A stretch of 64,000 nucleotides of DNA. Origin: a virus. Below are positions 1 through 64,000 of the stretch, piece after piece. The stretch is taken from the IMG/VR virus record IMGVR_UViG_3300033145_000849, positions 32,001-96,000 of that record, one strand, 5' to 3'. A program made the translations under genes and the position numbers. Below the pieces are notes generated by a model. That model did not search any database, had not been told where the DNA came from, and saw only the letters and a list, made by a program, of their open reading frames with translations. How positions within the stretch are numbered: position 1 is the stretch's first letter; each line of letters begins with the position of its first letter.

Positions 1-809
1 TCTATGTTGGTTCCACCGCGCCACGCACTGTAAATCCCAGCGCGACCAGCAGTCTCTGGTCTTAGACTAACTAAAGCAAGGGAATTTGTAGTATTACCAG
101 ATCGTATAGTAGCAAAATCACCATCTGTTGCACCATTAAAATATTTTCCTGATCCACTGAGGTGTAAATAGGAGCCGCCAATTTGAAAAATTTGGGAACT
201 TAACTCTAGCTTAATATCGCCACCAAAGTTTGCTTCTCCAGTGCCTCTAAAAGTAACTATACGAACCCAAGATGCAGATGTACCGGGGCGCTGTACTCGT
301 GATAATATATTGATACCTGCCCATGGCGGATTGCCATCGGCGCCAGAACAAGTGATTAACCCCTCGAGTTCCCAATCTCTCGCTTCTCCAGTATGCCAAA
401 CAGAACCCTCTAGTGCTAATCCAGCTACCCATTGATTTAAACCAATTGTTGCGATGGTAGTATTTTGGTACGTTACAGAGCTTACTTTATAATCCTCGTT
501 AACATCGTCTTTCTTAAAAATAACATTACTACCATCAACATCAATTACATTTCCACTGATATATGCTGAATCAAGACTTACACCAGATGCAGTAGACCAG
601 TTTCCTTTACCATCTAAATATTCAGTAGTTACATTGCTTAGTTTAGGTAAAAGTCCATGAGCAGTAGTAGAAACATTTAGGTCAAGAATATCAGTAGCTG
701 GACCTAAAGTGTCAATTGCAATCGTATCGGCACCAGTCGACTCGTGAGTAGAAGCATGGTATCCAACTTCACTGCTTGCGCTGCTGCTTCTATGTGCAAA
801 GAATGCCAT
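1..809 (-). CDS. Tail fibre-like protein, partial (runs off the window start; missing from the ORF track)
   Basis: Manual translation from ATG at 809 is open to position 1: MAFFAHRSSSASSEVGYHASTHESTGAD...TTAHGLLPKLSNVTTEYLDGKGNW. HxxTHxxxGxD and HGLLPKL..YLDGxGxW are fibre-shaft-like motifs. GGGAG RBS upstream. Confidence 0.75.
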   Translation of the reverse strand, partial: MAFFAHRSSSASSEVGYHASTHESTGADTIAIDTLGPATDILDLNVSTTAHGLLPKLSNVTTEYLDGKGNWSTASGVSLDSAYISGNVIDVDGSNVIFKKDDVNEDYKVSSVTYQNTTIATIGLNQWVAGLALEGSVWHTGEARDWELEGLITCSGADGNPPWAGINILSRVQRPGTSASWVRIVTFRGTGEANFGGDIKLELSSQIFQIGGSYLHLSGSGKYFNGATDGDFATIRSGNTTNSLALVSLRPETAGRAGIYSAWRGGTNI

Positions 810-825
810 TAAACATCAATCTCCC

Positions 826-1275
826 TTATAATGAATCAAGTCTAGTAGCTACTAAAACACCAGAACTAGTAGACGCTCGTTCTATAGCAAAATAAGCTTC
901 GTTAACACCAGATACAGTAGCCAGTCTCCAAGTGTCTGCTAATAGACGAGAATTAGTTCTTGTACCTGTATTTAGAGTAATAGCAGAATTTCCTTGCTTA
1001 AGATAACAGTTCTCAGCACGAGCTTCTAGTTCAACAACAAAGGGATATCCAGCTGCAGCTAGTCCAGTAGTATCAAGTCTTCGTTCAATAGCATCAATAA
1101 GAACTTCTACAGAATCTCCTATAAGTAAAAAGTTATTAACATCTACAGTCAGACCAGCAGTAGTAACTTCAGCTCTAGTTTCTGTATCAGCATCTTTAAT
1201 CTCTACAGCGCCGATATTGGTATCGTACCCGCTTTCAATAACTACAGTGTCATTTTCTTGATCAATAAACGGCAT
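826..1275 (-). CDS. Hypothetical virion-associated protein (149 aa)
   Basis: ORF with GGGGA RBS, inside the structural operon. Confidence 0.7.
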   Translation of the reverse strand: MPFIDQENDTVVIESGYDTNIGAVEIKDADTETRAEVTTAGLTVDVNNFLLIGDSVEVLIDAIERRLDTTGLAAAGYPFVVELEARAENCYLKQGNSAITLNTGTRTNSRLLADTWRLATVSGVNEAYFAIERASTSSGVLVATRLDSL

Positions 1276-1287
1276 CTATGTTTCCCC

Positions 1288-1668
1288 CTAGCTTACAGTA
1301 ATCTTAAGGCCAGTAGATTTAGATATAATCTTAATATCATCAACTGGAAACTCAGTCCAAGTTTGAGAATTTCCAGATTCGATTATAATGTTTGGAACTG
1401 AAATATCTTCTATCTCGTCAGCCTCAATAGGACTTCGATGAAAAGCTGCATCTGGAATCCAATTATTACCAGCAGCTTCCTGGCTTTTGAAAATTTTTCT
1501 TCCAACATTAAAACGAATGATCGAACTTCCACCTATACTCTCTATAGTAACATGAGACGCTGGATGACCAAGAGACTCTGTTATTCCTAGAATATCGTCA
1601 TTGGTTAGCTCTGCAGGTACCCATTGTTGGTATTGAGCTTTATCTTTCGTGTTTTTAGTAAGCGACAT
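1288..1668 (-). CDS. Hypothetical virion-associated protein (126 aa)
   Basis: ORF with AAGGAG RBS, beta-rich composition. Confidence 0.7.
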   Translation of the reverse strand: MSLTKNTKDKAQYQQWVPAELTNDDILGITESLGHPASHVTIESIGGSSIIRFNVGRKIFKSQEAAGNNWIPDAAFHRSPIEADEIEDISVPNIIIESGNSQTWTEFPVDDIKIISKSTGLKITVS

Positions 1669-1686
1669 GTATATTTCTCCTTGTGG

Positions 1687-3300
1687 TTACCAAAGGGCAA
1701 CAATTAAACTATCAGTCAGATATCCACTAGCAAGAGTTAACGTGAAGGCATTAACACTTGTATGTTCCCATGAATGTGGAAATTCTCCAGAAGCAGACAC
1801 TGTAGGATTTATCTGAACCAATTGGACGATAGGATACGAATTTCTATTGTGAGTAACACTCCATGGACCTGGTCCAACAGCCGAGGTTTCTAATCTTCTG
1901 AAATGTTCTCCACCTATAGTAATGTCAGGGTTAGCCATCCAGCCTAAAGTGTCTTCTAGGTCACCTGCGTCTAATCTTGTTCCACTAGCAGTAACATGAA
2001 TAGTATCGGCCCAATGTTCTCGAGACGAAGGAGGATCACCAGCAAGTGGATCTTGTTTATGGTCTGAGAGAGCAGAATCTAGGTTTCCAATAGAAGTTTC
2101 TAAAGAATTTCCGTTAGTTACATATACTGTACTAGAATAAGTTGGTGTAGAATCACTCATGCTACTTTGACCAACAAAGGTACGGGTGTTAGTTATAGCG
2201 GTAACCATAACACCAGAGAAAGCTGCTAGAGCTACATCGATTTCATCTACAGCTGTTTCAAGACTGTCTCCATCAGAGATATAGTTCTCTCCAATATAGG
2301 AGGGGCTATCGTCCGTATGGCTCGTTTGTCCAGTAAAGTCCCTAACTGCATCCATAGCAACTGTAAGGTCTTCTACATCGTCAAAATGATAACCCCAGGG
2401 ATTGCCAGCTGCTTTGGTTCCAGAGCCAGCTGTGCTGGTTAGAAGTTCTTCTAGGCTAGTTGCTCCAGCAACATATAGAGCAGTATTAGCATCTGTCCAA
2501 CTACCTACACTGGCATGTCTTAGAACGTGAATCTGTGTTCTGATTTGGTCTAAATCGTCTTCTAAATCAGCAGGGACGCCACCATAAGTATCGTCTCCAG
2601 GAGCAGTTGTGCCTACATCAGATTGAGCAAGAGTAACACTGCCAACATGATCTACAACAATATCAGTATTCCAATCTCCATTATGGATCTGGAGTAGAGC
2701 ATCAACCATGTCCCTAACGGAATAGGTAAGATCGGCATATCCATCGTAACCAAGATTATAAGAACCTTCATCATAGAGGTCCTTGGCAAGCTGAAGAACG
2801 TTAAAACGACTATTCTCAGACTTGGTATCTAGACTATCGGCAGAAGAATCGATTGTAGCGTCAAAGATATTATCACCAATAGCAGTCTTCTCAGCAGCAG
2901 TAAGGCCACTAGCAAGCTCGGCAACATCCTCTAATACTTGAGCAATCTGAGTAGTTAGACTAGTGTAGACATCATCGAATGCTTCCTTAACCGTAACGGG
3001 TCGAGCATTAGTACTGTCGTAGTAAGAGAGATCGTCCGAGGTTGATACAACATCTTTATCAACCCATAGATTATTGCCATCTAGACCGTTAGCAAAGGCA
3101 TCTATTGAAGTATCATCCACTCCATTAGGTAGACCAAGTATAATTGGGGCTAGTTTATTATTCCATTCTAGAGTTAAAGAAGAGAGATCATTGGCTATTT
3201 CCTCAGCACTATCGTTCCAGGAATCAGAAGAAGTAGGACCGGTTCTAGGAGCCGATCTCACACTATATGTAAAATTGAGATCATTCAGTTTTTTTGCCAA
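1687..3300 (-). CDS. Acidic structural/fibre-like protein (537 aa) with an internal ~50-aa tandem repeat
   Basis: TTG start after GAGGAG. N-terminal SSDSWND..EEIANDL helix resembles neighbouring baseplate proteins. C-terminus WSVTHNRNSYPIVQ is fibre-like. Confidence 0.7.
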   Translation of the reverse strand: MAKKLNDLNFTYSVRSAPRTGPTSSDSWNDSAEEIANDLSSLTLEWNNKLAPIILGLPNGVDDTSIDAFANGLDGNNLWVDKDVVSTSDDLSYYDSTNARPVTVKEAFDDVYTSLTTQIAQVLEDVAELASGLTAAEKTAIGDNIFDATIDSSADSLDTKSENSRFNVLQLAKDLYDEGSYNLGYDGYADLTYSVRDMVDALLQIHNGDWNTDIVVDHVGSVTLAQSDVGTTAPGDDTYGGVPADLEDDLDQIRTQIHVLRHASVGSWTDANTALYVAGATSLEELLTSTAGSGTKAAGNPWGYHFDDVEDLTVAMDAVRDFTGQTSHTDDSPSYIGENYISDGDSLETAVDEIDVALAAFSGVMVTAITNTRTFVGQSSMSDSTPTYSSTVYVTNGNSLETSIGNLDSALSDHKQDPLAGDPPSSREHWADTIHVTASGTRLDAGDLEDTLGWMANPDITIGGEHFRRLETSAVGPGPWSVTHNRNSYPIVQLVQINPTVSASGEFPHSWEHTSVNAFTLTLASGYLTDSLIVALW

Positions 3301-3317
3301 TGTGAAACTCCTCTTGA

Positions 3318-5516
3318 CTAGCTGCTTATTTTAATCCTATAACTATCTAGTTCTGGTGTAATGTTAGGATCTGTAGTTTGTAAAACTGCCTTAAATCTCA
3401 AATACTTATATAAAGTATTGGCTGATTTAAACTTCATAGTATATTTCTCATTCATAAAGTCTGAGTTATTCTCATTAACCTTTACTAAAAAGACATTCAT
3501 TGGTCCCTGCTCATCAGTATCAGCTACACCATCTGTTGTTCTTCCAGTATCTCTTGCATCTGTGTCAATTGCAAATTTGCTATAGTCATCAATAGGTACG
3601 TTGTGAATCATATCAAAAACGCTGACTTCTTTCATAAAATGCTCAGCAACAATATCAAACCCTTTATATATCTCTTCATCGTCTTCTGGATAGGCACTTG
3701 GATAAGAAAAGCCTTCTACTAAGTATCTATGATTATAAGGATATAGACCGTCTTCTGTTTTGAGATCATCTAAATTTGCAACTCCAGATGTGTCTATTAC
3801 TTTCCAATTGTCTTTATGAATAAAAACCTTATGTCTTCCTCTGGCTATATTGGCTTTACCGGGCTGGCCAACTTCGTCTATAATAGCAGCCTTTGCACCG
3901 AAATCAATATCCATCCCTGTGGGGTTATCGACGTAAACCGTTGTTTTATAATAGGGATCTTCAAATCCCCAACCATTAGAATAATCTCTAACCTTTACGG
4001 TACTACCCTGAGTATTTACATTTCTCCATAGTTCAAGGGTGTTTTGAGCAATAGTTATATTATTGGGATTCATTTGGTGGTCAAGAATACGGTCGTTATT
4101 ATTATAGAAAGAGTACCTGACCTCAGAAGCTAGACCAGAAGCAGTAACAGCTGCAGCTCCACTAATAGACTGAACCATAGTAAGGCTCTTGTCAGGATTC
4201 ATAAACTTCTCTGTTGCAGGAGCAGATCCATAAGAGGAGTTATATGAAGGAGCTATATTTTCTATGGTAATAGTGTCTAAGTCTCCAAAGTCTAAGACAG
4301 TTGGCTTTGTAGGATTGTCTCTGTTCTCTGGATCTATAGGAGTAAAAATGGCGGTTGATATTGGTATAGTAGATTCGGTAGAAGCTGTTACAAAGTAACT
4401 AATAGAGGTGCCAGCAGGTATGTTTTCACATATCTCTAAAGCTATCTTGCTGAACTCATCAGACTGGCCATCTATATCTAGGACAGACAAAGATTGTGAA
4501 ATAAAGTTGACATCCGTGTTCTCAGTAAAGCCTTCATTGTAAAATGATATTTCATCCATGCCAAATTCATAAAGGTATTCATTATGCTGAAGTGCGTCAT
4601 AGCCGGTTTTGGTCATAATGAACTTTACATACTTAGCAGTGACTGGGGTGAACTGAAAAGTAGACTTGTCTACTAAGTTTCTAGTGAAAGAATCTGTAGG
4701 CAACTGAAGCCAATTATAGTTATCAGTTGAATACATAGGAGTAATCTGCACAGAACTATTAGTATTGGACATATGTAAGTCGATATCAATACGTGAAATC
4801 TCATGTTCTTTTCCAAAGAGAATCTTAAGCTCAGCAGTAACAGGCGAGGGTTGATTCATATATACCCTTTCCTGGTAATAATTAGTGGCGTCACTGACTG
4901 CATACTTTGGTCTAGAACCTTCTGCTTCCACCTTAGATTTCCAATTGTTTTTACTTAAGACATAGAACTCCACATCTTTGTCTTCTAAATTCTCTAGGTT
5001 GACCCTGGTTGCACCAATAGAAGAGGTTCCAATCTGAACAATACCTTTGTCTATATTGACATAGGCAGTAGAATTCGTGAGGTCTGTCTTGGATGTATCT
5101 ACAAAGTTGTCTTGTATGAAGTTGAAGTATCCAGCTGTATCTTCTGACAGAAGCAAGAGAGAGGTAATCTTCTCTTCTAGATTATTGAGACGAGTTTCCA
5201 GAAGTCTAGATTCGTCCCTCCATCTGTTAAAGTTTTTAATAGACTGATCTGAAACCTTGAAAAGATGTCGATATAAGACCTGTAGGTCTCTTAACACATC
5301 GGAATTAGTAGTGTTATATAGACTAGAACTAGAAGAAGTGTTCTCTGCTACCAGGTAGTTCTTGGCTATAAATAAAGCTTTGCTAATATCGTTGGTCTCT
5401 TCAAACTCATCAAATCGATCCTCAATCTCAGTAGAAGAAGGATTTTCACCTTCTGCTAGGATCTCTCGGATAATCTGTTCAACTAAATATTCAGCATAGG
5501 TATTTCTAATTGGCAT
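3318..5516 (-). CDS. Baseplate/tail structural protein (732 aa), with a probable jelly-roll (discoidin-like) central domain
   Basis: N-terminal coiled coil, QFTPVTAKYVKFIM motif, C-terminal YLRFKAVL..TPELDSYRIK. Paralogous to 5516-8668 and 8945-10993. Confidence 0.7.
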   Translation of the reverse strand: MPIRNTYAEYLVEQIIREILAEGENPSSTEIEDRFDEFEETNDISKALFIAKNYLVAENTSSSSSLYNTTNSDVLRDLQVLYRHLFKVSDQSIKNFNRWRDESRLLETRLNNLEEKITSLLLLSEDTAGYFNFIQDNFVDTSKTDLTNSTAYVNIDKGIVQIGTSSIGATRVNLENLEDKDVEFYVLSKNNWKSKVEAEGSRPKYAVSDATNYYQERVYMNQPSPVTAELKILFGKEHEISRIDIDLHMSNTNSSVQITPMYSTDNYNWLQLPTDSFTRNLVDKSTFQFTPVTAKYVKFIMTKTGYDALQHNEYLYEFGMDEISFYNEGFTENTDVNFISQSLSVLDIDGQSDEFSKIALEICENIPAGTSISYFVTASTESTIPISTAIFTPIDPENRDNPTKPTVLDFGDLDTITIENIAPSYNSSYGSAPATEKFMNPDKSLTMVQSISGAAAVTASGLASEVRYSFYNNNDRILDHQMNPNNITIAQNTLELWRNVNTQGSTVKVRDYSNGWGFEDPYYKTTVYVDNPTGMDIDFGAKAAIIDEVGQPGKANIARGRHKVFIHKDNWKVIDTSGVANLDDLKTEDGLYPYNHRYLVEGFSYPSAYPEDDEEIYKGFDIVAEHFMKEVSVFDMIHNVPIDDYSKFAIDTDARDTGRTTDGVADTDEQGPMNVFLVKVNENNSDFMNEKYTMKFKSANTLYKYLRFKAVLQTTDPNITPELDSYRIKISS

Positions 5517-8500
5517 TATACTAACCTGCTTTTGGTTATAATCTTGAGAGAATAGTCCTTAAGCACTGGGGAAAAGAAGGGTTCTAGTTCGGAGATATCT
5601 GGCCGAGTTGATGCGACATAGTCATATGATACCTGATAGTATCTATTTACCTTTCCACCAGTGGTCAGGGGAGTGTTCATACTCTTAATAATCTCTCTAT
5701 CGTTAATAGTAATCTTATTGTTTCCTTGGTCTAGGGTCCAGTCATCTTCTTCAACTTCTCTGGCAATATTATACTTGGCTCTGATGTCTGTATATTCATA
5801 CATTACAGTAATTCCAGCTACTGTAGTATCATTTAAGAAGACTTCTCCAGTAGTATAATTGATAGAATAGGCTCCGGTTAAGTTAATCTGAGGATTTACG
5901 TAATAATAACTGACATATCCAGGATCAGCTATAGGAACAGCCGCTGGATCTGCCCAATAGATGATTTGGCTATTTAGTCTATCTATAAAATAGTCCCCTG
6001 TAGCCACCACGTCGATCGCTACGGTCTTTTCATCAGTAAACACTAGCTGGCTAGTCAAATCTACAGAAAAGCTGTTGTCGTTGATTACAGTAAGCTTAAA
6101 GGGTATAGAGATAGCCTCTCCCCCAACGATTATCGGGTCTAACTGTTCCTTAGCATATACTGCTCCAAGAAGCTCAGTTCTACCATCGATAAAGTCCCGC
6201 TTTAAGTCTAGTACGTCGGTGATGTTCCCAGAAAAAACTACTGTTCCCTTAACTGGAGCTAAGTTCGCTAAATTAAAGTACTTTACCCCAGTAGGGACTG
6301 TTTCGGAATCTTTTATTTCAAAGGTCTGAAAAGCATTATTGCTAATAGAAATAGAATTAGCTACTCCACCGTCACTTATGAAGCTCCAATCATTCTCAGT
6401 TAAAGTGGTTCGTGGACGATAAAAATAGGTAACGGTACTGTCATAGGTAACTCTAGTCCTGTTCTCTGAATATAGAACCCCATTAGTAAAGTCTAAAGAG
6501 TACTCATTGTGCCCAATATCTTGGAACTCAGATGAGCCATCTACAAAATTGACTCCACTCTGAAATGTACTTGTATCTGAAAAAGAGATAGGATAATCGG
6601 TTGAGTCATCAATAATATCCTCTTCCAAGGAGTGCCTAACAGCTCCCTTGTCAAGAACTTCTGTTTTAATTTCAATAGGATGGACCACCTGGATCGTCAT
6701 ATTCTTCTGGTCATTTGAACAAGGATATTCTAAAGGTGAGATATGGTCGACTCCTATACCTGGAGAGAGCCTTTCTTCATTAAGAGTCATTGAAACAATA
6801 GAAGAAGAAGGAGGGGCCTTGCCAGTAGTTCCATCCCCAAACTCTAAGGTAGCCTCATTGAAGTTAATAGCATAATGAAGATCAGTTGAAGCACTGTCTG
6901 AAGTTAGATTCCTGGTCCATAACTGACCACCTATATAGATGTTCTGAGCATCTTCTTCGTCAAGATACCAATAGCCACCTGATTCAACCTTGGCCAGGTT
7001 GCGCTTGAAAGGTTTGAAGGGAAGATGATATTTTTGACCAGCAGCATTACCTACAGCTATATTATATTGAACTTCATCTTTACCTCGACTACCAAAAGAT
7101 GGATCAATTATCTTTGTTGTTCCATCTACAGGAGTTTCTTCTAGGGTAATATTGAAAGGAGTAGTAGATGGAGGTGTATGTAGCTCCGTCTTAGAACTAA
7201 TGTCTTGAGCTAGTTCGTCAGAGTCTCCAGTGAAGGCGTCTGTAAATCTCTCAAGTGTTGCTTTATACCTTAAGGAGAAGACAGGATTGGCCGTTTCTAT
7301 TGCTTTCTCTGACACTCCATTGAAATCAAGAAGCTCTGGAATCTCTTGTATTACATTAGCAAGACCTACTGATTCTTTTGGTCTAATCTGATGCCAGGTA
7401 ACTCCATTGTCAGGGGAAACAAAATGAGAAATAGAAGCTAATTTAGATACGGTATTAGAATCCGGTTTTTGATTGCTCTGTAAAACAACCTTTTTAATCT
7501 CGTCTTTTACCTGATATTCAGCAGAAATCATTTCACCTTTGTTTAAGTAAGGAATGCTTTGAATTTCTACATCTTTAATACCAATAGCATAACGAAGCTT
7601 TGAGACGTCTCCTTCTGCAACAATAGGATAGACACTTTCCTGTCTCAATGTTAGATGGAGATACTTTGCCTTTCTTGGAGTAAAAGTATATAGACCTTGA
7701 CCAGCATACTTAGAAGTACTGGGAGCTAAAGTAAATTCATTCTTTTCATCTTCAGCAGTGAATCCAGCAATAGGAATATCGTCCTTGATACTAACAAAAT
7801 TTTTACCATCAACAGATGTGTCAATTGCTAAGATTTCTATCTGGGTTTTAGCTCCAAAATTATTAGGATTGACCCTAACAAAATTGACAATCTTCTCATC
7901 ACCTAAGTTGATAGTAAAATTTAAGACAAGAGGAATTCCGTCATCTTTTTTTGCTGGTAAAACACGTTCATACTCAAACCAAGTATCAGCATTATTGTCT
8001 AGTATGGTTGACATGTCACCATTGTGATCAGCACCAAACTCTTGATTATTACCACGAACTCCATTGCTGTTAGAGTTGATTACTGGTACTTCAGTTGGAG
8101 TAATAGCTACCTGAACTGACCTGTTGGCAGGTAGGGTAATTATACCTTCGACTTGATTTATCTCAGCTTGAGTCGAATTTAGAAGAGGAGTATTAAATTG
8201 TATTCTATTCATATTGTTAAAAGAATCACCAAAGAAGATAGCATCTTTAGTTGAAAGATCTGAGAAGAGAATAAAATCTGCCAATTTAGAAGATACAGAT
8301 TTCATCTTTCTATTCAGTCTATTTAAACGAGACGACATATAGTTAAAGTTACCAAGGACAACTCCCTCTAAGTTTTCAAACTCAGAGAAAACAACATTTA
8401 AATCGTCCCTTATCTCTTCAAAATTACTATTGAAATCAACTGGATCAGGAACTGTATTAGCAATAGTATCAGCTGGAGTGAACGATGGTTCAGATAAGTC

Positions 8501-8668
8501 TTTGTAAAACTTGCTTAATATCTTAATAGACTCGCCAACAATCTGCTCCATAGTATTCAGGTCTGGATTGACGCCTGTGGGATGGGCATCTTTTTGCAGA
8601 CGAATAGCTAGCTTGGCTAGCTTGTTCCTCAAGAGCATACTGGTTTCTGGCGTAGTGTGCTTATTCAT
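5516..8668 (-). CDS. Large baseplate/tail structural protein (1050 aa)
   Basis: Same architecture as its neighbours (FNSNFEEIRDDL helix, ILDNNADTWF, FTPRKAKYLHL, C-terminal SPVLKDYSLK), plus repeated Y-x-I/L-D/N-x3-G modules. Confidence 0.7.
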   Translation of the reverse strand: MNKHTTPETSMLLRNKLAKLAIRLQKDAHPTGVNPDLNTMEQIVGESIKILSKFYKDLSEPSFTPADTIANTVPDPVDFNSNFEEIRDDLNVVFSEFENLEGVVLGNFNYMSSRLNRLNRKMKSVSSKLADFILFSDLSTKDAIFFGDSFNNMNRIQFNTPLLNSTQAEINQVEGIITLPANRSVQVAITPTEVPVINSNSNGVRGNNQEFGADHNGDMSTILDNNADTWFEYERVLPAKKDDGIPLVLNFTINLGDEKIVNFVRVNPNNFGAKTQIEILAIDTSVDGKNFVSIKDDIPIAGFTAEDEKNEFTLAPSTSKYAGQGLYTFTPRKAKYLHLTLRQESVYPIVAEGDVSKLRYAIGIKDVEIQSIPYLNKGEMISAEYQVKDEIKKVVLQSNQKPDSNTVSKLASISHFVSPDNGVTWHQIRPKESVGLANVIQEIPELLDFNGVSEKAIETANPVFSLRYKATLERFTDAFTGDSDELAQDISSKTELHTPPSTTPFNITLEETPVDGTTKIIDPSFGSRGKDEVQYNIAVGNAAGQKYHLPFKPFKRNLAKVESGGYWYLDEEDAQNIYIGGQLWTRNLTSDSASTDLHYAINFNEATLEFGDGTTGKAPPSSSIVSMTLNEERLSPGIGVDHISPLEYPCSNDQKNMTIQVVHPIEIKTEVLDKGAVRHSLEEDIIDDSTDYPISFSDTSTFQSGVNFVDGSSEFQDIGHNEYSLDFTNGVLYSENRTRVTYDSTVTYFYRPRTTLTENDWSFISDGGVANSISISNNAFQTFEIKDSETVPTGVKYFNLANLAPVKGTVVFSGNITDVLDLKRDFIDGRTELLGAVYAKEQLDPIIVGGEAISIPFKLTVINDNSFSVDLTSQLVFTDEKTVAIDVVATGDYFIDRLNSQIIYWADPAAVPIADPGYVSYYYVNPQINLTGAYSINYTTGEVFLNDTTVAGITVMYEYTDIRAKYNIAREVEEDDWTLDQGNNKITINDREIIKSMNTPLTTGGKVNRYYQVSYDYVASTRPDISELEPFFSPVLKDYSLKIITKSRLV

Positions 8669-8675
8669 CTATTAA

Positions 8676-8945
8676 TTATTCTACCTCTGCAGCAAATTTT
8701 CCTCTAAACTCCTCAAGGACTTTCATAAGAACATCAATCTTAGCAAGAGCTTCTTTGCCTTCAGATGCTTCTGAAAAGCTTAGATGAATCCTAAAGTTAT
8801 TGTCGTCATAACCATCAGCTCGACCTAGAACTAGGTTAGCATAAACCCAGCTATCTTCTTCATCTTTAGATACTCTTGCCATAACAAAAGCATCTTCGTC
8901 TCCTTTTTCACTAAGAAACTTTTTGGTAATATACATTTTTGCCAT
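8676..8945 (-). CDS. Small charged hypothetical protein (89 aa)
   Basis: Its ATG overlaps the upstream stop (TAATG); GGAG RBS. Confidence 0.7.
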   Translation of the reverse strand: MAKMYITKKFLSEKGDEDAFVMARVSKDEEDSWVYANLVLGRADGYDDNNFRIHLSFSEASEGKEALAKIDVLMKVLEEFRGKFAAEVE

Positions 8946-10993
8946 TAGAACTCTCCTATAAACTTGTTCTCGTTGCGAGAACCAGTAATTAACATATACT
9001 CTTCAACTGCTGGAGACACATTCAAATTAGCTGAATTTCTCCTCATGATTATAACAAGATACATCTCTGCCTTAGCTATAGTATGAGACTGTCTTGTAGT
9101 CTCGAAAGAAATAATATTATTGGTACCTACTCTAACGCTCTGGTCTCCTATTAGGTCAACCACATCTAAAATCTCTGTATCTGAAGGAATGACAGCGGTA
9201 TTCGATACTACTGGAGTGTAGCTAACTGTATAGATATCTAGAGGTCGGACAGTATCTAAAATCTGAATACCTCTCCTCATAGAATGTCCATCATTTGGTG
9301 TAGCGTGAGTAATCTCGGTAGGATCATCAGCATCTACAAAAACCCAATCGTTCCCAGCCCCATAGGTTAAAATGGTTCCATTTCTGTATACAATAACATC
9401 CTCAGAATCTGCATCTGTGTAGAACATTAAAGACGCTTTGTCTGGATTGACTAAAAGCTCAGTACTTCTACGAGTAAATACAACTAGCTCATGGTAAATT
9501 CTATAAGCGTCTAACGGGAGAATTGGAACAATATTAGACGAAATTAAAAAATCATCATCACTAAAGAACTTTATGGTTAACCAATACTCAGTAGATCCAT
9601 GGTAAAATTTTGCATCTTCAGCTGTAGTTTGTGTAGGATATGTGTAATTATCTAAAGTTACAATACTCTCACCTGCAACTTGAGTTGGTCTAACTTCTGT
9701 TACTCTGAGAGCTACTTGTCCTGGCTTATCTACTGTTTGTTTTTTACTAACAAAGATAGATCTTTCCTTATAGGTATTAAAACCCAACTTGATATTGTCA
9801 AAACCAAGGACATATTCATAATACTTTTCCTCTGAATTTGTATTGTCTTTACGACCCATTACCTCATTAAGAATAAAATCAGATGTTAATATTTCCCTAA
9901 GGTCTTCGTTGATTGAGTCTTTATCTACTGTTAAGTTGTTTTGTCCTAATACTGCTCTGTGAAAATTAGACTCACCAAGTCTTTGTCTAAACTGTGTCTC
10001 TCTATAGTTGTACTGTAAGAATCGTAAAACAACCGCATTGCTGGTAGCTCTAGGAAAGTTTACTCTAGTTGGACCATCAATAGTTACGTTACCAGTACTA
10101 GCTGTCCTGCGGATATTGTTACCATCGTAATAATCAATCTGTACCAAGTTGATAGGAAAGATAGAAGCTGGTTCTATTTCAACAAAGTTAATGTCTTGAG
10201 AAGAAGGAAGTCTTATTACAACTTCCATATAAACTCCACTAGAACGAATGTCACTTAGAAGCAAAGGCACAACCCAATAAGTATTGTTCTTCTCATCTAT
10301 AATATTGTTAATGTTTGAATCTGGAAACCCTACATCTAATTCACTTCTTATACTGTAGTCATTTGACAACCAAGTAGCTTCTTTTGCTTTGATATATCTC
10401 AAGTCTTCTGACCCAAGAGTAATTCTTTCCCCAACCAAGTCTTTATAAGCATCTTCTTCGGAACCAATAGATCCACTTTTACGAGGATCTAAAAAAACAA
10501 GAGGACCATCTGCTGCAATTCGTGACAAAGAAAGAGTCTGTGATTCCCTAAAGGTATTGAATAAAGCATTGTCGAATCCTCTCTTGCTCTTATTGAGGAA
10601 CTCATACAGGGTAACCTGTGATTCTAATTCGTTGATACCATAGCGTAAGGACTTGATAGCAATCTTATTAATAGCGTTATGATGAGCTTCAATAATTGAG
10701 TCTAGAGTATCGGCTTCAGCAAAAGCCGCTTCTAGATCATCTGCTATTCTCTCAAGCATAAAATTGTATTGTTCAGAACTGGTGTCTTCTCCTGCTAGAG
10801 CTTTGAATAGTTCAAAAGTTGGTTTAATCCTTTCAGCTAGAAGCTCAGCAGTGAGATCTTTTAGCTTGGTACGAAATTCGTCCAAGTTCTTTATCTTACC
10901 ACTATCTCTTTCAGAGATCAGAATCTTGAGAATCTGATTTCCTTGAGTTAAAGGTAAGGATGTCCTAAATTTTTCTAAATAAGATGTGCTCAT
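8945..10993 (-). CDS. Baseplate/tail structural protein (682 aa)
   Basis: SSEQYNFMLERIADDL helix, IIDEKNNTYW, C-terminal SPAVEEYML. Paralog of the two downstream large proteins. Confidence 0.7.
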   Translation of the reverse strand: MSTSYLEKFRTSLPLTQGNQILKILISERDSGKIKNLDEFRTKLKDLTAELLAERIKPTFELFKALAGEDTSSEQYNFMLERIADDLEAAFAEADTLDSIIEAHHNAINKIAIKSLRYGINELESQVTLYEFLNKSKRGFDNALFNTFRESQTLSLSRIAADGPLVFLDPRKSGSIGSEEDAYKDLVGERITLGSEDLRYIKAKEATWLSNDYSIRSELDVGFPDSNINNIIDEKNNTYWVVPLLLSDIRSSGVYMEVVIRLPSSQDINFVEIEPASIFPINLVQIDYYDGNNIRRTASTGNVTIDGPTRVNFPRATSNAVVLRFLQYNYRETQFRQRLGESNFHRAVLGQNNLTVDKDSINEDLREILTSDFILNEVMGRKDNTNSEEKYYEYVLGFDNIKLGFNTYKERSIFVSKKQTVDKPGQVALRVTEVRPTQVAGESIVTLDNYTYPTQTTAEDAKFYHGSTEYWLTIKFFSDDDFLISSNIVPILPLDAYRIYHELVVFTRRSTELLVNPDKASLMFYTDADSEDVIVYRNGTILTYGAGNDWVFVDADDPTEITHATPNDGHSMRRGIQILDTVRPLDIYTVSYTPVVSNTAVIPSDTEILDVVDLIGDQSVRVGTNNIISFETTRQSHTIAKAEMYLVIIMRRNSANLNVSPAVEEYMLITGSRNENKFIGEF

Positions 10994-11425
10994 TTAAATC
11001 CTACTATCCGAGAAATAATAACCAATGTTTCCCGTTTGAATATCATGTTCTAGAACAAACCACTTCTTTTCCCATGGAGGAAGAATTGGAATATATTTAC
11101 TACCCTCTAGATAGGTATTGAAAGATACAATTCCTTGGGTTGAAGTTGCTCTATAATACAGATCTTTTTCTCCAGGTTCTATATATCTTTCTATGCGTCT
11201 TGTAGTTAGAGAAGGAACAGAACCAGATACCATGGTTTCATATGAATCAGATTGCCAATACTGTCCTGGTCCAATGATGCTCAGAAGTATTCCGTTATGT
11301 TCAAGGTCAACCTGAACCATATCTAAATTCTGGCTTCTTCTCCATGAGGCCTGACCTCTAGAGATTGCAGTATCTTCACCAACATAAGTAGTACTATTTG
11401 CAAAATGTTTGGTCCATTGACCCAT
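10994..11425 (-). CDS. Hypothetical protein (~143 aa, start revised to MGQWTKH)
   Basis: ATG at 11425 follows an AGAGGA RBS and removes the overlap with 11439-11984. Confidence 0.65.
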   Translation of the reverse strand: MGQWTKHFANSTTYVGEDTAISRGQASWRRSQNLDMVQVDLEHNGILLSIIGPGQYWQSDSYETMVSGSVPSLTTRRIERYIEPGEKDLYYRATSTQGIVSFNTYLEGSKYIPILPPWEKKWFVLEHDIQTGNIGYYFSDSRI

Positions 11426-11438
11426 ATTAATCCTCTTC

Positions 11439-11984
11439 TTAACTCGTAAAAGTGTATGTAAGAACTTGGTCGAACTGTCTATAACCGATAGTGTCTTCAT
11501 TCTCAGGCACTTCAATCCTACATTGAAAGCTCACGTTTGGACTACTTCCAGTCTGTATGGTTCCTGTTGCTGTGGCGCCAGTGTCTGTAGTTATATCAAC
11601 AGCATTGACTGCATTATCTCCAACTGTTGTTCTAAATACAGCACCATTGGTTGGGCTTTTACTATTCCATACTGGCCAGACAGCATCAGGAAAATTGTTA
11701 GTACTGTCCATGTTTATCATAAATCCACCAAAACCATCAACAGTCCCATCGTCTCCCCAGCTTAGTAATTCTGCTATGTCAGCAACCGAAGTAGCAGATC
11801 CTGTATAGGTAGAAGAAAACTCTCTAACATAGAGTCCAACATCTGTGATTTCATTAACACCATCATGTCTAATAAAGAATTGTTTAGCTGTAGTATTAGC
11901 TCCATTACTTGCATTCGCATGGTCCACAGTTGAGGAAATAGCAGCACTCCCGTTTGTTAGTGACCAAATTATATTAACCGACAT
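11439..11984 (-). CDS. Virion structural protein (181 aa, beta-sandwich-like)
   Basis: AAGGAG RBS; Thr/Ser/Gly-rich; ends in a beta strand (QVLTYTFTS). Confidence 0.7.
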   Translation of the reverse strand: MSVNIIWSLTNGSAAISSTVDHANASNGANTTAKQFFIRHDGVNEITDVGLYVREFSSTYTGSATSVADIAELLSWGDDGTVDGFGGFMINMDSTNNFPDAVWPVWNSKSPTNGAVFRTTVGDNAVNAVDITTDTGATATGTIQTGSSPNVSFQCRIEVPENEDTIGYRQFDQVLTYTFTS

Positions 11985-12001
11985 AGTTTATCTCCTTACT
12001 G

Positions 12002-14281
12002 TTATCCAGCTGTAGTTTTAATAGCCACCGTGGGGCCTGTGGATTCATATCCATCTGTATCAATAGCTCCTATCTTTACATAGTGTGTAGTTAACAGACT
12101 AAGCCCTGTAACTGTTGTGCTATTGCCGCTTGAAATATCTGCCATAGGAGAACTATTCCAGGTAGTAAATAGCTTATCTTGTTCAACGGAATAGTAAGCA
12201 TTATAAGTAATACTAGGTCCGTAACTTGGCCAATCAAAACTTACCATACCAGAACCAGGTGTTGTATCTATAATGGTAGGATCGATTCCATAAGTATCTA
12301 CAACTGCATAGCCTCCACCCTTCATGTGTTTATCAACAACATTTTTAATCTGGTCAATCGTAAGATCTCCACCATAGTCTGCAAGAAGAGACTGTGGAAC
12401 TTCTGCTTTAAAAGCTCCGACTCCTGGATATGGTCTCTGAGAATTACGATCCCAATACCAATCTATCTCTTTCTGTTCAAGCCTAGCGTCGTCAACGGAA
12501 TCGGCTTTGATTCCACCGCCCTGAATCCTAACATCAAAATTAGCTAAAGATTCTGGAGCAGTATGTTCTCCAACGTAAAGATCAGCTAAAACTAAAAATC
12601 TAGAGTTCTCTTCAAAGTTAGATAACGGAGTGCCAATTAAGTCTCCAGATTGTGTAACTGTAGAATCTAGAATAACACTCTCTACTGTATATTTGTCTAT
12701 GAAAGAAAATTCGTCTAGATAGTCTAAATTCACTCCTGATACTCTAGACTGTAATCCAGAAGTAGTAGACTCTATGTCATAGTAAAAGTCATGAGTTGGC
12801 AAACCATCACTAGTAAAATCATCTGCTAAAAGCTTTGTTGTTGATGGATCTATGCCAGAAGAGTTCTCGTCTGCTTGACTGGAGTAAATTATTTTTCCTA
12901 GAGTATCGATAACCAAATAGTAAACCGTACTCTCTAAGTCTCCAGTAGCAACATATTCTGGAGAGACATAAATGGCGATACGTTGTGTAAGTACATCTAG
13001 ATTGTTTACTGGATTGAAATCAATCTGAGTAAACTCATATTCTGTTTCTTCTGCATAATAGCTAACACTAACTTGGTCTGTTGCAGCAATTGGACCCTCT
13101 ACTTCAAGAAATCCATTTAGAGAATCAGCTGACAAAATACCATCTTCATAGTTGATGCTACCAGAATAATTGGTACCAACAATGGAAGGGTTATTGCTGT
13201 ATATATACTTTAAAGCATTGTACTTGTCTCTAACAACAACTTCTGTATACAGGTATAGGCCCGCAGATATTACAATTCCTTTAGGAAGCTTAACTAGGTT
13301 TTCCATAAGCCAAATAGCTTTCTGGTCTCCCTTGAATTTGTAGGGAGGAAAAGGGGTAAATGTTTGACTATTAAACTCAGCTACACGGTACTTATAGTTT
13401 TTCCAAGTGTTGCCATTAGTTTGAAGGGAAGTGATGAACTGTCCGTTTGTAAGGCTTACATTCCATGGAGCTGATAAGTCTAAGGCCGAGGGAGGCAATA
13501 TTTTTATTCTAGAACTAGAGAGTTCTTTATATGCATATCTCTGTACGATAGGCAGGGTAATTACAAACTGTTCTCCACCAACTTCTTCTTCGATCAGATA
13601 TTTTCTACGACCATCTGTATTGATATTAAACTCTGAATCTAAATCATCAAAACCAGCAGGTAAATAAGCGGACGTATTATTAAGTAATTCATGATAAATA
13701 ATAACCGATTGATTAGTACCACTGCCAGTACGAACTGTATATTGAATATATGTAACTTCAAATTCATCAGTAGCATCATTGTATACGTTTTCAAGATTAT
13801 TAAAAATCTCAGCTGTTGTGCTGTCTAGGTAATAGTCTACTACGTCTATGGAAGTAAAGTCTTTATCCGTAAACTCTACTGCTAGAAGAGTTGCATCGGT
13901 ATCGTCAGGGTCATAGTTCGCCAGAGTATGTACATAAAATAAAGGGGTTTCTGGTTTAGTAGGTGTCTCTGTAGTAAAAATATGAGTAACAACAAACTTG
14001 TCTACACTTAAGGTAAGGGTCTTTGTTGTAGCAGTAAAAATGTTAGTGGCAGAAGGAACTCTATTCTGGTTTAAAGAAGTACTTCTGTCTGAAATAAACA
14101 GATTGTTACCAGGAGTAGATTCTTGTCCAACAAGATAAGCTATATTAATATTATCTTGATTTGTTAGGGTTCTATAAACAACTTGTTCATGTCTCTTCTT
14201 AATATTAAGACGAGTGTCTGTATCTACCGTAACCGGCACTGCACTAACTTGAAACTGTTGTCCTAAAATACTAGTAGACAA
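12002..14281 (-). CDS. Baseplate/tail structural protein (759 aa) with a C-terminal fibronectin type III-like domain
   Basis: C-terminal VSFDW...YNAYY...TVTGLSLLTTHYVKIGAIDTDGYES fits the FN3 pattern. Confidence 0.7.
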   Translation of the reverse strand: MSTSILGQQFQVSAVPVTVDTDTRLNIKKRHEQVVYRTLTNQDNINIAYLVGQESTPGNNLFISDRSTSLNQNRVPSATNIFTATTKTLTLSVDKFVVTHIFTTETPTKPETPLFYVHTLANYDPDDTDATLLAVEFTDKDFTSIDVVDYYLDSTTAEIFNNLENVYNDATDEFEVTYIQYTVRTGSGTNQSVIIYHELLNNTSAYLPAGFDDLDSEFNINTDGRRKYLIEEEVGGEQFVITLPIVQRYAYKELSSSRIKILPPSALDLSAPWNVSLTNGQFITSLQTNGNTWKNYKYRVAEFNSQTFTPFPPYKFKGDQKAIWLMENLVKLPKGIVISAGLYLYTEVVVRDKYNALKYIYSNNPSIVGTNYSGSINYEDGILSADSLNGFLEVEGPIAATDQVSVSYYAEETEYEFTQIDFNPVNNLDVLTQRIAIYVSPEYVATGDLESTVYYLVIDTLGKIIYSSQADENSSGIDPSTTKLLADDFTSDGLPTHDFYYDIESTTSGLQSRVSGVNLDYLDEFSFIDKYTVESVILDSTVTQSGDLIGTPLSNFEENSRFLVLADLYVGEHTAPESLANFDVRIQGGGIKADSVDDARLEQKEIDWYWDRNSQRPYPGVGAFKAEVPQSLLADYGGDLTIDQIKNVVDKHMKGGGYAVVDTYGIDPTIIDTTPGSGMVSFDWPSYGPSITYNAYYSVEQDKLFTTWNSSPMADISSGNSTTVTGLSLLTTHYVKIGAIDTDGYESTGPTVAIKTTAG

Positions 14282-14295
14282 TTAATTATTCCTTG

Positions 14296-16905
14296 TTATT
14301 CGTTATATGGATCTATTGTCTTGTATGCTACTTCTAGAGTAATATGTGGATACACATAAACAACAGCTGCACCAGAAGCTTTCCAAATACTGAGTTGAAG
14401 AGCGTTGTTACTACGATAAAAATTGTTTATTTCTGCAACACTGTCCAGTGCAGTAGTCTCAGTTTCTCTACCAGTGGTTGAACTTAGAATTCCATCTCCA
14501 AGGGTATATGCTGTTCCACCAATAGTAATTTTATCAAGTTGCCAACCAACAGTTGATGTAGCTGCAATATCAATATCAAATGTTATATTCGCAGGATTAC
14601 CACCCGAATCTATAAGATCACAAGAATCAGGAAGATCATTGATAATGCCATATAAAATCTCGCCTGCAGAGAAAGTTCCTTGATGTTCCCATCGGAATTG
14701 ACCTGGAGTAGCAGTAGTATCATAATCCCACTGATGCAAAGCAGGACCTGGATATGGATACCATGTAGGAGCTACCATAATTGTTTTATATACATAGTTT
14801 GTTCGAACTATATCAGTAGTATCTATTATAAGACTATCTCCTGCAGTAATAGTTACATCATCATCAGCTGTTATGTTTACATCACCAGTAGATGATTCTA
14901 CAGTTGCTGTTGTAACGGCTTCAAGTCTAGCATAAGCTGCTGATGTAATTTCTACATAGCTAGCACTAGAATCAATAGTAGTTTCCTCTCTTGATTGAAG
15001 ACGAATAGTTTCTGATTCAAAACTTGCCTCACCATTATCAGCTGTTATCGTAACATTACCTTTGTCAGAGTCTATAATTACATCGCCATCATCAGAAGCT
15101 ATATTAACGTTATGGCCCACCCCAAGAGTATCACCATCAGCTGCTATACCACATTCTCCATTACCAGCTACAAGATACGCTGGGCCATTTGTCGAAACAG
15201 CATAAAGAAGACTTTTTCCCTGTAGAGTGAGGTCTCCTTCATTAGGCCGTATAGTCACAGCATTAGAACGCATGTCGAGATCTAGATAGTGAAGATGTTC
15301 TCTAGAATACAATCTGATTCCATGAGAATCTGCTCCTCCTGTAGCTGGAATATCAAACCTCATAAATATCTCACTGGCGCCGTCTGTATCTAAATATTGT
15401 GAAATACCATTAGATGCATCTGGCAAGCCAAAAGAAATTTTATTGCTATTTGCTAACAAATTACGATAGTTAGTCCCTGAGTTAGTACTAGACATCAAGA
15501 ACTCGCCTAACAGAGAGTTGTAATAATCGTCTCGGTATGTACCAGGAGCATTGCCACAGCCTAGTCTATGAAGATACTGAGGATGATCATCGGCATCCCA
15601 AGTAGAAGGCTCAATAGCTGGATGAGCTGCACTGTTAGTATCTGGGGTAAACAGATTAATTGTCTTACCATGACTAACCATAGAAGTTGGAATAGAACTA
15701 CTACTAGCATGATCATGGTCCATCATTTTCTTTACAAGTTCAGAAACAGTAGTAGATAGATCTGAACCTACAGTAATAAGTCGTAATCCTGCATTTGGAT
15801 AGTGATCTGCGGTATGAGTATGAGTGGCAGGATCGGGTGTATTCTTTAACTGAGTATCTTCATATACAGTGTTGTATGAACTACCTAACCACGAGGTTAG
15901 ATTATCTCCGCTAGCTATCATGACATATGGTCTAGGAGATACTGCGTTCTCTGCAGCAAAAACTACTCCTTCAATAATGGTTCCAGTATTGTTAGGGTCC
16001 CAAAGATAAACAAGACCTCTAGGAATGGTAGAACTGGCTGTCCAGTCATCTGTTCCGTTCCCAGATGTATCTGTGATTAACTTAGGAAGCCTGTATCTAT
16101 AGTGCTCTCCATAGTCGGCAGCAATTGGAGCTATCTCACCATCGTCCATAAAGAACTTGCGGTCAGCAGTCGGAGTAGTGCTAAGATTCTCTGCATCTGT
16201 CTGTGGAGATCTATTTAGTCTTCTACTAGAAGAAAGAGGCATGCGAGGAGGTAGAAAGATATAGTACCCCTGAGCATCTGTTAATCCGTCTACATAACAG
16301 ATTTTAAGACCTTTGAAATCGTAGCCCGCATCGGTATCGATGTCGGGAATAACATTAGACGTTACTGTAGTATTAATGTCTCCTTCAACAATAGGTTTAT
16401 ATTCTAATCGCCAATCATTTACAATCTGGTCGTAGAAAACACAATGGCCAGTATTCTCGTCGATATACCATTCGCCAGTAGCATTTACGTCGCTAAGACT
16501 AGTCTCTGGAGTAGGGTCAGGAGTACCAGTACCAGCAGCCCAGTTGTAAGCTGGAGTCACATCGTGAGGAGGAAAAGTTAGAGTAGCTTCATAGTTATTA
16601 GCATCGGCAGTGAAGTTATAGGTGTATTCTGTAATGTTTGGTAGATAAGGAATCCTAGGACTGATGTTTCTAGGAGCACCAATATATCTAGATAGGTTGG
16701 GAATCATGAGTGAGTTGTTAATGATAGAAACTGCATTGAGAAGAGAGTCGCCGCTTTGGTTCCACATGTCACCAAGGGCATACTCCATCAAACTCTGGCC
16801 ATACTTTGCCTGTGCAGCTAGACCATTCATCTTAGAAGAAGAAGGAATCTCTCCATCTGTAAATTCTACTGCTATGGGAAACGTTGTTCTATACTTATCT
16901 GCCAA
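14296..16905 (-). CDS. Tail fibre/spike protein (869 aa) with a beta-helix-like repeat region
   Basis: N-terminal FTDGEIPSSSKMN attachment motif, DDHPQY fibre motif, 8-9-aa periodic repeats (VNIASDDGDVIIDSDKGNVTITADNG). Confidence 0.7.
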   Translation of the reverse strand: MADKYRTTFPIAVEFTDGEIPSSSKMNGLAAQAKYGQSLMEYALGDMWNQSGDSLLNAVSIINNSLMIPNLSRYIGAPRNISPRIPYLPNITEYTYNFTADANNYEATLTFPPHDVTPAYNWAAGTGTPDPTPETSLSDVNATGEWYIDENTGHCVFYDQIVNDWRLEYKPIVEGDINTTVTSNVIPDIDTDAGYDFKGLKICYVDGLTDAQGYYIFLPPRMPLSSSRRLNRSPQTDAENLSTTPTADRKFFMDDGEIAPIAADYGEHYRYRLPKLITDTSGNGTDDWTASSTIPRGLVYLWDPNNTGTIIEGVVFAAENAVSPRPYVMIASGDNLTSWLGSSYNTVYEDTQLKNTPDPATHTHTADHYPNAGLRLITVGSDLSTTVSELVKKMMDHDHASSSSIPTSMVSHGKTINLFTPDTNSAAHPAIEPSTWDADDHPQYLHRLGCGNAPGTYRDDYYNSLLGEFLMSSTNSGTNYRNLLANSNKISFGLPDASNGISQYLDTDGASEIFMRFDIPATGGADSHGIRLYSREHLHYLDLDMRSNAVTIRPNEGDLTLQGKSLLYAVSTNGPAYLVAGNGECGIAADGDTLGVGHNVNIASDDGDVIIDSDKGNVTITADNGEASFESETIRLQSREETTIDSSASYVEITSAAYARLEAVTTATVESSTGDVNITADDDVTITAGDSLIIDTTDIVRTNYVYKTIMVAPTWYPYPGPALHQWDYDTTATPGQFRWEHQGTFSAGEILYGIINDLPDSCDLIDSGGNPANITFDIDIAATSTVGWQLDKITIGGTAYTLGDGILSSTTGRETETTALDSVAEINNFYRSNNALQLSIWKASGAAVVYVYPHITLEVAYKTIDPYNE

Positions 16906-16916
16906 AATTGTTCCTC

Positions 16917-19382
16917 CTATGGAATTCCTGAAGTTGTCACATCATCTACTATGTCATCCCAGTAGGTTACCTCAGATGCTATAGGATTGATATCTAAGAA
17001 AGTAACACCATCTAAAGCAGCTGCAAGAGCCAGGTTGTCACTTCTAAGTCTCCAACCTAATGGGACTTTTTGATCATTTGCTATGATACCACTCAAGGTG
17101 GCAGAAACCTCATCTATATGAACTTGGTTAATTTGGTCTAACACCCAGAGTCCACTTAAATAATTGGGGATAGATAACTTAACATCTATCGTGTTACTTA
17201 GGATATCCTGATTTCGTCTTTCATTATATACCGACGCCTGTAATGTCACTGTAGTAGGAGACACTAGGAAATATGAATGCAGAATACCACTAGGAACAGG
17301 TCCAAGAGTACCACTGGGAACAGGAATTTCATAAGTGGAAGTATCGAATATTACATCATATTCTCCTCCACCAGCAGCAATAACATCAATAGGTTGCATC
17401 GGAATATAGCAACCACTAGCAAAAGTATGAGGATTTAGCGCTTGGCCATCGTAAGCAGATACAATAACTTTACGACCCATACCCATGTCTGTCTGGAATA
17501 TACTGGGTAACGGAAGGTTACGTACCTCTCTATGATTGTATTCCCAGTCCTTTGCTCCGGTAGTTATTGCTCCACTGCCACCTATGTCCATACCTGTGGA
17601 ACCATAAATACTCTCATTAGTAAAAAACTGTCTATAGTATTCTGTAGTCTGAACAGTAGACGAATCTTGGTCCAGAGTGGTTTCCATAAAGCCTTGTAGT
17701 GCGTCATCTACCTGTACTTGATACAAGAAGATGTCGTCTACGTCGCCTTCTACAAGAATGTTTTCAGTGTGAAAAGTAGTAGTCTGAGTAACACCTGTAT
17801 AAATAGGGGTATTGTCTATTGAGTGTCCAGCAGCAGTAATATTCTCGCCAATTTCATTGACCCCACGAGGAGGATGATAATAAGACCTGGCTTCTCCAAA
17901 TTCATCTGTTACGGAACTAGATGTAGAAGCTAATGTGCCAAAAGATCCAGGAGCTGGAACACTGGTGATGTAGAAAGTAACTTCCTGGTCTTCAAGAACA
18001 TCGCCTCTTCTGTCTTTAACCGTAGCAATAATAGGAGCATAGGCGTTTCCGATTGCTAGTGGGCCATATACATCTGTTTGAATCTCTGGTAGTTGAGCAG
18101 TTAGTTCAATAGTTGATGGGTCTTCTAGTTCTGTAGACAAGTAAACAAACCCTTGACCACTTCTACGATAGATAGGATTAATGTTTGCCTCTGTAGCTAT
18201 TATAGTATTGGAAGAAGCTTGAGGTTCATATTCAATCCTGAATGTTTTCCAGTAGTTAGCTAAAATATAGTTACCTGCAGCAGGTGTATTCTGATCAGAG
18301 AGGTCGGGGTCGCCGAACTCTAATATGCCCAAATCGTAATCTACTTTAACTTGATCTACAGCAAGACCAGAAGAAAAAGGAATTGATTCCCATGAAGAAA
18401 TTCCACTATAAGAAACTGAATCAGGGATAGTAGTAGAAGAGTATATGAGCACACCTTGTGAATTATCTACTGGAGAATATTTTAAATGGAATTGTTGACC
18501 AGCAGAACCATCAGAAATACCTAGTTGTTCTAGAGCAGGAGAACCAACTTCGCTTCCAGCTTGCTGATTAAAAAGAGCAACTACAGGGCCGCCATCAGAC
18601 ACTCCACTGTAAATAACCTGAAATTCCTTCTCGTCTTGATCAATCAAAGACCAGTAAGTAACACCAGTAACAGTATTGTAAGTATCCTGTCTAACCAAGT
18701 CGTCATCTCTTTGACCTGTAAACAAAATCTTTTTCCTATATCTATCAAAGAGATCATACTTTCCTAAATTAGGATTCCATTCGTATTGTTCTGCTCTTAC
18801 AGGAACTCCTACTTGAGGAATAGAGTCTAAATCTACCTGATTGAACCCAGAAATCGTAAGATTATAATTCTCAGAAGCTGTTGTTATTCCACTATAAGTT
18901 GGATAAGCTACTTCAGAATCATCACTATAGAGATATCCTTCATCTTCAAAATCATAGTAATATCCATGCTGAATTTCAGGAGCCCAAATGTTATATAAGC
19001 TTCGGGTTTGAAGACCAGAGGAAGGAACTAGCTCAACGTCTATAAGCTCAAGATCCCTATTGCTACCAATGCCAGACTGGAAGTAAGATGTAGTAATGCC
19101 CGAGGTGGTAGGATCCCAATTAGCAGGAACAAATGCTGCCCAATTGTCGGTTGTTTCCCCGAACCAGACGCGCTCATCCCATTTCCAACCAGTATCATCC
19201 TCGAACCAGAGGTCTTCAGACCTAGCCGATATTACAGGTGTATTATATGTAAGAACTCCAGATCCGATCACGGGGCCCACCTCAAATTGATGACATATCG
19301 AGCTTAACCCAGATGTACTAGTTTGTACATCATATTGCCATCCCCAGGGACGAATTCCATATGGTTGAGTACCCCAAGCCAT
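16917..19382 (-). CDS. Baseplate-associated structural protein (821 aa) with an invasin-type Ig-like (Big_1) domain
   Basis: IIATVKDRRGDVLEDQEVTF...SVTDEFGEARSYY fits the Big_1 pattern; SDGSAGQQFHL..P and VDYDLGILEFGD are baseplate-wedge-like motifs. Confidence 0.7.
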   Translation of the reverse strand: MAWGTQPYGIRPWGWQYDVQTSTSGLSSICHQFEVGPVIGSGVLTYNTPVISARSEDLWFEDDTGWKWDERVWFGETTDNWAAFVPANWDPTTSGITTSYFQSGIGSNRDLELIDVELVPSSGLQTRSLYNIWAPEIQHGYYYDFEDEGYLYSDDSEVAYPTYSGITTASENYNLTISGFNQVDLDSIPQVGVPVRAEQYEWNPNLGKYDLFDRYRKKILFTGQRDDDLVRQDTYNTVTGVTYWSLIDQDEKEFQVIYSGVSDGGPVVALFNQQAGSEVGSPALEQLGISDGSAGQQFHLKYSPVDNSQGVLIYSSTTIPDSVSYSGISSWESIPFSSGLAVDQVKVDYDLGILEFGDPDLSDQNTPAAGNYILANYWKTFRIEYEPQASSNTIIATEANINPIYRRSGQGFVYLSTELEDPSTIELTAQLPEIQTDVYGPLAIGNAYAPIIATVKDRRGDVLEDQEVTFYITSVPAPGSFGTLASTSSSVTDEFGEARSYYHPPRGVNEIGENITAAGHSIDNTPIYTGVTQTTTFHTENILVEGDVDDIFLYQVQVDDALQGFMETTLDQDSSTVQTTEYYRQFFTNESIYGSTGMDIGGSGAITTGAKDWEYNHREVRNLPLPSIFQTDMGMGRKVIVSAYDGQALNPHTFASGCYIPMQPIDVIAAGGGEYDVIFDTSTYEIPVPSGTLGPVPSGILHSYFLVSPTTVTLQASVYNERRNQDILSNTIDVKLSIPNYLSGLWVLDQINQVHIDEVSATLSGIIANDQKVPLGWRLRSDNLALAAALDGVTFLDINPIASEVTYWDDIVDDVTTSGIP

Positions 19383-19387
19383 TTAAA

Positions 19388-20323
19388 TTAAGTCCCCCTT
19401 ACTCTATTGTATGATTCTAATACCTGAGCAGCAGTAAAATATTCTGGTGTAAGTCTATAACTAAACATAGCCCCTTGAAAAGGAGGAAGAGGAGTATTGG
19501 CGACGGCACGATATTCATTCCCAATAGCAAATTTAGAAAGAGTGCTAGTTCCATGGGTAGGAACAATACTTCCACCTGTAGGAATACAATGTTGAGCAAG
19601 TTGGCCATTAAGATACCAGTCTACCTCTCCATTGTCTGCTCTAACAAAGGTAAGCATATATACACGATGTTCAGGCAGAATAATATTAGACAAAGAAGAA
19701 ATATTGCTACCATTGCCATACTCAGCAAAATAATAAAATCGATTTGAACTTGCATAGAGTGACCATAGATAATTATAGTCACGGGTGAGATCGCTGTTTC
19801 CACGAGTATAGGCAGTAAACCTTCTGGTAGTCTGGTCTACTGCATACAAAACTATTTCGATTGTAAGACCTGTATAGATCCAGAAATGGGCATCCCAATC
19901 ATGCATGAGATACATGGTTCCATCAAAACAAAAACCAGTCACACCATCAATAATAATATGTTGTGTCTCTCCAGTGGTACTGTACAGATCCAAACCATTA
20001 GTTCCCCTATCCTTAATAGAATTGGCTGTACCATCAAATTGATACAAAGCTGTAGGAGCTCCTATTCCTGCTGGCATGGTAGTATCTAAATAGTTCCAGC
20101 CGCCTCTTCCAACCAACGATTGACCTCTTAAGCTTCCTGTTTCAAGATTATCGCTACCAACAAGAGTTTCTAGTTGAATAACAGCGTCTCTTGTAGCATT
20201 AAGTTGAGTAGCACGCATACTATCCCCGGCTGGATTACTTATATCATCATAGTTATCCAGCTCAGCCATCTGAGTCGTGGTGTCTAAATCTGTTGGATAT
20301 TGTGTAACCCATTCTATTGCCAC
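19388..20323 (-). CDS. LamG/concanavalin A-like lectin domain protein (311 aa), putative receptor-binding protein
   Basis: ALYQFDG..IKDRGTNG, LTIEI, WYLNGQ, FQG.M, FTAAQV LamG pattern; N-terminus shared with two paralogs. Confidence 0.8.
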   Translation of the reverse strand: MAIEWVTQYPTDLDTTTQMAELDNYDDISNPAGDSMRATQLNATRDAVIQLETLVGSDNLETGSLRGQSLVGRGGWNYLDTTMPAGIGAPTALYQFDGTANSIKDRGTNGLDLYSTTGETQHIIIDGVTGFCFDGTMYLMHDWDAHFWIYTGLTIEIVLYAVDQTTRRFTAYTRGNSDLTRDYNYLWSLYASSNRFYYFAEYGNGSNISSLSNIILPEHRVYMLTFVRADNGEVDWYLNGQLAQHCIPTGGSIVPTHGTSTLSKFAIGNEYRAVANTPLPPFQGAMFSYRLTPEYFTAAQVLESYNRVRGT

Positions 20324-21231
20324 TAGTAAAGTCCCCTTACTCTTCTATAAGATTCTAACACTTGTGCAGGAGTAAACTCTTCCATAGTAATACGTATACT
20401 AAAAATAAGTCCTTGATGAAGAGCACCTACTGCACTAGCTGGACCACCAACTCTTAAGAAAGAACTAGTTCCTCCAGTGGGAGCAATCGATGTTATGTTA
20501 AAAACAGCACTTCCATCCGTATATAGATTAACATCTGTACCAGCGGCATCTCTGGTAAACGTAAGCATTCTATTTATACCAGGAGGGATAACAGTATCAA
20601 AAGCAACTATGTTATCTGTGCCAGCTGCACCATATTCATGAACCCAAGAAGGAACACAAGCTGTTGATATTTTGATTCCTCCCAAAAAATTTGTTGCTAA
20701 AGCCTCTCCAGCTCCTGCAATAGACATCATGTACCTGGCTTGAGTTGGTGGTACAGATAATAAATTTTGTACAATTTCCCAAGTCATTGCCCCAGTTGTT
20801 TGAAGACCAGCGGAAACAGCAGCGTCCATATAGGTTCCAATATCAAACTGGTGACCTAATTTGCCATGGACAGACTGATAGATTGCATTTCCTGTCCTAC
20901 TTAAAGTATGACTATTACCAGACCGATCGTTAAGAGAATCGGCAGTGCCATCAAACTGATATAAGGCTTCTGGGGCTCCTGCCGCTGTTGGCATATTTAG
21001 GTCTAAATAATCCCATGTTTCATTTAAGGCTTGAGCACGAAGAGAACCGACCTCAAGATTATCACTACCAACAATAGTCTCCAATTGAATGACAGCATCC
21101 CTAAGAGCATGCATTTGGGTTACATCAGTATCATCTCCATCACCTGCACCTTCAGCACTCTCATTGCTCAGAGTTTTCATCTGAGTAACAGTGGTATCTA
21201 GGTCAGTTGGATATTGTGTGGTCCATTCCAT
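20323..21231 (-). CDS. LamG/concanavalin A-like lectin domain protein (302 aa)
   Basis: ALYQFDG..LNDRSGNSHTL, MTWE, LYTDG, FTPAQV. Confidence 0.8.
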   Translation of the reverse strand: MEWTTQYPTDLDTTVTQMKTLSNESAEGAGDGDDTDVTQMHALRDAVIQLETIVGSDNLEVGSLRAQALNETWDYLDLNMPTAAGAPEALYQFDGTADSLNDRSGNSHTLSRTGNAIYQSVHGKLGHQFDIGTYMDAAVSAGLQTTGAMTWEIVQNLLSVPPTQARYMMSIAGAGEALATNFLGGIKISTACVPSWVHEYGAAGTDNIVAFDTVIPPGINRMLTFTRDAAGTDVNLYTDGSAVFNITSIAPTGGTSSFLRVGGPASAVGALHQGLIFSIRITMEEFTPAQVLESYRRVRGLY

Positions 21232-21243
21232 CTATAATTCTCC

Positions 21244-23787
21244 TTAAATTCCCCAATACATTGGAACTACTGACAATAGTTCATTGATTATATCAAGTCC
21301 TAACTCTGTCGTAATCCCATGAGCATAAGTACCGTCACCTTGTAGAACTTGTTCAAACATCTTGGCTTTAAAGTTTTCATTATTGATATCGTGTAAGATT
21401 ACTGGACTAGTCCAGGCCTTAAAGGGATACATGGTATATTCATATCTAACTACATCTCCAGAAGTAGGCATGCTATATACCGTAACTATACCTTTTGGAT
21501 GGTTAATATAATAATCTCCCCTGGCAATTACTGCAAGTTCAGAAGAAACTTCTGTTCGAAAAACATCTCTGTTTCCAAAGTAGACAGTTCCAGAAACTAC
21601 ATATGGATTCTTCAGTCTAAACTTGGTGCTAATAGGTATTCGTTCAAACCTTACCTTTCCTCTATTTGACTGGTTAAGAATAGCCATAGAACGGGTATTG
21701 TTATAATCTGTAGAGACAAGACTTGCCTCAAAATATGTCGTGTTATTTATGAAGTCTACAAGAGTACCTAATTGTTCATAATTGCCACCCGCTATATATC
21801 TATCTATCTGATAGTCTAGAACATTGTTCTGATAATCTGAATAGAGATACAGGTATATTTGATCAAACTTAATGTATGGATCTGGTGCAAAAAAAGCTTC
21901 TGTTACCAAAGATCTTTTTGGGTCAATCTGAATACCTTCAAATAATGAAAGACCTAGTTCTCTGGTAATCCCATTAACTAATCCTACGTAACTAGAGTTA
22001 GCTCTATTAACAAAGACGTCCTGAATTCTACGTTTATATTCCCAGTTCTTTTCTTCCTTAAGTCTAGGGAGGCTTACCATGTTTCCATGTTCATCAAACT
22101 GGTTCCACTCAGATACAGGAGTTAGGGCACCGATTGTCTGAATGTGTGGAATATTAAACTGATGTCTTACAAACGGGTCTGTCTCTACTTGAAAAGACCA
22201 TGAGTCGGCGATCGTGTTGCCAAAATCATCTTCGGCAACAACGCTCCAAGCTATTACCTTGCCTTTAGTAAGGTCTACTGGGGAAGTTAATACGTAACTA
22301 TTGCCATTAGAAATAGCGGATTTTGTACCGGACCAACCACTAGATGCAGCATCACTAGTCCAAACAATATCTCCATCTACTGTGATAGTAACAGTATTAT
22401 CATCTAGATCGTTATCTACATCTGTAACTATCAATACTAAAGATAAGTTTGCAGGTATTTCTACGGCACCATCACCAGGAGTAGGACTTGTAACTGGTGC
22501 TGTAGAAGTTACTTCATATAGTCTAACTGTACCTCCAGACGTGGAAGCAGGATCACCTTCTGGAGGATTAGCAGACTCAGCGAATCCACCTATCGCCATG
22601 TTACCAGCAGATGTAACTGCCAAACTAGAACCAAACTCTGCATCTGCTTCAGGATAAATTGGATAGTTTCCAGAACCATCTACAGGAATGCTTTCGAATA
22701 AATCTGTAGAAGATATATATCTCCAAAGAAATGCTGCTCCAGGGTTTCCTCCTGGATCTACTGCTCCTGCCCAAGCATGTGCTCCACCAACAAGAAATGT
22801 ACCGTTTAAATTAACAGAAGGTAAAACATCCAATCCCCATCCCAGTTCTGCATTGATGTCTTTACTCTCTAATGGGGCATCAAGAGACTGATGATATGTC
22901 CATGAGACACCATCTCTTTTAAAAATTTCAATCCGCCCGGAGTTGATTTTGCCACCAGCGAGTTCATATCGAGGCCAGCCTATAGCACAAAAGTCTCCAG
23001 ATATAGAAACTGAATCTGCAAAATACGTATAGCTTACATTTATCTCTGAAGGCGTTAACGTAGCACGTAATGTAAGAAAATTACCTAATCCTCCATCTTC
23101 AAAAACATAAGCACGACCCTGGTCGTTATGGTCACCAAAGAAATAGCTAGCACTGACTAGAATATAGTTTCCATCTACAGAAATAGCCCAACCAAAATAT
23201 TGATTAGATTGGACAGTTACAGAATGTTGTAATGCGGAAGTATCTTCAGACCATGTTCCTGCACTTAATCGAAAAATATGAACAGTTCCAGAATTGGAAC
23301 CATTATTATCAGCACGATAATCACCAACGACACACAGGCTGCCACTAACATCAAGAGCATATCCAAATCGACCATTAACATCAGGTGGACCTACACCTGT
23401 TAATCTTTGTCTGTAGGTGAAAGATGCTCCTGTCCATTCATAGAAATAAACAGTGCCCAACACTGCATCTGTTTGACCACAACCAATAACAAGCCAGTCG
23501 CCATCTTGAGCAATACACTTTCCAAAGATAGCTCCATCTTCTTGATCTATAGCGTTCTCTGGTGAAATTTCTTGAACTAAAACACCTGTACTCCAGTCTA
23601 AAACAGTAACGCTACCACACTCTTTAGCTCCTGCACCAAAGTCATGAGACTTTGTAGTGTCTGAAACAATTACATTGTCGTTAGTTTCATCAATAGCAAT
23701 ACAACTACCAAAAGAAGTATTCCCGTGATCGGCACCGAGGAGCAGACCGGGTGGAGTAATTAAAGTTTTAACTCGTGTAATTGTCAT
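21244..23787 (-). CDS. FG-GAP repeat beta-propeller fused to an Ig-like domain and a baseplate-type C-terminal module (847 aa)
   Basis: Repeated FG-x-x-I/L/V-A/S-x-D/S-G...GxVxxF/Y blades; the C-terminal ~300 aa is paralogous to 24715-25653. Confidence 0.8.
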   Translation of the reverse strand: MTITRVKTLITPPGLLLGADHGNTSFGSCIAIDETNDNVIVSDTTKSHDFGAGAKECGSVTVLDWSTGVLVQEISPENAIDQEDGAIFGKCIAQDGDWLVIGCGQTDAVLGTVYFYEWTGASFTYRQRLTGVGPPDVNGRFGYALDVSGSLCVVGDYRADNNGSNSGTVHIFRLSAGTWSEDTSALQHSVTVQSNQYFGWAISVDGNYILVSASYFFGDHNDQGRAYVFEDGGLGNFLTLRATLTPSEINVSYTYFADSVSISGDFCAIGWPRYELAGGKINSGRIEIFKRDGVSWTYHQSLDAPLESKDINAELGWGLDVLPSVNLNGTFLVGGAHAWAGAVDPGGNPGAAFLWRYISSTDLFESIPVDGSGNYPIYPEADAEFGSSLAVTSAGNMAIGGFAESANPPEGDPASTSGGTVRLYEVTSTAPVTSPTPGDGAVEIPANLSLVLIVTDVDNDLDDNTVTITVDGDIVWTSDAASSGWSGTKSAISNGNSYVLTSPVDLTKGKVIAWSVVAEDDFGNTIADSWSFQVETDPFVRHQFNIPHIQTIGALTPVSEWNQFDEHGNMVSLPRLKEEKNWEYKRRIQDVFVNRANSSYVGLVNGITRELGLSLFEGIQIDPKRSLVTEAFFAPDPYIKFDQIYLYLYSDYQNNVLDYQIDRYIAGGNYEQLGTLVDFINNTTYFEASLVSTDYNNTRSMAILNQSNRGKVRFERIPISTKFRLKNPYVVSGTVYFGNRDVFRTEVSSELAVIARGDYYINHPKGIVTVYSMPTSGDVVRYEYTMYPFKAWTSPVILHDINNENFKAKMFEQVLQGDGTYAHGITTELGLDIINELLSVVPMYWGI

Positions 23788-23790
23788 TCC

Positions 23791-24702
23791 TTATTCAATT
23801 ACTCCTCTTACTCTTTGATACGATTCTAGAATTTGTGCGTCAGTGAACTGAGCCTTAGTAGCCTTTGTAGAGAAATATGTAGCTTGAGGAGGGTTAGCTT
23901 CTAGTGGAAGCTTGAAAACTCCTGCAGCACCTCCTGTTGGGGCAGCTAGAACACCGCTCGTAGATAATAACTTACCATTCAAATAACCTTTCACAATTGT
24001 GCCAGCAACATTTCTTGTGAGAGCTACGTATAGTGGGCTTCCTGCATATAGTATCAAATTAAACGAAAAAGAGATGTTGGTTCCACCTCCATGTTCCGCG
24101 AAATACTTTAGCTGTCCAGTGTTGGCAGCGTATATGACTTGGTAGTTAGCATTACCACCACCTTCATCGTATCTTACGAGTACATCGTCACCACCTGTGT
24201 AATCGTTAATAGAGATGACAAACTCTAGAGTAAGACCTGCTACTGAACTCAGACTAGCTGGAAGAGCTGCTCTCATCTCTTGACCACCACTACACGCAAA
24301 ACCAGCTAACGATCCACGGTACGTTAATGAGTCAGCTCCTGCGTTAAAAGTTAGATCATGACCGTTGACTGTACGATCTAGTAGTCTGTTAGCTGTATCA
24401 TCAAATTGATACAAAGCTTCAGGTGTAGTTAACATTCCAGTAGGTTGTGTTGTTGTAAGATAGTTCCATACGGGGTCGAGAGAACACTCAGCGGCTGGAG
24501 GAATATCGGGGATTTCATGAGCTAATGCTCTAAGAGAACCTTCTTCTAGACTGTCAGAACCTACCAGTGTCTCTAATGATATTACAGCATCTCTAAGCTC
24601 CTCGATTGGTCTCAGATGCTCGGCGCTTTCATTTGCTACGGTCTTCATAGAAATATCAGTGGTATCTATATTGGTTGGATATTGAGTTGTCCATTCTGGC
24701 AT
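23791..24702 (-). CDS. LamG/concanavalin A-like lectin domain protein (303 aa)
   Basis: ALYQFDD..LLDRTVNGHDL, LTLEF, GYLNGK, FTDAQI. Confidence 0.8.
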   Translation of the reverse strand: MPEWTTQYPTNIDTTDISMKTVANESAEHLRPIEELRDAVISLETLVGSDSLEEGSLRALAHEIPDIPPAAECSLDPVWNYLTTTQPTGMLTTPEALYQFDDTANRLLDRTVNGHDLTFNAGADSLTYRGSLAGFACSGGQEMRAALPASLSSVAGLTLEFVISINDYTGGDDVLVRYDEGGGNANYQVIYAANTGQLKYFAEHGGGTNISFSFNLILYAGSPLYVALTRNVAGTIVKGYLNGKLLSTSGVLAAPTGGAAGVFKLPLEANPPQATYFSTKATKAQFTDAQILESYQRVRGVIE

Positions 24703-24714
24703 TACTAACTCTCC

Positions 24715-25653
24715 TTAAACTCCCCAATACATTGGAGTTACACTTAATAATTCATTTATGATATCCAGTCCAATTTCTGTAGATGTCCCATGTTTGTAAG
24801 TACCGTCGTCCTGGAGGATCTGCTGAAACATCTTTACCTTAAAATTGTCATCGTTTATATCTTGTAAGATGATTTCACTAGCCCAAGGTTGAAAGGGATA
24901 GTCTGAGTACTTGTATCTCACTACAGTGTCCATGCCTGGAATAGAATATGAAGTTACTATTCCGTTTAAATAGTCTATGTAAAAGTCTCCTCTAGAAGCT
25001 ACAGTAGATGTTGAAGTCTTTTCCGTAAGGAAGAGGTCTGTACGCTCGAAGACTACGCTGCCGTTTACTATGTGGTCGTATGCTAACTTAAACTTAGTAG
25101 AAGAAGGAACTGCCTCTGTATTCTCTAGTCTATTAGACTGGTTGATCAATGTCATAGAACGAGTTTCTCTATAAACAGCAAGATCAAGATTAGCCTCAAA
25201 GTAGGAGGTGTCATTTATTGCATCTACTAGTCGATATAGATGTTCATAGTTACCACCTGGTTCATATCTATCAATAGCCCAATCTAGAACATTATTAGTA
25301 TAGTCTGAATAGAGAAGCAGATAGACACCGTCAAATTTGATGTAGGGGTCCTCAGCCAAGAAGACGCCATCTCCATCTACTTTAGGATTGATAGTAATAG
25401 GTTGGAATAGGCTTAGTCCTAGTTCTCTAGTGATTCCATTGACTAAACCTTTGTAAGTAGAATTGGCTCTGTTAGTAAAAACATCAAAAAGACGTCTCTT
25501 GTATTCCCAGTTGGATTCTGCAGCATTTCTCTTGATGCCAACGACTAGTCCATGTTCGTCAAACTGGTTCCATACCACCTTAGCTTCTAGAGCTCCAGTA
25601 GCGGTCAATATCTTGTCAACGTTAAACAACTGACCAATAGATGAGACAGCCAC
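24715..25653 (-). CDS. Baseplate-associated structural protein (312 aa), possibly gpI/gp47-like wedge subunit
   Basis: FDEHGLVVGIKRNAAESNWEYKRRL...ANSTYKGL resembles the LD.xG...GxxRxxGExDxxYRxRI baseplate motif. Confidence 0.6.
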   Translation of the reverse strand: MAVSSIGQLFNVDKILTATGALEAKVVWNQFDEHGLVVGIKRNAAESNWEYKRRLFDVFTNRANSTYKGLVNGITRELGLSLFQPITINPKVDGDGVFLAEDPYIKFDGVYLLLYSDYTNNVLDWAIDRYEPGGNYEHLYRLVDAINDTSYFEANLDLAVYRETRSMTLINQSNRLENTEAVPSSTKFKLAYDHIVNGSVVFERTDLFLTEKTSTSTVASRGDFYIDYLNGIVTSYSIPGMDTVVRYKYSDYPFQPWASEIILQDINDDNFKVKMFQQILQDDGTYKHGTSTEIGLDIINELLSVTPMYWGV

Positions 25654-25666
25654 TTATTATCGCTCC

Positions 25667-27286
25667 TTAATCATAAACTCTAACTTGATCGTAATTTTCC
25701 CTAAAATACAGAATCTTCTTATTGATGTCTGCTAACATAACGTCATAGTGACAATTGATTTGATGCTTGTCTCCAGTGTCGTCTAGAACCCAAAGCTTAT
25801 TCTCACTATCAAAATCAACTCCTACAATCTTATTATTGTCTGGTATAATTCCAGTTAAACTAAATTCAGCTGTTGGTTGTTTATAAACTACAGATACAAT
25901 TCTCTGATCTATAGAGGATGATTCATCTGTATAAGAGGTTTCAAGACTATAGATATGATTGCCTCGTTGACCTAAAGTAAAGATATCGCCAGCTCTTAAG
26001 TTTCTGTTTATAGGCTCTCCAAAAGTCCAAGATGTTCGATCTGTATGATAGGTAGTTTCTAAGCCTTCTTCGATACTGTATTTATTACCATCAGGTTTTT
26101 CCACCCATACTCTATGAGCCACAACTCCTATTACAGGTCTTCTCCAGTGATAGTCAAGTTCTATTTGTCCACTCATTAGAACAGTATTGCTACTTGGTTC
26201 TATAACACAATTGGCTTCATAGTCCTTAGAAATCAAAGCAATAGTTTCAGGATACGGAAGATCAGCACTGTACAGATATAAATTGCCTGAAGAAACTACC
26301 CAAATATTATCGGACCAAGGTTCAACTGCTAAGTCTTCAGGAACTATATTCTCACTGTTTGTATCAAGAAGCTCTATGCTAAGCAATGTGCTCTTATCAA
26401 TCCAGCCGTCAAGTCGTAGATCTAATTCGTTAGCATTGTACTTAAGTAAATCGAGAGAGTATTGACCAGTAAAAAGTCCTTTGCCTAGGGTCCAGAAAAG
26501 AGGCATGGCGTTACCGTCTGAGTTGGCAGCCAGCTGATATGCACTAGCATAATCTATAGCATTAAAATTAGCTGAAGAGACCTCTATGTATGTGTCGGCA
26601 GCCTCTTCAATCCCATAGACCTTTACTTCGTCTATTGTGTGGTAGTCCCTAACGGTATGTTTAATTTCGTCATGAACAAAAGGTATTTCTTCTGTAACGT
26701 TTTCGCCGGCTCTTGTCGTACCAGTAATATGAACGATTCCTCTACGAGGAAGATTCTCATCAAAACCAAAATAAGTCGTACCACCTGAAGCAGTGACCCA
26801 CAAATAGTTATCTAAGTGTAGCAACCCTGAAGGAGTAAGAGGATCAAAAGGAGAACTACTTGCTTGTCCACTTGCTAATAGATGAGCTCCAGTAACCGTA
26901 GTCTCCAGGCTTAGTCTATCTGGAACAGTGTGATACCAAAACTGTTCCACACTGTTATCTGTAGCTATTGTTACATCGTATGATGTTCCATCGAGCATTC
27001 CACTTACTGTTGGAGCAGTGAATAACATCTCGCTAGCATCATCATCTTCCGTAAACTGATATGTTTTAGGAAGCTTGAAACGATAGTAAAGATCTATGTC
27101 TGAGACGATAGAGGTGGGAAGGAAATAGTTGGCACCAATACGCTCGATTTGTTTACGTAGATCATCTAGTAAAACACCAGGTCTATTGAGAAGCTGGAAT
27201 CCAAGACTCTGCTCATCAAGCCTGATGTTAGACCAAGGTGGAAATGTATTTACTATTCCTTGAGTAGAAAGACCTTTAACTGGCAC
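25667..27286 (-). CDS. Baseplate wedge-associated protein (539 aa)
   Basis: Directly downstream of baseplate J; GTG start. Confidence 0.6.
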   Translation of the reverse strand: MPVKGLSTQGIVNTFPPWSNIRLDEQSLGFQLLNRPGVLLDDLRKQIERIGANYFLPTSIVSDIDLYYRFKLPKTYQFTEDDDASEMLFTAPTVSGMLDGTSYDVTIATDNSVEQFWYHTVPDRLSLETTVTGAHLLASGQASSSPFDPLTPSGLLHLDNYLWVTASGGTTYFGFDENLPRRGIVHITGTTRAGENVTEEIPFVHDEIKHTVRDYHTIDEVKVYGIEEAADTYIEVSSANFNAIDYASAYQLAANSDGNAMPLFWTLGKGLFTGQYSLDLLKYNANELDLRLDGWIDKSTLLSIELLDTNSENIVPEDLAVEPWSDNIWVVSSGNLYLYSADLPYPETIALISKDYEANCVIEPSSNTVLMSGQIELDYHWRRPVIGVVAHRVWVEKPDGNKYSIEEGLETTYHTDRTSWTFGEPINRNLRAGDIFTLGQRGNHIYSLETSYTDESSSIDQRIVSVVYKQPTAEFSLTGIIPDNNKIVGVDFDSENKLWVLDDTGDKHQINCHYDVMLADINKKILYFRENYDQVRVYD

Positions 27287-27290
27287 TTAA

Positions 27291-28517
27291 TTACCGCCTA
27301 ATGTAAGCCCGTTCAAAAACAATCGGGTTAATTACTGAGGGTTCTATAATAACTCTTTCGTCATCAACTGGATAATAATCACCCAGTAGTTTCTGACGAA
27401 CCTTATTGTCGTCTAACCTGCTTTCTTTATAGATATAAAGCTCTTCAATAGGATCGCCAGGTTCACCAATATTAGCTATGTTGTCATCAATAGCAAATAG
27501 TTCGCTCACCATCCTGTTAAGAACAAAGGTTTCTCCAATATCTAACTCGTTAACATAAGCCGTAATGACGTCATCTAGAAGGCTTTCAATTTCATCCAGT
27601 TCATCATTTGTAAGCTTTTGTGAATAGTGAATAGTAGCTCTTATGGTAAGCCCAGATTCCTTGGGTCCTCGAACATATATAATGTCACCAAGAGCTTGAA
27701 CCTTAAAGACATTGGCTTCTATTGCTTCGATTAAACTATTTGACACTGTGGGTGTTACAGACTTAACAATAATACCAACAGTTCCAATTCCACGATATCT
27801 AGGAGTAATAATGACATCAGCTACTCCACTAGTGGAAAGAGCAGCTAGTCTTATTGCTGTAATATTTGCAGCCTCTGCCTCTAACACTCTGTTAACTATA
27901 CGATATCTATAGTTGTCGTCACTTTCAAATGATTTACCATTTGCTATAGGATGAACATTTGTAACCTTAAGAGTTTCATTAGTATAATCTGCATAGTTGG
28001 TAAATGAATGATGGACTAAGACTCCTGTTCCGAGGTTAGATTCATCTCCTGGAACTGAAGCTTCAGCAGATACATACACCGTTGAAGCACTAGCGGACAC
28101 AATAGAATTAGTGGTAGTTCTGTATATAACACCAGCATTGTTTACTTCTGTAGAGATAAGCTCGCCAACAGGAAATATAAAATCTGCTCCATTGTTAACA
28201 TCTCCAAGGGTCCCACTGTCCACGTATAGCTTAAGGACTTCCATGCTAGACGTCACAGAAGCAGACTCAGCGACTTTTCTCTCTACACTTAGTAGAGACC
28301 CTATCAGGTCAAGAAACTGTCCTGTAGCAGCAGAGACAAACGCTCTGGCAAGGTTCAAGTCAAAGATATCATAGGCTTCTTCTAGACGCTTATTAGATGC
28401 CTCAAGAAGAGCTCTTGCTTTCGCTCCAGGCGAAAGTCGTGTGATGTTAGTGGTATCAGCCAGACTTTCCACTGAATCAACAGTTAAGTCTTGAAAACTA
28501 CGAGCGAATAAAGGCAT
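27291..28517 (-). CDS. Baseplate J-like (wedge) protein
   Basis: ATGQFLDLIG..LSVERK.A, ESDDNYRYRI, AIRLAAL...GVADV...RGIGTV motifs. Confidence 0.93.
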   Translation of the reverse strand: MPLFARSFQDLTVDSVESLADTTNITRLSPGAKARALLEASNKRLEEAYDIFDLNLARAFVSAATGQFLDLIGSLLSVERKVAESASVTSSMEVLKLYVDSGTLGDVNNGADFIFPVGELISTEVNNAGVIYRTTTNSIVSASASTVYVSAEASVPGDESNLGTGVLVHHSFTNYADYTNETLKVTNVHPIANGKSFESDDNYRYRIVNRVLEAEAANITAIRLAALSTSGVADVIITPRYRGIGTVGIIVKSVTPTVSNSLIEAIEANVFKVQALGDIIYVRGPKESGLTIRATIHYSQKLTNDELDEIESLLDDVITAYVNELDIGETFVLNRMVSELFAIDDNIANIGEPGDPIEELYIYKESRLDDNKVRQKLLGDYYPVDDERVIIEPSVINPIVFERAYIRR

Positions 28518-28523
28518 TTATTG

Positions 28524-28991
28524 CTAACCTCCAGTAAGATTTGGAACTTTATCCAAAAAGAAAACTCCTCTTTCTAGATAATCAAAAACTATATTAACCG
28601 ACACCTTGTCACCCTGGTCTAGTTGGTTATAGGCAGTGGGAATAGCGTCTATCATTACAACAACCAGTACTTTGTTTCTATGAACAGGAACGATACGGAT
28701 CTTAAGATCTTCTTCTCTAACTACATTAGCTGAAGTTAAAGCAACTCTAAGTCTGTCATGAATGGCCTCTCCTGTACGTCTTGTATTTGGTTCCCCAATA
28801 AAATCATCTAAAGAAGCCCCCCTCTGAGGATAGACTTCCCAGTCTTCCAGAGCACTACCAGCTACATCCTGGACCTGTTGAACCAAAGACTTAAGAGCAT
28901 CATTAGTTGTGTCCTTAATATCTCCCTTATCTAAGCTAAGATCTCCGTTCCAGTTCCAATAGATATCTACTGCGTCATATACTGAAGCCAC
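28524..28991 (-). CDS. Baseplate gp25/gpW-like sheath initiator protein
   Basis: GDL.L..GDI, WEVYPQRGASLDDFIGEPN pattern; located just before baseplate J. Confidence 0.85.
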   Translation of the reverse strand: MASVYDAVDIYWNWNGDLSLDKGDIKDTTNDALKSLVQQVQDVAGSALEDWEVYPQRGASLDDFIGEPNTRRTGEAIHDRLRVALTSANVVREEDLKIRIVPVHRNKVLVVVMIDAIPTAYNQLDQGDKVSVNIVFDYLERGVFFLDKVPNLTGG

Positions 28992-29003
28992 TACTTTTCC
29001 CCC

Positions 29004-29315
29004 TTAGACCATTAATGCCATAAAGAATGCTAAATCCATAACTATATTCTGCATCATAAACATGGGAGGGAAAGGGATTTGCTTCGGAATTGGTGAAATG
29101 ATTGTAGAAGGCAGCATCTCTAAGAAGTCGTTTATCCCTACAAAGAGGCCACCTTTACGAATAGACATAGAGTCAGCAATCATGCTAATAGGACCCTTAA
29201 AAGTGATCCCTCTGTCATCTACTACTATGAAATTCTTATCATTACCACGTATTTTTATTGATTTATCATCAATCACAATAGATGGTTCTCCACCAGCTTC
29301 AAATATTCTTGCCAT
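29004..29315 (-). CDS. Small baseplate spike-like protein (103 aa)
   Basis: Short beta-repeat N-terminus (SIVIDDKSIKIRG, FIVVDDRGITFKG); lies between hub and gp25; hydrophobic C-terminus. Confidence 0.5.
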   Translation of the reverse strand: MARIFEAGGEPSIVIDDKSIKIRGNDKNFIVVDDRGITFKGPISMIADSMSIRKGGLFVGINDFLEMLPSTIISPIPKQIPFPPMFMMQNIVMDLAFFMALMV

Positions 29316-29327
29316 TATATTTTCCTC

Positions 29328-29744
29328 TTACCCTATTCCTGGAGCCGCAAAACCAAAAGAACTTACTTTTTCTGGTGCCTTAGGAACTCTAGTAGTAGGA
29401 CTTTCTCCTGGACTAGCCATAACTTCTGCCTCTAAAGTTTTAGAATATGCCGTTGGGCGGCGAATTCTAACATACATGCCTTTTTCCAAAGCTACATACT
29501 TGTCTGGAACAATTGTATGATAGTTTATTATCTGAATTGGGATACCCTCTTCAACCTTATTGCCCACCATATCTATAAGGCTAGCATATGCTGTACCGTT
29601 TTCACTTGGCTTTTGGATATACCCATAAGGAGGTGGGTCTGGTAATTTTGCTGCTCCTGCAGTATGTGCTTGTCTATTAGCAGCTCTTTGCTGAGTTGCA
29701 TTTGTGGGAGCCTCTCCTTTTATTCCTCTATCTAGTTGGGACAT
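29328..29744 (-). CDS. Hypothetical baseplate protein (138 aa), possibly the OB-fold-like part of a split spike
   Basis: GGAGG RBS inside the upstream gene; lies directly after the hub gene. Confidence 0.55.
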   Translation of the reverse strand: MSQLDRGIKGEAPTNATQQRAANRQAHTAGAAKLPDPPPYGYIQKPSENGTAYASLIDMVGNKVEEGIPIQIINYHTIVPDKYVALEKGMYVRIRRPTAYSKTLEAEVMASPGESPTTRVPKAPEKVSSFGFAAPGIG

Positions 29745-32700
29745 TTGTTCCTCCTACCTTATCTGTAGTATAGCTATTTTGCCAGAAATTGCCTCTACTA
29801 TATTGGCCAGTACCTGTTTTAAACAAGTTAGTTACATAATCAATAGTGTCTTCCTTCCACTCATTCCAGACATTATCTCCATCTTGTTTCCAATTTCCAA
29901 GAGCAGTAGTCCAAGATGAGGACGGAATCTTTCTAGTTGGAACTCCACCGGCAAATGGACGGCCATGATATTGTAGTGGCGCCATGATAATAGGTCGAGC
30001 TAACTGTGTGTAATTAACGATCTTTTGCGATAACCAGCCACCAATAGAACCAATTAGATTTCCAGCAACACCAGCAGACCAAGCTAAATTTGGCCATACA
30101 AAGTTTCCTCCACCAAGTCTATCTCTGGTAAATTGTTCAATAACCATGCCTACAGCTTCAGCAGAAGAGATTAGAGACCATTCTGCAGCCTGAACTAACA
30201 TGTCGGGTTTAATTTCAGTAAGGAACCCATGTTCCTGATCAAACAGATGTGTAACCTGTTCTACCTCAACAGGTCCTATCATATCAGTATATCTATCAAC
30301 AACATAGCAGACATCATATGGCTTAATTTTACCATTGCCTATAATAATAATATCTCCCTTATAGATGTCCTTCATGTTCTGACATAGCAAAGAAAGAGCA
30401 TATCGTTTAGCTAGTCCTTCGTTAGTACAGTTGATAACATCTGGCAGAAGAAAAGTTCGAAGATCTTCTGCTGGAAGAGCATTATCTAGTTTAAGAGTAT
30501 AAGTTTCCTTACCTGAAGAAAGAAGTTTGCGCGCCTTGGCACCTTCGCCTCGAGCTCCAACTCCAACAGCTTCTACAGCAGAAGACAGCTTGAATTCCCT
30601 AAGCCACTCGATTGCTATAGTATTGCTAACTCCTCTAGAGTTGGCTTGTATATTATTTGCAACAATATGTTGTCCATCCGTAAGAAGATGATAATTCCGG
30701 AAGGGCTTAATGAAGCCATCTTTTAGAGCCTCGTTGAGTTGCTGTTCTCTTAAGGGTTGGGTCGCGACACTAGACTTGTGTTGGTTTTTTACTCTTTCAG
30801 CAGAAGCCCTGGCAACTCCAGCAAAATCACCATGCACTCCCATTGATCCTATTGAACTTCTCTTTGTTATTGGATGTTTATTCTCAATCTCTTTTATTTT
30901 ATTACGTAATACATCTTGTGCTCTCTGTTCTTCTGCATTCGGAGACCTAGCAAAATAAAGCTGGTTTGGAAGACCAAAGAACATAGTCATCCGTTCTCCA
31001 TATTCGTCTTTATATGGAACAGGAGACGCAATATAGTTAGGATGTCGCAGTTCCATTTCCTTAAAGATGTCCCAGATAGTTGTTCGATAGATAGTAAACT
31101 TAAGATCCTTCCAGGCCCAGCCATCGCCAAGTTCTTGAAGGTCATGTGCTGGGTGAGGTGCAAAGATATTGTCATCTTCTGGCTGAGGTCTAAACTGCCA
31201 TTTGTTAGTTAAGAGTCCTCTATTCTTGGTTCCTCCACCAGATGCAGCAGTCCATCTACCAAAGTGAATAACCTCTGGTTGTGCCATCATGTTTTCTAAT
31301 ATTTTACCAGTAGTAGCATCATCGCCAAAGCCCCATCCATACCAACCAAATATACCTGAAACAGAATGTGTAATAGGACCTTCAATGCCTTTAATGTCTT
31401 GAACAAGCTCTACTGCATAGCTTTGAGCTACAAGTTCTATTAAATCATCAGACTCAGAAAAACTGACACCCATAATTACACCATTAAAAACAGTTGGTAA
31501 ACGATCAGGATCGGAAGAATATCCCATGCGAAGACTGATATTCATGCCTTCCTGAAGCAAAAGAGAAGCAATAGGATTCTCTTTCCTAGTACCTACTTCC
31601 ATTGGATTCGGAGTTTCTACAGCAGCTTTACCTTGAGCTGTTAAAGGTTTGTCGCTGCCTTTGTTCTGACTATATTTTCTATTACTTAAGGTACCTGATA
31701 TGTTTGTTAACTGTATCACACATAAATCTGCAGCAATTTTACGGCTTTTAACTACACGAATAGACTTAACAGCATTATAGCTAAAGAAGTCATCGAAAGA
31801 GAGCCTCTTCTTTTCTCCAAAGTCATCTTCTATAAAGTATAATTTAAAGGTAGGAAAGGCCCGAATAAGACCTTGTCCCTGTCCCCTAAGCATGTCTCGA
31901 CTAAACTCGTTAACAGCAAGCATAATAGGAGAAGAAAGAGTTGATGTAACATCGTTCCTATAAACTTGAGTAGAAAGACGATCTGCTTTTTTCTTTTGTT
32001 TATCAGATACCTTTCTTTTTCTAAAAGCATCTGCGTTCATACGGTTCCAAGAAATAGGAACTTGCTCTTTGTTGGTTGGAATTGCTAACTTGGCAACCTT
32101 ATGTCTGCTTTGACCTCTTTTAACTTGTGTATCCCAACATTCAAAATGTAAATGAGGGTGCCTCATGCTATGGAATCCACTTCTACCAGAAACAGCTATA
32201 CACTCACCAGCTCGGACATGATATCCTGCTTTAATTTTAGGATTAATTTCTTGCAAATGAAGATACCTAGTATGACCTACTGGACCTTTAGGATGATTAA
32301 TCTCTATGTATCGACCTGCACCATCCCAATACAATGAACGCAATACCACTCCATCTGTTAAGGCATAAACATCAGTACCAACAGGAGTATTAACGTCTAC
32401 TCCCTTATGAACATAACCAATTCTTTTTCCCTTATTTTCTTTTTTCCATTGGTAGTATTCATCTATCGTTGCTGTGCGTATAGACTTTCCTATTCCTCCA
32501 TCTTTTTTTGATTTTTTGATTTGAGCTGGATCGACGCATCCAGCGGCAACTAAAAGATGATTAGATGTTCTCCAATCACGGCTTGCAGCTTTTTGTCTAT
32601 AGTGCCATCCTGCTCTAGACTGTCCAATGTCCCTAACATAACAAGGATTACTTTTACGAGTTAATGAAGCATAAGAAGCAACTGGACAATAAAAATCTAC

Positions 32701-35700
32701 TCCAGCTTTAGTTTCAGGTCTCTGACTAGAGTCTTCTCTTGGCCAGGTAGTCTTCAGGTTTTCAACGCCTTTCATCTCAGCAGAACTATATTTTGGATTA
32801 GAAGGAGAGTTTGGTCTATTGTTCTGCATATGTCCTGTAGTATCAAGGGGAATAGACCCATGTATTTTCCCCATAAAATCTCCATCCCATAAGAAAGACA
32901 TATCGGTGCCATGTTTAACTACACCATAAGGTTTAAGTTCAGGATTCTTTTTACCATAACTATTTCCAAGAGCTTTACCAGATCCATCTGGAACTATCTT
33001 GAGTGTTGTTTTTGGTTCACTTACAAGAGTACTATAATAAGAAAACCCTTGAGTAATGGAAGGTTGAAGTTTAGATACATCTCCTTGGTTTTTAAGCGTA
33101 GTTAAAGCTAAGGATTCTCCTCCAGCTGTGAGAAGAGGAACATATTTACTACTAAAATATTCGTCTACATTCTTCTGAGCACTTTCATAAGACTTAATAC
33201 TCATTTGTCTAGCAGCTGTAATCCAGGAAGAATCTATAAAGTTGTTGGCGTCAGTTCCTCCAAGACCACCATCATGTAGTGGGTACCATAAGTAAGAGTC
33301 TGGTTCATAGTCGAATAACGCGGTTTCACTAACGACTCCATTCTTGTCTGCTGCATATCCAGCTAGAGAAGAGAGCTGTTGGCGGAAATCTGGGTAAGCC
33401 ATAATTCCCTTGCTTAATCCATGCGAGTCCTTTATTTTTCTAAATCTTTCAAAAGCGGGTTCGTCAAGAAACAACCACTTGTCTATAAGTTCTTGTATTA
33501 GAGCTCTTTGTGCAGAGAGATAGGTCTGAAGACCCATGTCTGTCAATATACTTGTTCTCTTTTTAAAAACACCTACTGCACTTTGAGCTTCTTTATCTGG
33601 TTTTTTACCAAGCTTGCCTGTTTTCTTTTGCCAATTTAGAGTCTCTATTGCTTTTTTATAATCAGGTACTCGTCTCTCTGCAGCATACTTGTCTTTATAT
33701 TTTGCATACTTTGTTCCTTTAATAACAGCAGGAGGAAGATCACTTGTTCTATAGAATTTCTTTCTGTAAGCTTTATATCTTTGATCTACACTTTGAAGCA
33801 TTTTGTTTAAGCCTGGAACAAAATCAAGCTTGCCACCATTTGACTCAGTATCTCCAACAGAGACATATAAATTATATTCAGATAAACTATGTAAAGCTGC
33901 TTTGTATTGTTCCTCTCGACTCCAATCGTCAGGAAGACCATGAGTATCATATTGATATCCAGAACGAACTCCTTTGTAACGGAAGACTTCACTATGAACA
34001 TCCTTTAACCATTCGTTATAATTATTACGAGCTCTATCGATAAGAGCATTAATCGCTTCCTTGTTTTTATTCTGTGGAGAATTTTGTCTTTGTAATTTGT
34101 ACCAATCAATCTCGTACCATTCGTTCTGTCGATTTCGATATCCTTTTCGTCCCTCAATCGCCAAATGAACCTCTATCCATTTCCAAACTTCTTTGTAAAG
34201 GTCTTCATGACCTGTAATAAATGTTTGTTTTAATTGCTCAGGATTCTCGTCTTCTTTTGAATTACTTGTTAATCCAGCTTCTTGTAGGGTCATAGTAACC
34301 CGAGACCGACCTGGTTGATCTGGAATAGAAACAGTATTAATCCTGTATGTCACAAACTCCTTAAGATTAAGAAGGTTTAAGAAGTCATTATTAATAAATA
34401 GTGTTCGATAGCCAGCAGGAATTTGCTTAAACCTAAGAGACATGGTTTCTATCTTGTCATACATAGCGTTAAGCTCTGAAGCTGTTTCCTCAGGAACATT
34501 CATTACGAATGTTACGTTTGCATCTACGCTACCAATATGCTGAAAAGTTGGATACCTATAAGCTACTAGTGGAATTTGTGCCAAGATATTAGTAAAGGAC
34601 ACATCTATTTGTTCAATGATAGGTTTTGGACCATCTATAATAGAGCTAGGATCTATGTCTAGATTTCTTTTACGGCCCAAGATAACTACGCCGCCTGCGG
34701 TAGCATTAGATCCAGTTCCCTTCTGTATGATCTCTGTATCTATAACCTTTTTAAATCCATTAGCTAATGAACCTTCATCAGTTACTATTCCCTCGTCTTG
34801 TAGGGACTGCATAGTTTTAGCTTGTTTGGTAAGCATTCCAATAGCGTCACGTAGATTATCGCCATCGGCTCCCTGTAGTAATGAAGCAGAAGAGCTGATT
34901 CCTGTTTCACCTGAGCGTTCCATTAGTCTTTTAATAGTTTCTGATACAAGACCAGAAGTAGCAGAAGTAATTCCTTTTGACTCAGCAGAATTTATCTGTT
35001 TTCTAAGTTCTTCATTGATGTTTAAACCTTTTGCAACTAGCTTTCGATAAGCTATGTCTAATATTTCCTGATTACTAAGAGAGACTTTGCTTTCAGATGG
35101 ATCTTTTCCTGGAGACATAACATCTCCAATAACACCAAGAACTTCTTTAGGTTTTCTTAGCAAGGTATTGACCAAGTCAGCTGCCATTCGGTTAGCTAAT
35201 GCACTGGCCTTGGGTATCATCTCAAATTCTCTATACCAAAATCTAGTAGAATTATCCTCTCCGTCTTCGTGAGGCCATTTGGGAAGCTGTCCACTCTTTA
35301 CTTTGAATGGAGCATAAAAAGCTTTCCATGCTGGAGATTCCCAAGGATAGCCAGGTTTGTCGTTCTTTGCTCCAGACTTAAAGGCAAAGAGTGGAGTATA
35401 GGGGAAGTAGTTAAACCATTGAAAAACAAAAGATCCTTGAATAGCATTAGGCATTCCAAGATGTCCACAAGTGCTGAAACTCATACCAGAAAGAGCAAAT
35501 GCAAGAGGTCTGAATCTCTTATACTGAGTATATGTACCTGATACATCAAAAGCATCATCATTGGTATTGGTAGTCAAAAGCATCTTTTGAAGATAAGAGC
35601 TATAAATGGTACAGAAAGGAGTTGCCCTTAGTCCAGCTACAAGAGGAATAAGGCGCGATTCTCTATCGTCAGCGCCTTCGAATATGATATTAACAACTAC

Positions 35701-35964
35701 CTCTACCTTTCCATGTCCAGACTTAGTCTTCATAGAAGAATTAGTCCGTAAAGTGTTCCACTCATAATTTACAGAATCTTTGCTTATTGCTATTTGTGAT
35801 GGAGGAATTCGTAAAGCTACGTCATTAATAACGAAACTGTCTTCTCCTGCGTCTCCAACAATGGTCGGTTCCTGTCTTTCTCTTCTGGGATCAAGAGCCT
35901 TGGGTGCTTCTTCATTTAAGGTTAGACCAGGATTTTGGTAAGTAACAGATTTTCCAGTAGCCAA
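29728..35964 (-). CDS. Giant baseplate hub/tail-associated lysin (~2078 aa) with an M23 zinc endopeptidase domain
   Basis: HKGVD (HxxxD) near 32395-32409, TRYLHL, and HPHLHFE (HxH) near 32146-32154. C-terminal hub-like region (ISLRMGYSSD..LPTVFNGVI). GGAGG at 35975-35979 favours the TTG at 35964 over the one at 35973. Confidence 0.85.
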   Translation of the reverse strand: MATGKSVTYQNPGLTLNEEAPKALDPRRERQEPTIVGDAGEDSFVINDVALRIPPSQIAISKDSVNYEWNTLRTNSSMKTKSGHGKVEVVVNIIFEGADDRESRLIPLVAGLRATPFCTIYSSYLQKMLLTTNTNDDAFDVSGTYTQYKRFRPLAFALSGMSFSTCGHLGMPNAIQGSFVFQWFNYFPYTPLFAFKSGAKNDKPGYPWESPAWKAFYAPFKVKSGQLPKWPHEDGEDNSTRFWYREFEMIPKASALANRMAADLVNTLLRKPKEVLGVIGDVMSPGKDPSESKVSLSNQEILDIAYRKLVAKGLNINEELRKQINSAESKGITSATSGLVSETIKRLMERSGETGISSSASLLQGADGDNLRDAIGMLTKQAKTMQSLQDEGIVTDEGSLANGFKKVIDTEIIQKGTGSNATAGGVVILGRKRNLDIDPSSIIDGPKPIIEQIDVSFTNILAQIPLVAYRYPTFQHIGSVDANVTFVMNVPEETASELNAMYDKIETMSLRFKQIPAGYRTLFINNDFLNLLNLKEFVTYRINTVSIPDQPGRSRVTMTLQEAGLTSNSKEDENPEQLKQTFITGHEDLYKEVWKWIEVHLAIEGRKGYRNRQNEWYEIDWYKLQRQNSPQNKNKEAINALIDRARNNYNEWLKDVHSEVFRYKGVRSGYQYDTHGLPDDWSREEQYKAALHSLSEYNLYVSVGDTESNGGKLDFVPGLNKMLQSVDQRYKAYRKKFYRTSDLPPAVIKGTKYAKYKDKYAAERRVPDYKKAIETLNWQKKTGKLGKKPDKEAQSAVGVFKKRTSILTDMGLQTYLSAQRALIQELIDKWLFLDEPAFERFRKIKDSHGLSKGIMAYPDFRQQLSSLAGYAADKNGVVSETALFDYEPDSYLWYPLHDGGLGGTDANNFIDSSWITAARQMSIKSYESAQKNVDEYFSSKYVPLLTAGGESLALTTLKNQGDVSKLQPSITQGFSYYSTLVSEPKTTLKIVPDGSGKALGNSYGKKNPELKPYGVVKHGTDMSFLWDGDFMGKIHGSIPLDTTGHMQNNRPNSPSNPKYSSAEMKGVENLKTTWPREDSSQRPETKAGVDFYCPVASYASLTRKSNPCYVRDIGQSRAGWHYRQKAASRDWRTSNHLLVAAGCVDPAQIKKSKKDGGIGKSIRTATIDEYYQWKKENKGKRIGYVHKGVDVNTPVGTDVYALTDGVVLRSLYWDGAGRYIEINHPKGPVGHTRYLHLQEINPKIKAGYHVRAGECIAVSGRSGFHSMRHPHLHFECWDTQVKRGQSRHKVAKLAIPTNKEQVPISWNRMNADAFRKRKVSDKQKKKADRLSTQVYRNDVTSTLSSPIMLAVNEFSRDMLRGQGQGLIRAFPTFKLYFIEDDFGEKKRLSFDDFFSYNAVKSIRVVKSRKIAADLCVIQLTNISGTLSNRKYSQNKGSDKPLTAQGKAAVETPNPMEVGTRKENPIASLLLQEGMNISLRMGYSSDPDRLPTVFNGVIMGVSFSESDDLIELVAQSYAVELVQDIKGIEGPITHSVSGIFGWYGWGFGDDATTGKILENMMAQPEVIHFGRWTAASGGGTKNRGLLTNKWQFRPQPEDDNIFAPHPAHDLQELGDGWAWKDLKFTIYRTTIWDIFKEMELRHPNYIASPVPYKDEYGERMTMFFGLPNQLYFARSPNAEEQRAQDVLRNKIKEIENKHPITKRSSIGSMGVHGDFAGVARASAERVKNQHKSSVATQPLREQQLNEALKDGFIKPFRNYHLLTDGQHIVANNIQANSRGVSNTIAIEWLREFKLSSAVEAVGVGARGEGAKARKLLSSGKETYTLKLDNALPAEDLRTFLLPDVINCTNEGLAKRYALSLLCQNMKDIYKGDIIIIGNGKIKPYDVCYVVDRYTDMIGPVEVEQVTHLFDQEHGFLTEIKPDMLVQAAEWSLISSAEAVGMVIEQFTRDRLGGGNFVWPNLAWSAGVAGNLIGSIGGWLSQKIVNYTQLARPIIMAPLQYHGRPFAGGVPTRKIPSSSWTTALGNWKQDGDNVWNEWKEDTIDYVTNLFKTGTGQYSRGNFWQNSYTTDKVGGTNVPTR

Positions 35965-35993
35965 AAGCAACAAACCTCCGTGAAATTATTAGG

Positions 35994-38900
35994 TTACCCG
36001 TTTAATATATCAGATAGTTTCTGGGGCGTCAAAGATGATCGCCTGTCATTTATAGTAGAACTAACACTAGCTTGACCACCAACAGCATTACGTAATTGCT
36101 GGCTGAGAGAGCTATAGTCAGCTCCACCATCAGATTGTCCTAAAATAGAGATCTTATGTCTAGAGGGACCTGCAATCCTAGCTGTATTAGCAGAACCAAT
36201 TGGACTTGGTGCAGAGGGAGATCCTCTTGTAGCACTACCAGAATGTCCTCCTACAGGAAGGTTAGATCCACCAGAACCACTCTGAAGTATGGGTCTAGGA
36301 GGAGTATTGGCTCCTGGTCCTAAAGTCCTGGGAGGAGCGCTTAGTATCGTTGCTAATCCAATAGCTGCTGCTCCACCTAAAGCAACTGGTTTAGCCCATG
36401 GAATCATAGATCTTCCAGCTGCACCCATCCTGTTTACCATGCTCATGCCTTTACTAACGACATTAGCCATAGAGCCTTTTGGTGTAGCAACATCAGCAAA
36501 GAAAGATCCATAGGGAGACATTGCTAGTGCTTCTCGATTAGACATTGCGGCAATCTCTCTTGCTCCAGAAGGCTTAGCTTTTCCCATGAGAAGATTTCTT
36601 AAACGGAAAGCATTAACTCCTCCTACTTGAACATTCTCCATTGCCCTTAAAGAATGAGCTACGTTTTGAGCAGTTTTATCTATACCTATACCAGGAATAA
36701 ACTCTGTAGTTCGCCTGCCAGAGATAGGGTCTTCTATAAGAGCTGTAAGGCCACCTTCTAATGCTGCTTTACCCTCAGCGGTTGATTTGTCCATAACACT
36801 TCTGGCAACATTACTAATACTTCCTCCATCTCTACTCTTCATTGATTGGGCTATTTGGTCAAACAAGTCTATCATCTTTGTTGATTCTGAAGCTTTAATA
36901 TGTTTACCAGAAATAGGAGTATTCTCCATCCATTCAAGAAGACCTAAAGCTTTCTGTGAATCTGCACCCGACAGTTTTCCTGCATTAGCTAACACAGCAG
37001 CCCTGCCTTCCTGTAAAGCCATGGACACTTTACCAAGAGCACCAGGTCTCTTTGTGATTCCAACAGCTACCGTTTGCCCAGCCATAATCTGCCTTAAGGA
37101 AGTAACACCTTCTTGACCAGCTTTTGCTTTAAGAATCTGAGTTCTAATACTGTGTTCTCTATAAGCCGCCATGGCTTCTGGATCTGCCAAATGTGTTGCA
37201 AGGTTTTTCTCTAGTTGAGGACCTGCAAGTATAGCTGATATAACATCTCCGTCAGTATCAGCAGCCATTCCAATCATGGGAGAAAGCAAGATAGGACTAG
37301 CAGCGCCTTCTGCGATCCGTCTTGCTCCGTCTCGTTGAAACTTTCTTAGAGCATTTCCCTCAAGTTTACCTTGAGCCATAACAGTGTTTCGGACCTCTGT
37401 ATTCATAGCAATTACAGCTTCTTTCCCAGCTATCTTTCTGAACCATACAGCTTGTGTACTGTAAGGTCCTATGTGAGGATGTCTAGCAACCATGCCAGCA
37501 ATTCGTTCTCCAGCCATAAACTTTTTCTGCATTCCAGTAACGTCATGTCCAAGTTTCTCTAGATCTTTAAACATTTTCTCAGCATAATTGGCTGTAATAC
37601 CAGCAGTAAATCTGTCTTTCAAAATATTAACATCACGTATTCCTGGTTGTACTGCTGTAAGAGCCATGCTACCAGGTAGTCTTCCTCTTAGAAGCCCGCC
37701 AACTCCTCCAACTGTCAAAGCTTTAGAATATGCTAGTTCAGATCCTAACTTATCAACCTGTGCCATCATACCTTCTTTAGTTAAGTTCCTAGCGTCATAC
37801 TCACCTGCAGCATCAATAACATTCCTATAAGCTCTAGATAGATCTGTGTTAACAACCTTGCCTGTAGCAGTTTTATATCCAGCAAGCTGTTTTAGATTAG
37901 TTGCTGAAGGCATATAGATATCGCCGACTCCTTTGATCCTTAAGTAGCCAGCTTCTGATGGCATTGCTAAGCTTGACATGTCCTTAAGACCAGCAGAAAT
38001 CTCTTGAGCAGATCTGGCACCGGATACTTTCTTAAGACCAGTTACACTTCCTAATGCCTTTTCTAATTCTGATTGCTCCATTAGTCTTTCTGGATAAAAG
38101 CCCATCATTCTCTCTGCTATATCTTTCTGTATCTTTGGTCCGAGAGCTCCAAAGTGAGCACCGCCTGCCAGTTCAAACATTCTAGGTTCGATAGTAGCTG
38201 CTCGACCTGCCCCTGGTCCCCCTAGTCCACCAAAAAACATTTGAGTAGTTCCAACAGCTTTACCAAGAGACATTTCTCTTGCTTCCCTCTCTGATATTTC
38301 CATTCCTTGACCCGTCATCCAATCATAGATTCCTGCAGCTCCACCTTTAATATCGAAGACAGTAGGTACAGCACCAAACACTCCACCAATTTGTTTAGAA
38401 GTAAGTCTAGACTCTTTACCTATAGACCAAAGTTGTTTAAGCATTAATTCGTCAGAGAATCCACTAGCAGCTTTAGTTGCTTCTCGGGCAGCTGCACGCA
38501 TATTAGCAACTTCAACAAAAGGAGACTCTACGAACTTACGTGACAATTCACCAAACTGTTTGTTACCAGCTTGACTCATATTGACTTGAGACATTTCCCA
38601 AAGAGAAGTAAACATTTGGTCGTAGTGTAATTGTCTATTCTTTTTAAGTTCTGTCATAGAGATAATAGCGTCTGCTCCTGATATACCGAACAACTTTTTA
38701 AACTTGTCCATATATCCACTATCAGCAACCATTGCCATTCCCTTATGTCCACCAAGCAATTTTGCATACTTAGGATCAGTTATTTCTCTTTCCCCTACTA
38801 GACTAATAATATCCCCTCGACTTGCACTTCCTTCGATTTGAGTGCCAGCAACTATTCTCATTGCACTAGGAGCAGTAACAGGTCTTCCTTCAGGAGACAT

Positions 38901-40607
38901 TCCTAGCAGGTCTCCTTCTTTTACCATTTGATTAAAATTCCAAATATTAGAGCCAGGTCGACTCGAAGTAGCTTCTGCAGCATCTATCATTTTTTTAATT
39001 TCTGGGGCAACATCACCACTAGCAATAATAAATGGCATTGTTTCCTTAACTGCTAACTGCTTCATTGCTTCCTTGGAAATTACCATCTGTCCTTCTGGAG
39101 AAACTCCAAGTCTCATCATCTGTGCACCGTATTGGTCAGCAGAAAGATAAGCAGCAGATACCATAGGAGCTTCAACTCCAACTCTTTTAGCAGCCCATAA
39201 ATAATCAAACTGTCGTTGATCTGAAGCCATTGCTTTCATTGCAGATGCAGTAGGGGAAAATTCAGGACGAAGAAACTTACCAGGGAATCTAGCTATTTCA
39301 GATGCTTCAGGAACAAGAGAAGCCAATTCTCTAATATCAGTTGGATACATTACTGATTTAGCGATTTGATTAGCAGATAGTCCTGGGAACAAAGAGACCT
39401 GTTTGCCTGCTGCTTCTGTAGCATAACCACGAGCTATAGCTGTCTGATATTCTGTAGCCGACAATAATGGAAGATTGAATCCACGAGCTTTAGAATATGC
39501 AGCTTCTCCTCTCTTTCGTGGTCTGAGCATCCTTATGCCTCTAGACCTAATGTCAATATATTCTTCAAGACCTTGGCTTTGTGCAATCGCAGGAGATACA
39601 TATTCTGTAGTAGCAGTTATCATTTGTTCCCATTGGTGCACCATGTCATGCATATGACTACGTGTTAAACGATGTTGTTTCATCATCTCAGGAATTAAAT
39701 CTGTTACTGCTCTATTAAGGGCAAATTCTCCATGACTCATAGCCTTTCCTAATTGTCCTCCAACTAGTTCTCTGTACTCACCAGTAATATATTTAGCACC
39801 ACTTTTAATCATTACACCAGGTTGTCCTTTTAATCCCATGCCAATATTAAGCTTCAGCTCTCCAGGAAGACTACCTCCTCTAAGACTCAATTGCATTTGT
39901 CTACCTAAACCTTCTCTACTTGTTATCTCTATGTGAGCTTTAGCTCCAGTTAGTTTTTCCATCTGGAGAATACTTTGCCGAGCTCCCTCATTTTTTAAAG
40001 ATGTCCAGGGCCTAGCAATATGTTCTGTTCCTTCAAGAACAGGTAGTCCAAGAGCTTCCATTCCTACAGGTAGACCTTGTCGTGCTCTAGATTCTAAAAC
40101 GGGAATATCTTCCAAAAAGATAGAGGCTGCTCGGTCTAGGTGAATTCCTCCTCCTTGTCCAAGAACGATAGCTAATTCCCTAGCTGCTCCGTCAGCAGTA
40201 GTAGCATACTGTAATTTTTGGGAAACAATCCTAGTAGTCATGCCTGTTGGATCAGCTGCAGTAGCTGCCCTAGACCATGCGTCACGTATTTGGTCCACTG
40301 TTAGCTTGGTGGTTTTACCAAAATTGTTTAAGTTTTTAAGTTGCCATCGTTTCCTGGCAGAGGGAACTTGTTGAAAGTTTAAGTTGCCTGTATCTGTTTG
40401 GGTTACCTGGCCAGGCATATTCTTCAAGGTCTCTTGTGCAAAATCCCTAATGCCTACACCAGTAGCAGAATGAGATAATTGAGTTGGTGTGTTTTGAAGA
40501 GCATCTCTAATGCCAGTTAGATTACGAGCACCATATCCCACTCCAATTGCAAAGGGAGTAGCAATTAATGCAGTTTTAAATATAGATCCGCCATTATCAT
40601 CAGACAC
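35994..40607 (-). CDS. Putative single-chain two-barrel virion RNA polymerase in a tape-measure-like protein (1537 aa)
   Basis: Ordered motifs PEGQMVISKE, VKEGDLLG, KYAKLLGGHKG (38739-38762), DAIIS, LLRGRLPGS, VARHPHIGP (37476-37484), MAADTDGD (37245-37259). Hydrophobic Gly/Ala segments near both ends. Confidence 0.8.
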   Translation of the reverse strand: MSDDNGGSIFKTALIATPFAIGVGYGARNLTGIRDALQNTPTQLSHSATGVGIRDFAQETLKNMPGQVTQTDTGNLNFQQVPSARKRWQLKNLNNFGKTTKLTVDQIRDAWSRAATAADPTGMTTRIVSQKLQYATTADGAARELAIVLGQGGGIHLDRAASIFLEDIPVLESRARQGLPVGMEALGLPVLEGTEHIARPWTSLKNEGARQSILQMEKLTGAKAHIEITSREGLGRQMQLSLRGGSLPGELKLNIGMGLKGQPGVMIKSGAKYITGEYRELVGGQLGKAMSHGEFALNRAVTDLIPEMMKQHRLTRSHMHDMVHQWEQMITATTEYVSPAIAQSQGLEEYIDIRSRGIRMLRPRKRGEAAYSKARGFNLPLLSATEYQTAIARGYATEAAGKQVSLFPGLSANQIAKSVMYPTDIRELASLVPEASEIARFPGKFLRPEFSPTASAMKAMASDQRQFDYLWAAKRVGVEAPMVSAAYLSADQYGAQMMRLGVSPEGQMVISKEAMKQLAVKETMPFIIASGDVAPEIKKMIDAAEATSSRPGSNIWNFNQMVKEGDLLGMSPEGRPVTAPSAMRIVAGTQIEGSASRGDIISLVGEREITDPKYAKLLGGHKGMAMVADSGYMDKFKKLFGISGADAIISMTELKKNRQLHYDQMFTSLWEMSQVNMSQAGNKQFGELSRKFVESPFVEVANMRAAAREATKAASGFSDELMLKQLWSIGKESRLTSKQIGGVFGAVPTVFDIKGGAAGIYDWMTGQGMEISEREAREMSLGKAVGTTQMFFGGLGGPGAGRAATIEPRMFELAGGAHFGALGPKIQKDIAERMMGFYPERLMEQSELEKALGSVTGLKKVSGARSAQEISAGLKDMSSLAMPSEAGYLRIKGVGDIYMPSATNLKQLAGYKTATGKVVNTDLSRAYRNVIDAAGEYDARNLTKEGMMAQVDKLGSELAYSKALTVGGVGGLLRGRLPGSMALTAVQPGIRDVNILKDRFTAGITANYAEKMFKDLEKLGHDVTGMQKKFMAGERIAGMVARHPHIGPYSTQAVWFRKIAGKEAVIAMNTEVRNTVMAQGKLEGNALRKFQRDGARRIAEGAASPILLSPMIGMAADTDGDVISAILAGPQLEKNLATHLADPEAMAAYREHSIRTQILKAKAGQEGVTSLRQIMAGQTVAVGITKRPGALGKVSMALQEGRAAVLANAGKLSGADSQKALGLLEWMENTPISGKHIKASESTKMIDLFDQIAQSMKSRDGGSISNVARSVMDKSTAEGKAALEGGLTALIEDPISGRRTTEFIPGIGIDKTAQNVAHSLRAMENVQVGGVNAFRLRNLLMGKAKPSGAREIAAMSNREALAMSPYGSFFADVATPKGSMANVVSKGMSMVNRMGAAGRSMIPWAKPVALGGAAAIGLATILSAPPRTLGPGANTPPRPILQSGSGGSNLPVGGHSGSATRGSPSAPSPIGSANTARIAGPSRHKISILGQSDGGADYSSLSQQLRNAVGGQASVSSTINDRRSSLTPQKLSDILNG

Positions 40608-43600
40608 TATTCGAGACCTCTTCTTCGTATAAGTTCTTTGATTGATTGGGTTCTATCTTCAGAGATGTTTAAATCAATTCTATTTTCAGGAAGCCCATGT
40701 AATGGAGTTACGTTAACGTTAAAGGTACGAATATTATGTCCTGTCAAGACCTCGTTTATTCTCTTCCGAACCTCGTCTGCATCCATTCCTGCACTTGCCT
40801 CAGCAGCTGCTTCTGGCAAATATGGTCTACGATCTGCCTGTCTCTGCCTATCAGGCCATAGATCATAATCATACATATTTTCCCCTTCATTTTCTACTAT
40901 CTTAAGCTTAATATCATCTAGGTCTACAGCTGGATGCCATCCTACCCAGTCAGGACCAGGCAATGCGCGACCATCTAGTTCTTCTGATAACAGCTTAGTT
41001 CTTCTATACCAATCAGGATAAGACTCTTGAGGTTGTCGGGTTTTCAGATATTCTTCCCACAGATCCTTTGTCTTTGGCATCCCCTCAGCTTCTCTTTCTC
41101 GATATAGACCTTCAATCTCAGCTTCTGCGGCCTCAACCTGTCCTTCTGATAGGAGTCCCTGGTCTATAGCTTCTCTCATGTCACTAGCATCTTGAAGTTT
41201 CCAACGTGCAAGATATAGCGATTTCTCATTCTCGGGCACCATCTTCATAATCTCTGAACGTTCTTCCATGTTAGCTTCAGAGAATGCTGTAAAGTAATCC
41301 CTCTCTCTTCTTGGAAGTGAGCGATATAGTTGAGAAAAGTTAAAGGTGAAAGGATTAATCCCAAAGAGGGTCTCTCTACGCTTCTGTTCGTATTCCTTAA
41401 TGGACCCTTCATCTTCACCAAATTGGGCAGCTCTCTTAAGCCTGGTGTATTTAACATATTTTAGGATGTCAAAATAATCTTCCAGTCCACGTTTCTTTTC
41501 TATATGTTCAGGAATACCCTCCCATCCAAGGGCATTTTTTGTAGTCTCAATGAAGGGTTTAAAGAAGTCCCTAATAGGATGACCCCAGAAAGCGCTCTGG
41601 GTACCATATAGCTGGGTAGCTTTATAGTCTTCAACAGCTGTCCTCTGATGAACTAGTTTAGAAGCTGGAGCAACAGGTGTTAGATATTCAAGAGGAGTTT
41701 CAGAGCCATGAGCCAAAGTTTCCCAATAACTTCCAACAGTTCGCTCAAACCAACCAGGTCCAGATTCTGCTTTAGCAGCTTCATTAGCATTGATTAGCAG
41801 CTGTTGTACTGGAGTCACAGCCTGGTCTCTATACTTATAGGGAGAAAATTGCTTGCGAACCTTCTTAGCTGAGACCTGACTAAGGATCTCTTTGTATTCA
41901 GTATGCTCTTCTGCTGTTAATTGCTGACGTTTTGCAGCTCCCCTAACCCGAGATAAAGCCGTCCTGTACTTATCTGTATATGGAGCTACATCAGCTAGAA
42001 TCCTAAGGCGATCTAGATCAGGGTAGTTTTCAGGTGCAACTCCTTCTAGGTTAGGGTGTAAGGCTGCGTAGCCGGTCCCAGGAAGCCTTAACTCTCCTTC
42101 AGGTACCTTGACAAAGGGGTCACCATGTAAAAAGTCAGGAGAACGCTCTCCGGGCCCAGGAAGCCATTCTGGCATTAAGTTCCTAATAGGATTATATAGG
42201 GGTGTCTGGCGCCTTCTATGTGGATAGAGACGTCTTATTAGTTCTGTAGTTCCCAGACCACCGCCCAGCTCTAAGTCCCAGTATGCTCGTTCAGCACCAT
42301 ACATCCTGCGAGCTGACTCAAGCTGCATCTCCTGAGCAAAAGTATCTGATTCTCCAGTAATAGACTCTTTAATAGCAGTCATGGTAAAGCCTGGAAGACC
42401 AACCATTTCTGTCATACGATAAATTTGTTCTCCAATAACACCTTTGGTTCCATAAGGAGAGATAGGAGCTCCTGTTCCTTCTTCTCCTAATTCTGGAATG
42501 GCAGGTCTTTGGCCAAATCTAGGTGCCATCTCCAGAACTTCTGTTCCACCAGAACCTTCTCTTGTCCATTCATCTACATGCATCAATTTGGGAGGCTTTA
42601 CTAGTCTGCCTATAGTTGCAGCAAGAAGGGGCCCAATAAACGGAACGTCTTCAAAAGCTGTACCTGTTATAGGATAAGGTCTCTCACGGTAATGTTTTTG
42701 CTCTAGTTCGTAGGTGAAGTTTTCTTTCCATAAACGATCAAATGGAGAAAGTTCTCCGTCTCCGTAGATAGACTTTTCTTTAGCTCTCGCTAACATTCTT
42801 GGATACCAGTGAGGTCTGAACCTGTCTATCCTAGTTCCTTCATAAGGGGAGTTGTGGACTAAAAACGTACCCGCTTGAAGTAGATGGTCTGGATGGTCTA
42901 TCTCAAAATCATAAACAGTATCGTTGTAATATTCATGCTTTACGTCTATTACTCTTGTATAGAGTTTATGGTTCTTCCATTGATATCCTTGTCCTGGCTT
43001 ACCAGCTGTATCAGGATTCCAACCAATTCGGTATCTGTAGCTATTCTTCCCATCTTTCTTTATGTAATTACATTTTTCTACCTTAGGAATTGTTGGGACA
43101 ATACCTTGTGATAAAAGAATAGTTTGAACAAAGTCTATAAATTGCCTACGACAAGCTGAGAGAACTTTTCTTTTTCTATCAGAATGTCCATCTCCTCTCC
43201 ATAATCCAAGCAGAAGAGCGTCATGGAACCATCTAGAAGTATTAAGAAACCACCAGGGTATCTCTTTATCGTTTGACCTATCAGATTGATAAAACAGTTC
43301 AAAAAAGACTCGGGACAGCAACGAGTTGCAAATCCTGACTATCCAACAGCCTTCGTCAGTATCTTTTTTACCCTTCTTAAATCTAACCGTAATATCAATA
43401 TCAAATAAGCTTTTTACAATATGTTTAATATCGTCAACAATCCACTTCTCATCTAACGCATGTACGGTTTCTATCATCCCAGGAAGACCGTTTTTAAACG
43501 ACAAGTTTCCTTCAGCTAGGAAATATCCGAATAACCTTCCTAATCTATGGGTCAATTCTATTTGTCGAGGAATGCCAGAGCCTCTGCTTTGCTGAAGTCG

Positions 43601-45679
43601 TTTGGTGTACCAGTTAATTTGTGCTGGCAATATCTTGTCTTCAGAAATAATAAACTGTCCAACTTTAATAAAATCCTCTAACTCAATTTGTTGAATAGGA
43701 TATTCTTGTAGTTGTAGTTGAGGTATGGGCACCTGAACGAAATCGCCTTCCTCTATCTCTCCAGCTTCTACTTCTTCTACAATCCTTTCGTCTTTAAGGA
43801 TATGGTATCCATGACTATTCTTTTCTTTCATAACAGGAAGAACATGATTTTCTGTTAGCCCTGTAGTAAGGTTCCTATCTAGACAAGTAGTAATCTGGAC
43901 GACTGTACCTTGATGAAACCTCTTATAAATTCCAAGAATTTTGTGTTTCTGGCCATCACTACCAATAGCAGTGTCTTCAAGAGAGATGTCTTTAGCTTGT
44001 TTTGATTGGCCAAATCCTGTGTAAATCTCATTAGTTGCAACGTTACATCGCCCAAACTCCCACCATTTACCTTTCTTGATGGCTACTTGCTGTTGTCCAG
44101 AATAGAGTCTTTCAAGCTCATCTGGTCTAGTACTGGGAGTTAATGCTCCAGGAATGAAAGGAGCTACTGCAGCAAGACCCAGAGCACCACCAGCTAAAGC
44201 TCTAATCTTACCAGGAGTAATATCCCCTAACATTCTAAGGAATCCACCAGTAATGGTTCTTCTTCTTTGAAGTTTAGATATTCCTCTTGCTACCTTTCCT
44301 TGCCATCCACCAAGAGTTTTAGTTGTTTGTTCTTTGATAAGGGCAAGAGTTTTAGCGTCAGCTGCACTTTCTAATGCTGGAGATATTTTTTTACCATAGA
44401 CAGCTTGACGAAAGAATTCTGATTCTGCACTAGCAGCTATAGCAGCTTGGTCACCACTAAGACCAGCTGTTCTCATCGAAACCTGTCTCATTAATCTACC
44501 AGCATAACCAACCCCAACTCCACCTAGAGTACCCATGATAGGGAAGGCTAATAGACGAGACAATTCAGTACTACCAGGGGCTACTTCTTCTTGTGCTTCT
44601 CGATAAGCATGTCCACCTGTTAGTTCAGCTAGCTTAGATATAGCTAATTGGCTTCTGGTCCATAAGGAACCAAAACCAGCAGTTATTCCTTCTGCAAATA
44701 TAGTGCTGTCTAGAAGGCTAGATTGGCGCGCTTCATAGTCTAATTGCTGATAGCCTAAAAAAGTAGCAGACCCTAGTAGTCCTAGTTTTCCAGTTATTTT
44801 TGCAACTGTCTTTAAGCCACTAGAGGGAACAACTCCAAAGCGAAGATTTTTAAGGAGAGGAACTTTTTCAAATATTGATTTAAAAGGTTCAAGTTCAAAA
44901 GGAGCTCTAGCTAACTGATTGATTCTTTCAGCTAGAGAAGTACCATATCCAGCTAGAAATCTGCCTGCTGCCTGAGTTCTACTGTGTCCTCCTGTAAATG
45001 AAATGACCTCATCAGCAAGAGTTCCTTGAGCAGTTTGAAATGGAATCCGTTGGTTAAATACTTTTCCTGCCCATGCTGCTTCTTTAGTTGCAAACTGATG
45101 GATAGTCTCTGTAGATAACTTTTCAGATAATGGACCTCCAGCTAATGAACGAGCATATCCAGCTACAAATGCTGACATAGCTCCTACTGGAGAACGAACA
45201 ACACCAGCATGACGTAGAAGAACTTCTCTACCAGTTTTACCGTAGAGGAGTTGTCCAGACTCAAAACGAAAGCCGGCTTCCATCATCTTGCTGGCATTCA
45301 TACTCTTGCCAGTTACTCTGCTTAAATGATCTAACCAACCACGACCTTGACCTGTTGCTCTAATGTCCCTGATTATGTCTGGGGAAAAATACTTATATTG
45401 GAGAGAAGGGGTCTCCAGACTAGACAGCATTTGGCTGACTTGGAAGGTTCTAAACACTCTACCGGGAGAGTATTCCTCAATACCTCTAGCTATTTGAGAA
45501 TATAGATCGAAACCTCTATAGCCAGGACGTAGCTGGGCACGGCCAAATAGAGCTAAAGCTCCTATTCCTGCGCCAAACTTAGCGAATCCAAGAGCTTGTT
45601 CTCCTGTAGAATTAGGGACTATCTGAGGACCAGAAGTCCATTCAGAGCTAGAGGTATTGTATTGATACGGATAGGCCAA
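40607..45679 (-). CDS. Tape-measure-position/ejected virion protein with an intein (1690-aa precursor, ~1291 aa spliced)
   Basis: Follows the tail chaperones; Gly/Ala-rich hydrophobic segments in the N-terminal third; intein at residues 545-943. Confidence 0.75.
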   Translation of the reverse strand: MAYPYQYNTSSSEWTSGPQIVPNSTGEQALGFAKFGAGIGALALFGRAQLRPGYRGFDLYSQIARGIEEYSPGRVFRTFQVSQMLSSLETPSLQYKYFSPDIIRDIRATGQGRGWLDHLSRVTGKSMNASKMMEAGFRFESGQLLYGKTGREVLLRHAGVVRSPVGAMSAFVAGYARSLAGGPLSEKLSTETIHQFATKEAAWAGKVFNQRIPFQTAQGTLADEVISFTGGHSRTQAAGRFLAGYGTSLAERINQLARAPFELEPFKSIFEKVPLLKNLRFGVVPSSGLKTVAKITGKLGLLGSATFLGYQQLDYEARQSSLLDSTIFAEGITAGFGSLWTRSQLAISKLAELTGGHAYREAQEEVAPGSTELSRLLAFPIMGTLGGVGVGYAGRLMRQVSMRTAGLSGDQAAIAASAESEFFRQAVYGKKISPALESAADAKTLALIKEQTTKTLGGWQGKVARGISKLQRRRTITGGFLRMLGDITPGKIRALAGGALGLAAVAPFIPGALTPSTRPDELERLYSGQQQVAIKKGKWWEFGRCNVATNEIYTGFGQSKQAKDISLEDTAIGSDGQKHKILGIYKRFHQGTVVQITTCLDRNLTTGLTENHVLPVMKEKNSHGYHILKDERIVEEVEAGEIEEGDFVQVPIPQLQLQEYPIQQIELEDFIKVGQFIISEDKILPAQINWYTKRLQQSRGSGIPRQIELTHRLGRLFGYFLAEGNLSFKNGLPGMIETVHALDEKWIVDDIKHIVKSLFDIDITVRFKKGKKDTDEGCWIVRICNSLLSRVFFELFYQSDRSNDKEIPWWFLNTSRWFHDALLLGLWRGDGHSDRKRKVLSACRRQFIDFVQTILLSQGIVPTIPKVEKCNYIKKDGKNSYRYRIGWNPDTAGKPGQGYQWKNHKLYTRVIDVKHEYYNDTVYDFEIDHPDHLLQAGTFLVHNSPYEGTRIDRFRPHWYPRMLARAKEKSIYGDGELSPFDRLWKENFTYELEQKHYRERPYPITGTAFEDVPFIGPLLAATIGRLVKPPKLMHVDEWTREGSGGTEVLEMAPRFGQRPAIPELGEEGTGAPISPYGTKGVIGEQIYRMTEMVGLPGFTMTAIKESITGESDTFAQEMQLESARRMYGAERAYWDLELGGGLGTTELIRRLYPHRRRQTPLYNPIRNLMPEWLPGPGERSPDFLHGDPFVKVPEGELRLPGTGYAALHPNLEGVAPENYPDLDRLRILADVAPYTDKYRTALSRVRGAAKRQQLTAEEHTEYKEILSQVSAKKVRKQFSPYKYRDQAVTPVQQLLINANEAAKAESGPGWFERTVGSYWETLAHGSETPLEYLTPVAPASKLVHQRTAVEDYKATQLYGTQSAFWGHPIRDFFKPFIETTKNALGWEGIPEHIEKKRGLEDYFDILKYVKYTRLKRAAQFGEDEGSIKEYEQKRRETLFGINPFTFNFSQLYRSLPRRERDYFTAFSEANMEERSEIMKMVPENEKSLYLARWKLQDASDMREAIDQGLLSEGQVEAAEAEIEGLYREREAEGMPKTKDLWEEYLKTRQPQESYPDWYRRTKLLSEELDGRALPGPDWVGWHPAVDLDDIKLKIVENEGENMYDYDLWPDRQRQADRRPYLPEAAAEASAGMDADEVRKRINEVLTGHNIRTFNVNVTPLHGLPENRIDLNISEDRTQSIKELIRRRGLE
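42851..44047 (-). mobile_element. Intein (Hint domain) with LAGLIDADG homing endonuclease, 399 aa
   Basis: N-terminal Cys (EFGR|CNVATN), block B LTENHVL, block C LFGYFLAEG, block E LLGLWRGDG, blocks F/G VYDFEI...FLVHN|S with Ser at +1. Confidence 0.95.
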
Positions 45680-45688
45680 TCAGAACAC

Positions 45689-46558
45689 CTACTTGGGTTT
45701 ATCATGTTTCTTCTTCAGTTCTTCCAATAAATCAGCATAGATAACTTGAGCGTCCTCTACCATCTTAGCGCGATTTATATGTAAGTCTGTAGCTTCATGA
45801 CTAGAAACACCAAACACGTCGTGTTCTGCCCTCTCTTGTTCAAAGTCAATCTTATGAGTACCTGGGCCTTCTAATACTGGAGATTTGTCCCACCACTTCT
45901 TCTTACCAGAAGGAGTCTTGGGAGCAGATGCAGGAGCAGGTTGGGGAGGTGGTTTTGTAGTTTTTGCTTTTCTCTGCTGTTCCCATAATTCTCTTGGATC
46001 TACGTTTTGTAGTGGTCTTTCAGGCGGAGGCTGTTGTGGTTGTTGTTGCTCGGTTTCGTCAAGGAAAGAGAGAGGTTCCTTAAGGGCTCCTAATTGGAGT
46101 AGCTTGTCTTCTGCCTGAGCTGCTCTAATGAGCACTGTCTCGTATTCCATCTCGTATATTTCTTCTGGTTTATAAGGGAAAGCCATAGTGATAACTTTGA
46201 CTAGTTCATGAAGACCACGTACTCCATTTGCAGTTAGAACTTCTCTTGCAAGCTGTAGATCTCTGTTAAATCTTTCTACATCTTGCGGACCAGAATACTC
46301 CCAAATATTCTGAACCACTGTAGTGATAATACCTGCTTTAAAGAAAGGCATTTGGCGAACTACTGCGTCATCAGTAACACACTGTTTAAAGATTTCGTCT
46401 TCAAGTTGAGCAGCAGAAATTAGATTTCTATTGTTGTCTTGATGGTATTGTATATATTTCTTTAGAGAAAGAGGTTTCCAGGGTACAAAAAGCCCATTAG
46501 GAAAAAGAGTTCCTAAAGTAGAACCGTATTCTTTACGGGCTTCATACAGCCGATCCAT
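45689..46558 (-). CDS. Tail assembly chaperone-like protein 2 (289 aa)
   Basis: WKPLSLKKY..LEDEIFKQCV..AGIITTVVQNI mirrors the upstream chaperone; Pro/Gln-rich linker. Confidence 0.7.
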   Translation of the reverse strand: MDRLYEARKEYGSTLGTLFPNGLFVPWKPLSLKKYIQYHQDNNRNLISAAQLEDEIFKQCVTDDAVVRQMPFFKAGIITTVVQNIWEYSGPQDVERFNRDLQLAREVLTANGVRGLHELVKVITMAFPYKPEEIYEMEYETVLIRAAQAEDKLLQLGALKEPLSFLDETEQQQPQQPPPERPLQNVDPRELWEQQRKAKTTKPPPQPAPASAPKTPSGKKKWWDKSPVLEGPGTHKIDFEQERAEHDVFGVSSHEATDLHINRAKMVEDAQVIYADLLEELKKKHDKPK

Positions 46559-47007
46559 TACAGTTTAATTACTAATACACTAGCTGCTTGAGGAGATAAG
46601 AAGTTGGAATTTTGCATAATCTGTTCGGATAGAGATGGTGCAGTTCCAGCCTTTTTATTTAGATCAAGAATAGCAGGATACAAAACACATGTATTACAAA
46701 TTGTCTCTTCAAGTTTAAACTGATCCATTTCTACTTCTGGATTCTGAGACATGGTTTGTATTTTTACATACTCCGGACGAGAAAGAGGTCTAAAAATATA
46801 CATTTCTGTTGGTGAAAATCCAGAGGCAAAGATCTCTCCATACTCTGTTTTCCATAGCTCTCTCTGTTCTGTTGAAGGAACGTCAGGTAGTTTATCTAAA
46901 TGTGCAGTAAGTTCCTCTTCTACTTGTTTTTGAGCTGCTTGTTCTTTTTCTTCTTGGACTACTGGAGCTTTGGGTACCTCAGTAGTTTCTGGTGTTGGTT
47001 CGGTCAT
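46558..47007 (-). CDS. Tail assembly chaperone (149 aa)
   Basis: WKTEYGEIF..YIFRPLSRPEY..EETICNTCVLYP..AGTAPSLSEQI; lies between tube genes and the tape measure. Confidence 0.8.
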   Translation of the reverse strand: MTEPTPETTEVPKAPVVQEEKEQAAQKQVEEELTAHLDKLPDVPSTEQRELWKTEYGEIFASGFSPTEMYIFRPLSRPEYVKIQTMSQNPEVEMDQFKLEETICNTCVLYPAILDLNKKAGTAPSLSEQIMQNSNFLSPQAASVLVIKL

Positions 47008-47020
47008 GAAATTCTCCTAT

Positions 47021-47359
47021 TTAAAATTCTATATTATCCAGTCTTTCATCAAGATCTGTTTTAATTTTTGGTGGATGTTCAGGGACATAGGGTAGGTTTT
47101 TTACTGTTTGAATTTTGCCTACTCCACTGATTTCTATTTTAGTCCTTGCAGGTCCTGCAGAAAAATATTGAGGTGGCGCTGATCCCATTAAATATATTGG
47201 ATATTTATCTCTAATATTTGATAAACTCATATTACAGTGTTCCATTATGTAATGTGTTTCTTGCAACCTACCGTCTTTATGTCTATGACGGATGATTAGT
47301 TCGGCTTCATATACTTCGGGATTGTCCATTAACGATTCATATGTTTCTACTAAAGACAT
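47021..47359 (-). CDS. Small protein containing a tail-tube-like segment (112 aa)
   Basis: RDKYPIYLMGSAPPQYFSAG resembles REKAPIYTMGSADPRSYSRG of the tube protein. Confidence 0.6.
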   Translation of the reverse strand: MSLVETYESLMDNPEVYEAELIIRHRHKDGRLQETHYIMEHCNMSLSNIRDKYPIYLMGSAPPQYFSAGPARTKIEISGVGKIQTVKNLPYVPEHPPKIKTDLDERLDNIEF

Positions 47360-47378
47360 TGATTATCCTATACTTGCG

Positions 47379-48170
47379 TCAAGCAACACTTCTTGCTATG
47401 AATGAATATTCTTCCTGAATTGGTTCACCGTTGATAATAATCCTTTTTCCTTGGCTGGTCAAACGAACTCCAATAATTTTTTGTACAGTATGGTTGGCTG
47501 CAGCATTGGCATAGTTACCAAAGACTACATACATGTCGAAGTTATCGAATTTATTGTCATCTGTTCTACGAACCTGAGAGTTTAAACCCTGGTTGTTGAT
47601 ACTCTTGTCCCAAATCTGGTCTTCAAATATCTCTACAATATTCTCAAACATCTTGTCTTTTGGAGATTTGACATTAAAAGTAGAGTAACCTGCAAAATCA
47701 GTATAGAATTTATAGCGTTCACCAGTAGTAGCTTCTCCCTGGACTAGTCGTTCAATACCTGCCCTAGAAATTAGTTTTCCGCCACTACCATATTTTGGGC
47801 GATCTTGCCATCCTCCCTTGTTATCTTGCCAATTACTTAAAAGAGCATCGTCTCTCTTATCTTGTTTCTTTTTATCTAGGGTAGCTATTCCAGTTCTTGA
47901 TTCAATCATATGTTTATAGCGTCTTAAAACAGCCCAGAGGTATCCTTGTTCCTTGTAATTGATAGAGAAGTTTCCCTGGACAAGAACTTGACCAGTTGTA
48001 GTGTCGTCAAAGAGTTGAGAAGCATAACCATAAAGAGGCATCTTCTGTTGTGATGTTTGATATTGAAGAGACGTAATTTCATCTACCCAAACATCTCCTA
48101 CGTATAGAAACATTTGGCTACCTGAGTAGTAATCCAGGTCATATATTTCAGTGTGAATTTCTTTAGGCAA
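47379..48170 (-). CDS. Tail tube-like protein 3 (tube initiator candidate, 263 aa)
   Basis: YYSGSQ..LY, QQKMPLYGYAS, GQVLVQGNFSINY, EEYSFIAR motifs. Confidence 0.75.
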   Translation of the reverse strand: MPKEIHTEIYDLDYYSGSQMFLYVGDVWVDEITSLQYQTSQQKMPLYGYASQLFDDTTTGQVLVQGNFSINYKEQGYLWAVLRRYKHMIESRTGIATLDKKKQDKRDDALLSNWQDNKGGWQDRPKYGSGGKLISRAGIERLVQGEATTGERYKFYTDFAGYSTFNVKSPKDKMFENIVEIFEDQIWDKSINNQGLNSQVRRTDDNKFDNFDMYVVFGNYANAAANHTVQKIIGVRLTSQGKRIIINGEPIQEEYSFIARSVA

Positions 48171-48184
48171 TCAGATTGCTCCTA

Positions 48185-49132
48185 TTAGAAAGGGTTCCGC
48201 CGTCTACGATAGCGTTCAAATGGACTAAGCCTTTCCTTAACGTCTAGATAGTCATCTTCAAGCAACAATGAACTAGCAGATTTTGGTTGCCATTGACTTG
48301 TTAACATACTGTTCTGATCTAGTTTTCTTTGCTTTACAAATCTCATAGGATCAAAATCCCTAGCTACAAAGGATACAACTTGTTCAGTAATGATATCTTC
48401 AATAGACATAGTTTGTCCATCAGCAACAAACTCTACTCCATATATAGTCATTCTAGAAGTACGTCCATACTCGTTAGAAAATGAAAGGATAATATCTACA
48501 GGTGGTAACTGATCCATAACAGCTGAGGTGATACCTGCATAAGCATCAAAGTCAGAAGCATGTGCTTCTAGGAATTGATATAATACATGTTCATCGAATA
48601 CCGTAAAGATAAGGGATCCGGCGATCTCTCTTGGCCCTCTTGTAAATCCTTTTGGATAAACAGACCCACAAGCCCTAACTGCCTTCTTATCTCTCATGGT
48701 AGAAAGAGAAAGAGTCTGGCATTCTGCCAACACCTTAGTAGATAGTTCTGGCAAACCTGCTCTCAGTCTCTTGACCTTCTCCTGTAGTTCTGGAAGAAGC
48801 TCTCTTAATCTAATGATTTGATTACCTAGTTTAATAATAGAAGATGATGCCCTAGAGCCTTCTGGGGTCCCTAGCTTATAGCCATCTAGAGCTACAAGAA
48901 GCCTATCTCTCTCAGCTTCTTGCGAGGCCAACAATGCTTCATTATAAGACATCTCGTCTTCTGTCTCTTGTATGATTTTTCTACTAGGTTTGCTTTTTCC
49001 ATAGGTATTGATTACTACCTTAATGTCTGCACCACTATAACTAGTATTGTTGACAAAGACGCTACCAGCTATTGGAACGAGATTTACTCCGCCTTCTCTA
49101 TTTGAACGATTGGAATCAGGCATAAATACCAT
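48185..49132 (-). CDS. Tail tube-like protein 2 (315 aa) with a coiled-coil insertion
   Basis: SYSGADI, GFTRGPREIAGSLIFTVFD, DQLPPVDI...NEYG...IYGVE...GQTMSIEDI...FVAR. Confidence 0.8.
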   Translation of the reverse strand: MVFMPDSNRSNREGGVNLVPIAGSVFVNNTSYSGADIKVVINTYGKSKPSRKIIQETEDEMSYNEALLASQEAERDRLLVALDGYKLGTPEGSRASSSIIKLGNQIIRLRELLPELQEKVKRLRAGLPELSTKVLAECQTLSLSTMRDKKAVRACGSVYPKGFTRGPREIAGSLIFTVFDEHVLYQFLEAHASDFDAYAGITSAVMDQLPPVDIILSFSNEYGRTSRMTIYGVEFVADGQTMSIEDIITEQVVSFVARDFDPMRFVKQRKLDQNSMLTSQWQPKSASSLLLEDDYLDVKERLSPFERYRRRRNPF

Positions 49133-49150
49133 CCTTAGGTACTATAGTTT

Positions 49151-49178
49151 AGATTATCCTTATCTATCATATAGTCAA
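49151..49178 (-). promoter_or_regulatory. Possible sigma70-like promoter TTGACT-N16-TAATCT, reinitiating after the terminator
   Basis: Near-consensus -35 and a TAnnnT -10 in the intergenic gap downstream of the hairpin. Confidence 0.4.
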
Positions 49179-49195
49179 CCTGTAAGAAATCTATA

Positions 49196-49241
49196 GAAAA
49201 AATAATGCCACCCTAGAGTAATCGTCCGGAGTGGCATTATT
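49196..49241 (-). terminator. Rho-independent terminator after the tail tube gene
   Basis: Inverted repeat AATAATGCCAC...GTGGCATTATT (49201-49211 / 49231-49241), followed by a T-tract on the minus strand. Confidence 0.85.
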
Positions 49242-49276
49242 AAACAAGTATTTGCTTTAAATATTAACTAGTTATC

Positions 49277-49978
49277 TTACGCTCCTAAACTAACCCCACC
49301 CTGACTAGCGATCTGTTCTGCAAGCTTACTTGCTACAGGAGTCCATCCAATAATACTTCTAGCCACATAAGTATGTTGCTGTTCAGACACGATGTCATCA
49401 ATAGACACACCGTAGCCTTCGTTGAGTACTTCGATTCCGAAGATTCTCATAACAGCAAGTGCTCCATACTCATTAGCAGCAGCTAACGTAACATCAAACG
49501 GAGGAATCTGATCTGTATACCAGGCTCCAGCCAGTTCTTGGTCGCTACCTACACTTGAAATTGGAGACTCTTGATTCTGCACAGTATCTGCAGCAGTAAC
49601 TCCACTTGTAGAATTTAGTGTAGCTTCCAATGATGTACCATCTCTAGTTGCAGTACTAAACTGTGGACGAATATCGTCCTTGTCAGACTGGAACTTTAGT
49701 CCTTGGTCAGGACTATATCCACCCAATGACGAAAGCATAACATGCCTATCAAACATCACGAATACTAGTGTTCCGGCAATTCCACGTTTTCCCCTAGAGT
49801 AAGAACGAGGATCTGCAGAACCCATAGTATAAATAGGGGCCTTCTCTCGAGTGATGCTATAACTGATCGCCTGTAATTCAGCGATAATCTTGTTAGCAAA
49901 CACACCCTTAATATCGACTCCCGAAAAGCTGTTATAGCTCTGGGCATAAGTTGGTGTAACATTTCCATTACTCGGCAT
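49277..49978 (-). CDS. Major tail tube protein (233 aa)
   Basis: SFSGVDI, REKAPIYTMGS..RGKRGIAGTLVF, DQIPPFDVT..NEYG; directly after the sheath and followed by a terminator. Confidence 0.88.
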   Translation of the reverse strand: MPSNGNVTPTYAQSYNSFSGVDIKGVFANKIIAELQAISYSITREKAPIYTMGSADPRSYSRGKRGIAGTLVFVMFDRHVMLSSLGGYSPDQGLKFQSDKDDIRPQFSTATRDGTSLEATLNSTSGVTAADTVQNQESPISSVGSDQELAGAWYTDQIPPFDVTLAAANEYGALAVMRIFGIEVLNEGYGVSIDDIVSEQQHTYVARSIIGWTPVASKLAEQIASQGGVSLGA

Positions 49979-50000
49979 TATTTACCCTCTCCTTATCCTT

Positions 50001-51875
50001 TTATTGGGCCGCCAGAGCGACGTTCACTGTAATCTGCCTTAATTCAAAGGCAGGTACGAGAACTAGCTCTACAACTGCTTGGCCAAGAACCTGTTGAGTA
50101 GGAGTAGAAGAAACGGCCACATCATACCTCTGCAAATATTCACCTTTTTGCAGCTTTACAAGGGCTTGATCAATAGCAGTTTCTAGAGCAGCCAATCTTG
50201 CTCCCGTGATTCCCTCTCCCAAGAAGGGTTCGGCGACATTACGGATCGAATCAATGGTTGCTTTAACAATCCTAATCGTAGTTAGGCGTTGATAATCACT
50301 ATCTGGTCGGGCAGCGGAAGGTGCATCTGCAACTACGTTACCCTTTGTCTTGGCCTGGAACATAACATATCGCAGACCTGCCAATGCGTCTAGTTTGGCA
50401 TTGTTAATACGGAATGGCAACCTTGCGCCAGGCTGAACCTTATTAGTAGGAGCACTGTTCCCCGGAAGAGAACTAACAAACCCACCATAAAGTGCAGCAC
50501 CAGAAGCAGCATAGGAAGTCGGATTAGTTGGATTAGAAGTAACTGCCTGAGCACCAACAACAGAGATATATTTACCAATGTCGATCAGGTGATCATTTCT
50601 ATCTTCCTGATGCGTTCCATCGGGCCATCCATCATCAGTAGCAATGAACCCACCATAAGCTAGGCCACTGATACTGTTGATTATAAATGACGGAACTCCA
50701 GTTCCACCATTGCCTCTATGTCCTGCCATCCACTTGTTGCCACGCAGACCAGAACCATTAGAGTCTACAATAAGATTCCCACCGGAGTCTTCATCATAAT
50801 CAGGTGTGCGACCGACCCAAGCAGCAACGTCTGCAAGAGACCAGCTATTGGGAGGAAGAACGCCGACCATACCAATCATTTCTTCGCTATCTTCAGACTG
50901 GGTATAACACCAGTTAGCAAGCTGATAGCCAAAGTTAGCTTCATGGAAATCAGAAGGAGTTAAAGCTACTGCAAAAGCATCTTCAGTAGCTGAAGCAGAA
51001 CCAACAGTTGGATAAATCTCTGCGATCCCATCTCTATCTAGATCCCACCAGAAGTACCAAGAACCTTCATACTCTTGAACAAAAACTTCACCTAGAGCAT
51101 CAAAGGCAGTACCTGGAATTGGATAAACTGAAGCTGCAGACCAGGGAGGAAGAGTATTAAGAGTAGCCACTTCAGTAGTGGTCATATCTTTAACATTAGC
51201 ATCATCCAGATAAGCATTCATCGGAAGTGCAACGTCAATATCCTCATTTTCCAGAAGCTTGTAAGCCTTGAATAATTCCTCAAACAGAGCCATTCTACTC
51301 AGAAGGATTCCATCGGAACCATCGGTATAAGAGGCGCCATTAACACCATCGGAAGCTGCCATCGAAATAGGAACAGCAAGAGTACCAATATCCCCAGGAG
51401 TACCAACTTGGGCACCGCTTACGGACACTTCATTCTCGTCAATTGCAGCAGTAGGATAAGCTGGATTATTATCATAAATCAAAAGATCATCTGAATCTCT
51501 CCAAACTCTCAGTCGACCAGTAGAATCTTCCCAGAATATGTTGTAAGCATCGCCCGCTTCTGCATCTTGGGAAACGGTGGACATTGTAATTCCACCACCA
51601 ATAAGTTCCAGAGTAGCAAAAGTAGCTCCAATTCTATAAAGCTTAAGGTTTGCAGCTCCACCCGCAACGGCCTCATACATACCACGTACAAGAGTACCAT
51701 CGTTCCGACCAAATTCTTGAGCTGCTTCGGAAACACTACCCACTGTATAGACATCATTAGTACCTCGTGGAGAGGTTCCAAGGACTATAACAATAGGGTT
51801 TTCATTGGTAGCTGTAATTAACAAGTTACCATCAATCTTATTTGGGAAAATCCCAGGCAGATTCTCAAAAGACAT
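50001..51875 (-). CDS. Tail sheath protein (624 aa)
   Basis: N-terminal LPGIF..IDG and VLGTSPRG; C-terminal DYQRLTTIRIV..IR..AEPFLGE...LVPAFELRQI. Confidence 0.95.
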   Translation of the reverse strand: MSFENLPGIFPNKIDGNLLITATNENPIVIVLGTSPRGTNDVYTVGSVSEAAQEFGRNDGTLVRGMYEAVAGGAANLKLYRIGATFATLELIGGGITMSTVSQDAEAGDAYNIFWEDSTGRLRVWRDSDDLLIYDNNPAYPTAAIDENEVSVSGAQVGTPGDIGTLAVPISMAASDGVNGASYTDGSDGILLSRMALFEELFKAYKLLENEDIDVALPMNAYLDDANVKDMTTTEVATLNTLPPWSAASVYPIPGTAFDALGEVFVQEYEGSWYFWWDLDRDGIAEIYPTVGSASATEDAFAVALTPSDFHEANFGYQLANWCYTQSEDSEEMIGMVGVLPPNSWSLADVAAWVGRTPDYDEDSGGNLIVDSNGSGLRGNKWMAGHRGNGGTGVPSFIINSISGLAYGGFIATDDGWPDGTHQEDRNDHLIDIGKYISVVGAQAVTSNPTNPTSYAASGAALYGGFVSSLPGNSAPTNKVQPGARLPFRINNAKLDALAGLRYVMFQAKTKGNVVADAPSAARPDSDYQRLTTIRIVKATIDSIRNVAEPFLGEGITGARLAALETAIDQALVKLQKGEYLQRYDVAVSSTPTQQVLGQAVVELVLVPAFELRQITVNVALAAQ

Positions 51876-51903
51876 ATAAAGTTGCCTCCCTTATACTTCG
51901 TGT

Positions 51904-52620
51904 TTACAGCGCCATATAAACTATAATTTCCTCAAGCTTCTTCTGGCTAACTACACGAAGTTTTTCTGTTCTTATAAAATAATCTATGGGTCTTCCATAG
52001 AGCTTATTGTTTCCAACTTCTCTAACTATCTCTCTTCCTCTTCCTTGGTAAAGCACTCTGTTTACACCGCTAATAGCAAAAAACCATGTGTACTCTTCCA
52101 TTACGTTTTCTAGCCAAAGAGCCCTATCATTAGCAGCTTTATTCGTTCGAGCCCAACAGGTTAAAGAAAGTGTATTGTCGTAAAAATAACCTAGTATAGC
52201 TCTCTTATATCCAGGGTTGGACGGATCTTCTATGGTTTCCCTAAGAAGAGGTCTCAAATTCTTAACCGCCCCTCGCCTACTTGGTGAACCCTGTGAATGC
52301 ATACCAGGGCTCCTCTCTTCTAAACAAATCGAAATAGTCTCTAAATCAATGTTTGTATCTGGATAAGCATACGTAATGTTTATCTTTGCATCTTTTGAAG
52401 CATGTTCTCGTAACTCATAAGACTCTACAGCACTCTTAATTAAGTCCATTGCCTCTATAATATTCTTTGACGGATTGGGGGTGGTCGTTTTGTTGTTTAT
52501 AACAGTAGCGTTATTAACTATCGTCATAAACTGAGTTTCTGCTATAACCCTAACCCGTTTCTGTTCTGTTGTTATCTCGTCATCTAAGATATCTGTTCTC
52601 AATAGCGACTCGAAAGACAT
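51904..52620 (-). CDS. Tail completion/terminator protein (238 aa)
   Basis: Lies between the neck gene and the sheath; YFYDN...CWARTNKAA..RALWLE motif. Confidence 0.65.
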   Translation of the reverse strand: MSFESLLRTDILDDEITTEQKRVRVIAETQFMTIVNNATVINNKTTTPNPSKNIIEAMDLIKSAVESYELREHASKDAKINITYAYPDTNIDLETISICLEERSPGMHSQGSPSRRGAVKNLRPLLRETIEDPSNPGYKRAILGYFYDNTLSLTCWARTNKAANDRALWLENVMEEYTWFFAISGVNRVLYQGRGREIVREVGNNKLYGRPIDYFIRTEKLRVVSQKKLEEIIVYMAL

Positions 52621-53222
52621 TATAAATCTCCATAAGTAGGTGCGTTTAAATACTTAACTTTCTCAAGATAAGAAAAAACCTTCCAATATTCGAGCCTTCC
52701 ACCGTCGCTTCTGTAGTCCCAAGCAGTATTAACTCGATATACAGAGCGTCTTTGCTGAGGCTCTTCTGGAGTACCGTCCTCTCCCAAGACTAGTTCAATT
52801 ACCTTATCGTCTTCAGTAATTGACGTGCTATATCTGATATAGAATACTACAAGGGGCACATTTATCAAGCCCGGCTCCTTTAGAGTATGTCTAGTAGCGT
52901 TGTCAACATCAGAATCTTCTAGTGTGCGATAAAGAGTAATCTCTGTTTCATCCCACATATTGCCCTCTCCAAAACAGATAGGACAGAATCTATCTTTGTC
53001 TGGCTCATTAGTAATATTGTCTACACAACCACAGGGAATAAGAGCTCCATCACTGTCTCTTCTCATGGCTCTAATTAGACCACTCTGAGCTTTTGCCTCT
53101 TCAGGAAAGCTACCGTCTAGAGTATTGATAAACTCCTGACGCATATCTGGCTCTGAGCCCATGGAAGAACTAGAATAGTAATTGATATTTGAAGAACTAT
53201 TTCCGTAATAATTAGTAGCCAT
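52620..53222 (-). CDS. Head closure/neck protein (~200 aa, start revised to MATNYYG) with a Cys cluster
   Basis: CGC...CPICFGEG, IELVLGEDG, DYRSDGGRLEYWK; AGGAAGGG upstream of the ATG at 53222. Confidence 0.7.
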   Translation of the reverse strand: MATNYYGNSSSNINYYSSSSMGSEPDMRQEFINTLDGSFPEEAKAQSGLIRAMRRDSDGALIPCGCVDNITNEPDKDRFCPICFGEGNMWDETEITLYRTLEDSDVDNATRHTLKEPGLINVPLVVFYIRYSTSITEDDKVIELVLGEDGTPEEPQQRRSVYRVNTAWDYRSDGGRLEYWKVFSYLEKVKYLNAPTYGDL

Positions 53223-54993
53223 TTTTACCCTTCCTGTAACGAGTATAATAAGCTTTTCTGTATCTCCTGCTACCAGATAGTCGTATCTTTGCATTTGCTG
53301 CAGGCATAGTACCAGCCATGTACCATCCACGACCTGCATATGGCCTATCAGCATCTAGTTCTCCCTTAACAACCATAGAAGCCTTCTGAACGGTCATACC
53401 TCCAGATCTCAGAGAATTTTCCCACTTAGCCATACATTCTAGAGCCCTAGAAAGAGGTGCACTAACATCTCCAGAGCTATTGTATTCTACCTTTAAGTCT
53501 CCTAACTGCTTAGACTTTAAGCGATTACTACCACCAGTGGTATTGATCAACAATGTTTCTTGAGCTCTACAGCAAGTCCACATACTTCTAACAAACTGAT
53601 AGTATGAGCTACTGTCAGGACTAGCATTCCAGTTGTTTTCATCAGCTTCTTGAGAAGCTTGGAAAATAGCAAAATTAACAGTATCGTCAGCAACTCCATC
53701 TATGAAAGCACCAACATCTAGTCTTATTCTACGCAGAGTACAGTAGTAGGGACTATATGTTGTAGTAAACTCCCATGTGTAGTCAGACCCTAAAGCTGTA
53801 CCAACAGAAGAGGCGATTGTGCTGTCTAGAGTGACTGTGACAAGGTTATTAGTTAAAAGCTGCCCCGAGGCTACAACAATAGATAAAACGCTCCCAGTAG
53901 CGCTAGGGGAGACGAGAAGGGTACCTGAAGCAGTTATCAGGGGGTCCCCATTCACTGGCTCTGTAAAAACAGTAACAGTACTGGTATCTACAGTGCTAGC
54001 GTCAATGCTAGAGCTGAATGTAGCTGTAAGAGTATAATCCTCTACTGGAACATCCATGTGAGAAATTCCGTCTGCTGGACTAGTGCTACTTACCGAAAAG
54101 GAAGAAGAAGACGATGAGGATGTAGTACCAGTAGTAGTTACAGTATCTCCCAATACAGAGGTAGCCGCTGTTGAAGGGATGGCGTCAATGCTTCCACTGC
54201 CTGTCATAAACGGCCAGTTGAGATTGCCCGAGAAGGATACTTTCTCTTTAACTATTGCAGACCAAATATCTCCAGACTGATAGGTTCCCTCTTCAAACTC
54301 TATGTAAACACCATTAGAAAGAAGGGTTCCACTTCTTTTGGCCTTGAAGGGACCAAATACACTCAGAGGGGCAGTGCCTTTCCAATACTGGAATCTAGCG
54401 TCTCCAAGTTCACCAGCAGTAGAAATTTGTGCATAGTAGGTATCTTGGGTAGCTTGACCAGTATAACTACCAGTAAACTCTGCTTCACCATCGCCAGTGT
54501 TTAAACCACTAGCTATAGTATCAAAAACTGTTCTTTCAGAAACACCAGTTGTTAAGTCATCTGTCTCATCTTCGTCTCCAGATAGATAAACAGTGTAATT
54601 AGTATCTGTAGCAAGACGATTTGTTGGAGTAAAAATAGCTTTGGTTCGATATAGAAGACCAGAACCAACAGTATCAGTAGTGGTAACTACGGTGTCGTCA
54701 TCCGAAAGATCAATCCTCTCGAATGTTATATTGCCCTGAAGTAGTCCTTCAAAACCAGGAGACTGAAGAATCTCATCTTCAGATCCGGAACTAGCAAAAT
54801 CATGAAATAGTTGAAGGTCTGGACCAGACCAAGTATCGAAGTCAGGACCAGCGGCAAAGAAGTTGCCTCCTTCTACAGTGGTCTCATCTATTTCTCTGTC
54901 AAACAGAACCCAAATCTGGTCGCTAGTAATGATACCAACACCAGATACGGTAGGATGTACCAGGTCGACAATACTGCCAATGTTTTCAGCCAA
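53212..54993 (-). CDS. Head-tail adaptor-like protein with N-terminal Ig-like (Big_5/SbsA-type) domains (593 aa)
   Basis: VLFDREID..TV, FTPTNRLATDTNYTV, ATFSSSID..TV, YTWEFTT; C-terminal YCTLRRIR...SKQLGDLKVEY adaptor-like region. Confidence 0.7.
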   Translation of the reverse strand: MAENIGSIVDLVHPTVSGVGIITSDQIWVLFDREIDETTVEGGNFFAAGPDFDTWSGPDLQLFHDFASSGSEDEILQSPGFEGLLQGNITFERIDLSDDDTVVTTTDTVGSGLLYRTKAIFTPTNRLATDTNYTVYLSGDEDETDDLTTGVSERTVFDTIASGLNTGDGEAEFTGSYTGQATQDTYYAQISTAGELGDARFQYWKGTAPLSVFGPFKAKRSGTLLSNGVYIEFEEGTYQSGDIWSAIVKEKVSFSGNLNWPFMTGSGSIDAIPSTAATSVLGDTVTTTGTTSSSSSSSFSVSSTSPADGISHMDVPVEDYTLTATFSSSIDASTVDTSTVTVFTEPVNGDPLITASGTLLVSPSATGSVLSIVVASGQLLTNNLVTVTLDSTIASSVGTALGSDYTWEFTTTYSPYYCTLRRIRLDVGAFIDGVADDTVNFAIFQASQEADENNWNASPDSSSYYQFVRSMWTCCRAQETLLINTTGGSNRLKSKQLGDLKVEYNSSGDVSAPLSRALECMAKWENSLRSGGMTVQKASMVVKGELDADRPYAGRGWYMAGTMPAANAKIRLSGSRRYRKAYYTRYRKGKNGY

Positions 54994-55037
54994 TTAGGAG
55001 TCACCACCCAGGTGAGACTAAAAAACTCACAAATACA

Positions 55038-55046
55038 ATTTTAGCA
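55038..55046 (-). promoter_or_regulatory. Possible extended -10 promoter (TGCTAAAAT) upstream of the neck/tail genes
   Basis: TGnTAAAAT in a 61-bp intergenic gap; no good -35 element. Confidence 0.35.
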
Positions 55047-55054
55047 TAGTATCC

Positions 55055-55717
55055 CTATTTGTCCTTATTGGCTATGGCCTCACTAGCAAAATGAACTACT
55101 TGACTCTCGCTTTCTAGGATTTCGTATGGAAACATTTCTCTAGGAGTCCCTAAAGATATAGGCTTATCTGTTGTCGCTTTCTCTATACCTATAGATATTT
55201 CTTTCTGTATTTTTCTAATGTGTTCCTGCAAAAGATCTTTAACAGAAATTCTGTTTTTATTCTTGAGTTCCATCTGCAGAAGGGTTCTTAAGAGTCGTAA
55301 ATCATCTTCGTTTTTAATAGCAGCCTTGATTGCTCTAGTTGTCTGCTTGCTTATATGCTCACATCTACTTTTAAACTTCTGTTCTTGCTTCTCTCTTTTA
55401 GCTAAGACAGAAAGCTGTTTCTTCTCTACCTTCTTTTCTTTCTTCTTATTTAAATATGTTTGAACTTCTTGAGAAGGAGCTTCTTCCTTTGGCTGACCCT
55501 GCAAGTAGAGGTTGTAGAGATCCATATAAGACTTATCGCTTTCCAGAGTTTTCTTCTGTATGCCGATAAGGATCTGTTTCTGCTCTAGTTCTGATAGCTT
55601 TTCGAATTCAATCGTTTCAGGTCCTGGCTGTTGATAGGTTAAGGATACTTTAACCTTTTTTGGTTCCCCAAGGAACCAGATGGGAGGACCATTATGTTGA
55701 TCCAGTTTAATCCACAT
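55055..55717 (-). CDS. Hypothetical Lys/Glu-rich protein (220 aa)
   Basis: AGGAG RBS; located just after the capsid gene terminator. Confidence 0.75.
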   Translation of the reverse strand: MWIKLDQHNGPPIWFLGEPKKVKVSLTYQQPGPETIEFEKLSELEQKQILIGIQKKTLESDKSYMDLYNLYLQGQPKEEAPSQEVQTYLNKKKEKKVEKKQLSVLAKREKQEQKFKSRCEHISKQTTRAIKAAIKNEDDLRLLRTLLQMELKNKNRISVKDLLQEHIRKIQKEISIGIEKATTDKPISLGTPREMFPYEILESESQVVHFASEAIANKDK

Positions 55718-55745
55718 TTATATCTCCTGAAGTTAAAATGGACAT

Positions 55746-55786
55746 AGAAAAGCTCCAGGGAGAGAATTTCTCCCTGGAGCTTTTCT
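55746..55786 (-). terminator. Rho-independent terminator after the major capsid gene
   Basis: Perfect 18-bp inverted repeat AGAAAAGCTCCAGGGAGA / TCTCCCTGGAGCTTTTCT with a 5-nt loop; symmetric T-tracts suggest it could act in both directions. Confidence 0.92.
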
Positions 55787-55822
55787 GATTATCTGTAAAT
55801 CGTTATTCAACGATTCTTACCA

Positions 55823-57085
55823 CTAGATGCTCAAGCTTTGAGTAGGCGGAATTCTAACAATGGTTCCACTTACGTCTTGAGTAATTTGTGCCGGTAGAGC
55901 AACCTCATTGGGCACACAGTGGACGTTACGTAGCACTGCAATTGCTTGGCCTTCATTCAAGATGCCAAGACCATAACGTTCACGCAGTTTGATCTTCCTG
56001 ATGTCACGATGAGGATCGTCAAACTCTTCAGTGGTAACTTCCTCGTCCACGATGTAGACACCCATCTCATTGCTATCGAACATATAGATATCAGTGAGTT
56101 TTCTGCGGGGATCAAAAGGAACGAACGGGCTGACTATAATGCGGAAAGGAATACCCATGTAGCTCGGAAGCACTGGGGCACTCGTGATTGCCTGCGGATA
56201 GTCAGTCAATACTGAGCCTGTTTCACTGTGTGGAGCTGTTCCACCAGTAGATGTTTCAGTCGGAACAATGTTCTGACCGACAGCAGTACCCATTCCACCC
56301 TGTGAACTGTTGGCCCAAGGAGCTTGTCCAGCGGGATTTCCAGTCCAAGAAGCGAAGAAGGTTCCTCCACCATTGGCTTGTGCAAAGGCTCTCAACTGAG
56401 CGTCTTTAACAAACATAGTCCAAGTAAGTGGATGCATTAACAGTGTGTTAGGCATGAAACCTTGGGTGATGATCTGAGCGAAAGAATCGAAGACATCATC
56501 CATAGTAACAGAACCGTTAGCTGCTCCGTCAAGATCTCTACCTGTGCAGACACCATTCACAGACTGGGTAGGATTCAGGTTATCAAACACTGGAACTCCC
56601 ATTGCCTGGATATAGTTGAAGATCTTAACCTCTTTATGACGGGCTAGGGCGCGACCAGCTGCACGTAAATGCATACCAATCACATCAAACTGACTGTAAC
56701 GAATCATTTCATCGGTCACTCGGATTGCAACACCCGATTTCCCAATGTTAGCCGTCACAGTAGATCCACCCATCTGGAGAGATCTTTCTGGATATTCTTG
56801 ACCTTCAGCAATGTCGGCAGCAACTAGTGCTCCAACAGCGGGGAAGGTAATGGACTGGCCGTAGCTGTAGTTAATTCTCTGCAGCAAAGACGTACCAACC
56901 AATAGTGGCTCTTGAGCCTCTTTAACGATATTAGAGATTACCTTTGGAAAGAGCATCGGAGCATTAGGGACACTCAGGGCATCCTCAAGCTTAACCGGCT
57001 CTTTATTCAAAGAATCGCGTCTCCCGTTATTTTTCCATAGCCATTCAAATTCAGCTACGTCTTTAATTTCGAGATTATTTGGCAT
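55823..57085 (-). CDS. Major capsid protein (HK97 fold, 420 aa)
   Basis: IAEGQEYPE, KSGVAIRVTDEMI, AGRALARHKE, PNTLLMHP, IKLRERYG; strong AGGAGG RBS; followed by a terminator. Confidence 0.95.
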   Translation of the reverse strand: MPNNLEIKDVAEFEWLWKNNGRRDSLNKEPVKLEDALSVPNAPMLFPKVISNIVKEAQEPLLVGTSLLQRINYSYGQSITFPAVGALVAADIAEGQEYPERSLQMGGSTVTANIGKSGVAIRVTDEMIRYSQFDVIGMHLRAAGRALARHKEVKIFNYIQAMGVPVFDNLNPTQSVNGVCTGRDLDGAANGSVTMDDVFDSFAQIITQGFMPNTLLMHPLTWTMFVKDAQLRAFAQANGGGTFFASWTGNPAGQAPWANSSQGGMGTAVGQNIVPTETSTGGTAPHSETGSVLTDYPQAITSAPVLPSYMGIPFRIIVSPFVPFDPRRKLTDIYMFDSNEMGVYIVDEEVTTEEFDDPHRDIRKIKLRERYGLGILNEGQAIAVLRNVHCVPNEVALPAQITQDVSGTIVRIPPTQSLSI

Positions 57086-57123
57086 TATGCTATTCCTCCT
57101 AAAAGTTTAGACCAATCGATAAC

Positions 57124-58542
57124 CTATCGGCTAATCACATTGATAACAACAAGTGTATCGGCTGCACCAGCGAAGGTTACGAGATCTGTATAACCTTGAC
57201 TTGCAGAACCTGGCATTTGATCCATCTGACCAAGATTAGCACTAGCTGAACCAGCAGTAGCATTGGCCATAGAACCTGCAGAACTAGTATTGAGCGCGGG
57301 GCTGTAACCCGTTCTTACTCTGTCTAGAGCATCTGATGGTTCCGATTCAAATCCAAGAACCTGTCCCATAAGATTAGAACAGTTGGACGTTCCAGGTGCT
57401 GGATTAGCTCTAACCCAGTTACTGGCAGCGCCACATTCAAGGAAGTCGCCAGGCTTTAATTCTGAAGTGGTCGCAAGAACACAAGAGAATTGACTGTATA
57501 CGCCTGGAGCTGTTGCATAGTGATAGTACTCTATTGAAACAGTACCACCGGCACCAGAAATGGAAGTTGGCAGAGCAGCACTATCAGCACTATAGATAAA
57601 GATAACGCCGGCAGCGGTGTCAACATAGAAATCTCCAGCTGCATCTACTGAAGAAACAGAAGATTGTTCGTTAACCAAAACACCAGACACATCATCAGCC
57701 GTATTATCGCTTTCCATAGCAATCGTAGTACGAGCAGTGTTCTTGGCAATCGGGAACTCGTCTAGACACAAGGCAATAACAGTGTCTGTAGACAACAGGG
57801 GCTCAGCGCCGTAGGTAGCGTTATAGCGACCTGTAGCGTTAGCAACAGAATTGGCTTTCGTAAAAGTAGCTTGAGTACCAATAACTAGAGCTGAACCAGT
57901 AACTGTTTTATCAACAGTCTCAGTAGTAACCTGACCAGGAATCAACGGAAGTCTAATGACATAGTCACAAAGAACCGCTACCTGATGCTGCATGTTATAG
58001 TTATGATTGTTGAATTCGGCAGGATTGAATCCATCTCCACCGGCCCATTGCAGGTATGCATAAGGAGCCACACCAATGGGATACTTAGCAGTAGCATCAA
58101 CAAAGTCTGAGCCAAAACGACCCATAAAACCAGAGGTTTTCTGAGCTGCGACACCAGCAAGAGCTGCCGTCCATCCAGCTTCTCTGACACCATTCAACTG
58201 AGACAAAGTCACAGTCTTTGCAATAGTAACTGCTTCACCAGTAGCAACATCAATGGTACCTGCGGTAACATCGCTTGCCGTATAGGCAACAGTTGCACCT
58301 GTAAGACCATACTCTGCGGGCATTACTCGACCATCGGGATCGAGAGCTACCATCTTACCTGGCATTACAACATTCCAATTCTCATAATGTTTGTCATAGA
58401 ATTGGACAGGAAGCCATGCTGCTGGCTTAAACGGAAAGGCAGGTCGTTGTCCCTCCGAAAGTTCAATGTCCGGAAGTATATTTCCGACATGGTCCCAAAC
58501 CTTGTGGCTTGGTGAATACTGACCCAGGGTGTTAAAAGGCAT
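57124..58542 (-). CDS. Head decoration/cement protein (472 aa)
   Basis: Lies between protease/scaffold and MCP; VVMPGKMVALD, PIGVAPY, LKPGDFL, MGQVLG motifs; strong GGAGG RBS. Confidence 0.7.
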   Translation of the reverse strand: MPFNTLGQYSPSHKVWDHVGNILPDIELSEGQRPAFPFKPAAWLPVQFYDKHYENWNVVMPGKMVALDPDGRVMPAEYGLTGATVAYTASDVTAGTIDVATGEAVTIAKTVTLSQLNGVREAGWTAALAGVAAQKTSGFMGRFGSDFVDATAKYPIGVAPYAYLQWAGGDGFNPAEFNNHNYNMQHQVAVLCDYVIRLPLIPGQVTTETVDKTVTGSALVIGTQATFTKANSVANATGRYNATYGAEPLLSTDTVIALCLDEFPIAKNTARTTIAMESDNTADDVSGVLVNEQSSVSSVDAAGDFYVDTAAGVIFIYSADSAALPTSISGAGGTVSIEYYHYATAPGVYSQFSCVLATTSELKPGDFLECGAASNWVRANPAPGTSNCSNLMGQVLGFESEPSDALDRVRTGYSPALNTSSAGSMANATAGSASANLGQMDQMPGSASQGYTDLVTFAGAADTLVVINVISR

Positions 58543-58559
58543 TCAAACTCCTCCTTGGA

Positions 58560-60686
58560 TTATTCCTTTACTGGATTTTCAATGGGGACTAGCCCCTTTG
58601 CTTGTGCATTTTTCAAATATCGATCTGCGATTGCTTGTCCAGAGCCCATTCTAAGCTTTAGAAATCTTTCTGCAACCTGCTCGATAACATTACGGTCATA
58701 TCTTTTCTCATCTTTAACTTTTGTCTTACCTGTATTGTCTTGAACCGCTGTTGGATCATCTACCATCCCTGCTGGATTATTCGATAAACCAGAATTTAGT
58801 TTATCAGCGATCTTAACGATGTCAACTTTGCTGTCTAGGTCCTTTAATGTCTCATCCAAAATCTCTGTAGACTTCTCTTTTAATTCATTTAATTGAACCT
58901 CTTCTCCAGCTAGACAATGGAAATCTGCCACTCTTTGAATCTTAAGGGAACGAATTTCCTCTACTGCTTTAGCAAGAGAATCTTCTAAGGTATCAACATC
59001 TTTATGGAGATACCCGTTTTCCTTACGGCCAGTTTCAAGCTTGTCTTCTACTGCTTTGACAGCATCTTCTGCATTTTTGTCAGATACAGTCTTAGAGTCT
59101 TTTAACTGGTTTTCAAGTTCTGCAATGCGATCTTCCAAGGGCTTGGTATCGCAACTATGTTCTACTCCGCGTTCACTCATGGCACCTAAAATGCCATTAT
59201 AAAGTTGGGTTAGTTCACCATCAGAAAAGTGGTCAAAATAGTCAAGAATAAACTGTCCAAGACTTACTTCAACAATAGTATCTTTTACTTCATCCTCAAA
59301 GGTACAACCAAGGCGTTTTGCTTTCCGGGTAATACAATCGACTACTGAAGTTTCAACCTCGTTCTTTTTAGCATAAGCCATGGCCGATTTGGCATGGGCG
59401 CGATCATTGACAGGATAACTTCTGTTAGGACCACAGAAAACAGAGTCTGCAAGCTTCTTTCTAGAATCTGCAGTTAGTTTTGCATCCTTAAGAGAAACGA
59501 TATCCTCGTCTTCTTTAAGGTCTCCCTGTAGAGCGTCTGCTACCATAGCAGCATACTCTACTCCCCATCCATCTTCTCCAACGATTTCATCGTATTCGTC
59601 GCCCCAAAAGAGTTTAACAGGGTTCTCTTCGTCTTGAGTCTCTGTATTTTTGGGGGTAATTTGTTCGTCCAATAACTGGAAGAATTTTTCTTCCTCTAGG
59701 TCTTTGTGCTCGTCGATAAGCTTTGTGACCATATCCTTCAAGTTCTCTACGTCCTTGTATTTTTCAGATGCGAGTTTGAAGGCATTTTCAAAAGTCATTA
59801 TAACGTCCTCCTTGGTTAGGTCTTGTTGTTGATATGAATCTATTATCAAGCCCACTTCAGGTATGAGACCAAGTGTAACATCATTATCTAAATGTACAAA
59901 GTCTTGTACTCCCGCTATATTAACTTCAATTACACGGGAATGTCTATCTGCAGGCTTGTTAACGAATGAATACTCATCATAGACTAGGTCTCCAGCTATT
60001 AAAACAGCTTTCTTACCATCATAGATCTGTCCAGGCTTATGGTCACAGGGCCCTTCATCTTCTGCCCAGTCCTGTTTACATACAGAACAGACAGCCTGAT
60101 TAGTGCTAGCCCCTACGGAACCGGTTAGATATCTACCATCAACAACCTTTTTAGCTGCATCAGGATCAGAGATATCTGCAATTAGTTCAATATATCCAAG
60201 ACCTTCGTAAGAAGGATCGTCTACAACCTTAGCATCTTCAATGAAATAGCGACTTGCTATATCAAAGCTTTCACTAAAAGACAGTTTACCTTCAATAAAG
60301 GCATCTAGGAGGGCTGAACTAATGGCGGTTTCACAGTGGTCTTTAACTTCGGTTGCATCTACCCGATGTCTAAAACCCTCTGAAATATCTATATAACTAG
60401 CTTTATAGACTCTTCCAATAGCGTCATTGTGGCTATCGTGATGAATAAGAATAGGCTTATTGAACTGATCAGTCCAACTAGCTGTTCCTGCTCTCATTTT
60501 ACTAGGAAGATAAAAGCCATTGTTTCGTGTAGTAAGGCCAGCGTGAGTAGCGGCAATACCAATTCTTAGAGATGTACTAGCGGCAGGATGAGTAGCATAG
60601 AAGTCTCTAATCTGATCTGGAACGATAGGTTTGAACGACACTTGGTCAGTAAACCTAACAAAATTATCAGGATTCTTCTTTGCCAT
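58560..60686 (-). CDS. Prohead maturation protease fused to a scaffold (708 aa)
   Basis: AATHAG..RNNGFY, KPILIHHD...AIGRV, GRYLTGSVG, CSVC..CDH, EYSFVNKPAD; C-terminal coiled coil. Confidence 0.85.
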   Translation of the reverse strand: MAKKNPDNFVRFTDQVSFKPIVPDQIRDFYATHPAASTSLRIGIAATHAGLTTRNNGFYLPSKMRAGTASWTDQFNKPILIHHDSHNDAIGRVYKASYIDISEGFRHRVDATEVKDHCETAISSALLDAFIEGKLSFSESFDIASRYFIEDAKVVDDPSYEGLGYIELIADISDPDAAKKVVDGRYLTGSVGASTNQAVCSVCKQDWAEDEGPCDHKPGQIYDGKKAVLIAGDLVYDEYSFVNKPADRHSRVIEVNIAGVQDFVHLDNDVTLGLIPEVGLIIDSYQQQDLTKEDVIMTFENAFKLASEKYKDVENLKDMVTKLIDEHKDLEEEKFFQLLDEQITPKNTETQDEENPVKLFWGDEYDEIVGEDGWGVEYAAMVADALQGDLKEDEDIVSLKDAKLTADSRKKLADSVFCGPNRSYPVNDRAHAKSAMAYAKKNEVETSVVDCITRKAKRLGCTFEDEVKDTIVEVSLGQFILDYFDHFSDGELTQLYNGILGAMSERGVEHSCDTKPLEDRIAELENQLKDSKTVSDKNAEDAVKAVEDKLETGRKENGYLHKDVDTLEDSLAKAVEEIRSLKIQRVADFHCLAGEEVQLNELKEKSTEILDETLKDLDSKVDIVKIADKLNSGLSNNPAGMVDDPTAVQDNTGKTKVKDEKRYDRNVIEQVAERFLKLRMGSGQAIADRYLKNAQAKGLVPIENPVKE

Positions 60687-60699
60687 ATAAAAACGCCCC

Positions 60700-63186
60700 T
60701 TATGATCCTTTTTTTACGGATTTGTCGTCGGCCCTTAAGTAAGACTTTCGACATTTTTGACAATAGTAAGTACCCGATCTTGGTTGCAATATTGCCGTAT
60801 TAGTACAATCAGGACAGACAATAGTATCATTTCTAACGTTTTCGTCTCCAGGGTCTATAGCATTTGAACCCTCTTTACGTGCAACACTAGGATCAGGTTT
60901 ACTAGTCGTTTCAGAACTATATTTGTCTTCAATCTCTGCCATATCTCGATGAGTAACTACTTTAAGACTACATTTACAACCTGGATGAATCGGTGCTATA
61001 TCTTCCATAGTTACGAATGTTGGGTCTTGGATAGTTCCCTTAAGAGCTTGACATCTTACACAAGCTTCATCTTCTGGAACTATTTCAACACCAAGTTCAT
61101 TAGCAAACTTTACACCTAGAACACGCCCGTAATTATATGCTTTCCTTAGTTCAACATCCCAAATAAACCTTGTTCTATATCTTACAGAGTCAAAAGATGT
61201 ATGGAGTTCAGATATATAGGCACGTTCTCTTTCAGCTAGTGTAACATCGCCAGTTGACTCGTCAACTCGTCTAGTTAACATCCTAATGACTGATTCTGCT
61301 AGTTTATTAACGGTATGCTCTACTCTTACACGTACAGTACTACGCCCAATAACGACCAGGTCTGCTGCTTTAGAAGCTTGCCCACCTGTCTGGTCATTGA
61401 ACCCTCTTATTAATTGGGAAGAAGCTAGACTACTAAATTTTTCTATAACATCTGCAGCCCAGGTATAAGCATGTGCCATGAGGTATTCTTGATTAAGTGA
61501 ACCTCTACTTTTAAGACCGTTTCGTATACGACCTTCTGTATCTGATTCTAATTCTCGGAATCCCTTTTCAATAAAATTATCCTTCTTACTTGTAGCTTTT
61601 TGAGATGTTGCAACCTTGGTCTTTCTGTCTTCTTCTGCTTCTTTTTGAATCGCCTTTTCTTTAGCTGTTATTTCAGCAGCGGCTGCCTTCTTTGTAAGGG
61701 AAAGACTTCTAGATTCTGTAGCCGCTTGAGCTGCCATAGAATAAGGTTCATCAACTGCACTAATAAGCTTGGTAGGTTCTTCAAACAATTTCCAATGTGT
61801 TTGGGCCCATTCAGGATACTTAGACAAGTCCTGATCTTCTGGATCTTCTGGTAATGGAATAGGCTCTTTAGCTAATTCCGAACGAAGCTCGTCATAGGTA
61901 ATTCCATTTGCTTGGAATACTTCAACGGCATGCTTCTGTTGATCCATCTTGTTTTGAACATCAATTTCAGCAAACTGGAGATGGACCATTGTCTCTTCTT
62001 CAAGGATGTCTTCTCCGAAGGTTGACTCCAATAATAGTTCTTTGACAATTTCATGGTCCCATTGCGCTTCAAAAGCATCTTGCACATCCTTAACGGCATC
62101 AATTAGGGCTCTCGAGAGAGTATTGGCAGTGGCACGATTTGTAGTATCTCCGTCTCCTAAGTCTATAGAAGATATACCTAATCCGGCAATAACCCTTTTC
62201 TTAAAGTGATCTAAATAGCCTTCTGCTCTAACAGCTCTTCCTTCAGAACCTATTGCTTCAACATTATGTCTTTCATCAGTAACGATGCCACCTTCTGTGG
62301 GCATGAGCTTAATTTCTTCTTTTACTACGTCAACTTCTCGTAATCCATCTTCTGTATATCCAGCAGGTGCGTTTTCTGTACCTACTTTATAATGAAAGAG
62401 AGGAAATAAGTGTTGATAGAGTAAAAGCTCTATGTTTTCTTCAATCTGTCTAAGAGCTCTAATGTCATCGATTACTGGAATTAATGTAGGAACACCAAAG
62501 ACAAACCCTTCACGTCTATCTATAGTAAAGTGGACTACATCTTGTACTGGAAAGTTTCTATAGCGTCCATTTGGAAGTAATTGGCGCCATCCCATTACCT
62601 TGCCATTGTCATGATTAATATCTACATGCATCGTTTCAGGTGCAGCGGGAAAATAGCCTGCAACTGGTTCTAGGTCCTTTTTTTGAAATGCATCTCGAGT
62701 TTTTCCACCAGAAGACTCTAGCTTTCTAACCTTAACAATGAATGCATTAGAGGTTCTGATAAGGCTATGAGACACCCTTTTCATAAGCTCAATCGTTGGA
62801 ATATTACTAGCTTGAGCAATCTGTGTCATTCTAGTCTTGATGTATTTTATGGTGTTTTTATTAGCGCCTGAATATCCAAGACCTTCCTTGAACATTAGTC
62901 CAATCTTCTTTTTGAAAGCTTGCCTTACGAAACTGTCAGTATCCTCAATGACTCCTATCTCCGAGAGGTCATATTCAGCAGGAAGGAAATATCCTCTTCC
63001 ACCAGCCCATTGTTGAGCATAAGTAAGAACATTAGGCGCAACCTGTTTTACTTGAGAAATAGACATGGCTTTAGAACCAGGAGCAGAAGCTGATGGAGGT
63101 GGGGCAACTGAGCGAATAATAAAATTAGCATCGCCAATCGTTTTCTGTGTGCGTGATGTACCTAAGCCAAAAAGCTTCATAGTCAA
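60700..63186 (-). CDS. Portal protein with a C-terminal MuF-like domain and zinc ribbon (828 aa)
   Basis: DVVHF..REGFVFGVP..PVIDDIRALRQIE, YLDHFKKRVIAGLG..GDTTNRATA; C-terminal ACVRC..PIHPGCKC and CPDC..CQKC. Confidence 0.88.
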   Translation of the reverse strand: MTMKLFGLGTSRTQKTIGDANFIIRSVAPPPSASAPGSKAMSISQVKQVAPNVLTYAQQWAGGRGYFLPAEYDLSEIGVIEDTDSFVRQAFKKKIGLMFKEGLGYSGANKNTIKYIKTRMTQIAQASNIPTIELMKRVSHSLIRTSNAFIVKVRKLESSGGKTRDAFQKKDLEPVAGYFPAAPETMHVDINHDNGKVMGWRQLLPNGRYRNFPVQDVVHFTIDRREGFVFGVPTLIPVIDDIRALRQIEENIELLLYQHLFPLFHYKVGTENAPAGYTEDGLREVDVVKEEIKLMPTEGGIVTDERHNVEAIGSEGRAVRAEGYLDHFKKRVIAGLGISSIDLGDGDTTNRATANTLSRALIDAVKDVQDAFEAQWDHEIVKELLLESTFGEDILEEETMVHLQFAEIDVQNKMDQQKHAVEVFQANGITYDELRSELAKEPIPLPEDPEDQDLSKYPEWAQTHWKLFEEPTKLISAVDEPYSMAAQAATESRSLSLTKKAAAAEITAKEKAIQKEAEEDRKTKVATSQKATSKKDNFIEKGFRELESDTEGRIRNGLKSRGSLNQEYLMAHAYTWAADVIEKFSSLASSQLIRGFNDQTGGQASKAADLVVIGRSTVRVRVEHTVNKLAESVIRMLTRRVDESTGDVTLAERERAYISELHTSFDSVRYRTRFIWDVELRKAYNYGRVLGVKFANELGVEIVPEDEACVRCQALKGTIQDPTFVTMEDIAPIHPGCKCSLKVVTHRDMAEIEDKYSSETTSKPDPSVARKEGSNAIDPGDENVRNDTIVCPDCTNTAILQPRSGTYYCQKCRKSYLRADDKSVKKGS

Positions 63187-63196
63187 ACCAACTCTT

Positions 63197-64000
63197 TTAT
63201 GATTGATTAAGTTCTTCTATCCATTTATTAACCTTGTCAACTTCGGATACTTCTGTTTCCAATCTACAAGGAAGAATCACTTCGGTAGGTCCAGAAAGAG
63301 CCTGGGCAGTTGCCCTAATTGTCTCTTTAGTTTTCTGAGCTACCGTTGGAGTAATAAGATCTTCTCCCTCAAATTGAAACACATTTCCAAAACTTGGCAA
63401 GGGGTCCTCTTTTGTAGAAGAATTCACAACTACATCGAAATTAGGCACCTTTTCATCAATATGAACTTCACCCTTATCGTCAATCCACATATTGAAAGGA
63501 GCATTTGGGTTCAAAAAAGTATCCAAGAAGTTATCAATTTCAGAGATTTCAGGTGGTCGATCACTAGAACAGGCCTGATGTCCTGAAGAAACAGCGCTGA
63601 TTATGGCAGTAATAAACCCAATCATACGTATAGTCTGCAGTTTCTTAGTAGCAGAATCTAAATACCCACCGCCCATGCTTGATGTTTCTTCCATAATTGC
63701 TTTGATTTCATCAAGATAGAAGGCTAGCTTAGTTTCTATTGCATCTTTAGCTTCTTGAATAGTCTGGTTCAATTGTCCCAAACCACCCGTGAGCCCTGCT
63801 TGTATCTCTCTGCTCTTATCTTGAAGCTGGTTCATGGTTTCGTCAGCTTTTCTTAAAGCACTAGGATCCATCTCAAACCCCAGTTTTTGCATTTGTTGAT
63901 TTAAGGAATCTATTACACACTCTAATGGAGCTGTCACTATCGAGACAAACTGATCCAATAAAGAACCAAGAGACATCAGAATAGGAGAAAAAATAGGAGC
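63197..64000 (-). CDS. Hypothetical protein, partial (frame open to the window end)
   Basis: The codons upstream of the ATG at 63976 (APIFSPIL) are in frame with no stop or RBS, so the true start lies outside the window. Confidence 0.75.
   Translation of the reverse strand, partial: APIFSPILMSLGSLLDQFVSIVTAPLECVIDSLNQQMQKLGFEMDPSALRKADETMNQLQDKSREIQAGLTGGLGQLNQTIQEAKDAIETKLAFYLDEIKAIMEETSSMGGGYLDSATKKLQTIRMIGFITAIISAVSSGHQACSSDRPPEISEIDNFLDTFLNPNAPFNMWIDDKGEVHIDEKVPNFDVVVNSSTKEDPLPSFGNVFQFEGEDLITPTVAQKTKETIRATAQALSGPTEVILPCRLETEVSEVDKVNKWIEELNQS

What the first reader, a model, noticed from the sequence alone, without database searches (positions are those of the whole stretch)
35994..40607. 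Candidate single-chain two-barrel virion RNA polymerase at the tape-measure locus of a myovirus
Seen: one ORF carries, from N to C, PEGQMVISKE, VKEGDLLGMSPEG, KYAKLLGGHKGMAMV, GADAIIS, GGLLRGRLPGSMALTAV, GMVARHPHIGPYSTQAV and MAADTDGDVI (D1117/D1119/D1121). Established: these parallel cellular RNAP beta motifs (EDSILVSE, GDILVGKVTPKG, GDKMAGRHGNKG with two catalytic-site lysines, VDIVLN) and beta-prime motifs (LLGKRVDYSGRSV, LLNRAPTLH, NADFDGD). The beta-then-beta-prime order in one chain is that of YonO, crAss-type virion RNAPs and eukaryotic RdRPs. A tail-tape-fused virion RNAP is known in the Thermus siphophage P23-45. Inference: this contractile-tailed phage packages a compact, highly diverged RNAP in its tail or ejectosome and injects it to transcribe early genes, or to help pull DNA into the cell. 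Automatic annotation would probably call it hypothetical or tape measure.
Basis: partly seen in the sequence, partly recalled or inferred. Interest (0 to 1): 0.95.

Follow-up and report, generated by a model that had tools for sequence, protein, structure and literature searches.

The report
RNA polymerase hidden in phage tail
A giant, unannotated protein in the tail gene block of an uncultured contractile-tailed phage is predicted with high confidence to be a single-chain RNA polymerase of the cellular two-barrel type, probably carried in the virion and injected to start the infection.

Summary
The ORF (35994-40607, minus strand, 1537 aa) carries all seven motifs at the stated residues. Pfam, PHROGs, PDB sequence and profile searches and tblastn against 50,697 phage records found no relative. 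It nevertheless has 172 metagenomic relatives at E<=1e-3. In 118 aligned full-length members, D1117, D1119 and D1121 are each 118/118, K616 is 113/118 and K622 is 112/118.

An AlphaFold model of aa 400-1300 (pLDDT 92.2) matches RNA polymerase beta subunits with its first half and beta-prime with its second. It spans both barrels of QDE-1, P74-26 gp62 and P23-45 gp96.

The gene lies between orthologues of 0305phi8-36 gp145 and gp147, which is the tape-measure slot, in all 7 related IMG/VR loci. Its C-terminal module matches 0305phi8-36 gp146, a tape-measure protein detected in virions by mass spectrometry.

Verdict: this is a new, sequence-orphan family of two-barrel polymerase in the tail module of myoviruses. 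Polymerase activity, virion packaging and a role in early transcription are inferred, not shown. Within this scan, only notes on this same genome matched.

The parts
35994..40607 (-). Whole ORF, 1537 aa with a GTG start. It belongs to a family of about 1450-1550-aa proteins.
   Evidence: There are 172 relatives at E<=1e-3. The start overlaps the stop of the upstream giant gene by one base (TAGTG), with GAAGAGG just upstream.
40368..40607 (-). aa 1-80: low-confidence N-terminal segment with a mildly hydrophobic stretch (SIFKTALIATPFAIGVGYGA).
   Evidence: pLDDT is below 50 for aa 1-30, 43-45 and 65-77. An N-terminal hydrophobic peak is present in 50 of 118 members.
39999..40367 (-). aa 81-203: helical bundle with no specific match.
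   Evidence: Only CARD-like and designed helical bundles match, at Z<=6.8. This is not informative.
39228..39998 (-). aa 204-460: domain resembling the N-terminal lobes of RNA polymerase beta subunits. The match is weak.
   Evidence: VIA-align gives AR9 nvRNAP 7s00_c at Z 7.1 (185 aligned), and plastid, vaccinia and Xanthomonas beta subunits at Z 6.3 (187-220 aligned). The best Foldseek row is RNAP beta 6vvt_C at E 0.09.
38199..39227 (-). aa 461-803: beta-like double-psi barrel module.
   Evidence: Beta subunits of plastid, AR9, phiKZ, vaccinia, Pol I, Xanthomonas and ASFV polymerases align to model 1-404 (aa 400-803) at Z 9.9-12.3.
38742..38762 (-). K616...K622 (KLLGGHK): the two basic residues of the beta-like barrel.
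   Evidence: K616 is kept in 113/118 members and K622 in 112/118, plus 4 Arg. In the model they lie on strands E215-220 and E224-229.
37713..38198 (-). aa 804-965: mostly helical connector between the barrels, in the position of the clamp. It starts with the conserved EPR motif (E807, P808, R809).
   Evidence: Helices at model 423-457 and 523-568. E807 is 117/118, P808 116/118 and R809 118/118. Assigning it as a clamp is inference.
37158..37712 (-). aa 966-1150: beta-prime-like double-psi barrel with LPGS, RHPxIGPYS and DxDGD.
   Evidence: Isolated DPBB domains (CDC48-N, VAT-N, designed DPBB proteins) align to model 580-750 at Z 7.8-8.9 and rmsd 2.0-2.5 A. Beta-prime subunits align to model 457-886.
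37245..37259 (-). D1117-T-D1119-G-D1121: predicted metal-binding triad.
   Evidence: Each of the three Asp is 118/118.
36738..37157 (-). aa 1151-1290: helical region after the barrel, a candidate bridge helix and trigger loop. It includes LLEWMENTPISGKH.
   Evidence: E1228 and K1235 are 118/118 and H1236 is 107/118. Beta-prime and largest-subunit chains align up to model 869-887. The bridge-helix and trigger-loop assignment is inference.
35997..36737 (-). aa 1291-1537: C-terminal module. It has an Ala/Gly-rich hydrophobic segment (aa 1407-1425, nt 36333-36389), a Pro/Gly/Ser linker and a conserved C-end (...DRRSSLTPQKLSDIL). It is shared with the 0305phi8-36 tape-measure protein gp146.
   Evidence: The C-terminal sub-profile hits gp146 aa 2376-2518 at 29.3 bits, E 3.2e-10 among 7 sequences. 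The hydrophobic peak is present in 79 of 118 members.
40607..45679 (-). Upstream giant gene (1690 aa including an intein). It is the orthologue of ME3 gp035 and 0305phi8-36 gp145, which is a virion protein.
   Evidence: phmmer gives E 3.6e-66 and 3e-64. Intein and LAGLIDADG domains lie at aa 622-943. Hydrophobic segments lie at aa 376-394 and 492-513.
29728..35973 (-). Downstream giant gene (2081 aa) with an M23 peptidase. It is the orthologue of 0305phi8-36 gp147 (hub/lysin) and ME3 gp037.
   Evidence: Peptidase_M23 at aa 1188-1282, E 7.2e-20. phmmer gives E 5.9e-38 and 5.3e-32.

Best explanation
The gene encodes a roughly 170-kDa tail-module protein. Its central part of about 1,090 residues (aa ~204-1290) is a single-chain two-barrel RNA polymerase.

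From N to C the polymerase part contains:
- a beta-like lobe;
- a beta-like double-psi barrel that supplies K616 and K622;
- a helical connector;
- a beta-prime-like barrel that supplies the D1117/D1119/D1121 metal site;
- a candidate bridge-helix and trigger-loop region.

This core is flanked by two other parts. The N-terminal ~200 residues are partly hydrophobic. The C-terminal ~250 residues form a module that this phage lineage otherwise uses on its tape-measure protein: a hydrophobic segment, a flexible linker and a conserved C-end.

I infer the following. The protein is made with the tail and is translationally coupled to the upstream giant virion protein. It is built into the virion, probably in or below the tail lumen. 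It is expelled in unfolded form with the DNA. Once refolded at or in the host cell, it transcribes the first phage genes without the host polymerase.

Shown: the fold, the motif conservation and the gene position. Inferred: catalysis, packaging, injection, template and timing.
For: Fold:
- The AlphaFold2 model of aa 400-1300, built from 52 sequences, has mean pLDDT 92.2 and pTM 0.90.
- Foldseek against the PDB gave 133 matches at E<=1e-3. All 50 listed rows are RNAP entries, both beta-type and beta-prime-type chains, with a best E of 1.8e-5.
- In the VIA-align wide search, the top 19 of 48,161 chains are all two-barrel polymerases. QDE-1 scores Z 12.5 (386 aligned, model 1-866). P74-26 gp62 scores Z 11.7 (327 aligned). 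RDR2 scores Z 11.7. P23-45 gp96 scores Z 10.6 (293 aligned).
- aa 204-460 weakly resemble beta-subunit lobes, at Z 6.3-7.1.

Selection on the active site, counted among 118 sequences at 21-42% identity:
- the three Asp, R809, P1044, E1228 and K1235 are 118/118;
- K616 is 113/118;
- K622 is 112/118.

Position:
- All 7 IMG/VR loci keep the order sheath, tube, chaperone-like genes, giant A, this gene, giant C (M23), baseplate.
- The flanking genes are orthologues of 0305phi8-36 gp145 and gp147.
- The gene between those two in 0305phi8-36 is gp146. Its record annotates it as 'hypothetical tape measure protein' and as 'identified as virion protein by mass spectrometry'.
- gp146 shares the C-terminal module with this protein (29.3 bits).
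- Hardies et al. 2007 (PMC2147016, passages read) report that only the last 60 residues of this tape-measure protein are conserved in the lineage.

Cultured relative: the BFVD model of a 1603-aa ME3 protein stored in two pieces (A0A172Q021) matches at E 3.4e-7. That length equals ME3 gp036, which sits in the same slot.

Only candidate polymerase: the complete 188,653-bp relative G001 has no paralogue and no Pfam RdRP, Rpb1_2 or Sigma70_r2 hit. Its six largest non-structural ORFs include no polymerase of RNA.
Against: - No sequence method links the protein to any polymerase. Pfam gave 0 families at E<=1. phmmer and a 118-sequence profile against PDB sequences gave no RNAP. hhalign and hmmsearch against 0305phi8-36 gp99 gave nothing.
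- The Foldseek TM-scores are low (0.13-0.17, rmsd 7-12 A). The VIA alignments cover 290-390 of 901 residues at rmsd 4.2-5.2 A.
- I could not read the model coordinates, so I did not measure whether the Asp triad and the two Lys converge on one site.
- Virion evidence is second-hand. It rests on synteny and on about 150 shared C-terminal residues with gp146, and gp146 itself has no DxDxD.
- A folded core of more than 100 kDa cannot pass a tail tube, so unfolding has to be assumed.
- No repeated promoter-like motif was found in the early-looking regions of G000 or G001.
- G000 is only 54% complete.
Confidence: 0.7

Rival explanations
1. It is an active two-barrel polymerase but is not packaged. 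It is made late together with the tail genes and works inside the cell, for example as a late-gene or replication-priming polymerase.
For: No direct virion data exist for this family. 0305phi8-36 has a separate polymerase, gp99, whose record row carries no virion-by-mass-spectrometry note, unlike gp145 and gp146. This shows the lineage can use intracellular single-chain RNAPs. The protein that was detected in virions (gp146) has no DxDxD.
Against: The position is fixed between two virion-protein orthologues in all 7 loci, with a one-base stop/start overlap. The C-terminal module is shared with a tape-measure protein. A late-made enzyme cannot serve early genes. G001 shows no other candidate for a phage polymerase.
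Confidence: 0.1
2. It is packaged and ejected, but its main job is not early mRNA synthesis. It could act as a motor or anchor that pulls or holds the DNA, as an RNA-dependent polymerase, as a primase, or mainly as a length-determining or channel-forming tail protein that carries a polymerase domain.
For: The best single structural match is QDE-1, which has both RNA- and DNA-templated activity (PMC9508822, search-listing abstract). The protein sits in the tape-measure slot. It has hydrophobic segments. Chaban et al. 2024 propose coupling of transcription and DNA entry for P23-45 gp96 (PMC10770324, Discussion read).
Against: About 1,090 of the 1,537 residues are globular polymerase, which leaves too little extended chain for a ruler. 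Strict conservation of the catalytic triad (118/118) argues that catalysis is selected. No PolD chain appears among the 50 rows listed.
Confidence: 0.15
3. It is not a polymerase. The motifs are chance and the model is a prediction artefact.
For: No sequence-profile hit to any RNAP family. The Foldseek TM-scores are low.
Against: The model is confident (pLDDT 92.2, pTM 0.90). Beta chains and beta-prime chains hit separate, collinear halves, and single-chain enzymes span both.
Confidence: 0.03

Closest known systems
P23-45 gp96, the tail-tape-measure-fused virion RNA polymerase of a Thermus siphovirus (Chaban et al. 2024, PMC10770324; PDB 8h2m/8h2n)
   Same: It is a single-chain two-barrel polymerase encoded at the tape-measure position of the tail module, with a DxDGD site. 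The structural match is Z 10.6, 293 aligned, rmsd 4.2 A, across both barrels. Like gp96, this protein is invisible to sequence searches apart from the motif (paper section read).
   Different: No sequence similarity was detected. This phage has a contractile tail (sheath gene). The protein is 1,537 aa rather than 5,002 aa. The polymerase is central rather than N-terminal. The metallopeptidase is on a separate downstream protein. A helical connector of about 160 aa is present where gp96 is described as clamp-less.
QDE-1 / RDR2 / YonO-type single-chain polymerases (Pfam PF05183), including 0305phi8-36 gp99
   Same: These are the best structural matches: QDE-1 at Z 12.5 (386 aligned) and RDR2 at Z 11.7 (387 aligned). 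The order is beta-like then beta-prime-like in one chain. gp99 reads GGADTDGD and this protein reads MAADTDGD.
   Different: PF05183 does not hit this protein or anything else in G000. hmmsearch and hhalign against gp99 found nothing. gp99 lies among non-structural genes near the genome end and carries no virion note. This protein lies in the tail module.
crAss-like phage phi14:2 gp66 virion RNA polymerase (PDB 6vr4)
   Same: It is a virion-packaged single-chain two-barrel polymerase inside a giant protein. It aligns over 404 residues spanning both barrels.
   Different: The match is weak (Z 6.6). By my recollection it comes from a podovirus and is carried in the capsid. No sequence similarity was detected.
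Bacillus phage 0305phi8-36 gp146, the hypothetical tape-measure protein detected in virions by mass spectrometry
   Same: It occupies the same slot, between the gp145 and gp147 orthologues. The C-terminal ~150 residues are homologous (29.3 bits).
   Different: gp146 is 2,537 aa and has no DxDxD. Nothing outside the C-terminus aligns.
Acinetobacter phage vB_AbaM_ME3 gp036 (1,603 aa, annotated 'hypothetical protein')
   Same: It occupies the same slot. The BFVD model A0A172Q021 (pieces of 801 and 802 aa) matches the core at E 3.4e-7 and 1.2e-3. The sequence hits are weak but collinear: the barrel-B region at aa 520-651 (17 bits, both Lys kept) and GGDHDQD at 1217.
   Different: It is too diverged for tblastn, and hhalign gives only 6% probability. 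That A0A172Q021 is gp036 is inferred from length only.

Membership tests
Two-barrel (double-psi beta-barrel) nucleotide polymerase superfamily | Two double-psi beta-barrels, one beta-like and one beta-prime-like | tested here: met
   Beta chains align to model 1-404 and beta-prime chains to 457-886. Isolated DPBB domains align to model 580-750 at rmsd 2.0-2.5 A. Single-chain enzymes span both halves. This rests on a predicted model (pLDDT 92.2).
Two-barrel (double-psi beta-barrel) nucleotide polymerase superfamily | DxDxD metal-binding motif in the beta-prime-like barrel | tested here: met
   DTDGD at 1117-1121. Each Asp is 118/118.
Two-barrel (double-psi beta-barrel) nucleotide polymerase superfamily | Two conserved basic residues in the beta-like barrel | tested here: met
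   K616 is 113/118. K622 is 112/118, plus 4 Arg. Both lie on adjacent strands of the model.
Two-barrel (double-psi beta-barrel) nucleotide polymerase superfamily | The two barrels face one active-site cleft, with the Asp triad near the Lys pair | tested here: inconclusive
   Alignment of both barrels at once onto QDE-1 (386 residues, rmsd 4.4 A) implies the usual arrangement.
Two-barrel (double-psi beta-barrel) nucleotide polymerase superfamily | Template-dependent RNA synthesis | not testable with these tools
   This needs the purified protein.
RdRP / YonO family (Pfam PF05183) | Match to the family profile | tested here: not met
   No Pfam family at E<=1. PF05183 has no match in G000 at E<=10. 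The protein works like these enzymes by fold but is not a sequence member.
P23-45 gp96-type tape-measure-fused virion RNAP | Sequence homology to gp96 or gp64 | tested here: not met
   gp96 and gp62 chains are in the PDB. Neither phmmer nor the family profile reports them.
P23-45 gp96-type tape-measure-fused virion RNAP | Polymerase and tape-measure parts in one virion protein | tested here: inconclusive
   The slot and the C-terminal module are those of the lineage's tape-measure protein. Virion presence of this protein and a ruler function are untested.
Tail tape-measure protein | Long, mostly extended or helical chain whose length sets the tail length | tested here: not met
   About 1,090 of the 1,537 residues fold into globular polymerase domains. 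Only the ends could be extended.
Multisubunit phage RNAPs (phiKZ / AR9 type) | Beta and beta-prime parts on separate polypeptides, detectable with Rpb1 and Rpb2 profiles | tested here: not met
   This is one chain. PF00623 and PF00562 have no match in G000.

The most novel reading that the evidence does not exclude
In this lineage of large contractile-tailed phages, the protein in the tape-measure slot is itself the phage's only RNA polymerase. It would be stored unfolded in the tail and driven through the tube on contraction. It would then be anchored at the membrane by its hydrophobic C-terminal module and refold there, transcribing and thereby helping to draw in the leading end of the genome. 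That would be a third, independent origin of injected two-barrel polymerases, after the crAss-like phages and P23-45, and the first for a myovirus. Acinetobacter phage ME3 gp036 would be a cultured member on which to test it.
Probability: 0.3. Interest if true: 0.9.

Novelty: new variant of a known kind. Interest (0 to 1): 0.8.

Why it matters
Injected two-barrel RNA polymerases have been shown for crAss-like podoviruses and for one Thermus siphovirus. In both, the enzyme was hidden in a giant virion protein with no detectable sequence similarity.

This finding adds a populous family. There are 172 clusters at 50% identity, and none of the 10 I looked up carries any name other than 'hypothetical protein'. 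The family sits at the tape-measure slot of contractile-tailed, jumbo-type phages related to 0305phi8-36 and ME3.

If the enzyme is active and packaged, three things follow:
- Host-independent early transcription by an injected cellular-type polymerase would be a recurrent strategy across all three tail morphotypes.
- It would raise the mechanical question of how an enzyme of more than 100 kDa travels through a contractile tail.
- It would supply a compact new polymerase scaffold for comparison with QDE-1 and YonO.

ME3 is cultured, which makes the question directly testable.

Tried and rejected
Sequence routes that found nothing for the target:
- Pfam and PHROGs.
- tblastn against the INPHARED phage collection.
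- phmmer against PDB sequences.
- A 118-sequence profile against PDB sequences. It returned only calmodulin, MCM and a designed repeat protein, all at E>=0.1.
- The word-indexed protein search, which gave only 2 relatives.

Other negative results:
- Paralogy with the two neighbouring giant proteins: none.
- Relationship to 0305phi8-36 gp99: none by hmmsearch or hhalign.
- hhalign of the family against the single sequences ME3 gp036 and 0305phi8-36 gp146 gave 6% and 58% probability, which is not usable on its own.
- Other polymerases in G000: PF00623, PF00562 and PF05183 had no match. The PF00940 searches are uninformative because the control genomes did not ring either.
- G001 has no homologue of ME3 gp152, ME3 gp187 or gp99 by phmmer.
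- Promoter hunt: 9-mers shared by at least 4 intergenic regions of the early-looking parts of G000 (18 regions) and G001 (45 regions). This gave two weak words in G001 and none in G000.
- Prophage or host search: the genome-contig scan matched 47 pattern stretches, none of them a relative.
- The N-terminal model had no Foldseek match at E<=1e-3.
- A CARD-like reading of aa 81-203 was rejected as a generic helical bundle.
- The model coordinates were not in the script box, so no active-site distances were computed.

Literature:
- No paper describing this family turned up in five full-text searches, nor in the passages read in PMC7824862, PMC12390700 and PMC13282480.
- Chaban et al. 2024 mention a survey of viral two-barrel RNAP genes in their Supplementary Data 4.

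Full report
THE OBSERVATION

The window has one uninterrupted ORF at 35994-40607, but it is on the minus strand. It is 1537 aa with a GTG start. The plus-strand reading is full of stops.

DTDGD and KLLGGHK read back from the expected codons.

The start codon overlaps the stop of the upstream giant gene by one base (TAGTG). A purine-rich GAAGAGG lies just upstream. The two genes are therefore probably translationally coupled.

SEQUENCE SEARCHES FIND NO KNOWN FAMILY

- Pfam gave no family at E<=1 and PHROGs gave none.
- tblastn against 50,697 phage records gave no match.
- phmmer against PDB sequences gave nothing at E<=10.
- A profile of 118 family members against the same PDB sequences gave only three chance-level rows at E>=0.1, none of them a polymerase.

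THE PROTEIN IS NEVERTHELESS NOT AN ORPHAN

An exhaustive HMMER search with aa 430-1250 found 172 cluster representatives at E<=1e-3, of which 115 were at E<=1e-30. Nearly all are 1,430-1,600 aa long. Of 10 clusters looked up, one carried a name, 'hypothetical protein'.

CONSERVATION

I aligned the protein with all 117 relatives of at least 1,350 aa. They are 21-42% identical to it. Counts out of 118:

- D1117, D1119, D1121, G569, R809, P900, P1044, E1228, K1235: 118 each
- E807: 117
- R1042: 116
- K616: 113
- K622: 112, plus 4 Arg
- S980: 112
- H1236: 107

Position 1120 is Ala in 75 members and Gly in 32, so the family signature is DxD[AG]D.

The most conserved region is the second barrel, at 34% mean identity. 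The N-terminal 200 residues are at 19-20%.

STRUCTURE OF THE CORE

An AlphaFold2 model of aa 400-1300 was built with 51 of the 117 relatives as the alignment. The full set was too large for the server. The model has mean pLDDT 92.2 and pTM 0.90.

Foldseek against the PDB returned 133 matches at E<=1e-3. All 50 rows listed are chains of RNA-polymerase entries (bacterial, plastid and poxvirus), both beta-type and beta-prime-type, with a best E of 1.8e-5.

VIA-align against 48,161 representative chains does not depend on Foldseek. It put two-barrel polymerases in all of the top 19 rows:

- QDE-1: Z 12.5, 386 aligned, rmsd 4.4 A, model 1-866
- P74-26 gp62: Z 11.7, 327 aligned
- Maize RDR2: Z 11.7
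- P23-45 gp96: Z 10.6, 293 aligned
- crAss-like phi14:2 gp66, lower in the list: Z 6.6, 404 aligned

Beta-type subunits align only to model 1-404 (aa 400-803). Beta-prime-type subunits align only to model 457-886 (aa 856-1285). Isolated double-psi barrels (CDC48-N, VAT-N, designed DPBB proteins) align to model 580-750 at rmsd 2.0-2.5 A.

This is the pattern expected of a single chain that carries a beta-like module followed by a beta-prime-like module.

STRUCTURE OF THE N-TERMINUS

A second model, of aa 1-460, has pLDDT 83.6, and aa 1-80 are poorly predicted. It has no Foldseek match at E<=1e-3.

By VIA-align, aa 204-460 resemble the N-terminal lobes of beta subunits. AR9 7s00_c scores Z 7.1, and plastid, vaccinia and Xanthomonas subunits score Z 6.3, with 185-220 residues aligned. 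These scores are in the range where chance arrangements occur, so I take this only as consistent with a polymerase core that starts near aa 204.

aa 81-203 form a generic helical bundle.

THE ENDS OF THE PROTEIN

The last ~250 residues hold three elements:
- an Ala/Gly-rich hydrophobic segment at 1407-1425, present as a peak in 79 of 118 members;
- a Pro/Gly/Ser-rich linker;
- a conserved C-end.

The N-terminus has a weaker hydrophobic stretch, seen in 50 of 118 members.

GENOMIC CONTEXT

The window is part of a 128,266-bp IMG/VR virus record that is estimated to be 54% complete. All genes around the target are on the minus strand, in this order:

- portal
- major head protein
- sheath
- two tube-like proteins
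- small genes
- a 1,690-aa protein with an intein
- the target
- a 2,081-aa protein with an M23 peptidase
- a baseplate wedge protein

The closest cultured phages by head and sheath proteins are Acinetobacter phage ME3, Bacillus phage 0305phi8-36 and a few relatives. There are 8 records for each query, at 30-37% identity.

In both of those phages the same three-giant-gene block follows the tube and chaperone genes. The flanking genes are clear orthologues:
- The upstream protein matches ME3 gp035 at E 3.6e-66 and 0305phi8-36 gp145 at 3e-64.
- The downstream protein matches gp147 at 5.9e-38 and ME3 gp037 at 5.3e-32.

The target therefore sits in the slot of 0305phi8-36 gp146. The record annotates gp146 as a hypothetical tape-measure protein and as identified in virions by mass spectrometry. 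Hardies et al. 2007 assigned it by its correlation with tail length. They note that only its last 60 residues are conserved in the lineage (PMC2147016, passages read).

In agreement with that, a sub-profile of the target family's C-terminus hits gp146 aa 2376-2518 at 29.3 bits, and nothing else in gp146 aligns. gp146 has no DxDxD.

CONSERVATION OF THE CONTEXT

Seven IMG/VR loci hold a relative. Two of them give identical numbers and are probably the same phage. All 7 keep the order sheath, tube, small genes, giant A, target, giant C, baseplate, as far as each contig reaches.

The target is the fastest-evolving gene of the block. It is 26-38% identical across these loci, against 51-65% for giant A and 59-66% for the sheath.

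No relative was found in 185,579 prokaryotic species genomes with the two patterns used. I therefore have no sign of a prophage form and no host assignment.

A CULTURED MEMBER

Foldseek against predicted viral structures (BFVD) gave 18 matches at E<=1e-3. The top rows are:

- an unnamed protein, 1.9e-9
- a metagenomic 'minor tail protein', 4.8e-9
- two ME3 proteins
- poxvirus and giant-virus RNAP subunits below these

One ME3 entry, A0A172Q021, is stored as pieces of 801 and 802 aa, which sum to the 1,603 aa of gp036, the gene in the target's slot. The pieces match at E 3.4e-7 and 1.2e-3. The identity with gp036 is inferred from length only.

Sequence support is weak but collinear. The barrel-B sub-profile hits gp036 aa 520-651 at 17 bits with both Lys kept. 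The best barrel-A alignment falls on GGDHDQD at 1217.

OTHER POLYMERASES IN THE LINEAGE

0305phi8-36 has a separate, Pfam-detectable YonO/RdRP-like enzyme, gp99, near its right end. This is noted by Iyer et al. 2021 (PMC7824862, passage read) and Hardies et al. 2007. Its motif reads GGADTDGD.

ME3 appears to have a split enzyme in a comparable location:
- gp152 (798 aa, the length of BFVD hit A0A172Q0S6) ends in ...LHVRNPS.
- It is followed by an endonuclease gene.
- gp154 (333 aa) carries SDVDGD at residue 34.

The target's own clade looks different. G001 is a complete 188,653-bp genome with terminal repeats and holds a family member at 131712-136358. It has no paralogue by the family profile. 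It has no PF05183, PF00623 or Sigma70_r2 match. Its six largest non-structural ORFs are a Pol III alpha, a ribonucleotide reductase, two AAA/Clp-type ATPases, a weak ligase match and one ORF with no hit.

A diverged polymerase could escape these searches, as the target itself does.

HOW IT MOST LIKELY WORKS

Shown:
- a confident predicted two-barrel polymerase fold;
- invariant catalytic-type residues;
- a fixed place in the tail module, in the tape-measure slot;
- a C-terminal module shared with a tape-measure protein proven to be in virions.

Inferred:
- The protein is assembled into the virion with the tail.
- It leaves through the tail in an unfolded state. A folded core of this size cannot pass a tube, and Chaban et al. 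raise the same problem for gp96.
- It then transcribes the first genes to enter, possibly while held at the envelope by its hydrophobic segments.

I found no promoter candidate. I confirmed 3-4 tandem 45-48-nt units there, at the switch between the structural genes and the plus-strand small genes. I did not test any link to the polymerase.

COMPARISON WITH KNOWN SYSTEMS AND NOVELTY

By function and location the closest system is P23-45 gp96. By fold the closest are QDE-1, RDR2 and the P23-45/P74-26 enzymes.

It is not a sequence member of PF05183 or of the gp96/gp64 family, and it is not a multisubunit jumbo-phage RNAP. It differs from gp96 in tail type, size, domain order, a separate peptidase protein and the presence of a helical connector.

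I rate it a new variant of a known kind. It is a new, populous, unannotated family of injected-type two-barrel polymerases in contractile-tailed phages.

No paper describing it turned up in five full-text searches. The supplementary survey of Chaban et al. 2024 could not be opened.

Within this scan, look-ups by place and by sequence returned only notes on this same genome.

CONFIDENCE

- Two-barrel fold: about 0.95.
- Active polymerase: about 0.85.
- Packaged in the virion: about 0.75.
- Early-gene transcription as the main role: about 0.6.
- The full statement: 0.7.

Noticed in passing
window 40607-45679 (-), aa ~622-943: The upstream giant virion protein carries an intein with a LAGLIDADG endonuclease (Pfam E 7e-8 and 7e-6). 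Its orthologues in related loci range from 1,300 to 2,111 aa, which suggests different intein loads. Without the intein it is about 1,290 aa, and it has hydrophobic segments at aa 376-394 and 492-513.
   Followed up: partly
NC_041884.1 (ME3) 222114-226849; loci L027:1114-2115 and L027:3453-5849: ME3 seems to encode a second two-barrel polymerase that is split by an endonuclease gene. gp152 (798 aa) ends in ...LHVRNPS, gp153 is an endonuclease, and gp154 (333 aa) has SDVDGD at residue 34. A 798-aa ME3 protein (A0A172Q0S6) matched the target's model in BFVD at E 5.4e-7. All three genes are annotated as hypothetical or endonuclease. I did not examine ME3 1-24000.
   Followed up: partly
G000:C1:112002-112190 (L013:2703-2891), 16 kb beyond the window end: There are three to four tandem 45-48-nt GC-rich repeats (GCCAACCCGAGCTCTTGTGCTTCGCTCCCTTCGGTCGCTC...). 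They lie at the junction between the long minus-strand structural block and a plus-strand block of small genes. Their function is unknown.
   Followed up: partly
G001 (L014-L023): 63077-67096, 53690-57439, 49357-51912: In the complete 188.6-kb relative, the DNA Pol III alpha, ribonucleotide reductase and an AAA ATPase genes each carry an intein (with LAGLIDADG or HNH). Inteins are unusually frequent in this clade.
   Followed up: no
NC_009760.1 52623-60236 (0305phi8-36 gp146): The Bacillus phage protein in the same slot is 1,000 aa longer and has no DxDxD. It shares only the C-terminal ~150 residues. Either the polymerase was inserted in one branch or it was lost or replaced in the other.
   Followed up: partly
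BFVD hits (ranks 8 and 11): Giant proteins of Microcystis myoviruses Ma-LMM01 and MaMV-DC also match the model, at E 1.1e-4 and 2.5e-4 (probability 0.82 and 1.00). These may be further hidden two-barrel polymerases.
   Followed up: no
window 1-64000 and G000 1-110000: About 110 kb of the record is one uninterrupted minus-strand block of mostly structural genes, with many giant ORFs of 700-2,081 aa. That is an unusually large virion module.
   Followed up: no
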